DNA of 64,000 bases, taken from contig OZ242011.1 of assembly GCA_965204755.1 (NCBI GenBank), positions 3,392,001 through 3,456,000 of the forward strand, given 5' to 3'. Origin of the DNA: Candidatus Marinacidobacterium sp. (GTDB lineage Bacteria > Acidobacteriota > Vicinamibacteria > Marinacidobacterales > Marinacidobacteraceae). Positions 1-64,000 of this stretch are shown in pieces; position 1 is the first letter of the stretch; each line of letters begins with the position of its first letter. Position numbers and translations under genes: made by a program. The notes under the pieces were generated by a model, which had not been told where the DNA came from, ran no database searches, and saw nothing but the letters and a program-made list of their open reading frames with translations.

Positions 1-1
1 C

Positions 2-64
2 GCGGTGGGCAACTACCTCGGCTACGGGATGGGTATCCTGAGCCGCGCCGTTTTCGGCGGCTAG
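2..64 (+). CDS. 3' end of a membrane protein, possibly DUF819 family (partial)
   Basis: Reads AVGNYLGYGMGILSRAVFGG-TAG; hydrophobic, GC3-rich codons; only 20 codons visible. Confidence 0.4.
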   Translation, partial: AVGNYLGYGMGILSRAVFGG

Positions 65-75
65 ACTCGGAGTTC

Positions 76-1257
76 GTGATGGTTCGACGACGGAATCCCC
101 GTTTCCTCCCGCTCGCGGGGTTGTTGTGCTTCGCTGCCGCCGCCGGCGCGTTCGCCCAGGGCGAAGGCGGGCCGACGACCGCCGAGCGCTCCTACTGGTT
201 CTATGTGGCCGCGGAGTCGGACGACACCGTGGACCTGGTGCGGTTCGGTCCGGACGGCGGCGAACTGGTGAAGCGCATCCCGGTCGGGATCCTGCCGGCG
301 GAGATCGAAGGGCCGCACGGCGTGCGGGTCTCCCCGGACGGACGCCACTGGTTCGTCTCCATCGCCCACGGAATGCCCTACGGCACGATCCACAAGTTCG
401 AGACCGGCTCCGACCTCGAAGTCGCCGACACGACCGCGGGCCTGTTCCCGGCCACGATGGACATCAGCCCGGCCACCGGATTCCTGTTCGCGGTGAACTT
501 CAACCTGCACGGCGACCATGTGCCGTCGTCGGTGTCGGTCATAGATACGGTATCCATGACCGAGATCGCGCAGATCGAACAGGGGGTGATGCCGCACGGC
601 TCCCGGCTCGGCCCGGACGGCCTCCACGCGTACTCCGTGGCGATGATGAGCGCCGAACTGTTCGAAATAGATACCTACACGCTGCAGGTGCGCCGCCGGA
701 TGCGGCTCACCGGCGACAACGCCACCACGGTCGGCGTGGACGCCGGCGGCGCCGGCGGGGAACACGCGGCGCATTCCGGCCATTCCATGGCGGGTCACGC
801 GGCGGGCGGCGCCGCCGGCCCGGCCCCGAACCCCACCTGGGTCCAGCCGTCGCCGGACGGCAAGGCGGTCTGGCTGGCGCTCCAGGGGCTCGACCAGGTG
901 CTCGAAGTGGACCTGGAGTCGTGGTCCCCGCGCCGCCGGTTCGGAACGCGCAGCGGCCCCTACAACCTCGATGTCTCTCCCGACGGCCGCCACCTCGTCG
1001 TAACCGAGAAGACGAACCATTCCGTAGGCTTTTGGGATCTCGAGACCGGAACCGAACGCGCCTCCGTCCCGGCGTCCGCCCGCATCACCCACGGCGTGGC
1101 CATCACCCCGGACAGCCGCTTCGCGGTCGTTACCGTGGAAGAGATCGGCGGCGAACCCGGCCGCGTGGAGTTCTACGACCTCGAGACGCTGGAACGCGAA
1201 GCCGTGGTCGAGATCGGCAAACAGGCCTCCGGCCTCGCCTTCTGGAAGTCGGAATAA
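76..1257 (+). CDS. Secreted YncE/YVTN-type beta-propeller protein
   Basis: Signal peptide; repeated propeller blades (PHGVRVSPDG, PYNLDVSPDG, THGVAITPD); His-rich insert. Confidence 0.8.
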   Translation: MMVRRRNPRFLPLAGLLCFAAAAGAFAQGEGGPTTAERSYWFYVAAESDDTVDLVRFGPDGGELVKRIPVGILPAEIEGPHGVRVSPDGRHWFVSIAHGMPYGTIHKFETGSDLEVADTTAGLFPATMDISPATGFLFAVNFNLHGDHVPSSVSVIDTVSMTEIAQIEQGVMPHGSRLGPDGLHAYSVAMMSAELFEIDTYTLQVRRRMRLTGDNATTVGVDAGGAGGEHAAHSGHSMAGHAAGGAAGPAPNPTWVQPSPDGKAVWLALQGLDQVLEVDLESWSPRRRFGTRSGPYNLDVSPDGRHLVVTEKTNHSVGFWDLETGTERASVPASARITHGVAITPDSRFAVVTVEEIGGEPGRVEFYDLETLEREAVVEIGKQASGLAFWKSE

Positions 1258-1351
1258 CGCCCCCGCGCCGACCCTCCGGACCGGTCGCGCCGTTTCCCGC
1301 TGCCGGACTGGAAATCGAACCGCCGCCGCTGCAGCGTCCGGGAGCCGCCTC

Positions 1352-10281
<8,930 letters not shown>

Positions 10282-10347
10282 CGGGGCGTCATTATCCCCC
10301 GCCGGGCGGTACGATCCGCGCCCGCCGCGCGGCGGGGAGGCAGACCC

Positions 10348-11739
10348 ATGTCAGAACGAATCGAACGCGACACGATCGGCGAGATCGCCGTTCCGGCGGA
10401 GCGGCTGTGGGGGGCGCAGACCGAGCGCTCCCGGCGGAACTTCCGCATCTCCGGGGAGCGGATGCCGTCCGAAGTGGTGCGGGCGCTGGCCTATGTCAAG
10501 AAGGCCGCGGCGCTCGTGAACCGGGATCTCGACCGCCTCCCGGAGAAGACCGCCGACGCCGTCGCCGCCGGGGCGGACGAAGTTCTGGCCGGCGAACACG
10601 ACGCCGAGTTCCCGCTGCTGGTGTGGCAGACCGGCAGCGGCACGCAGTCGAACATGAACATGAACGAGGTGCTCGCCAACCGCGCGAGCGAGATCCTCGG
10701 CGGCGAGCGGGGCGAGAAGCGGCTCGTCCACCCGAACGACGAAGTGAACCGCGGGCAGTCGTCCAACGATGTGTTCCCGACCGCGATGCATGTGGCGGCG
10801 GTGCTCGCCCTCGAGGAGCGGGTGGTTCCCGCGGTGCGGGCGCTCGCCGCCGCGCTCTCGGAACGCGCGGAGGCCTTCTCCGAGGTGGTGAAGATCGGGC
10901 GGACGCACCTGCAGGACGCCACGCCGCTGACGCTCGGGCAGGAGTTCTCCGGCTACGCCGCGCAGTTGGAGAACGGCGCGGCGAGGATCGAGGCGTCGCT
11001 CCCGCACCTTCGCCAACTGGCGCTCGGGGGAACCGCGGTGGGCACCGGGTTGAACGCCCACCCGGAGATGGGGGAACGGGCGGCGCGCTGGTTGACGCGG
11101 CTGACCGGACGGGAGTTCGAGACCGCGCCCAACAAGTTCGAGGCGCTGGCCTCGAAGGACGCGCTGGTGGCGGCGCACGGCGCGCTCAAGACCGTGGCGG
11201 TCTCGCTCCACAAGATCGCGAACGACATCCGCTGGCTGGCCTCCGGGCCGCGGTCGGGCATCGGCGAGATCCGAATCCCGGCCAACGAACCGGGGAGTTC
11301 GATCATGCCGGGCAAGGTGAACCCCACCCAGTGCGAGGCGCTGCTCATGGCGACCGCGCAGGTGATCGGGAACGATGTGGCGGTGAACCTCGGCGGCGCC
11401 GGCGGCAACTTCGAACTCAATGTCATGAAGCCGCTGATCGCGCAGAACTTCCTCCAGAGCGCCCGGCTCGTCGCCGACGGCTGCGACTCGTTCCGCGAGC
11501 GCTGCGTCGTCGGGATCGAACCGAACGAGGAGCGCCTCGCCGAGAACCTCCGCCGGTCGCTGATGCTGGTCACCGCCCTGAACCCGAAGATCGGCTACGA
11601 CAACGCCGCGAAGATCGCCAAGAAGGCGTATGCCGACGGGACCGCGCTCAAGGAGGCGGCGGTGGCTCTCGGCCTCCTCACCCCCGACCAGTTCGACGAG
11701 TGGGTGCGCCCCGAAGCGATGGTCCGCCCGACGGGCTGA
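10348..11739 (+). CDS. fumC: Fumarate hydratase class II
   Basis: [15 protein letters not shown] signature, [20 protein letters not shown]; GGAGG RBS before ATG 10348. Confidence 0.97.
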
Positions 11740-11783
11740 GCGCGCGATCGTTCCGGGAGGCGCCCCGGGAGGTTCGCGGGCGG

Positions 11784-12245
11784 TCAGTCCGAATAGGACT
11801 CCAGATCTCGGTCGAAAGTCAGGACTCGCACCTCGAGCCCCTGTCGGCGCAGCGCCCTTGCCAACTCGAGGATCGAGATGTCCGCGAGCGAATACCCCGG
11901 GCCGGATTGGGCGACGAAGCGGTCCGCCAAATCCAGGAGTGTCTTCGCCGTGAGCAGGACACCGTTCTCCGGATCCGATACGACCGTCCAAGGCCGATCG
12001 TCGATAAGCGACATGGCGACATCTTCGCGGTAGCGCTCGGCGAGTCGTCGCCGGCGGTTCCCGTCGCGAACACGGACGATGTGATTGGTGAGTTCGAACA
12101 ACACCGGCAAGGTGACCAGCATCGTTCCTTGCGCCGCTTCTCCGGCCTGTTTCGCGACATCGTCGTATCTCGCTGTCGCTGACGCTTTGGGAACTCGATA
12201 GAGTTCCAGCAGCCAGGAGGTATCGAGAACCGACCAAGAATTCAC
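11784..12245 (-). CDS. PIN-domain protein (putative RNase)
   Basis: Four PIN acidic motifs: VLDTS, VLFE, SLAD, TFDRDL; GTG 12245 overlaps the ATPase stop (GTGA). Confidence 0.75.
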   Translation of the reverse strand: MNSWSVLDTSWLLELYRVPKASATARYDDVAKQAGEAAQGTMLVTLPVLFELTNHIVRVRDGNRRRRLAERYREDVAMSLIDDRPWTVVSDPENGVLLTAKTLLDLADRFVAQSGPGYSLADISILELARALRRQGLEVRVLTFDRDLESYSD

Positions 12246-13540
12246 GACAGGGAAGTGAGCCAGTTCTTCATGAATCGGGCTCGATCTCGTTCGTAGTCGG
12301 AATCGAGTCTCTTCTCCAACTTGCCGCTGGCGACGAAGCCGCCCAAGCCGCCGCGCAGACGAGTGATTGCGGCCGGTTCGATCTCGGTAAGGCGGGTCAC
12401 GCGAGACGCTTGGAGAGTGAAGTCTCGGTGACAGATCCACACGCATCCCCAGTGGGACTCGTCGATGGCATTCATGACGGCTGTATCGTGAGTCGTCAAC
12501 ACGACATTCAGACGGCGTCGGGAGGCGGCCTCGGTCACATACGAGATCAGGACTGCGGCGCGAGACGGATGGAGGCCGGTGTCGAATTCTTCGATGACGA
12601 CGCGTGCCCCTTCCGAAACGCTCTCCAGCGCGGACATGACGGCGAGCATCCTCAGCGTGCCGTCCGAGAGCAGTCGAGCGTCGATCAACCGTGTTCCGTT
12701 GGACGCATCACCCGTCTCGGCCATGAGTCCCGCAATGACATCGCCCGTGGGTGTTTCGGTGAAACCGATCTCCCGGAACGGCTCCTCCGAGATCTGTCGG
12801 ATGGCCGCGGTAACGCGGGGGAGCGCCGCCGTGTGATCCGCGTCGCCGTTCCGCAGGGAAAACAGTACGGAGGAGAGATTGCCGCCGCTGCGGGTGAGTT
12901 GCGCCCGTGGATCGATGTGCTCGTAGTTGCGCATCGCCTTCGGCGTGAGTTCGAAGACATGCGGGCGCCGCGACCGCGTCAGGACCGCGGCGGCGGCCTC
13001 CAAGGCGATCCGTTGCCGGGCTTCGGCGCCCGGGCCGACGGCGAGTCGGGAGTACCGGGAAAGGACGGACAACGGACCGGACAACTGCGCGGCGGAGGCA
13101 GGCCCGTCGGAGAAGTTGTCGTAAACGACATCCTGGAGACCATCTTCGGGGGAAGAGGCGGTGAAGATCGGCTTCTCGTCGAGGTGCAGGCTCTCGTGGG
13201 CGAAGCGGACCCCCGAGGAATCGGCCCTGATCTCGAGGCCGTAAGAGACCCGCGACGCGCCGCGTTCGTGACGGAACTCCGGCAGGTCGAGACTCAGACC
13301 GAACGCTTGCGCACCGAACCTTTGGCACGATGGCAATCCGCCGCGCACTTCGACGGTTCCGCCGCGCCCGAGTTCCGTGATGTCGTGGAACGGAATTCCG
13401 CGAGCCAGCGCGTCCATCACTTCGATGCCCTCGATCAGGTTCGTCTTGCCCGAACCGTTCCGCCCCAGGAGGATCGTCAGGGGAGCGGAAAGATCCACCT
13501 CCGCATGACGGAAGTTCTTGAAGTCGGTGAAGCGGTGCAT
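12242..13540 (-). CDS. ABC-type ATPase (AAA_21-like)
   Basis: DFKNF, GRNGSGKT, LSDGT, VVIEEFDTGLHP, TTH. Confidence 0.85.
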   Translation of the reverse strand: MHRFTDFKNFRHAEVDLSAPLTILLGRNGSGKTNLIEGIEVMDALARGIPFHDITELGRGGTVEVRGGLPSCQRFGAQAFGLSLDLPEFRHERGASRVSYGLEIRADSSGVRFAHESLHLDEKPIFTASSPEDGLQDVVYDNFSDGPASAAQLSGPLSVLSRYSRLAVGPGAEARQRIALEAAAAVLTRSRRPHVFELTPKAMRNYEHIDPRAQLTRSGGNLSSVLFSLRNGDADHTAALPRVTAAIRQISEEPFREIGFTETPTGDVIAGLMAETGDASNGTRLIDARLLSDGTLRMLAVMSALESVSEGARVVIEEFDTGLHPSRAAVLISYVTEAASRRRLNVVLTTHDTAVMNAIDESHWGCVWICHRDFTLQASRVTRLTEIEPAAITRLRGGLGGFVASGKLEKRLDSDYERDRARFMKNWLTSLS

Positions 13541-13614
13541 TTCGAGTTCGAGGAGCGCTCGGCTGATTCTACGCTTCTACGGACGCACCGCCGGGAGACG
13601 CGAATACTCCTCGG

Positions 13615-14556
13615 TCAGGCGCCGGCGGCGCCGCAGTGGGCGCAGAGGAGGGCGTCGGGGTGGCGGGGGCGGCGGCAGTTCCAGCAGGGTTTCGGGCGGC
13701 GCGGCCGCCCCTGGCGAACCCGCGCGCGAGCCGCTTCGAGTTCGTCCGCGCCGGGGCCGAAGGCGGCGATCTCCTTCAGGTCGCTCAGCAGCGCTTCCGC
13801 CGACGGGTAACGGTCGCCCACCCGGACGGCCAGGGCGCGCGCCACGATGTCGTCGAGGTCGGAGGGGACGCGCGGGTTGCGGCGGCGCGGACGCGCGTCG
13901 CCGCCCTTCTCCACCAGCCGGCGTTGGCGCTCCGGCGCCGGGTCCCGGTAGGGCAGGGCGCCGGTGAGCATTTCGTAGAGCACCACGCCGACCGAATAGA
14001 CATCGGACGCGAAGACCGCCTCGCCGCGGAAAGTCTCCGGCGCCATGTAGTAGGGGTTTCCCATCATCTCCGAGCCGTGCTCCGCGATCCGCACCGCCCG
14101 CGCGAGTCCGAAGTCGGTGATCTTCACCGCGCCTTCGGCCACCAGGATGTTGTCGGAACTCAGGTCGCCGTGGAGCAACTCGCGCCGGTGGGCGTGGTCG
14201 AGTCCGGCGAGGACTTGCCGGGCGATGCCCATCGCCGCCGCCGGCGGCATCGGGCCGTCGGCATCCACCCGGTGCGCCAGCGGCTTGCCGTCCACCCACT
14301 CCATGACCACGAAGAGCACGCCCTGCTGTTCGTCGCAGGAGATGAGGCGCACGATGTTCGGGTGTTCGAGCCCCGCGAGGAGCCGGGATTCCCGGAGCAG
14401 CGCCTCCCGTCCGGCCGGGCTCTGGTCGTGCGGCGCCTTGATCGCCCGATTCCGTTCGAGCAGGACATCGCGCACCAGATAGACCGCGCCGAAGGTCCCC
14501 TTGCCGAGATTCCGCAGCACCTCGTAGTTCCCGACGCGCTGCCCGAGCCGAAACAT
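13615..14556 (-). CDS. Soluble Hanks-type Ser/Thr kinase with a C-terminal zinc ribbon
   Basis: GKGTFGAV, AIK, HGDL, DFG, YMAPE, SDVYSVG; CWNC...CAHC. Confidence 0.88.
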   Translation of the reverse strand: MFRLGQRVGNYEVLRNLGKGTFGAVYLVRDVLLERNRAIKAPHDQSPAGREALLRESRLLAGLEHPNIVRLISCDEQQGVLFVVMEWVDGKPLAHRVDADGPMPPAAAMGIARQVLAGLDHAHRRELLHGDLSSDNILVAEGAVKITDFGLARAVRIAEHGSEMMGNPYYMAPETFRGEAVFASDVYSVGVVLYEMLTGALPYRDPAPERQRRLVEKGGDARPRRRNPRVPSDLDDIVARALAVRVGDRYPSAEALLSDLKEIAAFGPGADELEAARARVRQGRPRRPKPCWNCRRPRHPDALLCAHCGAAGA

Positions 14557-14566
14557 CGCGCTGATG

Positions 14567-15421
14567 CTACTCCCGCCCGCCGCCGGAAACGGACGGTTCC
14601 GGGGGGCGTCGGCGCGGGGAGGCTTCGGTTGCCCCCGCGGGCGAAGCGCGGCGTCCGGCCGCCTCGTCCGGACGGTTCAGCAGCCGCCAGGCGGCGACGA
14701 CGGCGGCTGTCGGAGTGCGGAGGATCCGCTCCCCGAGGTCGAGCCGCTCGAAACCCCGACGGAGCGCGGCGGCCACTTCGTCAGGCGTGAACCCGCCTTC
14801 CGGGCCGATGGCCGCGACGACCGCATCCGGCGAGACCGCGGAGTCTTCGGTCGGGTCGGTCGCGCCGCCGGGAATCGAAACGGAGGAGGGCCCACGCGCC
14901 TCGTCCCGGGCCGGCGCGGCGATCCACCGCCGGGAGAAACGGTCCGCTTCGCGAAGCCACTCCTCGAAACCCGCCGCCGGCAGGACCTCCGCCATCCCCG
15001 CCCGCCCGCTCTGCCGGGCGCCCGCCAACGCCGCCGCCCGCCAACGCCGGAGCCGCGCCGGCGTCGCCGCGCCCTCGCTCCGCTCCGTGACCAGCGGCGC
15101 GACCGCCGCCGCTCCTACCTCCGACAACTGCCGGCAGATGTCCGTGAACGCGTCGCCCTTCGGGATGGCCACCGCCAGCGTCAACCGCCGGGCCGCTTCC
15201 CGCGCGGCGACCGGCGCCCCCCGCTCCAACCGGCGCCGCCCGTCCGCGTCCACCCCGGCGACCCGCGCCGAGAAGGCCCGTCCCGCGCCGTCGAAGACCT
15301 CCACTTCCGCGCCGGGACGAAGCCGGAGCACCCGCCACAGCCGATGCGACTCCCCCCGGTCGAGCCGTATCTCCGCTTCCTCCCCGGCGGCGGGGGCGAA
15401 GAACCGATGCGCCCGCGCCAC
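14567..15421 (-). CDS. rsmE: 16S rRNA m3U1498 methyltransferase
   Basis: VLRLRPG, ARQSGR, IGPEGGF, LGERILRT. Confidence 0.92.
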   Translation of the reverse strand: MARAHRFFAPAAGEEAEIRLDRGESHRLWRVLRLRPGAEVEVFDGAGRAFSARVAGVDADGRRRLERGAPVAAREAARRLTLAVAIPKGDAFTDICRQLSEVGAAAVAPLVTERSEGAATPARLRRWRAAALAGARQSGRAGMAEVLPAAGFEEWLREADRFSRRWIAAPARDEARGPSSVSIPGGATDPTEDSAVSPDAVVAAIGPEGGFTPDEVAAALRRGFERLDLGERILRTPTAAVVAAWRLLNRPDEAAGRRASPAGATEASPRRRPPEPSVSGGGRE

Positions 15422-15526
15422 TGGTTGGCCTTTCCGCGCCCGATTATCGCCTGCGCCGGCGTTGCCGGGGTTCGCTTGTCGCCGGCTCGTCCCGCTCCGG
15501 GCGCCGGGGCGGCCGCTTGTCTCCGA

Positions 15527-15554
15527 TATTCGTAAAACGATTTTTATGTCAATA
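15527..15554. other. dif-like XerCD site (11+6+11 bp)
   Basis: TATTCGTAAAA-CGATTT-TTATGTCAATA; right arm resembles XerD arms (TTATGT.AA); sits in an AT-rich patch. Confidence 0.45.
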
Positions 15555-15557
15555 ACT

Positions 15558-15621
15558 TACGGATAAATATAACATGTGCGTTATCCACATTCCTCCTGTC
15601 GAAAACCGACTCTGCTACGAT
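15558..15621 (+). promoter_or_regulatory. Island regulatory region: GGATAA/TTATCC inverted repeat, perfect DnaA box (15581-15589), extended -10 TGcTACGAT (15613-15621)
   Basis: Motifs read directly; upstream of the HTH-bearing first island gene. Confidence 0.5.
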
Positions 15622-15639
15622 TCCGCGCCGAGCCCGACC

Positions 15640-18600
15640 ATGTCTCCCGCCGACCCCGTCCCCCTCGACTACCCGGAGCGGGTGCGCGCCGTGCGGCGGC
15701 GGCTGGGGCTGACGCAGACCGAACTGGCCGAGCGGGTGGGCGTCTCCTTCGCCACCGTCAACCGCTGGGAGAACCGCCACACCCGGCCCGCCCGCGTGGC
15801 GTGGAGGCAGGTCGCGAGCCTCGAAGCCGAAGCTGCCGAACGGGAGTGGATGGTCCGCGAGCCGACCGCCGAGGAGTCGATGGTGGACTTCTCCTCCGAG
15901 CCGGAGGTGGTCACCGCGGTCGCGGAAGCCGAGCGGCTGTCGCACGGCTACCTCTCGAATCCGGCGTTCGCGGCGGAGATCTCGTCCGTGGACCCCTTGC
16001 CGCACCAGCGCGTCGCCGTGTACGAGCGGATGTTGAAGCAGCGGCCCCTGCGGTTCCTGCTCGCCGACGACGCGGGCGCCGGCAAGACGATCATGACGGG
16101 CCTCTACCTCCGGGAGGTCTTCGCCCGCCGCCTGGTGAAGCGCGTGCTCATCGTCCCGCCGGCCGGGCTCGTCGGGAACTGGGAGCGCGAGATGCGCGCG
16201 CTGTTCCGGCTCGGCTTCCGCATCCTCGGGCGCGCCGGCGAGCGCCCGGAAAACCCGTTCGTCGGCCCCGAGAGCGACCTGTTGATCGCCGGCGTGGACA
16301 CCCTCGCGGGCGAAGGCGTCTTCGGCAAACTGCGGGACGCGGTCGGCGAAGGCGCCGCCGAGCCGTACGACCTGGTGGTGTTCGACGAGGCGCACAAACT
16401 CTCGGTGAGCCGCGAGGGCGGTTTCCGGGAACGGCGAACGGCCCGCTACGGTCTGGCCGCCGCGCTCGCCGGGCTTCCCGGCGGCGGCCCCCGCTGGCGC
16501 CTCGGCTGGTCGGCGGCGAACCTGCTCCTGCTCACCGCCACCCCGCACATGGGGAAGGACTACCCCTACTACGGCCTCTGGCGGCTGCTCGCGCCGCACG
16601 CCCTGCCGAGCATGGACGCCTTCCCGGACTTCACGCGGGCGGAGAAGGATCGCTTCTTCATCCGCCGCACGAAGGAAGAGATGGTGCGCTTCGACGGCCG
16701 CCCGCTCTATCCGCAGCGGCGCTGCGACACGCTCAGTTACCGCCTCAGTCCGCCGGAGCAGGATCTCTACGACGGGACGACGAAGTACATCGAGGAAGCG
16801 TACAACCGCGCGGCGGGTCTGAACCGGGGGGCGGCGCAGTTGGCGATGACCGTCTTCCAGCGCCGGCTGGCGAGTTCGACCCATGCGCTCATGCGTTCCT
16901 TCGAGCGGCGCATCGAGAAACTGGCCCACGCGGTCGCTCTCGTCCAGGCCGGACGACTGGAGGAACTGGAGGCTCGTCAGCGGCGTCTCGGCCAGACGGA
17001 CGACTACTTCGACTCGCATACGGCGGACGAAGACGCGGACGGGGACGGCGAGGCATCGGCCCGCTTCGAGGAGGACGCGCTCGGCGGGCTGATTGCCCTG
17101 AGCCTTGCCGACCTCCGTGAGGAGCGGACGCGAGTGGCCGATCTGCTCGAGCAGGCCCGCGCGCTGGCGAGCCGGGGGAAGGACGCCAAACTCGAGCGGC
17201 TCACCGAAGTGTTGCGCGATCCCCGCTACCGGGGCGAGAAGGTCATCGTGTTCACGGAACACCGCGACACGGCGGACTTCCTGGTGGGACGGCTCGAGGG
17301 TATGGGTTTCACCGGCCAGGTGGCGACGATCCACGGCGGGCTGGACTACCGGGAGCGCGAGCGCCAGGTGGAGTTCTTCCGCCGTTCTTCCGCGGACGGG
17401 GGCGCGTGCTACCTGGTCGCGACGGACGCGGCCGGCGAGGGAATCAACCTCCAGTTCTGCTGGCTGATGATCAACTACGATGTTCCGTGGAACCCGGCGC
17501 GTCTCGAGCAGCGCATGGGACGGATCCACCGTTACGGCCAGAAGCGGGATCCGGTCGTCATCGTCAACCTGATCGCCGGCGAAACCCGCGAGGGCAGGGT
17601 CGTCGGCGCGCTTCTCGAGAAACTCGAGCGCATTCGCGAGCGGTTGGGTTCGGACAAGGTCTTCGATGTCGTCGGACGGCTGTTTCGCGGTTGCTCGCTT
17701 CGCTCGTACCTGCAGCGGGCGGTCACCGACGAAGGCGCCGAAGAAGCGATCACCGAGATCGACGGCGTCCTCGCCGAGGAGCGCGTCCGGGCCGAGGAAG
17801 AGCGCGAACGATCGCTGTTCGGCGCCGGAGATGTCGCGGCCCGACTGCCCGCCCTGGAGGAGTCGCTCGAACGGGAGCGGTTTCGACGGCTCCTGCCCGG
17901 CTATGTGCGCCGATTCGTCCAGTCCGCCGCGCCGCTCCTCGACCTGCGGATCACCGGTGACCTGGACTCCGGCTTCGGTTTCGACCCCATGCGGGCCGGC
18001 GCCGGCGACTTCCTGTTCCGCGCCGTCGGCTTCTACCCGATCGCGAACCGGGCTTCGTTCTCGGTCCGCCGCCCCGGGGAGGGCGAGGAGGCGACCTGGA
18101 TGCACCCCGGCGAGCCGGTGTTCGAGGCGTTCTGCTCCTGTCTCCGTTCGCGGTACCGACCCCACGCCCTGCAAGGAGCCATCTTCCTCGATCCCGCGGC
18201 CACGGAGCCCTACCTGTTCCATCTCGCCGGCCTGTCGGTCCGGCGCCGCCGGCCGGCGCGGCGGTCGTTCGACCGCGCCGCCTCCGCCGAGGGCGAACGC
18301 GCCCGCTTCGACATCGTGGAGCGGCGCCTGGTCGGGGTCCGACAGGACAACGAGGGGCAGGTGGCCAAGATGGCCGTCGAGCATCTCCTCCTTCTCCAGG
18401 GGGCGGGGGACGCGCTCCCCGGCGCCGTCGCGGTCGCCCGCCGCGCCCGGACGCTGGTCGCCGAGGCGGAGGAGTGGCTTCGCGCGGAGGAACTGGCGGG
18501 TCTCGTCGCCGACTGGCGGAGCGACGCCGAGCGCGCGGCCGAGGGCGAACTCGCGTGGGTCAACCGGGGCTTCGACTACCGGATGGCCGATCTCGTGGCC

Positions 18601-19281
18601 GAGCGCCAGCGGGCGCGCCGGGCCGCGCGGAACGGCGAGCCGGACGCCGAGGAGCGGCTGGCCGAGGTGAAGGAGGAGCAGCGCCGCTTCCACGAACGGC
18701 GGGAGCGCCGGCTGGCCCGCCTGCGCGGGGAGCCGGCGCTGATCGAGCCGGGGGAGGTGGAAATGCTGGCCCATGCCCTCGTGCTGCCGACGCGCGACCC
18801 GGAGAGCGAGCGCCGCCTCGAGGCGGAGGTCGAGCGGGTCGCGATGCGGGTGGCGGCGGCCCACGAGGAGGCCGAAGGCCGGACCGTCCACGATGTGAGC
18901 CGACCGGAACTCGCCCGCCGCGTCGGTCTTCCGGACTGGCCCGGCTTCGACCTCCATTCGGCGGGGCCGGGCCGGGCGAACGGGCCGGCCGACATCCGGG
19001 GCATCGAGGTCAAGGGGCGCGCCGGCGCCGAGGGGGTGCAGATCTCCGAGAACGAGTGGGCGCGGGCCTGCAACCTGCGGGACCGGTACTGGATCTACGC
19101 CGTCCTCGACTGCGCGACGCCGCGCCCGCGCCTCATCCGCGTTCGGGATCCCTTCGGGAAACTCCTGGCCCGACGCCGCGAGTCCGTCGCGGTCTCCGTG
19201 GCGGACCTGTTGCAGGCCGCGGAACCGGAGAGCGGCGTCGGGACGGCGGCGGGGCGGGGGCCGGACGGAGGGGGACGATGA
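15640..19281 (+). CDS. XRE-HTH + SNF2-family helicase + DUF3883 (PD-(D/E)XK-like) nuclease fusion
   Basis: HTH LGLTQTELAERVGVSFATVNRWE; LADDAGAGKT, DEAH, LTATPH, AAGEGINLQ, LEQRMGRIHRYGQ; GFDL...IEVKG...SENEW. Confidence 0.9.
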   Translation: MSPADPVPLDYPERVRAVRRRLGLTQTELAERVGVSFATVNRWENRHTRPARVAWRQVASLEAEAAEREWMVREPTAEESMVDFSSEPEVVTAVAEAERLSHGYLSNPAFAAEISSVDPLPHQRVAVYERMLKQRPLRFLLADDAGAGKTIMTGLYLREVFARRLVKRVLIVPPAGLVGNWEREMRALFRLGFRILGRAGERPENPFVGPESDLLIAGVDTLAGEGVFGKLRDAVGEGAAEPYDLVVFDEAHKLSVSREGGFRERRTARYGLAAALAGLPGGGPRWRLGWSAANLLLLTATPHMGKDYPYYGLWRLLAPHALPSMDAFPDFTRAEKDRFFIRRTKEEMVRFDGRPLYPQRRCDTLSYRLSPPEQDLYDGTTKYIEEAYNRAAGLNRGAAQLAMTVFQRRLASSTHALMRSFERRIEKLAHAVALVQAGRLEELEARQRRLGQTDDYFDSHTADEDADGDGEASARFEEDALGGLIALSLADLREERTRVADLLEQARALASRGKDAKLERLTEVLRDPRYRGEKVIVFTEHRDTADFLVGRLEGMGFTGQVATIHGGLDYRERERQVEFFRRSSADGGACYLVATDAAGEGINLQFCWLMINYDVPWNPARLEQRMGRIHRYGQKRDPVVIVNLIAGETREGRVVGALLEKLERIRERLGSDKVFDVVGRLFRGCSLRSYLQRAVTDEGAEEAITEIDGVLAEERVRAEEERERSLFGAGDVAARLPALEESLERERFRRLLPGYVRRFVQSAAPLLDLRITGDLDSGFGFDPMRAGAGDFLFRAVGFYPIANRASFSVRRPGEGEEATWMHPGEPVFEAFCSCLRSRYRPHALQGAIFLDPAATEPYLFHLAGLSVRRRRPARRSFDRAASAEGERARFDIVERRLVGVRQDNEGQVAKMAVEHLLLLQGAGDALPGAVAVARRARTLVAEAEEWLRAEELAGLVADWRSDAERAAEGELAWVNRGFDYRMADLVAERQRARRAARNGEPDAEERLAEVKEEQRRFHERRERRLARLRGEPALIEPGEVEMLAHALVLPTRDPESERRLEAEVERVAMRVAAAHEEAEGRTVHDVSRPELARRVGLPDWPGFDLHSAGPGRANGPADIRGIEVKGRAGAEGVQISENEWARACNLRDRYWIYAVLDCATPRPRLIRVRDPFGKLLARRRESVAVSVADLLQAAEPESGVGTAAGRGPDGGGR

Positions 19282-20930
19282 GACTGACGCGGGTGGAGAT
19301 CGAGAACTTCCGCTGCATCGAGCGGATCTCCGTGGATCTGGACGAGACCACGGTCCTCATCGGCGAGAACAACTCCGGCAAGACCGCCTTCCTGGATGCG
19401 GTCCGCCTCTGTCTGGACCCGCCCTTCGGACGGAAACGGCGGCCGTTCGAAGAGTACGACTATCGGCTCTCCGAAGGGAAGGCGTCCCCGGCCGAGGCGC
19501 CGCCGATTCGGATCGAGTTGGTCTTCGCGGAGGGATTCCCCAAGGAATGGCCGGAGGATGTGCGCCAGGATTTCCGGGAGGTCATCGATCGGGACCCGGA
19601 GGAGCGCGGCGTGATCCGACTGCGCGTGACCGCGTCGTTCCCTTCGGACACGGAGTGGGAGTTCCTCACGGAGATGGAAGGACCGACCGAACGGCCCGCG
19701 TTCTTGGAACGCATCCGGCGCTTGGCGCCGGTGAACTATCTTTCGGCTCTTCGGGATGCCGAGAAGAACTTCGCATCCCGCGGCCGCTATTGGCGGGACT
19801 TTCTCGACGAGACCGGAATCCCGACCGAGGAGCGGGCCGGCCTGGAACGGGAACTCCACGAGGTCAACACGCGGATCGTAGCGCAGCACCAGCCGTTGGC
19901 GAGCGTACGAGAACAACTCGAGGTCGTGAGGAAGGTGCTCGACTTCGCCGCAGCAGATGCCGTCAGTGTGGATGCACTGCCGACCAAACTCTTTGCCCTC
20001 TTGTCGGGCGCGCAAGTGAGTTTGGCCTCGCGTTCGGGCGCTCGCATCCCCGTGACGCGCCAAGGACAAGGAACGCAGAGTCTCGCCGTACTTGCGCTGT
20101 TCGCCGCCTTCTTGGGCAGTCGCCGCGCCGCGGGGCAGCCGGAGGCAGTCCCGATTACGGCTCTCGAAGAACCGGAAGCGCACCTCCATCCGGCCGCCGT
20201 GCGCGCGCTGATGCGCATCGTGGACGAGATACCGGGGCAGAAGTTGATCGCGACGCACAGCGGGGACCTCATGGCCCAGGTCTCGACGACACAGATCCGC
20301 CGGTTCGCGCCCGAGGGTTCCGGTGTCGCGGTTCACCGAATCGCGAAGGACAGCCTGAGTCGGGAGGAAGCCGGGAAATTCGACTTCCATGTGAAGCGTG
20401 TGCGCGGCGAACTGCTCTTCGCCCGTTGCTGGCTCCTCGTGGAGGGCGAGACGGAGGAAACCCTCTTTGCGGGAGCCGCGAGGGTGATGGACCGCGACCT
20501 GGACCGAGCCGGCGTTCGCCTGGTGAAGATCACCGGCGCCGGGCCGGAAATGTTCGTGAAGGCGGCGGAGGCGCTGGGGATCCGCTGGCGATGCGTGGTC
20601 GATGACGACGATGCGGGTCGACGCTATCGGAGATCCATCGCCAAAGTGGTGGGGCAGGAAGCGGCAGCGCGCCGGGTGTCTTCGCCGTATGTTTCACCGG
20701 AAGAGTGCTTGCTCGACGGGGGTTTCGACGAACTCTACGAGCGGCGCCCCACGGTCGGTGATCGGCCGCCGTCGGTGCGACCGCAGTCACTCAAGACCGT
20801 CCCGAAGCGCGGGACGAAGCCGGCGGCTGCGGCGGAGGCAGTGGAGTTGATCGAAGCGGACCCCGATCGGCTTCCGGCGGCGATTCGCGATATCGTTAGC
20901 GATGTCTTGGCCGTGGCGGGAGAAGTGTGA
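19278..20930 (+). CDS. OLD-family ATP-dependent endonuclease (GajA-like)
   Basis: IENFR, GENNSGKT, LEEPEAHLHP, ATHS; TOPRIM LLVEGETE and VDDDDAG; ATGA overlap with the helicase gene. Confidence 0.88.
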   Translation: MRLTRVEIENFRCIERISVDLDETTVLIGENNSGKTAFLDAVRLCLDPPFGRKRRPFEEYDYRLSEGKASPAEAPPIRIELVFAEGFPKEWPEDVRQDFREVIDRDPEERGVIRLRVTASFPSDTEWEFLTEMEGPTERPAFLERIRRLAPVNYLSALRDAEKNFASRGRYWRDFLDETGIPTEERAGLERELHEVNTRIVAQHQPLASVREQLEVVRKVLDFAAADAVSVDALPTKLFALLSGAQVSLASRSGARIPVTRQGQGTQSLAVLALFAAFLGSRRAAGQPEAVPITALEEPEAHLHPAAVRALMRIVDEIPGQKLIATHSGDLMAQVSTTQIRRFAPEGSGVAVHRIAKDSLSREEAGKFDFHVKRVRGELLFARCWLLVEGETEETLFAGAARVMDRDLDRAGVRLVKITGAGPEMFVKAAEALGIRWRCVVDDDDAGRRYRRSIAKVVGQEAAARRVSSPYVSPEECLLDGGFDELYERRPTVGDRPPSVRPQSLKTVPKRGTKPAAAAEAVELIEADPDRLPAAIRDIVSDVLAVAGEV

Positions 20931-22882
20931 TGGTGGATGTCGACGACCTGAACGGCAATCAGCAGGTGGCGGCGGCTTGGGGCGAGGGGCCGCTGCTCGT
21001 CCTGGCCGGGCCGGGGGCCGGCAAGACTTCGGTGTTGACACTGCGCGTGGTTCGCCTCATCCGGGAGACGCCCAAGAAGAGATTCCGCGTCCTCGGGCTG
21101 ACCTTCACGAACAAGGCCGCCGACGAGATGCGGCGGCGGGTGCGACGGCGGCTCCGCCGGGATGCCGAACGCACCGACCTTACGACCTTTCACTCGTTTG
21201 CGATCACCGTACTCAGACAGCACGGCGGCCGCATGGGACTCCATCCCGATCTCGCGGTGCTGGCGGACGACCGGGATCGCCTGGCGCTCCTCCGGAAGGC
21301 CGTCGAACGCGTGGGGGCGAGCGGCCCGCCGGATTGGTCAGAAGCGGGACTCCTCCGCAAGTTGGACTCTTGGATGGCCAGCGGGGAGGATGTCACGGAG
21401 ATCGCGGCGCCCGACCGGGAAGCGTGGATTCGTCCGGTGTACGGCGCCTATCTCGACCTGCTCATGGAGCGGAACAGTCTGGACTTCCCGGCGTCCCTGA
21501 TCCTGTGTCGGCGACTCTTCCGCGAGCGGCCGATATTCGCCGAGGACCAACGAGTCGTCTATCCGTACGCCTGCGTGGACGGGTACCAGGACACGAACCG
21601 CGCCCAGGACCGGCTCCTCCGGGACATCTACCCGGACCGCGACGCCAACCTGTTCGTGGTGGCGGACGACGACCAGACGATCTACGAGTGGAACGGCGCC
21701 ACTCCGACGCGGCTTCGCGCGCTCCGGGATTACTACGGAATGAGGGTTCTCCAACTGCCGAGGAGTTTTCGGTGTCCGTCGGCGGTGACCGGCCGCGCGA
21801 ACCGCCTGATGGGGCGCGACCGCGAGCGGCTGTTCGAGAAGGAGCCGCCGGAGTCGGCGGCGCCGACGGACGCCGGAGAAGTCTTGCGGGCGTTGAAGTT
21901 CGCCGACGAGGGCGAGGAGGCCCGGTGGATCGCGGGGGACATCGCCGCGAGGCCGGAACCGGGGCGGTGCGCGGTGTTGGCGCGGACGCACCGGTTGTTG
22001 GATGCGGCGGCGAAGGCGCTCGAAGCCGCGGGAATCGCCTGCCAGGTTACCGAAGTGAAGAGGGAGTTCGAGTCACCGCTGGTCGTGTTCGTCCACGCCG
22101 TGCTGCGGCTGGCCAACGCGCCGACCCACCGGGAACACTTCGCGACGGTTTGCCGGGCTTACCGGGACCTGACCGGCGTGGACCTCGGGCCGGAAGAGGT
22201 GGAGGCCGAGAGCGCGCTCACCGGGCGGCCCCTCTTGGTGGGATTTGCGGAAGTGGCCGCGTCGCGGGCCGTGAACGGGCAGCCGTCGCTGGTCGCCGCC
22301 GTGCGAGAACATGTCCTGGAGGTCCTCGACTACCGGAAGTTCGTTGCCGCGGCTTTCGAGTGGACCGGTGGCGGCGAAGACCGGCTGCTGGCCGGCCGGG
22401 ACGAGACGAACCAGGGGTGGGAGATCCGGGCGTGGCGCGATCTCGGGCGGCAGATCCGGGGAGCGGTCGGGGACCGGCCGTCCCTGCGGCGATTCCTCGA
22501 AGAGATGGACGGGAGGCCGAAGAGCCGTCCGGCCGGCGAGAACGAGGTCCGCTGCCTGACGATCCACGGAGCGAAGGGGCTGGAGTTCGAGCATGTCTAT
22601 GTCGCCGGCCTGGCGCAGGGCGAACTCCCCTCGTATCGGGCCGTCCGGCGGGGCGGGGAGGCGATCCGGGAGGAACGCCGCGCCTGCTTCGTGGCCATCA
22701 CGCGGGCGGCGGGCAGCCTTACGCTGACGCACGCGGATTCGTACTTCGGTTGGCGGAGGGAGCCGTCGCAGTTCCTGGCCGAGATGGAGGTAGAGACGGT
22801 GAACGGGAGTACGCCGCTTGTCGAAAGCCGCGACGGGCTCTCGGAAGCGCTCCCCGAACATCGAGTCGCCGAAGGGGCGTGA
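20927..22882 (+). CDS. UvrD/Rep-like SF1 helicase (GajB-like) with an atypical Walker B
   Basis: AGPGAGKT, LTFTNKAA, TFHS, VDGYQD, DDDQTIY, TIHGAKGLEF, EERR...VAITRA; GTGA overlap. Confidence 0.88.
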   Translation: MMVDVDDLNGNQQVAAAWGEGPLLVLAGPGAGKTSVLTLRVVRLIRETPKKRFRVLGLTFTNKAADEMRRRVRRRLRRDAERTDLTTFHSFAITVLRQHGGRMGLHPDLAVLADDRDRLALLRKAVERVGASGPPDWSEAGLLRKLDSWMASGEDVTEIAAPDREAWIRPVYGAYLDLLMERNSLDFPASLILCRRLFRERPIFAEDQRVVYPYACVDGYQDTNRAQDRLLRDIYPDRDANLFVVADDDQTIYEWNGATPTRLRALRDYYGMRVLQLPRSFRCPSAVTGRANRLMGRDRERLFEKEPPESAAPTDAGEVLRALKFADEGEEARWIAGDIAARPEPGRCAVLARTHRLLDAAAKALEAAGIACQVTEVKREFESPLVVFVHAVLRLANAPTHREHFATVCRAYRDLTGVDLGPEEVEAESALTGRPLLVGFAEVAASRAVNGQPSLVAAVREHVLEVLDYRKFVAAAFEWTGGGEDRLLAGRDETNQGWEIRAWRDLGRQIRGAVGDRPSLRRFLEEMDGRPKSRPAGENEVRCLTIHGAKGLEFEHVYVAGLAQGELPSYRAVRRGGEAIREERRACFVAITRAAGSLTLTHADSYFGWRREPSQFLAEMEVETVNGSTPLVESRDGLSEALPEHRVAEGA

Positions 22883-22959
22883 AGGCGTCCTTCGGAGATG
22901 ACCGTGAGCGCTGATCCGGAAGGGACTCTCGGCGCGCCGGTCGGTCGAGGTGTCGCGGC

Positions 22960-25900
22960 ATGACGACGCCGAAGCGACTGATCGAAGTGGGGTTTCCGCT
23001 GGAAGCGGTGTCGCTGGATTCGGCTCATGAGAAGAATGTGCGGCATGGGCACTTGTCCACGCTGCACATCTGGCCGGCGCGGAGGCCGCTGGCGGCGTGT
23101 CGGGCGGCGTTGATCGGGGCGCTGCTGCCGGATCCCGGGAGCGAGAGGAAGCGGCGGGATCTCCATGCGCGGATGGCGGGTGCGGTGATGACCGACCGCC
23201 GGGACGAAGTTTCCGGGGGGCGGCGGGTATCCGCGCCGAAGCGCGTTACCGTGGGCGGGATCCTGCACTGGGGGCGGGAAGCGGACGAGGGGATCGAGCA
23301 GTTTCGGGCCGACATTCGCCGGGCCTTCGGGGGGCGGGCGCCGCGCGTGCTGGATCCGTTCGCCGGGGGCGGGGCGATACCGCTGGAGGCGATGCGGCTC
23401 GGGTGCGAGGTCGAGGCGGCGGACATCAACCCGGTGGCGTGGTTCCTTCTCCGGTGCGCGCTGGAGTACCCGCAGCGGCTCGCGGGGAAGACGAGGCCGC
23501 TGCCTCGTTTCGCGCGGTCCGACCGGGAGTTCATGGGCGAGTATTGGAAGAGCCGGGGGTATCGGCGGGGCGAGATCGCGTCGAGGCTGGACGCGATGGA
23601 GGCCGAGGGGACCGCGGACAGTCGCGGGGAGGCGAGGCGGATGTTTCCGCTCGAGGAGGCCGTCGACGGGAACTTGGCTTGGCAAGTTCGGGCGTGGAGC
23701 CGGCGGGTGCTCACGGGGGCGCGGAGGCGGCTCGCCGCGCGCTATCCGGTCTATGCCGAGTTCGTTCCGCTGCGGAGGGGAGACCGGCCGTACGAGGAAC
23801 GGGCACCGCGCCGCCTCGCGCCCGATGCGGAGGGGAGGGTGACGGTGGATACGCTGAACGAGGGACTCGACGGCCGCTACCTGGCGGACCGCGAGAATCC
23901 GCGGTGGGTGGCGAAGCCGGCGGCGGCGTACCTCTGGGCGCGGACGGTGGAATGCAAGCGGTGCCGCGCGGAACTGCCGCTGTTGAAGACCCGCTGGCTG
24001 TGCCGCCGTCCGGGGAAGCGCGTCCTGTTGACGATGGCGCCGAACGGGACCGGTACCGGTGTGGTGTTCGGTGTCGAGGAGGGGGTCGAGGCGGCGTCCG
24101 CGAAGGCGGCCGGGACCGGGGAGGGGACGACCAGCCGCACCGGCGCGCGCTGCCCGTGCTGTTCGAACATCATGGCGATGGAAGACCTCCGGATCGAGGG
24201 GCGCGCCGGACGGATGGGCGCGGTGATGACCGCCGTCGTCGTGGATGGGCCCTCCGGCAAGGAGTACCGGAGGCCCCGGGCGGAGGAAATCCAAGCGGCG
24301 ACCGTCGAGGACACGGAACTCGCGGCGCTCTACGAGGACATCCCGTTCGGCCCTCCCGACGAGCCGACTCCGAGCAAAGAGAGCCTCGGAGTCAACATTC
24401 CGCTGTACGGCTTCGACACCTGGCGCACGGTGTTCGGGAGCCGGCAACTGCTGGCGATGGGCGCCTTCGTGAGGGAGGTCCGCGCGTGTCGTGGAGAACT
24501 GGCTGACGATCCCCGATGGTGGCGGGAAGCGATCTCGGCGTACTTGTCATGTGTCGTGAGCAAACTGGCCGACTACAGCAGCGCCTTGTGTTCTTGGGAC
24601 AATGGCCGCGAAACCTTGAGGGACACTTTCGCGCGCTTTGCGTTCCCCATGGTCTGGGACTATTGCGAAGTGAACCCGTTGGCGACAGGAACCGGCGGTT
24701 TTTCGCGTATGGCGGAATGGGTGAGCCGCTATCTGGAACACGCGGACACCGCAACTGCGGGAGCGGGCAGGCCGAAGATCCAGGCTCGCAGCGCGTTGTC
24801 GGCGCCTTCCGGCCAGTTCGATCTGATATGCACGGATCCTCCGTACTACGACGCCATCCCGTACTCGGACTTGATGGACTTCTTTCATGTCTGGTTGCGC
24901 CGGGCCCTCCACGGCCTTTCCCCGGAGATGGACGAGGCGTTCGCGCCGGCGCTCGGCCCCAAGTGGAGCGAGCCCTCGGGTGACGGCGAACTCATCGACG
25001 AGTCGGCGCGGTTCGGGGGAGACCGGGAACGGTCGAAGCGGAACTACGAAGACGGAATGGAGCGGGCGTTCTCGCGGTGCCGGGATGCCCTGAGCGACGA
25101 GGGGCGGCTCGTCGTCGTGTTCGCCAACAAGCAGCCGGACGCCTGGGAGACGCTCGTCGCGGCGCTGATCCGCTCCGGTTTCGTGGTGACCGGCTCGTGG
25201 CCCATCCGGACCGAGATGCAGACGCGGCAGCGGTCCCTGGGTTCGGCGGCGCTCTCGTCTTCCGTGTGGCTCGTGTGCCGGAAGAGGCCGCCGAAGGCGG
25301 CGCCCGGCTGGGACAGGAAGGTGCTCGCCGAGATGCGGGAGAGCATCAAGACTCGGCTCCGGGTCTTCTGGGACGCCGGGCTGCGAGGCCCGGACTTCGT
25401 TTGGGCGGCGACGGGCCCGGCCCTCGAAGCGTTCTCCGGGCATCCCGTCGTGAAGCGCGTCGCCGCGCGTCGGGCCGGCGCGTCGGCGACTCTCGGAGTC
25501 GCCGAGTTCCTGAGGGAAGTGCGCCGGATGGTGGTGGACTTCGTGGTGAGGCGGGTCCTGACGGCGGACGAGTCCGGCGATGAAAGTCGCCGGACCGGCG
25601 TCCGCGAGCCGTCCTCGTCGGGGACGGAGACGAACGAAGGCGCCGTCGCCGGCCTGGACGATGTAACCACCTACTACCTGCTGCACCGCCAGGACTACGG
25701 GCTGGAGTCCGTGCCGGTGGGTGCTTCGATCCTCTATGCGCAGTCGTGCGGCATACCGGACCGGGACCTGTCCGGGACCCTCGACCTGCTCGAGACGGGG
25801 AAGGGCAAAGGGTCGGGCCGCGGCGACGAGGCGGCGGACGAGGGCGAAGCCGGCGCGAGCGGCGAGCCGGACGCGGGCGGGACCGAAAGCGCGGGCGCCG

Positions 25901-26220
25901 GAGGAACGGCGCGGCTCAAGGCGTGGAACCGGCGCGCGCTGAAGCCGCTCCGCGAGGAGCGGGCGGACGACCGCCCGACGCCGCTGATCGATCACGCCCA
26001 CCGCCTGATGGGGCTCTGGAGCGCCGGTAACGAGGCGAAGGTGAACGAGTACCTCCACCGCCGCGGCCTGCTGCGGAACTCGTTGTTTCCGCGAGTGCTG
26101 CAGGCGCTCGTGGAACTCGCTCCGGCGGAGTCCGAGGAACGGCGACTTCTCGAGTCGGTGGCCCGGCAGGTGGCCGCCGAGGCCGGCGGCGCCGTGAACC
26201 CGGACCTCGGCGCCGAATGA
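22960..26220 (+). CDS. DUF1156-domain amino-DNA methyltransferase
   Basis: LHIWPARRPLAACRA, VLDPFAGGGAIPLEA (SAM motif), TDPPYYD, CxxC pairs. Confidence 0.92.
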   Translation: MTTPKRLIEVGFPLEAVSLDSAHEKNVRHGHLSTLHIWPARRPLAACRAALIGALLPDPGSERKRRDLHARMAGAVMTDRRDEVSGGRRVSAPKRVTVGGILHWGREADEGIEQFRADIRRAFGGRAPRVLDPFAGGGAIPLEAMRLGCEVEAADINPVAWFLLRCALEYPQRLAGKTRPLPRFARSDREFMGEYWKSRGYRRGEIASRLDAMEAEGTADSRGEARRMFPLEEAVDGNLAWQVRAWSRRVLTGARRRLAARYPVYAEFVPLRRGDRPYEERAPRRLAPDAEGRVTVDTLNEGLDGRYLADRENPRWVAKPAAAYLWARTVECKRCRAELPLLKTRWLCRRPGKRVLLTMAPNGTGTGVVFGVEEGVEAASAKAAGTGEGTTSRTGARCPCCSNIMAMEDLRIEGRAGRMGAVMTAVVVDGPSGKEYRRPRAEEIQAATVEDTELAALYEDIPFGPPDEPTPSKESLGVNIPLYGFDTWRTVFGSRQLLAMGAFVREVRACRGELADDPRWWREAISAYLSCVVSKLADYSSALCSWDNGRETLRDTFARFAFPMVWDYCEVNPLATGTGGFSRMAEWVSRYLEHADTATAGAGRPKIQARSALSAPSGQFDLICTDPPYYDAIPYSDLMDFFHVWLRRALHGLSPEMDEAFAPALGPKWSEPSGDGELIDESARFGGDRERSKRNYEDGMERAFSRCRDALSDEGRLVVVFANKQPDAWETLVAALIRSGFVVTGSWPIRTEMQTRQRSLGSAALSSSVWLVCRKRPPKAAPGWDRKVLAEMRESIKTRLRVFWDAGLRGPDFVWAATGPALEAFSGHPVVKRVAARRAGASATLGVAEFLREVRRMVVDFVVRRVLTADESGDESRRTGVREPSSSGTETNEGAVAGLDDVTTYYLLHRQDYGLESVPVGASILYAQSCGIPDRDLSGTLDLLETGKGKGSGRGDEAADEGEAGASGEPDAGGTESAGAGGTARLKAWNRRALKPLREERADDRPTPLIDHAHRLMGLWSAGNEAKVNEYLHRRGLLRNSLFPRVLQALVELAPAESEERRLLESVARQVAAEAGGAVNPDLGAE

Positions 26221-26366
26221 TCCTGCGGCTTCTCCCGAATCGCCCCGGTCCCCCGACCGGGAATCGGCCCGGCGCCCCCGGCGGGGGCATACTCCCCGCC
26301 GGACGCGGCCCTCTCGCTCGGAGGAAACCATACCGGGCGATCTGAAGAAGGAACGAAACCCGAACC

Positions 26367-29300
26367 ATGCCCAAGACCCCCCCGTGGACGCCGTGGCGTC
26401 AAGTCGTCGAACTGAGGGACGATGTGCGCACCGGCGAACTCTCGCTCACGGAGTTCGCGGCCGACCTGCACGATGTGATGATGCAGCAGGGCGCCCGGCC
26501 GATCTACGAGGACCCGGCGCGCTTCTTCGCGCTGACCTACCCGACGCTGTCGCTGCGCGAACTGGCGCGGGATGTGGCGCTGCGCCTTGCGGGAAAGAGC
26601 ACGAAGGCCATCCGTCAACTGGAACAACCCTACGGGGGCGGCAAGACCCACACGCTGGTCACGCTGCGGCACCTCTTCCACGATCCGGCTCGTCTCCCGT
26701 CGCTGCCGGCCGTCAAGCAATTCCGTTTCGAAGTCGAGGGCGAATTGCCGGGCGCCTGCGTCGCGGCGCTCAGTTTCGACAAGTTGGATGTGCAGTTGGG
26801 GATGGAAGTCCTGGGCCCGACCGGGGAGAAGCGCCGCCTCCGCCAGCCGTGGAGCGTCCTGGCGTTCCAACTCGCCGGGGCGGACGGACTCCGGGCACTC
26901 CACGCGGATGGGCGCGACGAAGAGCGGGAGCCGCCGCCGGCCGAGCCGCTCCTGGCCGCGCTGCTGGCGAAGCCGGCGGAACGGGGGCTCGGCACGCTCG
27001 TGTTGATAGACGAGGTGTTGATGTATGCACGGGAGAAGGCGGCCGTTTCTGACCGGGACCGCGTGCGGCTCGTGGACTTCTTCCAGTACCTCACCCAGGC
27101 CGCGGCCCATGTGGATCGGTGCGTCGTGGTCGCCTCGCTGCTCGCTTCGAACCCGGAGAAGAGCGACGCTCTCGGCCGGTCGGTGAGCGCCGAGATCTCC
27201 GACATCTTCGGCCGGCAGCGCGAAGAAGGCGTGCAGCCGGTGCAGAAGGAAGATGTGGCGGAGGTGATGCGGCGCCGGTTCTTCACGCCGGAGTCCATCG
27301 CGGACCGGGAGGCGTTTCGTCCGCAGGTTTCCGGCGCGGTCAAACGGATCGCCGGGGTCCACGACGCCACCGCCGGGGAGCGCCGCAGCGAGGAAGAGCG
27401 GTTCCTTCGGAGTTACCCGTTCCACCCCGACCTCACGGACATCTTCTACAGCCGCTGGACGCAGTTGGAGCGGTTCCAGCGGACGCGCGGCATCCTCCGG
27501 GTCTTCGCCATCGCGCTGCGCGACGCCGAGGCGTGGGACGACGGGCCGCTGGTGGGGCCGGGCGCGCTGCTTCCGAAACCGGGCGCCGGCGGTATCGCCG
27601 AGGCGGCGCGCGAACTCGCGGAGGTCGCGACCCTTTCCGCCGGAGAGGAGGGCGGGAACGCCTGGAACACGGTGCTCGAAGGGGAGTTGGACAAGGCGCG
27701 GCAGATCCAGGAGGAGAGCGGGCGGCTTCGTTTCCGGGAGATGGAACAGGCGGTCGCCGCCGTGTTCCTGAGTTCGCAGCCGGCCGGGCAGAAGGCGCAC
27801 ACGCCGGAACTCGCCGCGCTCGCCGGGGCCACCGGGCCGGACCGCATCGAACTGGAGAAGGGGCTCCGCCGCTGGACCGAAGTGTCCTGGTTCCTCGACG
27901 ACGCCGAGTACGGCGACCGGGACTCGACGAAGGACCTGCCGAACGCCTGGCGGCTGGGGCAGCGGCCGAACCTGAAGCAGATGCACCACGAGGCCCGAAC
28001 CAACCGGGTCGCGGCCGAGTCGGTGGAAGCGGCGGTGCTGGAAGCCGTGCGCAGGGCCAAGAGCCTGACCGAAGGCGCGAGGGAGGCCGGGGCGCGGCTC
28101 CACCGCCTGCCGGAGTCACCGCAGGACATCGCGGACGACGGGGAGTTCCACTTCGTCGTCCTCGGGCCGAAAGCGGCGTCCGACTCCGGGAAGCCGAGCG
28201 CCGAGGCCAAGCGGTTCGTCGAAGAGAAGGCGTCGGGGGCGGATCGCCGCTGTCGAAACGCGGTCGTGGTGGCCGTTCCGTCGCGCGACGGGTTGAAGGC
28301 GCTTCAGGACGCCGCCCGCGACTTGCTCGCGTGGGACGCGGTTCGCAAGCAACTCCAGGGGGAATCCCTGGATGCGGCTCGAGAAGCGATGCTGGCGAGC
28401 GAGTCGAACAAGGCGCGGCAGCGCGTGGCCACGGGAGTGCGGCAGGCGTGGACCGTCATCGTCGGCGCCGACGAAGGCGGCGGGGTCGGCGCCTTCCGGT
28501 TGCCGCCGAGCGCCGACCCGCTCTTCCTCGCGGTGAAGGCGGACCGGCGCGCCCGGATCGAGGAGACCGCGATCGAGCCGCAGGCGCTGCTGCCGGAGGG
28601 GCCCTACGACCTCTGGCGCGAGGACGAAGAGTCGCGCCGCGTGAAGACGCTGGTGGAGGCGTTCGCGGAGGACCCCGCGCTGCCGCGCATGATCGGCCGG
28701 AAGGGGATACGGGACACGGTCAGCGCCGGCGTCCGGGAAGGCGCCTTCGTGGCTTCGCTCCGCCGCCCGGACGGCTCCGTCCGGACCTGGTGGCGGGCGA
28801 AACTCGACGAGTCGGCGTTCGAGTCGGCGGAACTCGAAGTGATCCGACCGGGAAAGGCCGGCCTCACCGCGCTGGACGCGGAGTTGCTGGCGCCGGGTGT
28901 CTTGCCGGACCTCTGGGAAGGGGACTCGGTGGAGGTCTCCCGCGTTCTCGAGTACTTCTCCGGCGGGAAGCAGGTGACCGTCCCGCGGGACGGTTTCGAG
29001 GAGTCGCTCGATGTTCCGAAGTGCCCGCGCGAGGTCGTGGAGGCCGCCGTCGCGGAGGCGGTTCGCGCCGGTTCGGTCTGGTTGCGGAACGGGCCGGCGA
29101 GTTTCCAGGGGGAAGAAGTTCCGGCGGGGGTGTTGACGGCTTCCGCGTCGCTCCGCCGCCCCATGTCTCCCCTCCCGGTGGACCGCTTCACCGAGGAGTC
29201 CTTGCCCGAGGTGTGGCGCGACGGACGGGCCAACCTGGTGGCGGTGGCGGCGGCGATCGAGGCGCAGGAGGGGCATCCGGCGCCGTGGGCGGTTCTCCGC

Positions 29301-29708
29301 CAGGGGGTCGAGAACGCGGTGCGCGCCGGGTGGCTGACGGTCGCTCCCGAGAGCGGGGGGTGGCCCTGCGAGGCGTCCGGGGCGCCGGCGGTCGTGCTCG
29401 CGCGGCCCTCGGCGCGTCCCGACCGGAAGAAACGCCGGCGGCCGGACGGGGCGCCGTTCGGGCCCTACTCGACCTCGGCCGACGGGCTGCAGGACCTGAC
29501 CGATGCCCTGCCGGAACTGCTTCGGGCGACCGCCGGCACTCCGGTGGAGTTCCGCGTCGCCGTCGTGCTCGGAAGCGGGAAGGAACCCGCCGGCCCGGAG
29601 ATCGTGGAGAAGGTGACCGCGCTGCTCGCGGGCATCCACTCCGACTTCGGCCCGAAGCCGCAGGAAGAACCGCGCTCGCTCCCCGGCGGCGCGGAAGACT
29701 CCGACTGA
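26367..29708 (+). CDS. DUF499-family AAA+ ATPase
   Basis: PWRQVV, YGGGKTH, LIDE, SYPFHP, FQRTRGILR. Confidence 0.9.
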   Translation: MPKTPPWTPWRQVVELRDDVRTGELSLTEFAADLHDVMMQQGARPIYEDPARFFALTYPTLSLRELARDVALRLAGKSTKAIRQLEQPYGGGKTHTLVTLRHLFHDPARLPSLPAVKQFRFEVEGELPGACVAALSFDKLDVQLGMEVLGPTGEKRRLRQPWSVLAFQLAGADGLRALHADGRDEEREPPPAEPLLAALLAKPAERGLGTLVLIDEVLMYAREKAAVSDRDRVRLVDFFQYLTQAAAHVDRCVVVASLLASNPEKSDALGRSVSAEISDIFGRQREEGVQPVQKEDVAEVMRRRFFTPESIADREAFRPQVSGAVKRIAGVHDATAGERRSEEERFLRSYPFHPDLTDIFYSRWTQLERFQRTRGILRVFAIALRDAEAWDDGPLVGPGALLPKPGAGGIAEAARELAEVATLSAGEEGGNAWNTVLEGELDKARQIQEESGRLRFREMEQAVAAVFLSSQPAGQKAHTPELAALAGATGPDRIELEKGLRRWTEVSWFLDDAEYGDRDSTKDLPNAWRLGQRPNLKQMHHEARTNRVAAESVEAAVLEAVRRAKSLTEGAREAGARLHRLPESPQDIADDGEFHFVVLGPKAASDSGKPSAEAKRFVEEKASGADRRCRNAVVVAVPSRDGLKALQDAARDLLAWDAVRKQLQGESLDAAREAMLASESNKARQRVATGVRQAWTVIVGADEGGGVGAFRLPPSADPLFLAVKADRRARIEETAIEPQALLPEGPYDLWREDEESRRVKTLVEAFAEDPALPRMIGRKGIRDTVSAGVREGAFVASLRRPDGSVRTWWRAKLDESAFESAELEVIRPGKAGLTALDAELLAPGVLPDLWEGDSVEVSRVLEYFSGGKQVTVPRDGFEESLDVPKCPREVVEAAVAEAVRAGSVWLRNGPASFQGEEVPAGVLTASASLRRPMSPLPVDRFTEESLPEVWRDGRANLVAVAAAIEAQEGHPAPWAVLRQGVENAVRAGWLTVAPESGGWPCEASGAPAVVLARPSARPDRKKRRRPDGAPFGPYSTSADGLQDLTDALPELLRATAGTPVEFRVAVVLGSGKEPAGPEIVEKVTALLAGIHSDFGPKPQEEPRSLPGGAEDSD

Positions 29709-29742
29709 GCCGCCGGCGCGCCCGCCACCGGGGCCGAGGCGG

Positions 29743-30891
29743 CTACGAGAACAGGCGGTCGAAGAGGGAGGTCTTGGCGTCCTCGGCGGCGGCGCCACGG
29801 CCTCCCGCCGCGCCGTCCCGGCGGCGGAGTTCGCGGTCGAGGGATTCCACCGCCTTCTTCGCTCCGGGGGACAGGTCGGTCGGGACGCGGACGCGCACGC
29901 GGATCAGGTGGTCGCCCCGGGAGCGGCTGCGGAGCACCGGGAAACCCTTCCCGCGCAGGCGGAGCACCCGTCCGGGCTGCGTTCCGGCGGGGACGCGGAG
30001 GGACTGGTCGCCCCAGATGGTGGCGATGCGGGTCTCGGTCCCGAGCGCCGCTTCCGGGAAACTGAGGGAGATCTCGCTCAGCACATCGGCGCCGCGCCGC
30101 TCGAATCCTTCCGCCGGGCGGACGCGCACCTGGACATAGAGGTCTCCCGGCGGGCCGCCCTTGCCGCCGGTTTCGCCTTCGCCGGAGATGCGGAGTTGGT
30201 TGCCGTCTTCGATCCCGGCGGGAAGCCGCACCTTGATCTCGCGTTCGCGGGAGCGGGCGCCGCGGCCCCGGCATTCGGGGCAGGGGTCGGAGATCACCTG
30301 GCCCGACCCCCGGCACGCCGAGCAGGTGCGGCTGATCATCATGAAGCCGCGGGACACGGTTTCCTGGCCGGTGCCGCTGCATCGGCCGCAGGCGAGCGGC
30401 TGCGCCCCGGCCCTCGCGCCGGTCCCGCGGCAGTCGTCGCAGGGTTCGGCGCGGCTGACCAGGATGCGTTTTTCGGTGTTCTCGCGGGGTTCGGCGAAAC
30501 CCAGGGTGACTTCGTACTGGATGTCCCGGCCGCGGGAGGCGCGCGCCCCCCGTCCGCCGGAGCGGCCGCCGAACATTTCGCCGAAGAGGTCGAAGACGCT
30601 GCCGCCGAACAGGTCCTGGAAGTCGGCGAAGACTTCGCTGTTGACCTGCGGCCCGGCGCCGCTGACTCCCGCGTGGCCGAAGCGGTCGTAGCGGGCGCGC
30701 TTCTCCCGGTCGGCGAGGACGCCGTAGGCCTCGGCGGCTTCCTTGAACGACTCCTCGGCGGCCTTGTCGCCGGGGTTCTTGTCCGGATGGTGGCGGAGCG
30801 CCAGTTTCCGGTAGGCGCGCTTGATGTCCTCCGGCGAAGCGTCCCGGCCTACGCCGAGGACCTCGTAGTAGTCGCGCCGGTCGCTCGGCAT
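29743..30891 (-). CDS. dnaJ: Chaperone DnaJ
   Basis: J domain with HPD, G/F region, four CxxCxGxG repeats. Confidence 0.97.
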
Positions 30892-30922
30892 GGTGGTGGG
30901 TGTCCGCTGTGGCCCGGCGGAA

Positions 30923-31780
30923 TCAGTCCGCCGGGTCCCCGGTGGCGGGGGCGGCGTCGCCGGAGGCGCCGCCCGCTTCGGGGGGCGCGTCCCCGTCGGC
31001 CTTCCCCGCTTCCTCCGGCGCCGCCTCTTCGGGCGCCGTTTCTTCGGGGGGCGGGCCGACGGCGACGACCACCGAGGCGGGGCGTATCACCCGTCCGTCG
31101 AGGACATAGCCGCGCCGGAAGACCTCGACCACCTCGTCGTCCTGCTGTCCCGGCGCCGCCGGCATCCGGTGGACGGCCTCGTGCTGGCGGGGGTCGAAGG
31201 GGCGGCCGAGCGCCTCGATCTCGACCAGCCCCTGCCGGGCGAGCGTTTCCTCGAAGCGGCGCAGCACCAGCCGGACGCCGGTGCGAAGCGCTTCGTCCGC
31301 CCGGGCTGCCGGGTCCGGCTCCCCGGCGGTCTCGGCCGGCGCGCCGTCGTCCGCTTGGCGGGCCGCCTCGTCGGCGGCGCGCTTGAGGTCGTCCAGAACC
31401 GGCAGGAAGTGGCCGCAGACCTCCTCGACCAGCCGCGACTTCAGGTTCTGCCGCTCGGTCTCGACGCGCCGCCGCATGTTGGCGAGGTCCGCCTGGAGGC
31501 GGCGCGCCAGGTCCTTGATCTGGCTGTTCGCGTCGTTGAGTTCGTAGATCTGCCGCCGCAACTCCTCGAGGTCCGCCTGTTCGGCGGGCGCGGAGGCGTC
31601 GTCGTCGGGCGCCGGCGCGCCGTCGGCGACGACCTGGTCCGGGTCCTGGGTGAATTCCTCCTCGGCCGGCCCGTTCGCGGCGTCCTCTTCCTCGCTCCCG
31701 GAATCCTCCGCGGTCTCTTCCTCGGACACTTCGTCCGGGGCGGCGGGTTTGGAAGCGGACTCGGGAGGCGCGTCACTCAT
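30923..31780 (-). CDS. grpE: Nucleotide exchange factor GrpE
   Basis: [29 protein letters not shown]...IRPASVVV. Confidence 0.95.
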
Positions 31781-31907
31781 GCGATGGAGAGGGGGAGCGT
31801 GGGGCCGGGTTGGGTTGGGTTCGGGCAGGGCGCCGGGCGACCGGCGGAAACTCGACGGGGCCGGAGGACTCGTTTCCTCGAACGGGCCGCGATCGCGGGA
31901 AAGCCTT

Positions 31908-32711
31908 TCAGATTAGCACGGGGTCGGCGGGTTGCCGCGCCGCGAATTCCTCGCCGCCGAAGACGCGTCGAAACGCCGCGATCAGCGCTTCGGCCACCGC
32001 CTCCGGGGCCGGGGCCGGCCGGACCAGGTCGGCGAGTCCGACCGCCGGGAGCGGTTCGTCCTCCGGCAGCCCGGCGAGTGAGTTGGTCAGCGCCCGATCG
32101 ATCTTCCAGGGGATCGAGCCGTGCTGCAGGAACGCCCCTCGCCGCCACCGCTGCGCTCCGGTGACCAGTTTCCTTCCGCCGGCGCCGAGTTCGTGTCCGG
32201 TGGCCACCGCCTGGCAGGGTCTCCGCAGGTCGCCGCCGCCAGCGGGTTCGACGGGCGACGGCGGGTCGAGCCGGACGAAGCCGGCGAGGCCATCCCGCAG
32301 CGCGGCCATCACCAGCGCATAGGCGGCGCGCACCCGGGGCGGGCGGTCTCCCGCCGAGGACCCGGCGGCCGGCCCGGCGCGCGGAAGGTGGTTCCGGTGG
32401 GCGGCGAAGGCGTAGGTGAGTTCGTCGGGGAGATGGAGGAGGGCCCGGCCGCCGCTGGGTCGGCGCGCCCACCGGATGCCCCGGTCGGCGAGCGCCTGCG
32501 GGTCGCAGACCGGTTCCGGGCGCCGGGAGTGCCCGACGGTGAGGGTCGGTTCCGTCCAGCGGTAGAGCCGCAGGGTCGGCGGCGCGCCGGCGGCCGCGTC
32601 GGCCAGCATCGCCGCGTCGCGCCGCATGTTCGTCCGCCCGTCGGCGGGCGTCCGGTCGAACACCGCCCGGAACGCCGCCGCGTCCGGGACGGCGGCCCCG
32701 CTCCGGCTCAA
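31908..32711 (-). CDS. Lipoate-protein ligase A / octanoyltransferase family protein
   Basis: PTLRLYRW, RRPSGGRALLH, GRKLVTGAQ, LQHGSI. Confidence 0.85.
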   Translation of the reverse strand: MSRSGAAVPDAAAFRAVFDRTPADGRTNMRRDAAMLADAAAGAPPTLRLYRWTEPTLTVGHSRRPEPVCDPQALADRGIRWARRPSGGRALLHLPDELTYAFAAHRNHLPRAGPAAGSSAGDRPPRVRAAYALVMAALRDGLAGFVRLDPPSPVEPAGGGDLRRPCQAVATGHELGAGGRKLVTGAQRWRRGAFLQHGSIPWKIDRALTNSLAGLPEDEPLPAVGLADLVRPAPAPEAVAEALIAAFRRVFGGEEFAARQPADPVLI

Positions 32712-32789
32712 GCGGCCGTCAACCCGGCGTTGCGACCCGGTGGCCGGCCCCGGCTTCCGGCCCGCCGGCGCGGGCGATCCCGGAGTCGC

Positions 32790-33905
32790 TCAGGCGAGCA
32801 GGGTCTCGATGGGTTGGTACTCGCGCTCCTGCGACTCCGCCACCGCCCGGCAGGTCAGGCGGCCGGCGTAGGTGTTGAACCCGTTCCGCAGGTGCGGGTC
32901 GCGGCGGGCGGCTTCCTCCGGGCCGAGGTCGGCGATGGCGGCCGCGTAGTCGAGGGTGGCGTTCGTCAGCGCGTAGGTGGAGGTGCGCGGCATGGCGCCG
33001 GGCATGTTGGCCACGCAGTAGTGGACGACCCCGTCCACCACATAGGTGGGCTTGCTGTGGGTGGTGGGGCGGGTGGTCTCCGCGCAGCCGCCCTGGTCCA
33101 CCGCCACATCCACCAGCACCGAGCCCTCCCGCATCGCGCCGATCATCTCCCGGGTGATGACCTTCGGCGCCGCCGAGCCGGGGACGAGCACCGCCCCGAT
33201 GACCAGGTCGGACTCCGCCAGCGTCTCCGCCAGCGTCACCGCGTTGGACTTCAGGGTGGCCGCGCGGTTCCCGAAGATGTCGTCGAGCGCCCGCATCCGG
33301 GCGGCGCTCTTCTCCAGGATCGTGACTTCGGAGCCGAGCCCGACCGCCATCTTGGCGGCGTTCAGCCCGACGACGCCGCCGCCCACGACCGCCGTGCGGC
33401 CGCGCGGCACGCCCGGCACGCCGCCGAGCAGGATCCCGGAGCCGCCGCAGGTGCGATGCAGGTGGTGGGCGCCTTCCTGGATGGCCATCCGCCCGGCCAC
33501 TTCGCTCATCGGGGTGAGCAGCGGCAGGCTGCCGTCGTCCGAGGTGATCGTCTCGTAGGCGATCCCGGTGACGCCGCGTTCGAGCAGCCCGTCGGTGAGG
33601 TCGCGCAGCGGGGCGAGGTGGAGGTAGGTGTAGAGGATCTGGCCTTCGCGCAGGAGTTCCACCTCCTCGGCCAGCGTTTCCTTCACCTTCACCACCAGGT
33701 CCACCGTGGCGAAGACCTCTTCGCGGGTCTCGACGATCCGCGCTCCGGCGGCGGCGAACTCCTCGTCCGGGATCCGGCTGCCGAGCCCGGCGCCGGCCTC
33801 GACCAGCACCTCGTGGCCGCCGGCCACCAGGGTGTCGACCCCGCCCGGGGTCAGCCCCACCCGGTTTTCGTGGTCCTTGATTTCGCGGACGGTCCCGATC
33901 TTCAT
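32790..33905 (-). CDS. ald: Alanine dehydrogenase
   Basis: [42 protein letters not shown]. Confidence 0.97.
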
Positions 33906-33936
33906 CCGCCGCCCACCCCCGAGGACTTGCCGGGAC

Positions 33937-34437
33937 TCAGCGGGCGGCGGACTTCGGGGCCGGAGGGGAAGCGGCGGGCCGTCCGGGCTTCCCGGCGGAA
34001 CCTCCCGCGCCGCCGGCGGCCGGGGCCGCTCCGGCGGAGCGGCCGCCCGGCTGGCGCCGGATCTGGCCGCGGAACTCCGCGCCGGCCGAGACCTTCACCG
34101 CCGGCGCCCGGATGTTCCCTTCGAGCGACGCGGTTTCGCCGAGTTCCACCAGGCCCCCGGCGCTGATGTCGCCCTCGACGCGGCCGTGGACGGCCATCTG
34201 GCCGGCCTCGACCCCGGCTTCGACCTTGCCCCCCTGATGGACGACGACCGCGCTTCCGGCGGCGATGGTTCCGTCGAAGGAGCCGCGGACGAAGAGGTCC
34301 TCGTCGGTGTCGATCCGGCCGCTCACCCGGGTTCGCTCGCCGATCAGGGTGACTCGGGCGGGTCCGCCGCCGCGGTCCTCCGCCGTTGCCGGCTCGGGAG
34401 ATTCCTCGGCCTCAGCCGGGCGTCGAAACAGGGGCAT
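33937..34437 (-). CDS. Bactofilin (polymer-forming cytoskeletal protein)
   Basis: [13 protein letters not shown]...VRGSFDGTI...VHGRVEGDI...LEGNI beta-helix repeats; ATG 34437. Confidence 0.85.
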
Positions 34438-34458
34438 CGGGTTCTCCGGGGAAGAGTC

Positions 34459-34534
34459 TGGAGCGGGCGACGGGGCTCGAACCCGCGACACCGAGCTTGG
34501 GAAGCTCGTACTCTGCCAACTGAGATACGCCCGC
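34459..34534 (-). tRNA. tRNA-Gly(CCC)
   Basis: GCGGGCG/CGCCCGC acceptor stem, CGAGC-TTCCCAA-GCTCG anticodon arm, GGTTCGAGCCC T arm, encoded CCA; TAGAAT upstream (34547-34552). Confidence 0.97.
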
Positions 34535-34549
34535 CCGGAACGGGGGATT

Positions 34550-35953
34550 CTAGTCCCGCGCCGGCTCCGCCCCGCCGCCGGAAGACGCCGTGACCAGGGC
34601 GATGATCTCGTCCCGCCGGCTCTCGGCAAGCCCCTCGCGGTAGGCCTCGACGGTGAGGCGGAGGACCGGCTCGGTGTTCGACGGGCGGAGGGTGAAGCGC
34701 CAGTCCGGGAAGTCGAGGGTGAGGCCGTCTTCGGTGTTGGCGCGGCCGCCGGGGAAGGCCTCGCGGGCGCGGGCGAGCGCCGCCGCCGGGTCGGAGGCGG
34801 CGAGGCTCACCTCGTCGAGGGCGAAGTAGCGGCGCCGCAGGTCGTCGGCGAGGTCGGCGAGCGATCTGCCGGCGCTCCCGACCCGCTCGATCAACCGCAG
34901 GATCGGGAGGAGGGCGTTGTCCGCGTAGCCGGCGGCCCGGAAGTAGAAGTGGCCGCTGAGTTCGCCGCCGAACCGGGCGTCGGCCGCGCGCATCGTCCGC
35001 TTCATGTAGGCGTGGCCCACCCGGCCGGGGGCGCCCTTTCCGCCGGCGGCGCGGATCGCGTCCTCGACCGCGCGGGAGGAGCGGTAGTCGTAGGCCACCG
35101 CCGCGCCCGGTTCGGCGGCGATCTCCTGCGGGGCGAGCAGCGCGGTGGCGAAGTCGCCGGGCACGAACCCGCCCCGGCCGTCCACGAAGGCGCAGCGGTC
35201 GGCGTCCCCGTCCCAGAGGACGCCGAAGTCGGCCCGTTCCTCCCGCACGCGGGCGGCGAGGCCGGCGCGGTTCGCCGGGGCCAGCGGGTTCCCGCCCCGG
35301 TTGGGGAAGGAGCCGTCCGGCTCGAAGTCCATCGGGACGAACTCGCCGGGGATCCGGGCGAAGAGGCCGCGGGCCGCCAGTCCGCCCATGCCGTTCCCGG
35401 CGTCCAGCACCACCCGCAGCGGAGGCAGCGAGCGGCCTTCCACTTCGCCGACGAGGAAGTCCAGGTAGTCCTCGCGGAGATCCCGCGCCGGATGGCGGTC
35501 GGGGTCGGTCGGCAGGGGCTCGTCCGGCGGCGGGGGAGGGTGGGCGGCGGTCCGCCGGGCGACTTCGGGGAGGCGGTTCTCCGCGAACACCGGGGCGGCG
35601 TCGCGCTCGACCAGTTTGATCCCGTTGTCGCCCGGCGGGTTGTGCGAGGCGGTGACCACCGCGCCGCCGTCGAGCCGGTCCCGGCGGACGGCGAACCACA
35701 TGGCGTCGGTGGCGAGCAGGCCGTAGTGGACGAGTTCCGCCCCGCTCCGGGTCAGTCCTTCGGCGAAGGCGGCGGCGAGGGCGGGGCTGGTGCGCCGCAT
35801 GTCGCGGGCGAGCCCGATGCGGCCGCTCCCTACGGTCTCGGCGAAGGCGCGGCCCACCCGGTAGGCCAGTTCCGGCCCGAGCGGTTCCGGGGAGCGCCCC
35901 CGGATGTCGTACGCCTTGAAGAGCGCCGCTTCGGCGGCGGTCAGTCCTGCCAC
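34550..35953 (-). CDS. Phosphomannomutase/phosphoglucomutase
   Basis: FKAYDIRG, VTASHNP, DGDADR, GELSGHFYF, RPSNTEP; start approximate. Confidence 0.92.
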   Translation of the reverse strand: MAGLTAAEAALFKAYDIRGRSPEPLGPELAYRVGRAFAETVGSGRIGLARDMRRTSPALAAAFAEGLTRSGAELVHYGLLATDAMWFAVRRDRLDGGAVVTASHNPPGDNGIKLVERDAAPVFAENRLPEVARRTAAHPPPPPDEPLPTDPDRHPARDLREDYLDFLVGEVEGRSLPPLRVVLDAGNGMGGLAARGLFARIPGEFVPMDFEPDGSFPNRGGNPLAPANRAGLAARVREERADFGVLWDGDADRCAFVDGRGGFVPGDFATALLAPQEIAAEPGAAVAYDYRSSRAVEDAIRAAGGKGAPGRVGHAYMKRTMRAADARFGGELSGHFYFRAAGYADNALLPILRLIERVGSAGRSLADLADDLRRRYFALDEVSLAASDPAAALARAREAFPGGRANTEDGLTLDFPDWRFTLRPSNTEPVLRLTVEAYREGLAESRRDEIIALVTASSGGGAEPARD

Positions 35954-37017
35954 GGCAGCCGGCTGAACCCGGCGACGGTGCTCTTGTCGCCGAGCAGCGC
36001 GTCCTCGACCTGCGCCGCCGGGCCGACGAAGCCGGAGAGCCCGATGATGGAGCGCGACACGCGGGCGGTCTCGCTGACCCGGACATCGGCCCAGAGCACC
36101 GAGTGCTCGACCTGCGCGTTCGCCTCCACCCGGACCCGGCGCCCGAGGACGGCGTACGGGCCGATGCGGGCGCCGGCGCGAACCTGCGCGCCCGGGCCGA
36201 TGAACGAGGGGCCGATGAGGTGCGCCTCCGGATCTATGGAGGCGTCCCGGTCCACGATCACCCCGCCGGGGTTGGGCGGGGGAACGCCGGGGACGGAGAT
36301 CCGGCCGTCGAGGGCGTCGCGGTGGGCCTCGAGGTACCGGGTGGGGTCCCCGATGTCCCGGAAGTAGCCGGTGTGGCGGTAGGCGGCCACCGGCTTCCCG
36401 GAGGCGATCGCCCGCGGGAAGACCTCGGTCTCCAGCGAGACCGGCTGCCCTTCGGGGATCAGGTCGAGGACTTCCGGCGTCATCGCATAGACCCCGGCGT
36501 TGATGTCCCCCGGGCCGGGCTCGTCGGACTTTTCCGCGAAGCCGACCACCCGCGGGGGCGCCGCGGGGTCGCTGCCGGGCTCGGTCGCCACCCGGCCGTA
36601 GGCGGAGGCGTCCTCGACTTCGGTGAGCGAGAGCGTGAGCATCGCCCCGGCGGCCTCGTGCGCGGCGATGAGTTCGCGGGCCGGGAGGTCGGTCAGCACA
36701 TCGCCGTTGAGGCAGAGGAAGGGTTCCGTGAGTTGGTGGCGGATGTTGCCGAGCGCGCCGCCGGTGCCCAGCGGACGCCGCTCCGGGGCGTAGGTGAGCG
36801 AGACCCCGTAGTCGCTGCCGTCCCCGAGGCTGCGCGCGACGCGTTGGGTGACCGAGGCGATGCAGAGCACCGCCTCGGCGATTCCGGCCCGGCGGAGCAG
36901 GTCGAGTTGGGTGGCGAGGAACGGCCGCGCCAGCAGCGGGACGACGGCCTTCGAGCGCCGCGCCGTCAGCGGCCGCAGGCGGATCCCCTTGCCGCCCATC
37001 AGGATCACCGCTTTCAT
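35941..37017 (-). CDS. NDP-sugar synthase (mannose-1-phosphate guanylyltransferase-like)
   Basis: GGKGIRLRPLT, LGTGGA, NGDV, INAGVY; C-terminal hexapeptide repeats. Confidence 0.9.
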   Translation of the reverse strand: MKAVILMGGKGIRLRPLTARRSKAVVPLLARPFLATQLDLLRRAGIAEAVLCIASVTQRVARSLGDGSDYGVSLTYAPERRPLGTGGALGNIRHQLTEPFLCLNGDVLTDLPARELIAAHEAAGAMLTLSLTEVEDASAYGRVATEPGSDPAAPPRVVGFAEKSDEPGPGDINAGVYAMTPEVLDLIPEGQPVSLETEVFPRAIASGKPVAAYRHTGYFRDIGDPTRYLEAHRDALDGRISVPGVPPPNPGGVIVDRDASIDPEAHLIGPSFIGPGAQVRAGARIGPYAVLGRRVRVEANAQVEHSVLWADVRVSETARVSRSIIGLSGFVGPAAQVEDALLGDKSTVAGFSRLPWQD

Positions 37018-37147
37018 CGCCCGTCGTCCCTCCTCTTCCTTGAATCCCGGCCCGCGCCGAAGGCGGGGGGCCGGTTAGCGTATCCGGCTGATAGCATCCG
37101 GCGCGGCGCGGGTTTCTGGGGCGGGCTGCGGCGGGAAGGTTCCTGAG

Positions 37148-37687
37148 ATGGGCGCGGCGAATCGCATCACCTTGTTGCGGGTGGTTCTCACGCCGCTGAT
37201 CGCGGTGGCGCTGCTCACCCGGTCGCCGGGGTGGCAGCCGTTCGCCATCGGGTTGGTCGCCCTCGCCGGCTTCACCGATCTCCTCGACGGGGTGGTGGCC
37301 CGCCGGCGGAACCAGGTGACCGCCCTCGGCATCCTGCTCGACCCGATCGCGGACAAGTTCTTCATCGCCACCGTCTTCATCTGCCTGGTGGCGGCGGGGC
37401 TGAGCCCGGCTTGGGTGGCGGTGGTGATCGTGGGCCGCGAGTTCGCGGTAACCGCGCTCCGCATGGCGGCGCTGCAGCGGGGGGACAGCGTGCCGGTGAG
37501 CCTGCTGGGCAAGGTGAAGATGCATGCCCAGGTGTACGCCGTGATCCTGGTGCTGGTCGGCGCCTGGTTCGCCGAGGTCCCGATGCTCGCGGACCTCGGC
37601 GGATGGGGCCTCTGGATCGCCGCCGGGATCACGGTCTGGTCCGGCTTCGACTACTTCGCCCGCTCGCGGCGGCTGGTCGCGGAGTGA
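37148..37687 (+). CDS. pgsA: CDP-alcohol phosphatidyltransferase
   Basis: DLLDGVVARR...GILLDPIADK signature. Confidence 0.88.
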   Translation: MGAANRITLLRVVLTPLIAVALLTRSPGWQPFAIGLVALAGFTDLLDGVVARRRNQVTALGILLDPIADKFFIATVFICLVAAGLSPAWVAVVIVGREFAVTALRMAALQRGDSVPVSLLGKVKMHAQVYAVILVLVGAWFAEVPMLADLGGWGLWIAAGITVWSGFDYFARSRRLVAE

Positions 37688-37706
37688 GACGGCGCCGCGC
37701 CCGCGC

Positions 37707-37763
37707 GTTTCGGGCGTCGTTTCGGGCGTCGCCAGGGGCGTCGCTCGGGGCGTCGCTCCGGGC
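37707..37763. repeat. Degenerate 12-bp tandem repeat (about 4.7 copies)
   Basis: GTTTCGGGCGTC x2, GCCAGGGGCGTC, GCTCGGGGCGTC, GCTCCGGGC. Confidence 0.85.
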
Positions 37764-37874
37764 CCCCGGCAGCCGGGACGCCTGAGCCTCCCCCGGAGCG
37801 CGGGCCTGTCCGGCGCGGCCGCTTCGCCCGGGGGCGCCGCCGCCCGTCGCCGGCTGCTTCCGGCGCTGCCGGAG

Positions 37875-38207
37875 GTGTTCCTCGGCGAAGACGCGAAGGC
37901 CGCGCTCGACGGCCGGCGGGGGCTGTTGTTCGGCGAGAAACGCCACGGCCAGGTGGACATCCTCGGTGTCGCGCCGGCGCCGGAGGGGGGCGCGGCGGGC
38001 CCGGACGCCGTCGCGGCGCTGGTCGGGAGCCGTTGGGACCGCGGCGCGGTCGGCGGCTGGCGGATCGTCGGCCTGGCGCTCGGCGAGGCCGAGTTCGCCG
38101 CCGCCGCCGAGGCCCTGCTCGAAGGGCTGGTGGCCGGGGATGTGGTCGCCGCCGGGGAGGCGGGGATCTTCGTCCACCGGGGCGACCGGTTCACCCGCGT
38201 CCGCTGA
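37875..38207 (+). CDS. Hypothetical protein
   Basis: Host-like codon usage; fills the gap between pgsA and bamD; start uncertain. Confidence 0.5.
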   Translation: MFLGEDAKAALDGRRGLLFGEKRHGQVDILGVAPAPEGGAAGPDAVAALVGSRWDRGAVGGWRIVGLALGEAEFAAAAEALLEGLVAGDVVAAGEAGIFVHRGDRFTRVR

Positions 38208-38260
38208 GGCCCGTCCGGCGGGCGCGCCGCGGCCGGGTCGGTCGGCCGGTCAGCCGCTGG

Positions 38261-39139
38261 TCAGCGGCCGGACGGGTTCGCTACGCCGTTCGTCGAGCGG
38301 GCGAGGATCTCCCGGATCCGCTCCCGGGCCGCCGCGGTGAACGCGCTCTGCGGGTGGTCGTCCACGATCTTCCGGTAGTGGACGAGCGCCTCGCTCTGCC
38401 GCCCGCAGTCGGTCAGCGCAGTTCCCAGGCGGTGCAGCACTTCGGGCAGGCGCTCGAATCCGGGGTAGGTCGCGACGATGGTCTCGAGGCGGGGGATCGC
38501 GCCCCGGCACCACTTCCGGTGGTCCTGGTAGAACTCGGCCTTGAGCAGGATCGAGGTGGCGAGGTCGTCCTCGCACTCCGCGAGTTGCCGCCGCGCCTCG
38601 TCGGCGTAACTGGAATTCGGGTAGAGGTCGAGCAGTTTGCGGAACTCTTCGGCGGCGAGCCGGGTCTCCTCCTGGTCGCGGTCGGCGGACCGGCGGCGTT
38701 CGAAGTGCCCGTCCGCGATCCGGAACTGCGCGTAGTCGGCCCGGGGATGGTTCGGGAAGAAGGTGAGGTAGTCCCGGTACTCGGAGGCGGCGAGGAGCGC
38801 GTTCTGGGCGCCCCGCTGGTTCGCGTAGGTGTCCGCGATCCCGAGCCGGGCGTCGCCGGCGAACTGGCTCCGGGGGTAGGTGTCCAGCAACTGGCGGAAC
38901 CAGGTGCGCGCCGTTTCCCAGTCCCGGTCTTCGAGGCTCTGCGCGCCGAGCGCGAGCAGCCGCCGGTCGGCCTGCGCGCCGGTCGGCGTTTCCCGCGCCG
39001 CGCCGGAGCGGCAGGCCGCGGCGGTGAGCCCCCCGGCGGCGAGGAGTCCGACCGCGAGTCTGACGGCGAGTCCGGTAGGGGGGAGTCCGGACGCGGCCGG
39101 CCCCGGCGTCGGGCGTGAGGGACGGCGGGCGGCGGGCAT
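38261..39139 (-). CDS. bamD: Outer membrane protein assembly factor BamD
   Basis: Lipoprotein signal (AAAC); TPRs; FPNHPRADYAQF, DRDQ, YPNSSYA. Confidence 0.9.
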   Translation of the reverse strand: MPAARRPSRPTPGPAASGLPPTGLAVRLAVGLLAAGGLTAAACRSGAARETPTGAQADRRLLALGAQSLEDRDWETARTWFRQLLDTYPRSQFAGDARLGIADTYANQRGAQNALLAASEYRDYLTFFPNHPRADYAQFRIADGHFERRRSADRDQEETRLAAEEFRKLLDLYPNSSYADEARRQLAECEDDLATSILLKAEFYQDHRKWCRGAIPRLETIVATYPGFERLPEVLHRLGTALTDCGRQSEALVHYRKIVDDHPQSAFTAAARERIREILARSTNGVANPSGR

Positions 39140-39249
39140 GAAGGGGAGGCGTCAGGCCTCGTCGCGGAAACGAGCCCTCGGCGAGGCGAAATCGTAGCGC
39201 CGGGTACGGGGCCCGGGGCCCGGCGGGCGCGGCGCCGGCGCGCGCCGGT

Positions 39250-39912
39250 TCAGGCTTCCAGGAGGTCGCGGACCGCGCGGCCCGGATCGGCGGCGCCGAA
39301 GACCGCGGAACCGGCCACGACCACATCGGCGCCCGCCTCCCGCGCGGCGGGCACGCGGGACGCGTTCATCCCCCCGTCCACCACGATCTCCAGTTCCGGG
39401 CGCACCCGGTCGGCGATCTCGCGGACCCGCCGGATCCGCTCCATGCCGCCGGCGATGAACGGCTGTCCGCCCCACCCCGGATTGACGGTCATGACCAGCG
39501 CGTAGTCCGAGGCGGCGATGGCCTCCTCCACCCAGGCGAGCGGAGTCAGCGGACTGATCGCGAGGCCCGGCCGCGCTCCCCCTTCGCGGATGTCGCCGAG
39601 CGTCTTGTGGAGGTGGGGCGCGGTCTCCGGGTGGACGGCGACCGCGTTCGCCCCGGCCTCGATGTAGTCGGCGACCCGCTCGGCGGGATTCCCGATCATC
39701 AGGTGCACATCGAGGTCGAGGTCGGTGCAGCGGCGCACCGCGGCCACCACCAGCGGCCCGAAGGTCAGGTTCGGCACGAAGTGCCCGTCCATCACATCGA
39801 GGTGAAGCCGGTCGGCCCCCGCCTCCTGCACCACCCGGATCTCCTCGGCCAGCCGGGTGAAGTCCGCCGAGAGGAGCGACGGGGCGACGCGCAGCCGCCG
39901 GTCCCCGTTCAC
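39250..39912 (-). CDS. rpe: Ribulose-phosphate 3-epimerase
   Basis: APSLLSADF, HLDVMDGHFVPNLTFG, MTVNPGWGGQ, VDGG; GTGA overlap. Confidence 0.96.
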   Translation of the reverse strand: MNGDRRLRVAPSLLSADFTRLAEEIRVVQEAGADRLHLDVMDGHFVPNLTFGPLVVAAVRRCTDLDLDVHLMIGNPAERVADYIEAGANAVAVHPETAPHLHKTLGDIREGGARPGLAISPLTPLAWVEEAIAASDYALVMTVNPGWGGQPFIAGGMERIRRVREIADRVRPELEIVVDGGMNASRVPAAREAGADVVVAGSAVFGAADPGRAVRDLLEA

Positions 39913-40727
39913 CGGCTGAGCGTCAGGACGATCCCGTCCTCGTTGGTCACCTTCCGCCCGGCCTGCGGCGACTGGCGGACGACCACCCCCGGCGACTGGC
40001 CCGGGTAGTCCCCGCTGCGCACTTCCCGGACGCGCACCGGCGCCCGGCTGAGTTCGTCGGCGATCTCCCCGTACCGGCGGCCGATGAGGTCCGGCATCAC
40101 GAACGCCGCCGGCGCCGGCCCGGTGGAGAGGAGCACGGAGACGGCCGCGCCCGGGGCCGCGTCGGAATAGGCCGCCGGGGACTGCGCGAGCACCCGGCCC
40201 CGGAGGTAGTAGCCGCTCTCGACTTCGGAGACCCGGCCGACGACCAACTCCGCCGCTTCGAGTTGCCGGCGGGCCTCGGTGAGCGTGCTCCCCTCGAGCC
40301 GGGGCACCCGGCGCCGGGTGGGGCCGAGGCTGGGGAACACCTGGACGGCCCGCCCCCGCTTGAACACGGTGCCCGGCGGCGGCTGCTGGAACACGATCCG
40401 CCCCTCCGGGATGTCGTCGTGGAACCGGCTCCCGGCCTCGGTCAGCCGGAGCCCGGACACCGCGAGCAGCCGCCGCGCCGGCTCGACCTCGAACCCGGTC
40501 AGGTCCGGCACTTCCGGGTCCACCGTCCGGGCGGCCAGCAGGAAGGTGAGCGTCGCCGCCCCGGCGACCGTGGCGACGAGCCCGAACACCGTGAGCAGGA
40601 ACCGGAACCCGCGCGAGATCCGGGAGCGCGGCGCCTCTTCGGCGGCGGCGCTCCGACGGGCCTTCCCGCCGCCCCCGGGGGCGGCGGCAGCCGTCGCCCG
40701 GCGGCGGATGCGGACCCGAAGCGCCAA
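39909..40727 (-). CDS. Membrane-anchored PASTA-domain protein (3 PASTA repeats, no kinase domain)
   Basis: One TM helix, then VPDLTG, VPRLEG and MPDLIG repeats with QxP motifs. Confidence 0.88.
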   Translation of the reverse strand: MALRVRIRRRATAAAAPGGGGKARRSAAAEEAPRSRISRGFRFLLTVFGLVATVAGAATLTFLLAARTVDPEVPDLTGFEVEPARRLLAVSGLRLTEAGSRFHDDIPEGRIVFQQPPPGTVFKRGRAVQVFPSLGPTRRRVPRLEGSTLTEARRQLEAAELVVGRVSEVESGYYLRGRVLAQSPAAYSDAAPGAAVSVLLSTGPAPAAFVMPDLIGRRYGEIADELSRAPVRVREVRSGDYPGQSPGVVVRQSPQAGRKVTNEDGIVLTLSR

Positions 40728-40878
40728 CGAACGACCCTCGCCGCCAAGTGTAGTAGCGAATCGGGGGGCGATGGCGCCGGCGTTCCCGCCCGCCTGCCGA
40801 TCCGGCTACCGTTCGCCCGGCGCGGGGGCTGTCGGTGCGTCGCCGGCGGCGAACCTCCGGGCGCCGGGCAAGTGAGAA

Positions 40879-42525
40879 GTGATCCGCGAGATCCGGATTC
40901 GGGGCTTCAAGCGCTACGCGGACGCCCGCTTTCGGCTGCCGGAGCAGGTCGTGCTCGCCGGGCCGAACGACACCGGGAAGACGACGGTGCTGCAGGCGAT
41001 CGCTTCGTGGGCGTTCGCGTTTCGCCGCTGGCGGCGCGTCGTCGAGAGCGTCGAGCGGGGGCCGGACGGTTACGCCCTCGCGCCGATCTCGCGGCCGGCC
41101 TTCGCCGTGGCGCCGCTCCGGGGTTTCGACCAACTCTGGAAGGATCGGGACTATCGGGGCGTGGTGGAAATCACCCTTCGGCGTGACGACTGGACGGTCG
41201 CGATGGAGTTCCACGCCGACAGCGCCGAGCAGGTGTATGTCCGGCCCGCGGCGGAGGCGGCGCCGGCGCTCCTGGAAGCCCTGGACCTTCCCGTGATCTT
41301 CGCCCGCCCGGTGAGCGGGCTCGTGGCCGCGGAGCCGGAGTATCGGCGGGCGAAGGTGGACCAACTGCTCGCGCACGGGAGGGCCGGCGAGGCGCTCCGC
41401 AACTCGCTGGTGGAAGCGAGCCGCAGTCCGGCGGCCTGGGAGGCGCTGGGCGAGTCGGTCCGGCGGCTGTTCGGCTACACCTTGCTGCCGCCGGACACCG
41501 ACGGCCTGGATGTCCTCGTGGACTACCGGGAGAGCGACGCCGGCCCGGCGCTCGACATCGCCGGCGCGGGCAGCGGTTTCCACCAGGTCGTGATGCTGCT
41601 GGCGCTCCTCCACTCGCGGCCGGGGTCGGTGCTGCTGCTCGACGAACCGGACGCCCACCTCCACTTCATCCTCCAGGACGGCATCTGGCGGGAGTTGCGG
41701 CGGGTCGCCGCCGCGCAGCGCTCGCAGTTGATCTGCGCGACGCATTCCGAGGTGGTCATTTCGGCCGCCGAACCCCGGGAACTCCTGCTCACCCTCGATC
41801 CGCCCCGGCCGGTCGCCGACGATGTCGAGAAGGGCCGCCTGCTGTCGTCGCTGCGCGCCCTTTCGGGCGCCGACCTGGTGCAGGCGCCGGTCGTTCGCGG
41901 AATCCTCTATGTCGAGGACTACACCGACCTGGACCTGCTGAGCGCCTGGGCGCGCCGACTCGGACACCGGGCTTACGGCCTGCTCGCTGCGGAAATCATG
42001 TGGAAGCCGGTGGTCTTCGAGTCGGAGCGGGGCCGCCCGGGGATTCGTTCCCGCGACCACTACGAGGCGCTGCGCTCGGTCCGCCCGGACATCGCGGGGC
42101 TCGAACTGCGCGACGGCGACGCCCGGGACTCCGCGCGGGAGACCGGGATCTCCGGCGCCGGCCTGCAGCGGCTCCGCTGGCGCCGCTACGAGATCGAGAG
42201 TTACCTGCTGCATCCGGGAGCGCTCGCGCGTTTCGTCGAGAACGAACTCGGCGGGGGCGCTCCCGGCCTCGAGGCGCTTCGCGAGTGGTGGCGCCGGCAG
42301 TTGCCGCCGGCCCTGATCGAGGATCCCTTCGAGGACCACCCGCTGCTTCGGCAGGTGAAGGCGCGTACGGAACTCCTGCCGCCGATGCTCGCCGCCGCGG
42401 GCTTGCCGGACTTTCCTTACACGCGTTACCACGAGATCGCGGCGGCCATGGAACCCGCCGAGATCCACCCGGAGGTCGTCGAGAAACTGGACGCCGTCTG
42501 CCGCGCGTTCGGGGTGGACGCGTAA
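40879..42525 (+). CDS. ABC/AAA ATPase fused to a TOPRIM-like domain (OLD-like), paralog 2
   Basis: GFKRY, GPNDTGKT, LLLDEPDAHLH, ATHS, ILYVEDYTD, RDGD, RYEIESYLL. Confidence 0.82.
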   Translation: MIREIRIRGFKRYADARFRLPEQVVLAGPNDTGKTTVLQAIASWAFAFRRWRRVVESVERGPDGYALAPISRPAFAVAPLRGFDQLWKDRDYRGVVEITLRRDDWTVAMEFHADSAEQVYVRPAAEAAPALLEALDLPVIFARPVSGLVAAEPEYRRAKVDQLLAHGRAGEALRNSLVEASRSPAAWEALGESVRRLFGYTLLPPDTDGLDVLVDYRESDAGPALDIAGAGSGFHQVVMLLALLHSRPGSVLLLDEPDAHLHFILQDGIWRELRRVAAAQRSQLICATHSEVVISAAEPRELLLTLDPPRPVADDVEKGRLLSSLRALSGADLVQAPVVRGILYVEDYTDLDLLSAWARRLGHRAYGLLAAEIMWKPVVFESERGRPGIRSRDHYEALRSVRPDIAGLELRDGDARDSARETGISGAGLQRLRWRRYEIESYLLHPGALARFVENELGGGAPGLEALREWWRRQLPPALIEDPFEDHPLLRQVKARTELLPPMLAAAGLPDFPYTRYHEIAAAMEPAEIHPEVVEKLDAVCRAFGVDA

Positions 42526-42576
42526 ACCGGTCGAGGGGCGTCTCCGCGCTCGCCGGGCGGGGGAGGCCGGCGCGGG

Positions 42577-44280
42577 TTACACGCGGTGGCGGCGGAGGAG
42601 GGCGGCGTAGTAGCCGTCGGTGTCGTGGGCGCCGGGGGGGAGGTGGAGGGCGCCCTCCGAGTCGAGCAGCGGGTGGAGCGGTTCGGGCAGTTGCGCGGCA
42701 AGGTCGGCCGGTTGGAAGGAGGGGTCCTGCTCCCGGAGGGAGGCGGCGACCTCGACGGTCTCCTCCGGCTCCAGAGAGCAGACGGAATAGAGGAGCAGGC
42801 CGCCCGGGGCGACCAGCCGGGCGGCGGCGGCCAGGAGGCGGCGCTGGGTCTTCGCCAGGACGGCGAGGCGCTTCGGCGTCGCGGTCCACTTGATGTCCGG
42901 GTTGCGTGCCAGGGTGCCGAGGCCGCTGCACGGGGCGTCGAGCAGCACGCGGTCGAAGGTTCCCGCCGGGAACGGCGGGCGCCGGGCGTCGGCGGCCAGG
43001 GGGAGCAGGTTCTCCGCCTCCAGGCGCTCCGCGGTCTCCGCGAGGAGGCGGACGCGCGGCGGGCGGAGGTCGGCGGCGAACACCCGCTTCGGCGCCCAGC
43101 GCTCGGCGAGGATCGTGGCCTTGCCTCCCGGCGCGGCGGCGAGGTCGAGGACCCGGCCGCCCTCCGGCAGGAGCCGGCCGATGAGTTGCGAGCCGGCGTC
43201 CTGGAGGTGGATCGCCCCGTCCCGGAAGGGGGCGGCGCCCGTCGGGTTCCCGCGGACGACCCGGAGGCAGCGCGGCGCGAGCGGGGAGGGGACGGTCTCC
43301 ACGCCGTCGGCGCGGAGCGCGCCGCGAACCTCGTCCAGGTCGAACCGGCGGCGGACCCGCAGGAAGCCGGAGGGCGAGCGGTTGTTCGCTTCCAGCGCCT
43401 TCCGCGCTCCTTCGGGGCCCCACCGGGCGACGGCCCGGTCCACCAGCCAGTCCGGGTGGGAGAGGCCGGCCCGCAGGTAGAGGTCCGGGTCGCCGCCGGC
43501 GTGGGGCCAGGGGTGGTCGGCCCGGAGGTAACTCCGCAGGACGGCGTTCACCACGCCCCCGGCGCCGGGCCGGTCCCCGGCGGCGACCAGTGCGACCGAG
43601 TCGTGGACGGCGGCGCGGGAGGGCACCCGATCCTGGTGGCGGAGGCCGTAGAGGCCCATGCGCAGGGCGACCCGCACCCGGGGTTCCAGCCGGGAGAGCG
43701 GGCGGCGGCAGTAGGCCTGCAGCGCGTAGTCCAGCCCGCGCCGGTGGCGCAGCACGCCGAACACCAACTCCCGGGCCAGCGCCCGGTCGTTCTCCGCCGG
43801 GGGCTCGCCCCGCCGGTCCACCAGCCGGGCGATGAGCGCGTCCGGGTGGGGGGAGGGGCCGCGCCGCCGGGCGGCGTTCTCGATCCGCAGCAGCACCGCG
43901 AACGCGGCGCGCCGCGCCGGGGAGGCCTCGCGCGCTGGGCCGGACGCGGGCGGCCGGGGGGAGGAGGCGGCCGGCTTCCCCCCGGCGGGGCGTGCCTTCC
44001 GGGAGGGGGTCTGCTGCCGCGTCCGGCGGCCGCGTCGGTCTTCGGCGGCCGCGTCGTCCCGCTGCCGATCGGGCGGCGGAGCGGGAGCGGCCGTTCCCTC
44101 GGCCGGTCGGGCGGGAGTCGGTCGGGCGGGGGTCGGCCGGACGGTCCGCGGAAAGGGGCCCGGCGAGAGCGCCCGCCGGCCCGGAGCCCCGCCGGCCGGC
44201 GGGGAGAGGACTCCGGCGGGGAACCGCCCGGGGAGTTCGCGCCTTCCGGTCGGGCGGGGAGGTCGGCGCGCTCCCGTCAC
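42577..44280 (-). CDS. rsmB: 16S rRNA m5C967 methyltransferase RsmB/Sun
   Basis: NusB-like N-terminal domain, DLAAAPGGKA, DAPCSGLG, YSVCS; long low-complexity N-terminus so start uncertain. Confidence 0.9.
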   Translation of the reverse strand: MTGARRPPRPTGRRELPGRFPAGVLSPPAGGAPGRRALSPGPFPRTVRPTPARPTPARPAEGTAAPAPPPDRQRDDAAAEDRRGRRTRQQTPSRKARPAGGKPAASSPRPPASGPAREASPARRAAFAVLLRIENAARRRGPSPHPDALIARLVDRRGEPPAENDRALARELVFGVLRHRRGLDYALQAYCRRPLSRLEPRVRVALRMGLYGLRHQDRVPSRAAVHDSVALVAAGDRPGAGGVVNAVLRSYLRADHPWPHAGGDPDLYLRAGLSHPDWLVDRAVARWGPEGARKALEANNRSPSGFLRVRRRFDLDEVRGALRADGVETVPSPLAPRCLRVVRGNPTGAAPFRDGAIHLQDAGSQLIGRLLPEGGRVLDLAAAPGGKATILAERWAPKRVFAADLRPPRVRLLAETAERLEAENLLPLAADARRPPFPAGTFDRVLLDAPCSGLGTLARNPDIKWTATPKRLAVLAKTQRRLLAAAARLVAPGGLLLYSVCSLEPEETVEVAASLREQDPSFQPADLAAQLPEPLHPLLDSEGALHLPPGAHDTDGYYAALLRRHRV

Positions 44281-44287
44281 GGGCCGT

Positions 44288-45217
44288 TCACCCGCGCTCG
44301 GCGAGGACCCGGTGGAGCGTTTCCGGGTCGTCGGTGAGGATGCCGTCCACCCCCCGGTCGAGCAGCCGGCGCATGTCGGCGGGATCGTTGACCGTCCACA
44401 CGACCACCGGCAGCCCCAGGCGCCGGGCGGCGGCCAGGAACGAGGGGGTGACGACGGTGAGCGGGCCGGTGGTTTCGCTCACCAGGAGTGCGTCCGGGCC
44501 GCGCGGCGCCTCCCCGGCGCCGCCTTCCCCGGTCCGGTAGAGCCCCTCGAGGCGCAGCCGCGAAAGGAGGATGAAGGCGGCCGCCTCGAAGAAGGAGGCG
44601 CTGGTCGGGGTCCTCGGGCAGAGACGCCGGAAGCGGTCGAGTTCGGGCCGGGCGAACGATCCGACCAGCGTGCGCTCCTCCCGCCCGGCGGCGCGGATCT
44701 CCCGGCAGAGCGGCTCCGCCGTGCCCTCGGTCTTCAACTCCACCACGAACGGGCGGTCGGGATGCGCCTCCGCGACTTCCCGGAAGGTCGGGACGCGGAC
44801 CGGGGCGCTGCGGTAGGGGAACTCGCCGGAGGCGGCGCGGAAGCGGTGTCCGGCGTTCAGCCGCTTCACCTGTTCCAGGGTCATTCCCGAAACGGGGCCG
44901 CTCCCGTCGGTCGTCCGGTCCACCGTGTCGTCGTGCAGCACGACGAGCGCTCCGTCGGCGGTGGGGCGCACATCCATCTCCAGCACTTCGGCGCCGTTCT
45001 CGACCGCGGCGGCGAAGGCCTCCAGCGTGGACTCGGGAGCGTTGAGCCCTCCTCCCCGGTGGGCGTAGTTGCGGAGCGGTTCGTCGAAGAAGGGGTGCGG
45101 GGGGGACGGCTCCCGCGCGGCGGCGAGGAGCGCCAGGGCGGCGCCGCAGACGGCGGCGAGCGCGAGCAGGCCGAAGAGGATCGAGGCCGAGACCCGGCGG
45201 GCGGCGTGTCCGCTCAC
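44288..45217 (-). CDS. Glycerophosphodiester phosphodiesterase
   Basis: AHRGG, EMDV, LHD.TVDRTT, ELK, WTVND, GILTDDP. Confidence 0.92.
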   Translation of the reverse strand: MSGHAARRVSASILFGLLALAAVCGAALALLAAAREPSPPHPFFDEPLRNYAHRGGGLNAPESTLEAFAAAVENGAEVLEMDVRPTADGALVVLHDDTVDRTTDGSGPVSGMTLEQVKRLNAGHRFRAASGEFPYRSAPVRVPTFREVAEAHPDRPFVVELKTEGTAEPLCREIRAAGREERTLVGSFARPELDRFRRLCPRTPTSASFFEAAAFILLSRLRLEGLYRTGEGGAGEAPRGPDALLVSETTGPLTVVTPSFLAAARRLGLPVVVWTVNDPADMRRLLDRGVDGILTDDPETLHRVLAERG

Positions 45218-46365
45218 GCCGGCGCCCTCTCGCGGGTTGCCGGGGTCGTCTCCCCCGGCGCCTCGGGCGGGCCGACCAGCGCCGCGGCCTCTTCGGCGGC
45301 GGCGAGGCGCGCTTCGCCGGCGGCGGGGCGCGCTTCGCCGCCGGCCCCCGACCCGGAAGTCCCCGACCCCGGGAGCCGGTTTCCCCGAAGGAATTCGGCG
45401 ACCGTCATCCGGCGGCTGCCCGTCGGCTGCACCTCCCGCAGGAGGAGCCGGCCGCCGCCGCAGGCCACTTCGAGCCCCGGGTCGCCGCGCGGGCCGGTCC
45501 TCCGGAGCGTTCCGGGCGGCGCCTCGAAGGGCTCCGATTCGAGCCCGACTTGCGCAACATGGATGCGCAATAGTTCAAGAGATCCGTCAACTCCGGGAAA
45601 GGCGGTGAACGCCACCGGCGCCGGCTGGAAGGCGCGGATGCGCCGCTCGACTTCGACGGCGTCGAGGCGCCAGTCCACCGCGGCGTCGGTCTTCCGCACC
45701 GGCGGGGCTTCGGTGGCCGCCGCTTCGTCCTGCGGGAGGGGCTCGATCTGCATCTCGGCGAGGCCGGCGAGGGTCTCCACCAGCAGGTCGGCGCCGAGGG
45801 GCGCGAGGCGGGCGAGGAGGCTGCCGCCGGTGTCGTCCGGGCGGATGTCCGCCGCGCGGCGCAGGAGGATCGGCCCGGTGTCCAGCCCCTCGTCCATCAG
45901 CATGGTGGTGACCCCGGTGCGTTCGAGGCCGCGGGCGACCGCCCAGACCGCCGGCGCGGCGCCCCGGAGGGAGGGCAGCAGCGAGGCGTGCACATTCACC
46001 GCGCCGAGCGGCGTGGAGTCGAGGAGCGCCGGCGGAAGGATGCGGCCGTAGTCGGCGACCACCAGGCAGTCCGCCCGCAGCCGGGTGACCGCCTCCACCG
46101 CGGCCGGCCGCCGAAGCCCCTTCGGTTCGAGGGCCGGCACGCCGAGTTCGTCGGCGGCCTCGCGGATGCGGCTGGGGCGGGGCCGGTGTCCGCGCCCGGC
46201 CGGGCGCGGCGGCCGGGTCACCGCCGCCGCGATTTCGTGGACGGCGTGGAGCCGCCGGAAGACCGCTTCGGCGAACCCGGAGGTGCCGAAGAAGACCGTC
46301 CGCAGGCGGATCGAGTCGCCGGACGAGTCGCCGGACGGACCGCCGGACGGGCCGCCGCCGCTCAC
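45214..46365 (-). CDS. fmt: Methionyl-tRNA formyltransferase
   Basis: VFFGTSGFA, YGRILP, NVHASLLP.LRGAAP, MDEGLDTG; GTGA overlap with def. Confidence 0.95.
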   Translation of the reverse strand: MSGGGPSGGPSGDSSGDSIRLRTVFFGTSGFAEAVFRRLHAVHEIAAAVTRPPRPAGRGHRPRPSRIREAADELGVPALEPKGLRRPAAVEAVTRLRADCLVVADYGRILPPALLDSTPLGAVNVHASLLPSLRGAAPAVWAVARGLERTGVTTMLMDEGLDTGPILLRRAADIRPDDTGGSLLARLAPLGADLLVETLAGLAEMQIEPLPQDEAAATEAPPVRKTDAAVDWRLDAVEVERRIRAFQPAPVAFTAFPGVDGSLELLRIHVAQVGLESEPFEAPPGTLRRTGPRGDPGLEVACGGGRLLLREVQPTGSRRMTVAEFLRGNRLPGSGTSGSGAGGEARPAAGEARLAAAEEAAALVGPPEAPGETTPATRERAPA

Positions 46366-46874
46366 CAGTCCCCGCGGCGGATCCGGCGGCGCAACTTGCG
46401 GACGATCAGGTCGCGCTTCAGCGCGCCGAGGCGATCCAGGAACAGCCGGCCGTCTATGTGATCCACCTCGTGCTGGAACGCGCGGGCGAGCAGCCCGGTC
46501 CCCTCCATCTCGAACGCCTCGCCGTCGAGCCGTTGGCCCCGGACGCGCACCCACTCCGACCTCCGGGTGACCCCGGAGAAGTCGGGAACGGAGAGGCAGC
46601 CCTCTTCCTCCTGTTGGCGGCCGTCGGTCTCGATGATCTCCGGGTTGGCCATGACGATCAGGTTCCCGTCCTGCTCGCCGGCGGTGATGTCGATGACGAT
46701 GAGCCGCAGGTTGAGCCCGATCTGCGGCGCCGCGAGTCCTACGCCGGGCGCGGCGTACATGGTGGCGACCATGTCGTCCACCAGCGCCTGCCAGTCCTGC
46801 GAGAAGTCCTCGATGGGTTCCGACGGCCGGTGCAGCGGCGCCGCGCCGTAACGCAGGATCGGTCGAACGGGCAC
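46362..46874 (-). CDS. def: Peptide deformylase
   Basis: GVGLAAPQIG, EGCLS, QHEVDH. Confidence 0.97.
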   Translation of the reverse strand: MPVRPILRYGAAPLHRPSEPIEDFSQDWQALVDDMVATMYAAPGVGLAAPQIGLNLRLIVIDITAGEQDGNLIVMANPEIIETDGRQQEEEGCLSVPDFSGVTRRSEWVRVRGQRLDGEAFEMEGTGLLARAFQHEVDHIDGRLFLDRLGALKRDLIVRKLRRRIRRGDW

Positions 46875-47007
46875 GGGAATCGCCGTGAGCGCCCTTGGGG
46901 TGTGCGCGGGAACGGCGGGGGAATTCTACGCGCCGGGGGCGTTCGAGGCTCCGGCTCGGCGGGGCCGACGGCTCGATTTCGTCGGCGGGTTGGTACGATT
47001 CGCGCCG

Positions 47008-50000
47008 ATGAGCAGCGCTGGCGGTCGGCGAAGTCGCGCGGCCGTGGCGTCCTCGTGGGCTGGGACGACGGGGTCTCTCGGCGAGTACATCAAGAGCGAG
47101 TCCCGGAGGACCCTCTCGGCGTACCGAAAGCAGCCGACACTGGTCGCTGAGCACGCGAACCTGGAGATCGGGACGGCCGGCGGCGGGTACGCCGACCGTC
47201 AACTCGTGGAGTTGATCCAGAACAGCGCGGACGCTCTTGCGGGGCCGGCGGTCGGGGAGCGGGGACGCATCTCGATACGGTTGACCGACGACTGCCTGTA
47301 CTGCGCCGACAACGGGGACGAGATGGACGAAGACGGCGCCCGGGCGCTCATGTTCTCGCACCTCTCGCCGAAGCGGAGGGAGAGCGAGATCGGAAGGTTC
47401 GGCCTCGGGTTCAAGGCCGTACTCGGCGTTTCCGACGCGCCGGAGTTCTACAGCCGATCCGGGTCGTTTCGATTCGACCGCGGGAAGACTGCCGACCGCA
47501 TCCGCAAGATCGTTCCCGACCACGAGACTTACCCCGCGCTGCGTCTGGCGACCCCGATCGACCCGCGTGTGGCGGCGAGAGGGAATCGCATCCTCGCCGA
47601 GGAGATGGTTTGGGCTCGGAACATCGTTCGGCTGCCTCTTCTCGCGGGTGCGCGCAGTCGGCTGGAAGAGCAGATGCGGTCGTTTCCCACACCCTTCCTG
47701 CTCTTCGTCGAACATGTGCGCAGCCTTTCACTCTCGGGACACCGGGAGGATGAGGTCACCTGCGAAGTCGTGGAGAGGCGCGCCGACGGTGAGTGTGTAC
47801 TGCGGGTCGACGACGAGGAGCAGAAGTGGATCGTCTTCCGTCGGCGTCACCGTTTGTCGGAGGAAGCCATTGCCGAGTGGGCGCTGATCCGCGACCGAGC
47901 GGTAGTGCCGCTGTCGTGGGCCTTTCCGCAGGATGCCAGGCAGCGCGACGAACATCGCCACTTCTGGGCGTACTTCCGCACGGGAACGGAGAGTCTCGTT
48001 CCCGGAATCCTCAATGCGCCGTGGAAGACGAACGAGGACCGACAGAACCTCCTGCCGGGCGCGTTCAACCGGGACCTGCTCCAGGCGTCAGCGGACCTGA
48101 TCGTCCGCGAGCTCGGAAGTCTTCGTACCGCTGACGACCCGGCCCGCCACCTTGATGCGCTGCCGCGCCGCCAGGAGTCCGGCGACTCGGAACAGAGCAA
48201 GGAACTTCGAGTTTCCCTCATTTCGCAACTGCGCCATGACGCCGTTGTTCCCGACCAGACCGGGACCCTGCGCCCGATCGAGAGGTTGCAATATCCGCCG
48301 AAGGATGCGCCCCTCGCCGCCCTGGAGCGGTGGGCCGAGTGTGAGACGAGGCCCGCCGATTGGCTGCATGTTCGAGCGGCTTCCCGGGACCGAATCGCAA
48401 CGATCGGTCGGTTGTGGCGGTATCACCGGGCGAACCCGGAAGCCCGGGTCGGTGACCTGTCGTCATCCGTCCGTGGTCCGAGCGGGGCGAGCGACGCCGA
48501 CTTGCCGAGGGAGTCCGCCGAGGACTGGCTGGAAGCGCTGTTTTCGCCAGGACTGGATGAGGAGCAGGCCGCACGGGCGTCCCGGGTCGCCGTGCAGACT
48601 GCTGCGCTCCTTCCAGCGGGTCGTCACGACGGCGCACGGCACGACTTGGGAGAGATCGTCCTGACGGCCGCGGGCGGCCGCGCGCGCTTGGACCCCGCTG
48701 CCGTGTTCGTGCCTCGGAGAGGAACGGATGACGGGACTCAGGTATCGGCTGAACTCCTCGTGCATCCCAGAGTCGCCGAAGATGAGAAGACGCGGGCGGC
48801 GCTCGAGAAACTGGGACTCGGTGAGCCGCCGGCCGAGGCGGCGCTGCGAGCAGCCGTGAGGGAGATAACGGAGGCGCCGGGCGACAGCGCCCATCGGAAG
48901 TTTTGGTCGTGTGTCCGGGAGTCGTTGGCCAAGGACGGGCCGGACGCAGTGGCGGCGATTCTCGACGAGAACGAGTTCGCTCTTCGTCAAGTTCGGATTC
49001 GCACCGAGTCCGGCGCCTGGGAACCTGCCCACAGCGTTCTCCTGCCCGGCAGGATCGCTCGTGCGGGTGTCTCGGACGACTCGGATGTCACTGTGGACAT
49101 CGACTATCACCGAAGCGAACTTCCATTCCTGACCCACTTCGGTGTCGTGGAAGCGCCTGAACTTCGGGATCTCGGTCTGGAGTCGCTCGTGAACTATCGG
49201 GCCGAGTGCGTCGAGCGGTTCCGTTCCGACTGTAAGGGGGAGGGAGGCAGAGTGCCCATGTCGAACCGCCTCCGCTTCGAGAGCACCGAGGGAGTGGGCC
49301 CGCTTTCCGTGCTGTCTCGTTTGTCACACGAGGGCCGGGCGCTCTACACCGAAGCGATGCTCGGACTCGAAGCGACATACGCGCCGTGGACGATGGCGCA
49401 CGACGCTGGCGGTTACCCACCGCGGACCTTTCGTTCTCCCTCGCTGCGGGAGATCGAGCGACACGGACGACTCCGCGCGCGCGGCGGCAGCGTTCCATTC
49501 CAGGACGCTCTCGGTGAACCACCGAAGAGCGAGGAAGCGCTGCGGTTTCTCCTCGAGCATTCTCAGGCCGCGCGGATCCGACGGGTCTTTCGCTTGGCGA
49601 ACCTCACGCCGGAGTTCTTCGGCGAGGGCGAGCCGGAGCCGTTGTTCGATGTGTGGCCCGGACTGCAGGAGCATCTTCCCGACGCTTGGAAGGATTCGGA
49701 CTTGCGGCCGTGTGAACGAATCGTCGGGCTGGATGATCGGCCGTGCGCGACCTATCGCGGCGATGTCTATCTCGTTCGAACCGGGGACGATTCGGACGAC
49801 CTCAAGGCAGTTGCCGAAGAGTTGAATTTGGACCTTCGCGACGACCAGGTCGAGGACATCGCCAATCGGACGACACCCCAGGAAGTGGCCGCCCGACGGG
49901 CTGCCGTCCGCGCCTTGCCGAGCGAGGCGGAACGACTGCTCCGAGCCGTGGGAGAGGCAGGACTGCGGGCGCGGCTGCCGGGGTCGCTGGTGGCGCATCT

Positions 50001-51477
50001 GAGTGGAAGGAGCGAGGAAATATCGGGCGTGCGTATCGCGGAGGCGGCGATCGCGGTCTTCCAGACGGACACACTCCACGAATATCGCCGCTCGCTCGCG
50101 AAGTTCGCTCCGCCGCGGAAGTGGGCCGGATCGACCAAAGCGGTGGAATTCGTGGAATCGCTCGGCTTCCCTCCCGACTGGGCGGGTGAACCGGGCGGGA
50201 AGCGGGAGCCGTATATCGAAGTCGAGGGGCGCTTTCGTTTGGAGCCTCTGCACGATTACCAGCAGCAGATCGTGGCGGCGGTCCGTGCGATGTCGAACTC
50301 CACCAGCGAGGGGCCGACCGAGCGTCGGGGCATGCTCAGTCTTCCGACCGGGGCAGGGAAGACGCGGATCGCGGTGCAATCTCTCGTCGAGGCGCTGGTC
50401 GACGGGCAACTGTGCGGGCCGATTCTGTGGGTCGCCGATCGCGACGAACTCTGTGAACAGGCGGTCGAATCTTGGCGTCAGATCTGGTCGGCCAAGGGCA
50501 AGCCGGGAACCGTGCTCCGCGTCTCAAGACTCTGGGGAGGGCAGCGGGCGCCGGGTACCGCGCGCGATCTGCATGTGGTTGTCGCGACGATCCAGACGCT
50601 CCGGAGCCGCCTGTCTCGGCAGACGCTTCGGCCCGATTTCCAACTCGTCGTAGTCGATGAGGCCCACCGAACACTGGCGCAGAGTTTCACTCTGGTGTTG
50701 GCGGCGCTCGGACTCAAGCACCGCCGGAAGCCCGACGAGCCGTTCCTGCTCGGTTTGACGGCCACACCGTATCGCGGGTACGACGAAGACGAAACGAAGC
50801 GGCTCGTGAACCGCTACGGGAAAAACCGCCTGGATAGGGGAGTGTTCGGCGCCGCCGATTCGCAGGGAGTCGTTGTCGCGCTTCAGCAGCAGCGGATCCT
50901 CGCGCTCGCGGACCAGATGACCATCGAGGGAACGCGGCTCGAGATGACTGCGGAAGAGCGGCGGAAGATGGACCGGGCGCCGCACTGGCTCCCGGAGCAG
51001 GTCGAACGGCGAATCGGACAGGACCTGGAGCGGACGGAGCGGATCGTGGACGCGTTCGTGAGCCGTCGGAAGGCGGCTGGCCCGACCCTCATCTTCGCCA
51101 CTTCGGTGGAACACGCGCACACGGTGTCGGCGCTCCTGAACTTGCGGCGCGTCCGGTCCCGCGCCGTCAGCGGGAACACGAACCGGGGCACGCGGCGGCG
51201 GATCGTCGAAGAGTTTCGAGCGGAAGAGATCGAGGTTCTCGTGAACTACGGCGTCTTCCGTGAGGGGTTCGATGCGCCGAAGACTCGGACGATCATCGTG
51301 GCGCGGCCGGTGTACAGCCCGAACCTCTACTTCCAGATGATCGGGCGCGGGCTGCGCGGCGAGAAGAACGGCGGGAATGAGCGATGCCTGATCCTCAATG
51401 TCGCGGACAACATCGTGAACTTCAGGCGGAAACTCGCGTTCTCCGAGTTGGACTGGCTGTGGGCGGCCGGCGCGTAA
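47008..51477 (+). CDS. Sacsin/NOV-like GHKL ATPase fused to a ResIII-type SF2 helicase
   Basis: ELIQNSAD, ADNG, IGRFGLGFKAV; LPTGAGKT, DEAH, LTATP, EGFDAP, QMIGRGLR; ATG 47008 lies 8 nt after TGgTACGAT. Confidence 0.85.
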   Translation: MSSAGGRRSRAAVASSWAGTTGSLGEYIKSESRRTLSAYRKQPTLVAEHANLEIGTAGGGYADRQLVELIQNSADALAGPAVGERGRISIRLTDDCLYCADNGDEMDEDGARALMFSHLSPKRRESEIGRFGLGFKAVLGVSDAPEFYSRSGSFRFDRGKTADRIRKIVPDHETYPALRLATPIDPRVAARGNRILAEEMVWARNIVRLPLLAGARSRLEEQMRSFPTPFLLFVEHVRSLSLSGHREDEVTCEVVERRADGECVLRVDDEEQKWIVFRRRHRLSEEAIAEWALIRDRAVVPLSWAFPQDARQRDEHRHFWAYFRTGTESLVPGILNAPWKTNEDRQNLLPGAFNRDLLQASADLIVRELGSLRTADDPARHLDALPRRQESGDSEQSKELRVSLISQLRHDAVVPDQTGTLRPIERLQYPPKDAPLAALERWAECETRPADWLHVRAASRDRIATIGRLWRYHRANPEARVGDLSSSVRGPSGASDADLPRESAEDWLEALFSPGLDEEQAARASRVAVQTAALLPAGRHDGARHDLGEIVLTAAGGRARLDPAAVFVPRRGTDDGTQVSAELLVHPRVAEDEKTRAALEKLGLGEPPAEAALRAAVREITEAPGDSAHRKFWSCVRESLAKDGPDAVAAILDENEFALRQVRIRTESGAWEPAHSVLLPGRIARAGVSDDSDVTVDIDYHRSELPFLTHFGVVEAPELRDLGLESLVNYRAECVERFRSDCKGEGGRVPMSNRLRFESTEGVGPLSVLSRLSHEGRALYTEAMLGLEATYAPWTMAHDAGGYPPRTFRSPSLREIERHGRLRARGGSVPFQDALGEPPKSEEALRFLLEHSQAARIRRVFRLANLTPEFFGEGEPEPLFDVWPGLQEHLPDAWKDSDLRPCERIVGLDDRPCATYRGDVYLVRTGDDSDDLKAVAEELNLDLRDDQVEDIANRTTPQEVAARRAAVRALPSEAERLLRAVGEAGLRARLPGSLVAHLSGRSEEISGVRIAEAAIAVFQTDTLHEYRRSLAKFAPPRKWAGSTKAVEFVESLGFPPDWAGEPGGKREPYIEVEGRFRLEPLHDYQQQIVAAVRAMSNSTSEGPTERRGMLSLPTGAGKTRIAVQSLVEALVDGQLCGPILWVADRDELCEQAVESWRQIWSAKGKPGTVLRVSRLWGGQRAPGTARDLHVVVATIQTLRSRLSRQTLRPDFQLVVVDEAHRTLAQSFTLVLAALGLKHRRKPDEPFLLGLTATPYRGYDEDETKRLVNRYGKNRLDRGVFGAADSQGVVVALQQQRILALADQMTIEGTRLEMTAEERRKMDRAPHWLPEQVERRIGQDLERTERIVDAFVSRRKAAGPTLIFATSVEHAHTVSALLNLRRVRSRAVSGNTNRGTRRRIVEEFRAEEIEVLVNYGVFREGFDAPKTRTIIVARPVYSPNLYFQMIGRGLRGEKNGGNERCLILNVADNIVNFRRKLAFSELDWLWAAGA

Positions 51478-51501
51478 CCTGACGAAGCGCTGCCGCCGTC
51501 G

Positions 51502-53856
51502 TCAGGGGATCGGGCGGCGGAGGCGTAGGGCGTTTCCGACGACGGAGAGGGACGAGAGCGCCATCGCGGCGGCGGCGACTTCCGGGGAGAGGAGCGCGCC
51601 GGTCGCGGGGTAGAAGACGCCGGCCGCGAGGGGGATGGCGGCGGTGTTGTAGGCGAAGGCCCAGAACAGGTTCTGGCGGATGACGCGGACGCCCTTCCGC
51701 GACAGGCGGACGGCCGCGCTCACCAGGCGGAGGTCGGGGCGGAGGAGGCTCACCGGGGCGGCTTCGCGGGCGACTTCCGCGCCTCCGGCGAAGGCGATCC
51801 CGACTTCGGCGCGGGCAAGGGCGGGGGCGTCGTTGATGCCGTCGCCGACCATGGCGACCGCGCCGTGTTGCGCCCGCAGGCGGTCGAGCGCGGTGAGTTT
51901 GTCCTCCGGGAGGAGGCCGCCCTCGGTTTCGGCGATGCCCGCCGAGCGCCCCGCCGCGGCGACAGCCTCCGGGGAGTCGCCGGAGAGGAGCGACACCGCC
52001 AGTCCGTCGGCGGCGAGGCGGCGGACGGCGTCCGTTGCCTCCGCGCGCAGGTCGTCCCGGAACCCCACGGCGCCGAGGAGTTCTGCCTCGCCGGATTCCG
52101 GGAGCCGGACGACGAGGAGCCGCCCCGAAGACGCCGCGCCCGCGCCGGCGCCCCCTGAATCCGCCGGCGCCGGGAGGGCGCCGTGTTCGCGGGCCAGCCG
52201 GTCGCTCCCGACCAGGACGCGTTCGCCGGTTTCGAGCGACGCCGAGATTCCCCGGCCCGGAAGCGCCTCGAACCGGGCGAGCGGGGTCATCGCGGTCCCC
52301 TCCGCCGCGGCGAAGGCGAGCACCGCGCGGCCCAGCGGGTGCTCCGAGCCCTGTTCGGCGGAGGCGAGCAGGCGCAGGAAATCGCCCCGCGGGACGCCTT
52401 CCGCCGGCTCGACCCGGGCGACCACCGGTTCGCCGGTGGTGAGGGTGCCGGTCTTGTCGAGCGCCACCGCCCGCACCGCCGAGAGCGCCTCCAGCGCGGC
52501 GCCGTTCCGGAACAGGATGCCCCGGCGGGCGCTCTGGCCGGTGGCGACCAGGACGGCGATCGGCGCGGCGAGGCCGATGGCGCAGGGGCAGGCGACCACC
52601 AGCACCGCCACGCCGCGGGCGATGGCGAAGGCGGCGCCCGAGCCGGACAGCAGCCAGGCGGCGACGCAGACGGCGGCGATCCCCATCACCACCGGCACGA
52701 ACACGCCGGCCACCCGGTCGGCGGCGCGCTGGATCGGGATCTTCTCCGCCTGCGCCCGGCGGACGGCGGCGGCGATGCGCGACAGCGTGCTCTCCCCGGA
52801 GGGGCGGGTGACCGTGAGGTCGAAGAAGCCGCTCAGGTTCATCGCGCCGGCGCGCACCGGGTCGGGGGCCGCGCGCTCCACCGGGACGCTCTCACCGGTG
52901 AGCGCGGACTCGTCGAGGCTCGCGCCGCCGGAGACGATTTCGCCGTCGAGGGGCACCCGCTCCCCCGGCCGCACCCGGAGGCGGGCGCCGACCGCGACGC
53001 GCTCCACCGGGACCTCGGTCTCCTCGTCCTCCGCGACGATCCGCGCCGTTCGCGGCGTGAGCGCGAGCAGGCCGGAGAGCGCTTCGGAGGCGCGGCCCCG
53101 CGCCCGGGTCTCGAAGTACCGCCCCAAGGTGACGAACGCGATCACCAGCGCCGCGGTGTCGAAGAAGAGCGGGGCGCCGGGGCGGAACAGGGCGGCGGCC
53201 GAGGCGGCGTAGGCGGTGCCCGTTCCGAGCCCGATCAGGCTGTCCATCCCGAAGACGCGGCGCCGGAGCGCGAGGCCGAGCGCGGAGAGGAAGGGGCGGC
53301 CGAAGAACCAGGCCACCGGCGTCGCGAGGGCGAACTGGCCGAGGCGCCCGGCCGGGGTCTCGCCGAACGGGCTCATACGGACCGCCATGGCGAGCCCGGC
53401 GAGCGCGAGCGCGGCGGCCACCGGTCGGAACCGGCTCACCGCCGCGTCGAACGCGTCCTCTCCGGCCGCCGGGGCGGCGTCTTCTCCGGGGGCCTCGACA
53501 CCGGCTTCCCGGACTTCGGCGGGAGGGCCCCCCGCACCATCGGGTCGAGCGGCGTCCGCCGCCGGGGCGGCGTCCGCGAGCAGTCGGTACGGGCCGGCGT
53601 CCGCCACCGCCCGCGCGATCTCTTCCCGGATTTCCGCGCCGGGGGCCGCGGCCGACCCGCTCCCCCCGTTCCCCTCCGCCGGCGACAGCGTCACGGCGAG
53701 GTCCCCGGTGACCAGGCTCACCGAGACCGCCTCCACTCCCGGCACCCGGAGCACCGCCTTCTCGATCCCGGTGACGCAGCCGGCGCAGTGCATCCCCTCC
53801 ACCCGGGCTTCCAGCCGCGCGCCGGCCGACGGCGCCGGCGAGGTCCCCGGGTTCAC
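51502..53856 (-). CDS. copA: Cu(I)-translocating P1B-type ATPase
   Basis: GMHCAGC, TGES, ACPC, DKTGT, SEHP, GDGIND, YN and MALSS. Confidence 0.92.
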   Translation of the reverse strand: MNPGTSPAPSAGARLEARVEGMHCAGCVTGIEKAVLRVPGVEAVSVSLVTGDLAVTLSPAEGNGGSGSAAAPGAEIREEIARAVADAGPYRLLADAAPAADAARPDGAGGPPAEVREAGVEAPGEDAAPAAGEDAFDAAVSRFRPVAAALALAGLAMAVRMSPFGETPAGRLGQFALATPVAWFFGRPFLSALGLALRRRVFGMDSLIGLGTGTAYAASAAALFRPGAPLFFDTAALVIAFVTLGRYFETRARGRASEALSGLLALTPRTARIVAEDEETEVPVERVAVGARLRVRPGERVPLDGEIVSGGASLDESALTGESVPVERAAPDPVRAGAMNLSGFFDLTVTRPSGESTLSRIAAAVRRAQAEKIPIQRAADRVAGVFVPVVMGIAAVCVAAWLLSGSGAAFAIARGVAVLVVACPCAIGLAAPIAVLVATGQSARRGILFRNGAALEALSAVRAVALDKTGTLTTGEPVVARVEPAEGVPRGDFLRLLASAEQGSEHPLGRAVLAFAAAEGTAMTPLARFEALPGRGISASLETGERVLVGSDRLAREHGALPAPADSGGAGAGAASSGRLLVVRLPESGEAELLGAVGFRDDLRAEATDAVRRLAADGLAVSLLSGDSPEAVAAAGRSAGIAETEGGLLPEDKLTALDRLRAQHGAVAMVGDGINDAPALARAEVGIAFAGGAEVAREAAPVSLLRPDLRLVSAAVRLSRKGVRVIRQNLFWAFAYNTAAIPLAAGVFYPATGALLSPEVAAAAMALSSLSVVGNALRLRRPIP

Positions 53857-55724
53857 AGGACTCCGTGGAGGGGGCCGCCGGGCGCCGCGAGCGAGTCCAC
53901 CCGGCGGGTGACCGCGGGATCCTCGACCAACGGAGGCGCGTGGTGCGGTTTCAGCCGGGCGTCGAGGACCAGCGGCTCCGCGCAACTCCAGTGCTTGTGG
54001 CGGGTCGCGGCGCGCCGGCCGTGGACATCGTGCGACGGGTTGGACCGGGTGAACGCCACCCACAGGAAGTTGCGGAGACTCTCGGCGGCGAAGGCCGGAT
54101 CGTCGCAGAGGACCAGCAGCGGAACCGAGGAGACCGGGACCCCGGCCTTTTCGGCGGCGTCGAGTCCGGCGAAGAGCGGCGCGAGACCGGCGGAGGCCTG
54201 CTCGGACGAAGTGAACGGCGGCCCGCCGACGACCGCCATGCCGGGGAGGACGAGGCGGAGGCCGGGGAACGCCGCCGGGAGCGCCTCGCCGAACCCCGCG
54301 GGGACTTCCGTCGCCAACTCCCGGCGGGGAGCGCCGGCCCCGGCGACGACCAACTTCGACCCCGCGTTCAGCCCCTCCCCGGAGTAGTCGAGCGTGTCGA
54401 TCGTCGTGCGGGTCTGGAAATGGAGGTCGGTCGCGAAGTCCGTCCGGCCCAGGACATGGGCCAGCAGAGCCGGGACATCGGCGGCGGCCAGGGACGGGTC
54501 GTCTTCCCGCGCCGCGAGGAACAGGTACTTCGCCAGCGAGCACTGCCCGAACCCGAGGATCGCGTTGGCCATCGTCCACAGTTCCTGCGGGCGCCGCCCG
54601 GTGAACGGCGAGTACCGCTCGCTCCCGACCGCGAGCAGCAGCGGGTGCACCCCGGCGGCGTCCACGGCGTGCACCGAATGGACGCCGGGGAGCGAAGTGG
54701 GAACCATCGGTTCCGTGATCTCGTGGATCAGCCGGCCGAAGGCGGTGTCTTCCTGCGGCGGGCGGCCCACCACGGTCAGCGGCCAGACCGCGCCCTCGCG
54801 GTGCGTCACCCGCGTCACCCGGAGCACCGGGAACGGGTGCTTGAGGCTGTAGTAGCCGAGGTGGTCGCCGAAGGGGCCTTCCGGCAGCGTCCGACCGGGG
54901 TCCACGAAGCCGGTGATCGTGAAGTCGGCGTCGGCGGAGACGACGAAGCCGTCCGGGCGGCGCAGCCAGCGGAACCGCCGCCCGGCGAGCATCCCCGCGA
55001 AGAGGAGTTCGCTCAGCCCTTCCGGCAGCGGCATGACCGCGGCCAGCGCGTGGGCCGGGGGGCCGCCCACGAAAACGCTCACCGGGAGCGGTTCGCCCCG
55101 GCGCTCGGCCTCGGTGTGGTGGATGCCGATGCCGCGGTGGATCTGGTAGTGCATCCCGGCTTCGTCCGGGCCGTACTCGTTCCCGTCGAGTTGGATGCGG
55201 TACATGCCCAGGTTCGAGGCGAGCGGAGAGCCGGAGCGGCGGGCGCCGGGCGTCTCGGTGAAGACCTGGGGCAGGGTGATGAACGCGCCGCCGTCGTCCG
55301 GCCAGGAAGTGATCCGGGGCAGTCGCGAGAGGGGGATCTCCCGCTGCCCGCTCGCCGCCGCGCGGACGCGGAGGGGCAGGGAGTGCGCGGCGGCCCCGGC
55401 GGCGCGCAGCAGCGTCCCGGGCGAGCGGCGGAGGTCGGCGAGCGCGCGCGCCGGGTTCGCCCGGTAGCGGACGGCGGCCTTCGCGGCTTCGAGTCCGTCG
55501 CGCAGGAGGAACCGCGCCCGCTCCATCGTCCCGAACAGGTTCGAGACGCAGGGGAACGGGGCCCCGGTGACGCGCTCGAAGAGGATCGCGGGCCCCTCGG
55601 CGGCGTAGGCCCGTCGCTGGACCTCGGCGACTTCGAGGTGGCCGTCCACCGGTTCCGATATCCGGACGAGCATCCGGTGGCGCTCGAGGTCCGCGAGCGC
55701 GTCGGCGAGGGAGCGGTAGGGCAT
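53853..55724 (-). CDS. UbiD-family decarboxylase
   Basis: NLFGT, DGGAFITLP, NLGMYR, EGPFGDHLGYYS, VGRPPQED. Confidence 0.92.
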   Translation of the reverse strand: MPYRSLADALADLERHRMLVRISEPVDGHLEVAEVQRRAYAAEGPAILFERVTGAPFPCVSNLFGTMERARFLLRDGLEAAKAAVRYRANPARALADLRRSPGTLLRAAGAAAHSLPLRVRAAASGQREIPLSRLPRITSWPDDGGAFITLPQVFTETPGARRSGSPLASNLGMYRIQLDGNEYGPDEAGMHYQIHRGIGIHHTEAERRGEPLPVSVFVGGPPAHALAAVMPLPEGLSELLFAGMLAGRRFRWLRRPDGFVVSADADFTITGFVDPGRTLPEGPFGDHLGYYSLKHPFPVLRVTRVTHREGAVWPLTVVGRPPQEDTAFGRLIHEITEPMVPTSLPGVHSVHAVDAAGVHPLLLAVGSERYSPFTGRRPQELWTMANAILGFGQCSLAKYLFLAAREDDPSLAAADVPALLAHVLGRTDFATDLHFQTRTTIDTLDYSGEGLNAGSKLVVAGAGAPRRELATEVPAGFGEALPAAFPGLRLVLPGMAVVGGPPFTSSEQASAGLAPLFAGLDAAEKAGVPVSSVPLLVLCDDPAFAAESLRNFLWVAFTRSNPSHDVHGRRAATRHKHWSCAEPLVLDARLKPHHAPPLVEDPAVTRRVDSLAAPGGPLHGVL

Positions 55725-55826
55725 CGGGGGCGTCGATCGGGAGCGAAAAAGGGTAGCCGGCGATTCCGGCGCCGGCGGCGCCTTCGAATGTGTTTCGGGC
55801 GCCCACGGCGGTTCCCGCGGTCCCCG

Positions 55827-55989
55827 CGCCGGTCGCCCGACCCGGCTCATCCGCGCCTTCCTCGACGGCCCCTCAGCCGCGGCCCGCCGCCCTGTGCGGC
55901 GGGGCGATTCCGCGTGACGGGAATCAGCTCAATTGGGGTATCCGCTCGGTCGTCGAGGTCGGCGCCGGCTGTGGAGCGGAAGACCGGCG
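55827..55989. ncRNA. Candidate structured intergenic RNA, family unknown
   Basis: Nested complementary arms enclosing two hairpins (see findings). Confidence 0.35.
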
Positions 55990-56009
55990 ACTCCTGGCGG
56001 TCGCGGGGC

Positions 56010-57641
56010 CTACATCCCCCAGACGAGGATCGGGAGGCTCCCGGGCGCGTCGCCGCCGGGAGGGGAGGCCTCGGGGACGACTTCCCAAGGGAGTTCCGAG
56101 TCCGGAGCGGACGCCCGCCGCACGGCGAGCGCGCGGCGGAATATCTTTTCTTCCCAAGTTTTGCCCTCGTCCTGGTCCATCACGACCAAGTGACCCTCCT
56201 CCGCGCCGCAACGGTCCAGGTACGCCGCCGTCTGCGCCGCCCCTTCCCGGATCACGGTTTCCATGCCGTCCCGCTCCCGGCGAACCTTGCATTCCACCAC
56301 GAAGCGCTGCACGCCCTCGTCTCGCCGCCATTCGATCAGCAGGTCGGTCCGGCCCCGTCCCAGCCCGTACTCCCGGACGATTCGCCCGCCGGCATTGACC
56401 ACGCGCTGCAGGAACGCCTGCAGCAGCACCTGAAGCGCCGCCTCCCGAACGGTGAAGCCCTGCGACCACCACTCCGAGTGCTGACGGAAGAACCGCTGGA
56501 AAGCGGTCAGCAACTTCGCGACATCGAGACCGTCGTCACCCCGCCGGAAACTCGCGCCGTCGCCGGCGAAGCGATCCTCGTCGGCGGCGGACAGCAGGCG
56601 CGGAATCACTTCCCGATAGATGGGGTTCGCGATCTCCAGCGGCCCGCTCGCCTTGACAAGCCCCAAGTCCCTCACATACGCGGAGTCGTTCCCCTTGCTC
56701 GGAAGGAACTCCCCGCGGCCGGCGAGGATCGGCTCGATCACCCGCCGCACCCGCTCTTCGTTCAACTTGTCACCGATCTGTCGGAAGTGGATCGGGCGCG
56801 CCAAGATCAGCCGCTCCCGCGCGGCTTCCACCGCCTCGGGGCCGATCTCCCGCGTCCGGTCGCGTCCGGCCTCGTCCTCGAAACACGCATCGTCGGCCAA
56901 CGCGTTCACCAACCACGGTTGTCCGGCAGTCGCCTCCCAGATCTCCTCCACCGCCTCCGGGGCGAACCGCTGACCGGTCTCCTCCGAGTGCTGGCCCAAC
57001 AGTTCCTCCACTTCCTCGCGAGAAAAGTCTCCCAGTCGCAGGGACTTCTTCACGATGTTGAACGGGCTCCCCGACTCAAGGGGGTAGTCCTGCACATCGC
57101 GGAGCCCGCAGAACACGATGCTCCGGGGAAAGTGCTTCGGGTGGTCCCCATGGCCCGAGCGCACTTGGCTCAACAGCGAAACGAGCACTCCGCCGTCCAA
57201 CCCGTCCGCCTCGTCCAGCAGCAGCACCAGGCGCTCGTCTCCGGACTGCTCGGACCAGTGCGTGAGCGCCTCCTGGAATCCGCCGACAGGGCCGATGTCG
57301 GCCAGTATTCGCGGCCATATCTCCCGCAGGGACTCGTCGCCGAGCGCCTTCACGGCGCCGGATGCAATCGCGACCAAGACGGCGCGAACGGCGGAGTCCA
57401 GGTCGCGAAGTCCCTTCGCGGCTTCGCAACTCGCATAGACGCAGCGCCAGCCCTGTTCGTTCAGGCGGTCGCGCAACGCCTTCAGAACCGAGGTCTTCCC
57501 GGTCTGGCGGGGAGCGTGGAGGACGAAGTACTCCTCGATCTCCACCAATTCCTCGATCCGGGCCAAGGGCACGCGGCTCAGAGGCGGGATCGTGTAGTGC
57601 TTCGACGGATCCACCGGGCCGGTGACCTTGAAGCGGCGCAC
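56010..57641 (-). CDS. AAA-like ATPase with a C-terminal PD-(D/E)XK-like domain
   Basis: APRQTGKT, LLLDEAD, SPFNI, GQPWLVN; GRTDLLI...VVECK. Confidence 0.8.
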   Translation of the reverse strand: MRRFKVTGPVDPSKHYTIPPLSRVPLARIEELVEIEEYFVLHAPRQTGKTSVLKALRDRLNEQGWRCVYASCEAAKGLRDLDSAVRAVLVAIASGAVKALGDESLREIWPRILADIGPVGGFQEALTHWSEQSGDERLVLLLDEADGLDGGVLVSLLSQVRSGHGDHPKHFPRSIVFCGLRDVQDYPLESGSPFNIVKKSLRLGDFSREEVEELLGQHSEETGQRFAPEAVEEIWEATAGQPWLVNALADDACFEDEAGRDRTREIGPEAVEAARERLILARPIHFRQIGDKLNEERVRRVIEPILAGRGEFLPSKGNDSAYVRDLGLVKASGPLEIANPIYREVIPRLLSAADEDRFAGDGASFRRGDDGLDVAKLLTAFQRFFRQHSEWWSQGFTVREAALQVLLQAFLQRVVNAGGRIVREYGLGRGRTDLLIEWRRDEGVQRFVVECKVRRERDGMETVIREGAAQTAAYLDRCGAEEGHLVVMDQDEGKTWEEKIFRRALAVRRASAPDSELPWEVVPEASPPGGDAPGSLPILVWGM

Positions 57642-57756
57642 GCGGTCAGTATGGCAGTACGGGGTCGTCGGCCCGCGAGGCGCGCCGCCCTTGCGTCTCG
57701 ACCGGAATGCATGAGGTCCCCGGGCGATACTTCGCTGCGGACTTCGGGAGGATGCG

Positions 57757-58485
57757 ATGACTCACGGCGACGCGCGCGCCGTACGGATTCCGGACGGCGC
57801 CGACGGGTTTGTCACCGGGAGGCTCCACGAGCCGGCGGCGGGCGGCCCGGGGCGGGGGGCGCCGCTGCTCGCGGTCACGCACGGGGCCGGGGGGAACCTG
57901 GATACGCCGGGCCTCGCGCGGCTGGCCGAGGGGTTGGCCGGCCGGGGGGTCCGGGCGCTCCGGTTCAACCTGCCGGCGGCGGAGGCGGGGAAGAGGCGGC
58001 CCGACCGGCCGGAGCGCGCGCTGCGGGCGGTGGCGGCCGCGGCGGAATGGGCGGAGCGGGAGGCGGGGAGCGGGCCGGTGTTCCTCGGAGGCCGCTCGTT
58101 CGGCGGGCGGATGGCGTCGATGTTCCTCGCGGGTTCCGGGCGGAGGTTCGCCGGGGGGCTCCTGCTCGCTTACCCGCTCCGTCCGCCGGGTAAGCCGGTC
58201 GCGCCCCCGGAACGGGTGGCGCATCTCGCCCGGGTCGAGGTCCCGTTGCTCTTCGTGAGCGGCGACCGGGATCCGTTCGCGCCGCCGGCGCTCTTCGAGT
58301 CGGCGGTTTCCGGCGCCGCGGGAGGGCGCGCTTCGCTGCGGTGGATCGTCGGCGCCGACCACGGGTTCCGGGTCCCGAAGGCGCGGCTCGCCACGACCGG
58401 GCGCGACGCCGCCGCGGTGGACGGGGAGGTCGCGGACGCCGCCGCCGAGTTCCTGCTCGGCGGCGCGGCGTCCGCCGGCGGGTAA
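57757..58485 (+). CDS. Alpha/beta hydrolase
   Basis: HGAGG, GRSFGG, AYPL, GDRDPF, ADH. Confidence 0.88.
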   Translation: MTHGDARAVRIPDGADGFVTGRLHEPAAGGPGRGAPLLAVTHGAGGNLDTPGLARLAEGLAGRGVRALRFNLPAAEAGKRRPDRPERALRAVAAAAEWAEREAGSGPVFLGGRSFGGRMASMFLAGSGRRFAGGLLLAYPLRPPGKPVAPPERVAHLARVEVPLLFVSGDRDPFAPPALFESAVSGAAGGRASLRWIVGADHGFRVPKARLATTGRDAAAVDGEVADAAAEFLLGGAASAGG

Positions 58486-58507
58486 TCGGGAGCGCGGGGC
58501 GCCGGGG

Positions 58508-59521
58508 TCAGCGCGCGCGGTCGAGCCAGTCGCGGAGGCGGGCGGCTTCGGCGGCGAGCGCGGGGTCGAGTTCGGCTTGGTACAGCCGGGAGCGGACGAC
58601 GAAGAGGGACAGGTCGTCCGGCGGCGCGTCGCCGCGGAGGATTTCGTCCACCCGGCGCAGGAAGAAGGCGCCCCAGTCCGGTCTCCGTCCGTCGAGGTCG
58701 GTGAAGCCGTACTCCTTCGCCAGCGCCCAACTCGAGAGGAGCGCGCCGCTCTTGTCGGCGGCTTCCGGGTCCGCGGCCAGCGCGGCGACGGCGCGTCCGA
58801 CGAAGCAGGGGGTTTCGGACTCGGCGAAGTAGGGATCCTTCTCCACGGCGTCCCGCCAGTTGGCTTCGGTGACGCCGAAAGAGTCGAGGACCGCCTCCGA
58901 CCGGAGGAAGCCGGGGGTGAGCGCCACCGCGGTCACGCCGTGTTCGCGGAGTTCGGCGGCCATCGCGTAGGCGAGCCGGATGACGGCGTTCTTGGCCGTG
59001 TCGTAGAAGAGGTTGCCGCGGTATCCGAGGGTGTCGCCGTCGGTCACTTCCACGATGAGGCCGGAGTTTCGTTCGACCAGCAGCGGCGCGCCGTACCGAC
59101 TGGTGACGAGGTGGCTCCCGACGGCGCGTTCGAGCATCTCGGCGCCCTTGGCCAGGGAGAGTTCCCAGAACGGCTTTCCCCACTCCGTGAGCGCGTCGCC
59201 GCCCCAGATGTCGTTGACCAGGACATCGAGTCGTCCCGCTTCGTCGCGGACGCGTAGGAACAGTTGCTCGACTTCCGATGCCACCGTGTGGTCGGCGCGG
59301 ACGGCGATCCCGCGTCCGCCCGCGGCGGTTACCGACTCCGCCGTCTCCTCGATGGTTTCCGGTCTCCCGGCGGTGGCGGGCCGTCCCCGCGCGCTTCGTC
59401 CGGTGCAATACACCGTGGCGCCCGCCTCCCCCAAACTGCGGGCGATCCCGCGTCCGGCCCCGCGGGTCGCCCCGGCCACGACCGCGACGCGGCCGGCGAG
59501 CGGCCGCGCGGCTGCCGTCAC
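58508..59521 (-). CDS. SDR-family oxidoreductase
   Basis: GATRGAGRG, LVNDIWGG, YDTAK, TPGFLRSE. Confidence 0.92.
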   Translation of the reverse strand: MTAAARPLAGRVAVVAGATRGAGRGIARSLGEAGATVYCTGRSARGRPATAGRPETIEETAESVTAAGGRGIAVRADHTVASEVEQLFLRVRDEAGRLDVLVNDIWGGDALTEWGKPFWELSLAKGAEMLERAVGSHLVTSRYGAPLLVERNSGLIVEVTDGDTLGYRGNLFYDTAKNAVIRLAYAMAAELREHGVTAVALTPGFLRSEAVLDSFGVTEANWRDAVEKDPYFAESETPCFVGRAVAALAADPEAADKSGALLSSWALAKEYGFTDLDGRRPDWGAFFLRRVDEILRGDAPPDDLSLFVVRSRLYQAELDPALAAEAARLRDWLDRAR

Positions 59522-59540
59522 TCCGGCAGGCCGCGCCGGG

Positions 59541-60470
59541 TCAGAAGGAGATCCGGAGCGTGAGGCTCGCGGCGAGGAGTCCCAGGTCGTCGGTTTCGAT
59601 CCAGAACCAGGCGGGGGCGCTGCCGTCCAGCCGGTTTTCCGAGGGGTGGCTGCGCAACTGGTCCCAACCGTCGGGCTCCTCCACCTCGAAACGGGCGAAC
59701 ACGGTCCGTCGGAGGCGGACGCCCAGGGTCGCCGAATCGTTGAGCGGGAGGTCGAGCCCGGCCAGCGCCTGCCAACCGAAGACGAAGTCCGTCAACTCGC
59801 CGTGGTAGGTCGTGGTGGTGGACGCCAGCGCGAGCCGGAAGTCCGCGTAGTTCGGGATGTCCAGGTCGGCGCCGGAGCGGATCTGCTCCGGATCGGGATT
59901 CCGCGCCCAGACCGAGCCGTAGTCCGCCTGCGTCCGCGCGCCGCCGGCGCCGACGCCGAAGTAGGCGGTGAGCCGGTCGCCGGCGGGGAAGTCGAAGAGG
60001 AGGTTCGCGAACGCGGCGCGGGTGTCCACATCGCCGAGGCGTTCCTCGGCCCGCACCAGTTCGCCGTCGAACTTGCCGAGGACTTCGCGGCTCACGCCGG
60101 TGGCCGGCGCGAAACGGTCGTAGCCGGAACTCGCGAAGAGGTACTCGGCCTCGATCCGCAGCCGGCCCAGCCGGTAGCCGACGACCGCGGAGCCGTCGGC
60201 GCCGCCGGCGGAACCGAAGGCGAGGAGCCACGCGCCGCCGTCCGGCGCGCGGCAAGCCTCGAGGCGGGCGAAGTGCGGGTTGAAGTACTCGTCGCAGAAA
60301 CTCGGGCCGTCGTTGCTCCGGCCGGCGACTTCGAGCGCGTTCGCCCGGTGGAAGCCGATGCCGCCCCCGAGGTACGGCTGCGCGACCGCCGGCGCGGCGG
60401 AGAGTCCGAGGACGAACCCGCCGAACAGCGCCGCCCGGAGCGGGAGTCCGCGGGGCCGTGTTCGGTTCAT
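59541..60470 (-). CDS. Outer membrane beta-barrel protein (OmpA/opacity-like)
   Basis: Signal peptide from ATG 60470; VGY, RIEAEY, YFGVGAG, FGWQALAG; terminal Phe. Confidence 0.75.
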   Translation of the reverse strand: MNRTRPRGLPLRAALFGGFVLGLSAAPAVAQPYLGGGIGFHRANALEVAGRSNDGPSFCDEYFNPHFARLEACRAPDGGAWLLAFGSAGGADGSAVVGYRLGRLRIEAEYLFASSGYDRFAPATGVSREVLGKFDGELVRAEERLGDVDTRAAFANLLFDFPAGDRLTAYFGVGAGGARTQADYGSVWARNPDPEQIRSGADLDIPNYADFRLALASTTTTYHGELTDFVFGWQALAGLDLPLNDSATLGVRLRRTVFARFEVEEPDGWDQLRSHPSENRLDGSAPAWFWIETDDLGLLAASLTLRISF

Positions 60471-60612
60471 GTCGGCGCCCGCGTCCGGGTTAGCGGTCCG
60501 TGGAGAGTCCGGGGAGCGCCTGTCGGCGCGCCGCGCCGACCGGGGTGGGGCGCGGGGAGGTGTCCCCCTCCCCGCGAAAGACCGCGGAGGGAATCGCGAG
60601 GCGATTCGCGCC

Positions 60613-60711
60613 GCCTGCCGGTGGAGAGGGCGCCCCGCCGGGAGACCGAACGCGGACTTCCGGTCATCCGGTGGGGAGGGGGAGGGCGGGGCGCCTTTTC
60701 CACCGGCAGAC
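60613..60711. terminator. 27-bp imperfect inverted repeat between two beta-barrel genes (terminator or mRNA-stability hairpin)
   Basis: 60613-60639 is complementary to 60685-60711 with 3 mismatches. Confidence 0.5.
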
Positions 60712-60713
60712 AA

Positions 60714-62126
60714 CTATTTCGGCCCGAAGACCCAAGTGGTGCCGATGGTGAAGGTGTCCTGCGAGAGGCCCACGCCGTCCTGGCAGGAGGCGCAACTGAA
60801 GAACGGGACATCGGACCAGTCCCGGCGGTGTTCGAGGCGCACCAGCAGCCTCGGGTCGTCGGCGACCGGCTGCGCTTCGAGGGTGATCGTGTTCTCCCGG
60901 AGCGTCTGCTCGACGCCGGTGGAGCGTCCCTGGCGGTCGCGCATGAACTCGAACCGCTGGGCGAGGCGGAGGTGGTCGCTGATGTGGACGCGGATGTAGG
61001 TGCCGATACCCCACGAAGTCGCGACATTCTCGAACGGGTCGGTGTTCGAGATGTAGTCCATGTTGGCCATGGCTTCCACCCGGTCGCTGATGCCCAGGTA
61101 GAAGTTCCAACTGATGTCGTTCAGCCAGCCGTCGTTCGTGCCTTCGTTCTCCGGGCCCTGGATCCAGGTGATCGTGGTGTTGAAGGTGTCGTGCGGCGCC
61201 CAGGAAGTCTGCGCGCCGAAGGACTTGCCGGAGTTCTGGTCGAAGGCGTTGTCGAAGCCGTTCACCAGCATCAGGGTTCCGGTGAGGGTGTCGCCGACCG
61301 GGAAACTCACCTTGGCGCCGAGGTGGGAGAACGGTTCGTTCCAGGCCCACAGCAGGCCGCGGGTGTAGTTCCAGTTCAGGTGCGACTCCGCGACTTCGAG
61401 GCCGGCGATGGTGCCGAAGAGGCCGACATCCATCTGGGCGCCGCCCTCGAACTGGTAGTAGCCGTAGGCCTGCTGCAGGTAGAGCACATCGGCCAGCGGG
61501 CCGGGCTCGAGTCCCTCCCGGAACAGGCGGGCGCCGGAGCCGAACCAGATGTCGGAGCGGAAGCCGATCGGGCCGTCGCCGCTCGCGTCGAGTTCCAACT
61601 TGACCTGGTTCAGGCCGAAACCGCGCGAGTTCGGGTTCGTGTAGTAGAGGGTGTTCGTGCCGTCGCCCGGGTCGTTGGCGTTCCGGGTGTAGTAGGTGTC
61701 CACCAGCCCGGTGAGCGTCAGGTTCTGGCCGCCGGTGGTCACCGTCCCGGAGGCGGCGTCGGCGTCGTCCTGCGCCGGCGCCGCGGGCGCGGACTCGGTG
61801 CCCGGCTCGTCGCGGGAGGCGAGTTCTTCTTCGAGGTCGGAGAGGCGGGCGCGGAGCGCCGTGATCTCCGCCCGGAGCCCGGCATCGACGGCCGGTTCCC
61901 CGGTCGCCTCCCCGGTCGCTTCCTCGACCCGTTTCTCGTCGGGTTCGTCGGCCGAAGCGGCGGGCCGTTCCCCGGCCGGATTCCCGACCGGGGACTGGCG
62001 GGTGCCCTCGGCGGGCCCGGCCGGGGCCTGGGCGAAGGCGTCGGCAAAGGCCGGGAGCGCCAGGGCGAACGCGACGGCCGCGGGGAGGGCGAGTCGGTTC
62101 GGGATGGGGTTCGGGTGGTTCTTCAT
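60714..62126 (-). CDS. Outer membrane porin (BBP2/DUF1597-like)
   Basis: Signal peptide, coiled coil, GLVDTYY, LQQAY, NWNYTRG, EPFSHLG, RLEHRRDWS. Confidence 0.8.
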   Translation of the reverse strand: MKNHPNPIPNRLALPAAVAFALALPAFADAFAQAPAGPAEGTRQSPVGNPAGERPAASADEPDEKRVEEATGEATGEPAVDAGLRAEITALRARLSDLEEELASRDEPGTESAPAAPAQDDADAASGTVTTGGQNLTLTGLVDTYYTRNANDPGDGTNTLYYTNPNSRGFGLNQVKLELDASGDGPIGFRSDIWFGSGARLFREGLEPGPLADVLYLQQAYGYYQFEGGAQMDVGLFGTIAGLEVAESHLNWNYTRGLLWAWNEPFSHLGAKVSFPVGDTLTGTLMLVNGFDNAFDQNSGKSFGAQTSWAPHDTFNTTITWIQGPENEGTNDGWLNDISWNFYLGISDRVEAMANMDYISNTDPFENVATSWGIGTYIRVHISDHLRLAQRFEFMRDRQGRSTGVEQTLRENTITLEAQPVADDPRLLVRLEHRRDWSDVPFFSCASCQDGVGLSQDTFTIGTTWVFGPK

Positions 62127-62314
62127 GCGGGAGCGTCCTTACACGCGGGGAAGTCTCCGGACTCGCGGGACGCCGACCGATGGGGTTCGGGCCCCGCTCC
62201 GGGGAATCCGTCTATTCCGAAAGGGGTGGCCGCCGACAGCGCGGCCGGGGCGCGGAGCCCCCGAGCGTCGGCGAACCGGGAATTCTAAGGCTTCCGGCCC
62301 TTCGGGGCGCCCGG

Positions 62315-63304
62315 TCACCCGGCGTTGCGGAGGGCGTAGCGGGCGACCTCCTCGTGGGTGGCGAACCAGACGCCGCCGGCGGCCTCCATGTGCTCGATCA
62401 GCCGCTCCAGCATGGCGACCCGCGACCGGTGGCCGATGACATGGGGGTGCATCGTCAGGAGGAACATGCCTCCTTCGGCATGGGCCATGTCGAATTCCGC
62501 CTTCCAGATCGAGAGCACATCGTCCGGCGTGCTGTGCGGCCTCACGGACCCGTAGCGGCTGAAGCCGAAGTAGGGGGCGTCGTCCAGGATCCACTCCACC
62601 GGCAGTTCCACCACGCCGGTCGGCTCCCCGTTCGCCACCACCTCGTAGGGCCAGTCGTCCGCCATCAGGCTGGAGTCGTAGAGGAATCCCAGGTCCCGGA
62701 TGATGTCCAGGGTGTTCGGGCTGTAGTCCCACGACGGTGTGCGGAGCCCCACCGGGCGGCGGCCGGTCAGGTCGGTGAGGGTGTCCACCGCCTGCTCGAT
62801 GAGGCGGCGCTCCTCGTCGGCGGGGAGCAGCGAGTTCCGCTCGTGGATCCAGCCGTGGACCCCGACTTCGTGCCCGGCGTCCACGATCCGGTCCACATCG
62901 TCCCGGTAGATCAGCGCGCTGACCGCCGGGATGAAGAACGAGGCGCGGATGCCCCGGCGCTCGAGCAGGTCGAGGACCCGGGGAAGCCCGGCGCGCGAGC
63001 CGTACTGGCCGCGGGAGAGGTTCGAGGCGGTGGTGTTGTTGTCCCGGAGCGAGACGGTCTCGTTGTCGAAGTCGAACGAGAGCGCGACGGCGACCCGGGC
63101 GCCCCCGGGCCAGGAGGAGGGGGCGAGCCGGCGGCCGGCGCGGACGGCCTCGATGGGCGCCCGCCACTCCTCTTCGGTCCACTGCCAGGGGGGTTTTTCT
63201 TCCGGCTCTTCCGGCGGCGGATCGTCCGGCGGGAAGCAGGCGGCGACGAGCGCGAGCAGCGGCGCGAGCAGCGGAAGGATCGGGAGCGGGAGGGTCCGGC
63301 GCAT
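62315..63304 (-). CDS. Polysaccharide deacetylase-family lipoprotein (CE4)
   Basis: SFDFD, GHEVGVHGWIHE, GLRTP, YDSS, TMHP; lipobox VAAC. Confidence 0.9.
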   Translation of the reverse strand: MRRTLPLPILPLLAPLLALVAACFPPDDPPPEEPEEKPPWQWTEEEWRAPIEAVRAGRRLAPSSWPGGARVAVALSFDFDNETVSLRDNNTTASNLSRGQYGSRAGLPRVLDLLERRGIRASFFIPAVSALIYRDDVDRIVDAGHEVGVHGWIHERNSLLPADEERRLIEQAVDTLTDLTGRRPVGLRTPSWDYSPNTLDIIRDLGFLYDSSLMADDWPYEVVANGEPTGVVELPVEWILDDAPYFGFSRYGSVRPHSTPDDVLSIWKAEFDMAHAEGGMFLLTMHPHVIGHRSRVAMLERLIEHMEAAGGVWFATHEEVARYALRNAG

Positions 63305-63374
63305 GGTCGGCCAATACTACGGGGACGGGCGGAAAACACGGGAAAACCGCCGCCCGACGGCTAGAATCGCCCGC

Positions 63375-64000
63375 TTGACCGCTTCCCCGGACCCCGCCGC
63401 GCTGAGCGTGGAACTCGCCTCGGTGCCTCCTTCCGGCGCTCCGGTCGCGGTGTGCGCGGATGCGGAGCGGCTCGGCCTCTCCGGTCGGGAGGGGAACGCG
63501 CGGAACGGGAATGCGCGCGGGGACGACTTCGAACTCGTGGGGTCGGTGAGGCTCGACGGGCGGCTCGAACGGCTGTCGGGCGAGGGTTTCCGGCTGCGCG
63601 GGCATCTCGGCGGCTCGGCCCGGCTCGACTGCGTGCGCTGTCTCGACCCGGTGGAGATCCCGCTCGCCGAAGCGCTCGACCTGGTCTATCTGCCGGGCGC
63701 TTCGACGGTTTCCGACCGGGAACCCGGCGGCGCCCCGGCGACCGGCGCCTCGGCGCCGGCCGGCGGGGAGGCGGCGCTCGACGCCGAAGACCTCAATGTG
63801 TCGTTCTACGCGAGCGACCGGCTGGAACTGGCGGAGACGCTGCGGGAGCAGGTCCACCTGGCGCTCCCGGTGAAGCCGCTCTGCTCGCCCTCCTGCCGGG
63901 GGCTCTGCGCTTCCTGCGGCGCGAACCGGAATTCCGGCGCGGAGTGCGGGTGCGCCGACGCTCCTTCGCCCCGGGGTTCGACCGGGCTCGCCGCCCTCCG
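63375..64000 (+). CDS. yceD: YceD/DUF177 family protein (partial, runs off the window; absent from the ORF track)
   Basis: Manual translation from TTG 63375: CVRCL, EQVHLALPVKPLC...CRGLC..CG. Confidence 0.88.
   Translation, partial: MTASPDPAALSVELASVPPSGAPVAVCADAERLGLSGREGNARNGNARGDDFELVGSVRLDGRLERLSGEGFRLRGHLGGSARLDCVRCLDPVEIPLAEALDLVYLPGASTVSDREPGGAPATGASAPAGGEAALDAEDLNVSFYASDRLELAETLREQVHLALPVKPLCSPSCRGLCASCGANRNSGAECGCADAPSPRGSTGLAAL

Follow-up and report, generated by a model that had tools for sequence, protein, structure and literature searches.

A Gabija-lineage gene pair as probable cargo of an Hma operon in Candidatus Marinacidobacterium, with glycine in place of the GajB Walker B glutamate

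We analysed a 64,000-nucleotide stretch of Candidatus Marinacidobacterium sp. DNA (assembly GCA_965204755.1, contig OZ242011.1; hereafter the window) and conclude that its five-gene defence locus is probably an Hma operon whose hmaA-hmaB hotspot has taken up a pair of Gabija lineage as cargo, with both modules under one promoter and acting separately. The nested layout itself is one more case of a published rule. What is new here is the inner helicase GajB, whose motif II reads D-G-Y-Q, a change present in 11 of 37 close alleles beside an intact GajA.

Results

Locus organization

The locus and its flanks comprise the following features:

rsmE, 14567..15421, minus strand: host gene, left flank of the insertion site (Pfam, synteny)
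Extended -10-like element, 15613..15621, plus strand: ends 18 nt before the start codon of hmaA, likely operon promoter
hmaA, 15640..19281, plus strand: XRE-type HTH, SNF2 helicase and NOV_C/DUF3883 PD-(D/E)XK nuclease (Pfam, PADLOC)
gajA, 19278..20930, plus strand: class 2 OLD nuclease, ABC ATPase plus TOPRIM (Pfam, PADLOC, PDB, motifs)
gajB, 20927..22882, plus strand: full-length UvrD/PcrA-like SF1 helicase (Pfam, PADLOC, PcrA alignment)
GajB Gly219 codon GGG, 21581..21583, plus strand: at the Walker B glutamate position
hmaB, 22960..26220, plus strand: DUF1156 N6-adenine-type DNA methyltransferase (Pfam, PADLOC, motifs)
hmaC, 26367..29708, plus strand: DUF499 AAA+ ATPase (Pfam, PADLOC, motifs)
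dnaJ, 29743..30891, minus strand: host gene, right flank of the insertion site (Pfam)

Coordinates and Pfam domains agree with the preliminary description in the order and places of the five co-directional reading frames. The two 4-nt overlaps that it reported, ATGA between hmaA and gajA (19278-19281) and GTGA between gajA and gajB (20927-20930), can be read in the sequence; the second may be 1 nt (TGATG) instead of 4, because the GTG is followed at 20930 by an ATG codon and the protein is 650 aa long in the database. Its tight hmaA/gajA packing is not a fixed trait: the overlap is kept in genomes G000 and G001, and the two genes lie about 290 nt apart in G014 and about 130 nt apart in G005, loci that hold 4-6 further cargo genes.

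The hmaA frame is open from 15574 already. We favour the start at 15640 because of the extended -10-like element, which on visual comparison recurs in similar form before most of 9 sister hmaA genes. A sigma-70 consensus scan of 15300-29900 returned 0 promoters (0.4 expected) and 4 terminators (6.8 expected). Co-expression, as proposed earlier, is likely, and the five genes probably form one transcript. The remaining intergenic gaps of 77 nt (gajB-hmaB) and 146 nt (hmaB-hmaC) leave no room for a DUF3780 gene, which is thus absent from the locus; a PF12635 (DUF3780) search of the genome gave no match and was equally silent on all 14 controls. Among the patterns tried over 15400-29760, no slippery repeat was found in hmaB, the sole run being 7 C in the first hmaC codons. 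The GC content of gajA (0.656; GC3 0.79) is below that of hmaA (0.719; GC3 0.90) and of the genome (0.717), which is suggestive as a hint only.

The outer genes are Hma

Domain, profile and motif matches identify the three outer genes as HmaA, HmaB and HmaC of the catalogued Type-1 BREX-related system. HmaA combines HTH_3, SNF2, Helicase_C and NOV_C (DUF3883, residues 1086-1183) domains and has PADLOC HmaA as its best match (E 1.5e-154 over 103-1218). Its motifs are intact (K171, DEAH 271-274, D1126, E1145, K1147 and E1161, numbered from 15574), including D/E/K/E residues that correspond to the four probed in the nuclease of Halomonas HmaA. HmaB (Pfam DUF1156; PADLOC HmaB, E 3.1e-116) carries FAGGG at 132, DPPY at 626-629 and two CxxC motifs, common to 26/26 aligned proteins. 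HmaC (Pfam DUF499; PADLOC HmaC, E 1.1e-76) has intact Walker A (GGGKT) and Walker B (LIDE) motifs, and a domain search gave no HEPN match.

The core is co-oriented, with an SNF2 and PD-(D/E)XK nuclease protein, a DUF1156 methyltransferase and a DUF499 ATPase, two genes in between (up to three are allowed) and no DUF3780. The lack of DUF3780, rightly noted in the preliminary description, is therefore no deviation but normal Hma / Type-1 BR architecture. The same applies to DUF3883 on the helicase, which is normal in Hma. The HTH is fused to HmaA in 69/78 outside relatives.

Gabija descent of the inner pair

GajA has Pfam AAA/DUF2813 and OLD-like TOPRIM domains, a PADLOC GajA match (PDLC00094, E 2.2e-163 over 1-548) and PDB matches to OLD 6p74 and GajA, solved GajA reaching only E 3e-13. 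Its ABC ATPase and TOPRIM, with E and DxD, keep all key residues (K35, E297/E298, H327, E389, D442/D444), and the catalytic residues are intact in all 120 GajA proteins listed. The adjacent downstream gene encodes GajB (Pfam UvrD and UvrD_C; PADLOC PDLC00114, E 8e-195 over 1-622), for which a structure-database comparison returned no solved GajB that passed E 1e-15. Both genes are placed among free-standing gajA-gajB pairs, in a quick tree for GajA and a FastTree tree for GajB. The PADLOC and HMM checks suggested earlier bear out that one defence module is nested within another. GajB motifs I, Ia, Ib and III-VI are intact and motif II is altered; because it lacks the DExx of Gabija (D-G-Y-Q), we consider the pair Gabija by descent, and its action as a canonical Gabija is at best putative.

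Cargo turnover in the hmaA-hmaB slot

The five-gene arrangement is no one-off: among the 11 sister loci found in the host family, 4 have Gabija behind hmaA. The other 7 lack it there, and the survey of this slot, as proposed earlier, thus recovered the Gabija order together with other cargo elsewhere, namely Menshen-, HEC-01-, PDC-M07-, Ppl- and IetA-like matches. A paralogous Hma in the window's own genome likewise carries other cargo. Outside the family, the hmaA gap exceeds 400 nt in 31 of 45 informative loci, and Gabija follows hmaA in one of these 45, from another clade; none of 80 outside gajA loci is nested in Hma, and the same GajA clade lives without Hma. Since the genes do not travel together across lineages (4/11, 1/45 and 0/80), they form no dedicated five-gene system, and the earlier idea of a composite is weakened by the change of cargo among sister loci.

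Within the host family, five of seven gajA copies sit in the hmaA-hmaB gap and a sixth directly before an hmaB; these six form one clade. Divergence is comparable for GajA (44-46%) and HmaA (about 50%). The Gabija-Hma link is therefore strong and old in this family, which speaks against reading the pair as separate cargo. In the HmaA tree, Gabija-bearing proteins fall in two separate branches, each adjoining HmaA without Gabija. Across a phylum sample, with 3 candidates scored per genome, GajA was present in 17 of 401 genomes. Viral contigs yielded 21 loci, the best with 38% identity to GajB.

Insertion site and assembly

The host genes dnaJ and rsmE flank the cassette, which is on the strand opposite to both. 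Of 25 genomes from other genera of the family, 22 have dnaJ no more than 1.5 kb from rsmE. Genome G001 has the same gene order at the same insertion site. The hmaA-gajA junction is bridged by contigs of another run (X4) and the gajB-hmaB junction by X8, so the nesting is no assembly join. The GajB codon at 21581-21583 is identical in contigs of X2, which comes from the same sample (depth 266), and of X3, which comes from another study (depth 2).

The GajB Walker B site

Helicases have D-E-x-Q in motif II, whereas Gly219 replaces the Walker B glutamate in the window's GajB. The position aligns with PcrA E224, which we take to be the general base. D-E is kept in 113 of the 120 nearest GajB clusters, in 33 of 35 wider homologs and in 26 of 37 close alleles, and full-length D-G and D-E alleles coexist at 81-94% identity. 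Among the alleles compared, Walker B loss was seen only in the group of close alleles around the window's GajB and in a degenerate sister group. It lies inside Hma in both genomes of known context, as functional coupling would predict. The site is GGG in the window, AGG in the first G001 copy and GAG in X4; these codons need three steps whether the change arose once or several times, and the GajB trees disagree with each other. Between G000 and the two G001 copies, dN/dS is 0.33-0.47 for GajB and 0.24-0.29 for GajA, with dS near-saturated. The preliminary description did not mention the missing glutamate.

In the B. cereus Gabija, mutation of this motif (D162A/E163A) removes defence and relieves part of the inhibition by ATP (PMC10781630, PMC10822852), and the PA14 Gabija needs DExx for defence (bioRxiv 10.1101/2025.08.30.673261). 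Because alteration of the motif abolishes defence in these two tested systems, the window's GajB should be either crippled or differently working.

Discussion

Our favoured explanation is that Hma and the Gabija-lineage pair are co-transcribed and act separately. By analogy with MANTIS, its Type-2 sister system, and Halomonas HmaA, HmaC would load HmaB onto a short site, HmaB would methylate adenine as a self mark, and unmarked sites would recruit HmaA, whose SNF2 motor would move on DNA while its C-terminal nuclease nicks. The HTH of HmaA probably autoregulates the operon promoter. A methylation-based outer layer, as first proposed, thus fits an Hma with a DUF1156 adenine-type methyltransferase; the lack of an HmaB effect in the one published Hma test would count against such discrimination. 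GajA, an intact nuclease, and GajB would form a Gabija complex, putatively 4:4, triggered by the state of DNA or of the nucleotide pool, not by Hma. GajB in the host lineage often lacks the general-base glutamate, and the D-G form most likely still folds, binds GajA and ATP, and hydrolyses ATP poorly, so that Gabija would be retuned or weakened.

It is possible, if doubtful, that Gabija is dead or dying here, with D-G as a loss of function that spreads by removing a cost. The same motif is essential in both tested Gabijas, close D-E alleles also have changed motifs Ia and Ib, and a sister group (the first G001 copy and P0021-P0023) has lost motifs II-VI in part, the degenerate G001 copy standing in tandem with an intact pair. 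Alleles are mosaic, and G000 has no second gajA. The D-G alleles nevertheless look constrained, much as D-E alleles do: all 11 are 649-650 aa long and keep motifs V and VI, and their variation is 4.2% in conserved and 11.2% in variable columns (6.0 and 13.0% for D-E alleles), in a search of called, near-full-length genes that biases this test towards intact alleles. With the same bias, no short piece above 62% identity occurs among the 120 listed, and short pieces at 56-59% identity carry D-E and lie outside the degenerate group. GajA residues remain intact in 120/120. Under decay, these signs of constraint would be a legacy, or would have entered through recombination with working D-E alleles.

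An ordinary working Gabija, in which D-G GajB hydrolyses ATP well enough through another acid or a water network, seems unlikely to us. One motif position alone differs in the window's protein and constraint is normal, but the retention of D-E in nearly all nearest clusters and wider homologs, and the alignment with PcrA E224, argue against it.

The preliminary description saw a two-layer system in which the inner nuclease fires when the first layer is inhibited. In its coupled form, GajAB would be wired to Hma: for instance, nicks made by HmaA, or an Hma complex that is stalled or inhibited, would license GajA and thereby free GajB from its own ATPase need. The clustering of family gajA copies behind hmaA (five of seven, in one clade with the sixth), the overlap kept in G000 and G001, and full-length, constrained D-G alleles beside intact GajA speak for coupling, as do precedents cited in bioRxiv 10.1101/2024.01.29.577857 (PrrC in EcoprrI, Ocr as a Gabija trigger). 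Yet we judge it quite unlikely, given the 7 of 11 sister loci without Gabija behind hmaA, a GajA clade common without Hma, the 26 of 37 close alleles with D-E, the X4 relative that has D-E with the same hmaA-gajA junction, and the wide spacing and extra cargo in G014 and G005. Firing on inhibition finds no locus-specific support: PA14 Gabija is licensed by RecBCD loss instead, and the window's GajB lacks the residue needed for defence in tested Gabijas. A RecB family search of the genome gave no match above cut-off, and two long AddA/RecB-like frames are present.

We give little weight to the joint claim that the embedded Gabija is now a dependent arm of Hma, in which GajB becomes a hydrolysis-dead scaffold, its D-G alleles held by selection and a sister group degenerated further, because the HmaA motor or nicks, or Hma-complex blockage, license the intact GajA. 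If true, two separate defence systems would have been caught while fusing, with D-E and D-G alleles available for comparison. A sequencing or assembly artefact, conceivable in a metagenome-type assembly of 89% completeness, is refuted for practical purposes by other runs' contigs (the codon without difference in X2 and X3, junctions bridged in X4 and X8), the order and site repeated in G001, and 10 more D-G alleles.

The natural D-E/D-G allele series is the potentially important part of this locus. The control of GajA by GajB ATPase has been named as an open question (PMC10781630), and the series bears on whether GajB hydrolysis is dispensable. It also bears on the dependence of embedded systems on Hma, left open in bioRxiv 10.1101/2024.01.29.577857.

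Comparison with known systems

Hma is a Type-1 BREX-related (BR) system defined by hmaA, hmaB and hmaC (PMC8565338, PMC11232893, PMC12839542). The window's operon shares SNF2 with DUF3883/NOV_C, DUF1156, DUF499, the absence of DUF3780 and cargo between hmaA and hmaB; it differs in the N-terminal XRE HTH of HmaA, common in its subclade and listed for Burkholderia sp. OAE615 (supplement of PMC11232893), and in an HmaC without a HEPN match. Its cargo is Gabija, whereas Halomonas Hm43005 Hma carries Septu; there HmaA defends alone (PMC11232893), and HmaB had no effect in this one published Hma test.

Nesting and the backup idea of the preliminary description are both in print. Embedding is recorded for 931 of 1,485 Hma systems (62.7%), a second figure gives inserted genes in about 66.5% of Hma loci, 96.7% of embedded genes are co-oriented, and the slot is a known insertion hotspot. 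As far as its accessible text goes, bioRxiv 10.1101/2024.01.29.577857 describes known systems nested co-oriented between hma genes, as here, proposes backup, redundancy and co-regulation for them, and names Gabija as a possible embedded backup of BREX. For Hma itself, its main text mentions Septu and 'several other' systems without mention of Gabija, and we found no description of the exact five-gene order in the main texts of the accessible Hma and Gabija literature.

MANTIS / Gao_RL (Type-2 BR; bioRxiv 10.64898/2026.09.23.753747; NCBIfam NF042962-NF042964) shares DUF499, DUF1156 and an SNF2 motor with nuclease, and is the best model for how the outer layer may work. It has four genes, with a co-factor of DUF3780 type and a PLD nuclease at the helicase N-terminus. 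We rejected this identity for the window, whose locus has no room for a standalone DUF3780 gene, whose helicase bears an HTH and not PLD/HKD at its N-terminus (NF042964, 141 bits against a cut-off of 1100), and whose proteins reach 86-171 bits where the cut-offs are 1000-1200.

The inner pair resembles the Gabija systems of B. cereus VD045 and PA14 in gene order, in its ABC ATPase and TOPRIM with E and DxD, and in the SF1 helicase partner. In PA14, loss of RecBCD from DNA ends licenses Gabija, whose action is non-abortive (bioRxiv 10.1101/2025.08.30.673261). The window's pair belongs to a distant clade with a 650-aa PcrA-like GajB and, unlike either system, has glycine for the Walker B glutamate. 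A nuclease nested in a methylation-based locus is also known from PrrC in EcoprrI and BrxU in BREX. PrrC is found almost only embedded and is restrained by its host system, whereas beyond the host family most members of the window's Gabija clade are free-standing.

A Gabija pair within an Hma operon

In PADLOC, the five genes of the cassette are best matched, in gene order, by HmaA (E = 1.5e-154), GajA (2.2e-163), GajB (8e-195), HmaB (3.1e-116) and HmaC (1.1e-76). Open reading frames and Pfam domains agree with the preliminary description:

15640-19281 (+), hmaA: HTH_3, SNF2, Helicase_C and NOV_C
19278-20930 (+), gajA: ABC-type ATPase, DUF2813 and OLD-like TOPRIM
20927-22882 (+), gajB: UvrD and UvrD_C
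22960-26220 (+), hmaB: DUF1156
26367-29708 (+), hmaC: DUF499

Catalytic motifs are intact in the sequences of HmaA, HmaB, HmaC and GajA. Both previously described 4-nt overlaps are present, but that between gajA and gajB may be 1 nt: the codon after the GTG is ATG, and the protein in the database is 650 aa long. An extended -10-like element at 15613-15621, similar to one seen by eye before most of nine sister hmaA genes, favours an hmaA start at 15640 and a single promoter heading the cassette. The HTH fusion in HmaA recurs in 69 of 78 relatives outside the host family (80 relatives, two of them cut by a contig end and left out).

In this genome (G000) and in G001 of the same family, the cassette lies between dnaJ and rsmE, which are on the opposite strand. 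In 22 of 25 family genomes of other genera, dnaJ and rsmE are no more than 1.5 kb apart, so the whole cassette came here by insertion. The gajB-hmaB junction is spanned in a run labelled sponge metagenome, with 31 differences over 1,178 nt. A tRNA-Gly(CCC) gene (34459-34534, -) lies 4.7 kb from the cassette, away from its edge.

Cargo of Hma loci

In the Payne preprint (10.1101/2024.01.29.577857), 931 of 1,485 Hma systems carry embedded genes, known defence systems make up 22.8% of the genes embedded in Hma, and co-orientation is 96.7% across host systems; it proposes backup, redundancy and co-regulation and, for BREX, embedded PARIS or Gabija with Ocr as the trigger. According to PMC11232893, ~66.5% of Hma loci carry insertions, HmaA alone restricts T4 via its nuclease, and HmaB had no effect in the assay used there. 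In the five of 18 OLD-nuclease rows of its Table S7 whose gene context was examined, an OLD gene (Ca. Desulforudis) or an OLD fragment (Desulfovibrio) lies between hmaA and hmaB, and OLD+UvrD pairs adjoin Hma from outside in Chelatococcus, Burkholderia and Variovorax. PMC12839542 describes OLD-ABC nucleases (1,242 taxa) as a backup layer that is pervasive among BREX and BR systems. No statement of Gabija between hmaA and hmaB was found in the available parts of the published surveys, whose figures or supplements may well list one.

The nested order recurs in the host family, but other cargo occupies the stretch between SNF2 and DUF1156 elsewhere. Among 11 close hmaA matches, found in nine of the 28 genomes searched, Gabija directly follows hmaA in four (G000, G014, G005 and G001, with two tandem pairs). 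In five, hmaB lies farther along with other DNA in between; one runs off its contig beyond an IetA-like gene, and one has a split hmaA with no hmaB within 36 kb. A scan of 36 selected ORFs found Menshen-, HEC-01-, PDC-M07- and Ppl-like genes among the alternative cargo. In G001 (L128:6387-13813) the Hma is orthologous, the two GajA copies are 71% alike, and the first GajB is full length but degenerate in motifs Ia, II, III, IV, V and VI, the second being intact. In the same slot, after Gabija, G005 (L131:3714-10209) holds a Menshen-like nsnABC set together with one more NsnA-like gene and a PDC-S20-like gene, and G014 (L130:10211-14412) a PD-Lambda-5A-like and a methyltransferase-like gene.

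The family has seven gajA copies in five genomes: five within the hmaA-hmaB gap, one immediately before an hmaB without an hmaA match, and one distant from Hma. Six form one clade in a quick tree (SH-aLRT 99), and their HmaA hosts fall on two branches, each adjoining Gabija-free HmaA; these trees would fit one early acquisition followed by repeated replacement, or two acquisitions. In sequencing run X4 (noted at window 19322-20085), hmaA and hmaB are ~99% identical to the window, with much greater divergence in gajA and a patchy match in gajB. Judged from this sequence comparison, the cargo evolves more quickly than its Hma host genes.

Outside the family, 80 hmaA loci, near-duplicates among them, included 45 with both hmaA and hmaB and 35 that were uninformative. 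The gap exceeds 400 nt in 31 of the 45 and holds Gabija, from another clade, in one. This metagenome contig (L223:5507-9080) carries an independent hmaA-gajA-gajB-hmaB-hmaC order, its Gabija matching PDLC00070/PDLC00117 with DEYQD intact. None of 80 gajA loci of other genomes, 56 with wide flanks, is nested in Hma, and two adjoin Hma-like genes.

An altered motif II in GajB

GajB motif II reads V-D-G-Y-Q-D and aligns with PcrA D223-E224, the Gly codon being GGG (21581-21583). Over this codon, contigs from run X2, of the same sample, and run X3, of another study at depth 2, agree fully with the window; the X4 relative has GAG, inside a patch 90% identical to the window. The D-E form is kept in 33 of 35 wider homologs (two short rows left out) and in 113 of the 120 nearest clusters. 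The 37 distinct close alleles, comprising 11 cluster representatives at >=81% and members from six of those clusters, divide into 11 D-G and 26 D-E. All D-G alleles keep their full length, with variation of 4.2% at 221 conserved versus 11.2% at 428 variable columns; the D-E alleles show 6.0% versus 13.0%. No truncated close allele occurs among the 120 short matches listed, and the GajA Walker A lysine, Walker B, H-loop, TOPRIM glutamate and DxD are retained in 120/120.

This pattern could be read as selection on the D-G form. However, the alleles are mosaic, the search reaches called genes only, motifs Ia and Ib are also altered in D-E alleles of the same group, and a sister group (the first G001 copy and database proteins P0021-P0023) has decayed in motifs II-VI, the G001 member adjoining an intact pair. 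P0021-P0023 are full-length pseudo-helicases (647-651 aa, 72-79% to the degenerate G001 copy) that remain more constrained at conserved columns than elsewhere. Across the close alleles, residues 1-100 are most variable (16-22%, against 3-5% at 501-600), and motifs Ia and Ib are changed in many D-E alleles.

In B. cereus Gabija, D162A/E163A abolished defence, increased linear-DNA cutting and partly lifted ATP inhibition (PMC10822852), and PA14 Gabija requires the DExx motif (10.1101/2025.08.30.673261). No paper on a natural GajB without the Walker B glutamate was found in the literature text available. Across the lineage, GajB is drifting towards a pseudo-helicase next to an intact GajA, which makes this a noteworthy variant.

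Other defence-like genes

In a paralogous Hma of G000 (C1:1992414-2017248; 49-54% identity), ~7 kb separates hmaA from hmaB, and hmaB and hmaC are ~8 kb apart, with three ABC-ATPase genes (HEC-01A- and PD-T4-4A-like) in this second gap. Further Hma/BR-like pieces on C1 near 242000, 2131000-2151000, 2324000-2337000 and 3089000 include a close hmaB on its own, a distant cluster in which two hmaB genes are split, and an hmaC-hmaB-SNF2 cluster; G000 has at least six DUF1156-like genes overall. Within the window we also observed:

8758-10281 (-), AlbA_2 (Schlafen), HATPase_c_4 and TPR protein; Hma cargo in G010 and G001 includes similar proteins
11784-13540 (-), ABC ATPase and PIN pair at a distance of two genes from the cassette, PADLOC PDC-M07A/B (E 8e-73, 5e-21); G015 has a similar ATPase between hmaB and hmaC
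46885-51477 (+), 1,530-aa protein in a lower-GC stretch (47-51 kb), with an N-terminal sacsin/Tiamat-like ATPase (TmtA, E 5e-50) and a C-terminal ResIII/RadD-like SF2 helicase

Proposed mechanism and comparison with known systems

By analogy with MANTIS (10.64898/2026.09.23.753747), the outer layer would have its methyltransferase loaded by the DUF499 ATPase, adenine methylation would mark self, and the motor-nuclease would be drawn to unmarked sites. For the inner layer, a complex of GajA and GajB, which has 4:4 stoichiometry in B. cereus (PMC10781630), may attack DNA unprotected by the host end-repair complex; Gabija of PA14 acts non-abortively (10.1101/2025.08.30.673261). No observation made here links the GajAB trigger to Hma, and we consider it very unlikely that the embedded Gabija is now a dependent arm of Hma.

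By its definition, Hma is an operon of three genes, for a helicase, a methylase and an ATPase (PMC8565338), and it is the same as the Type-1 BREX-related system, whose helicase bears a C-terminal PD-(D/E)XK nuclease in 79% of taxa (PMC12839542). It lacks DUF3780, whereas the four-gene Type-2 system, MANTIS, includes DUF3780 as a co-factor, and the window proteins score far under the Type-2 NCBIfam cut-offs. The cassette is a known system, Hma, carrying a known cargo, Gabija, at a known hotspot, and is no new five-gene system.
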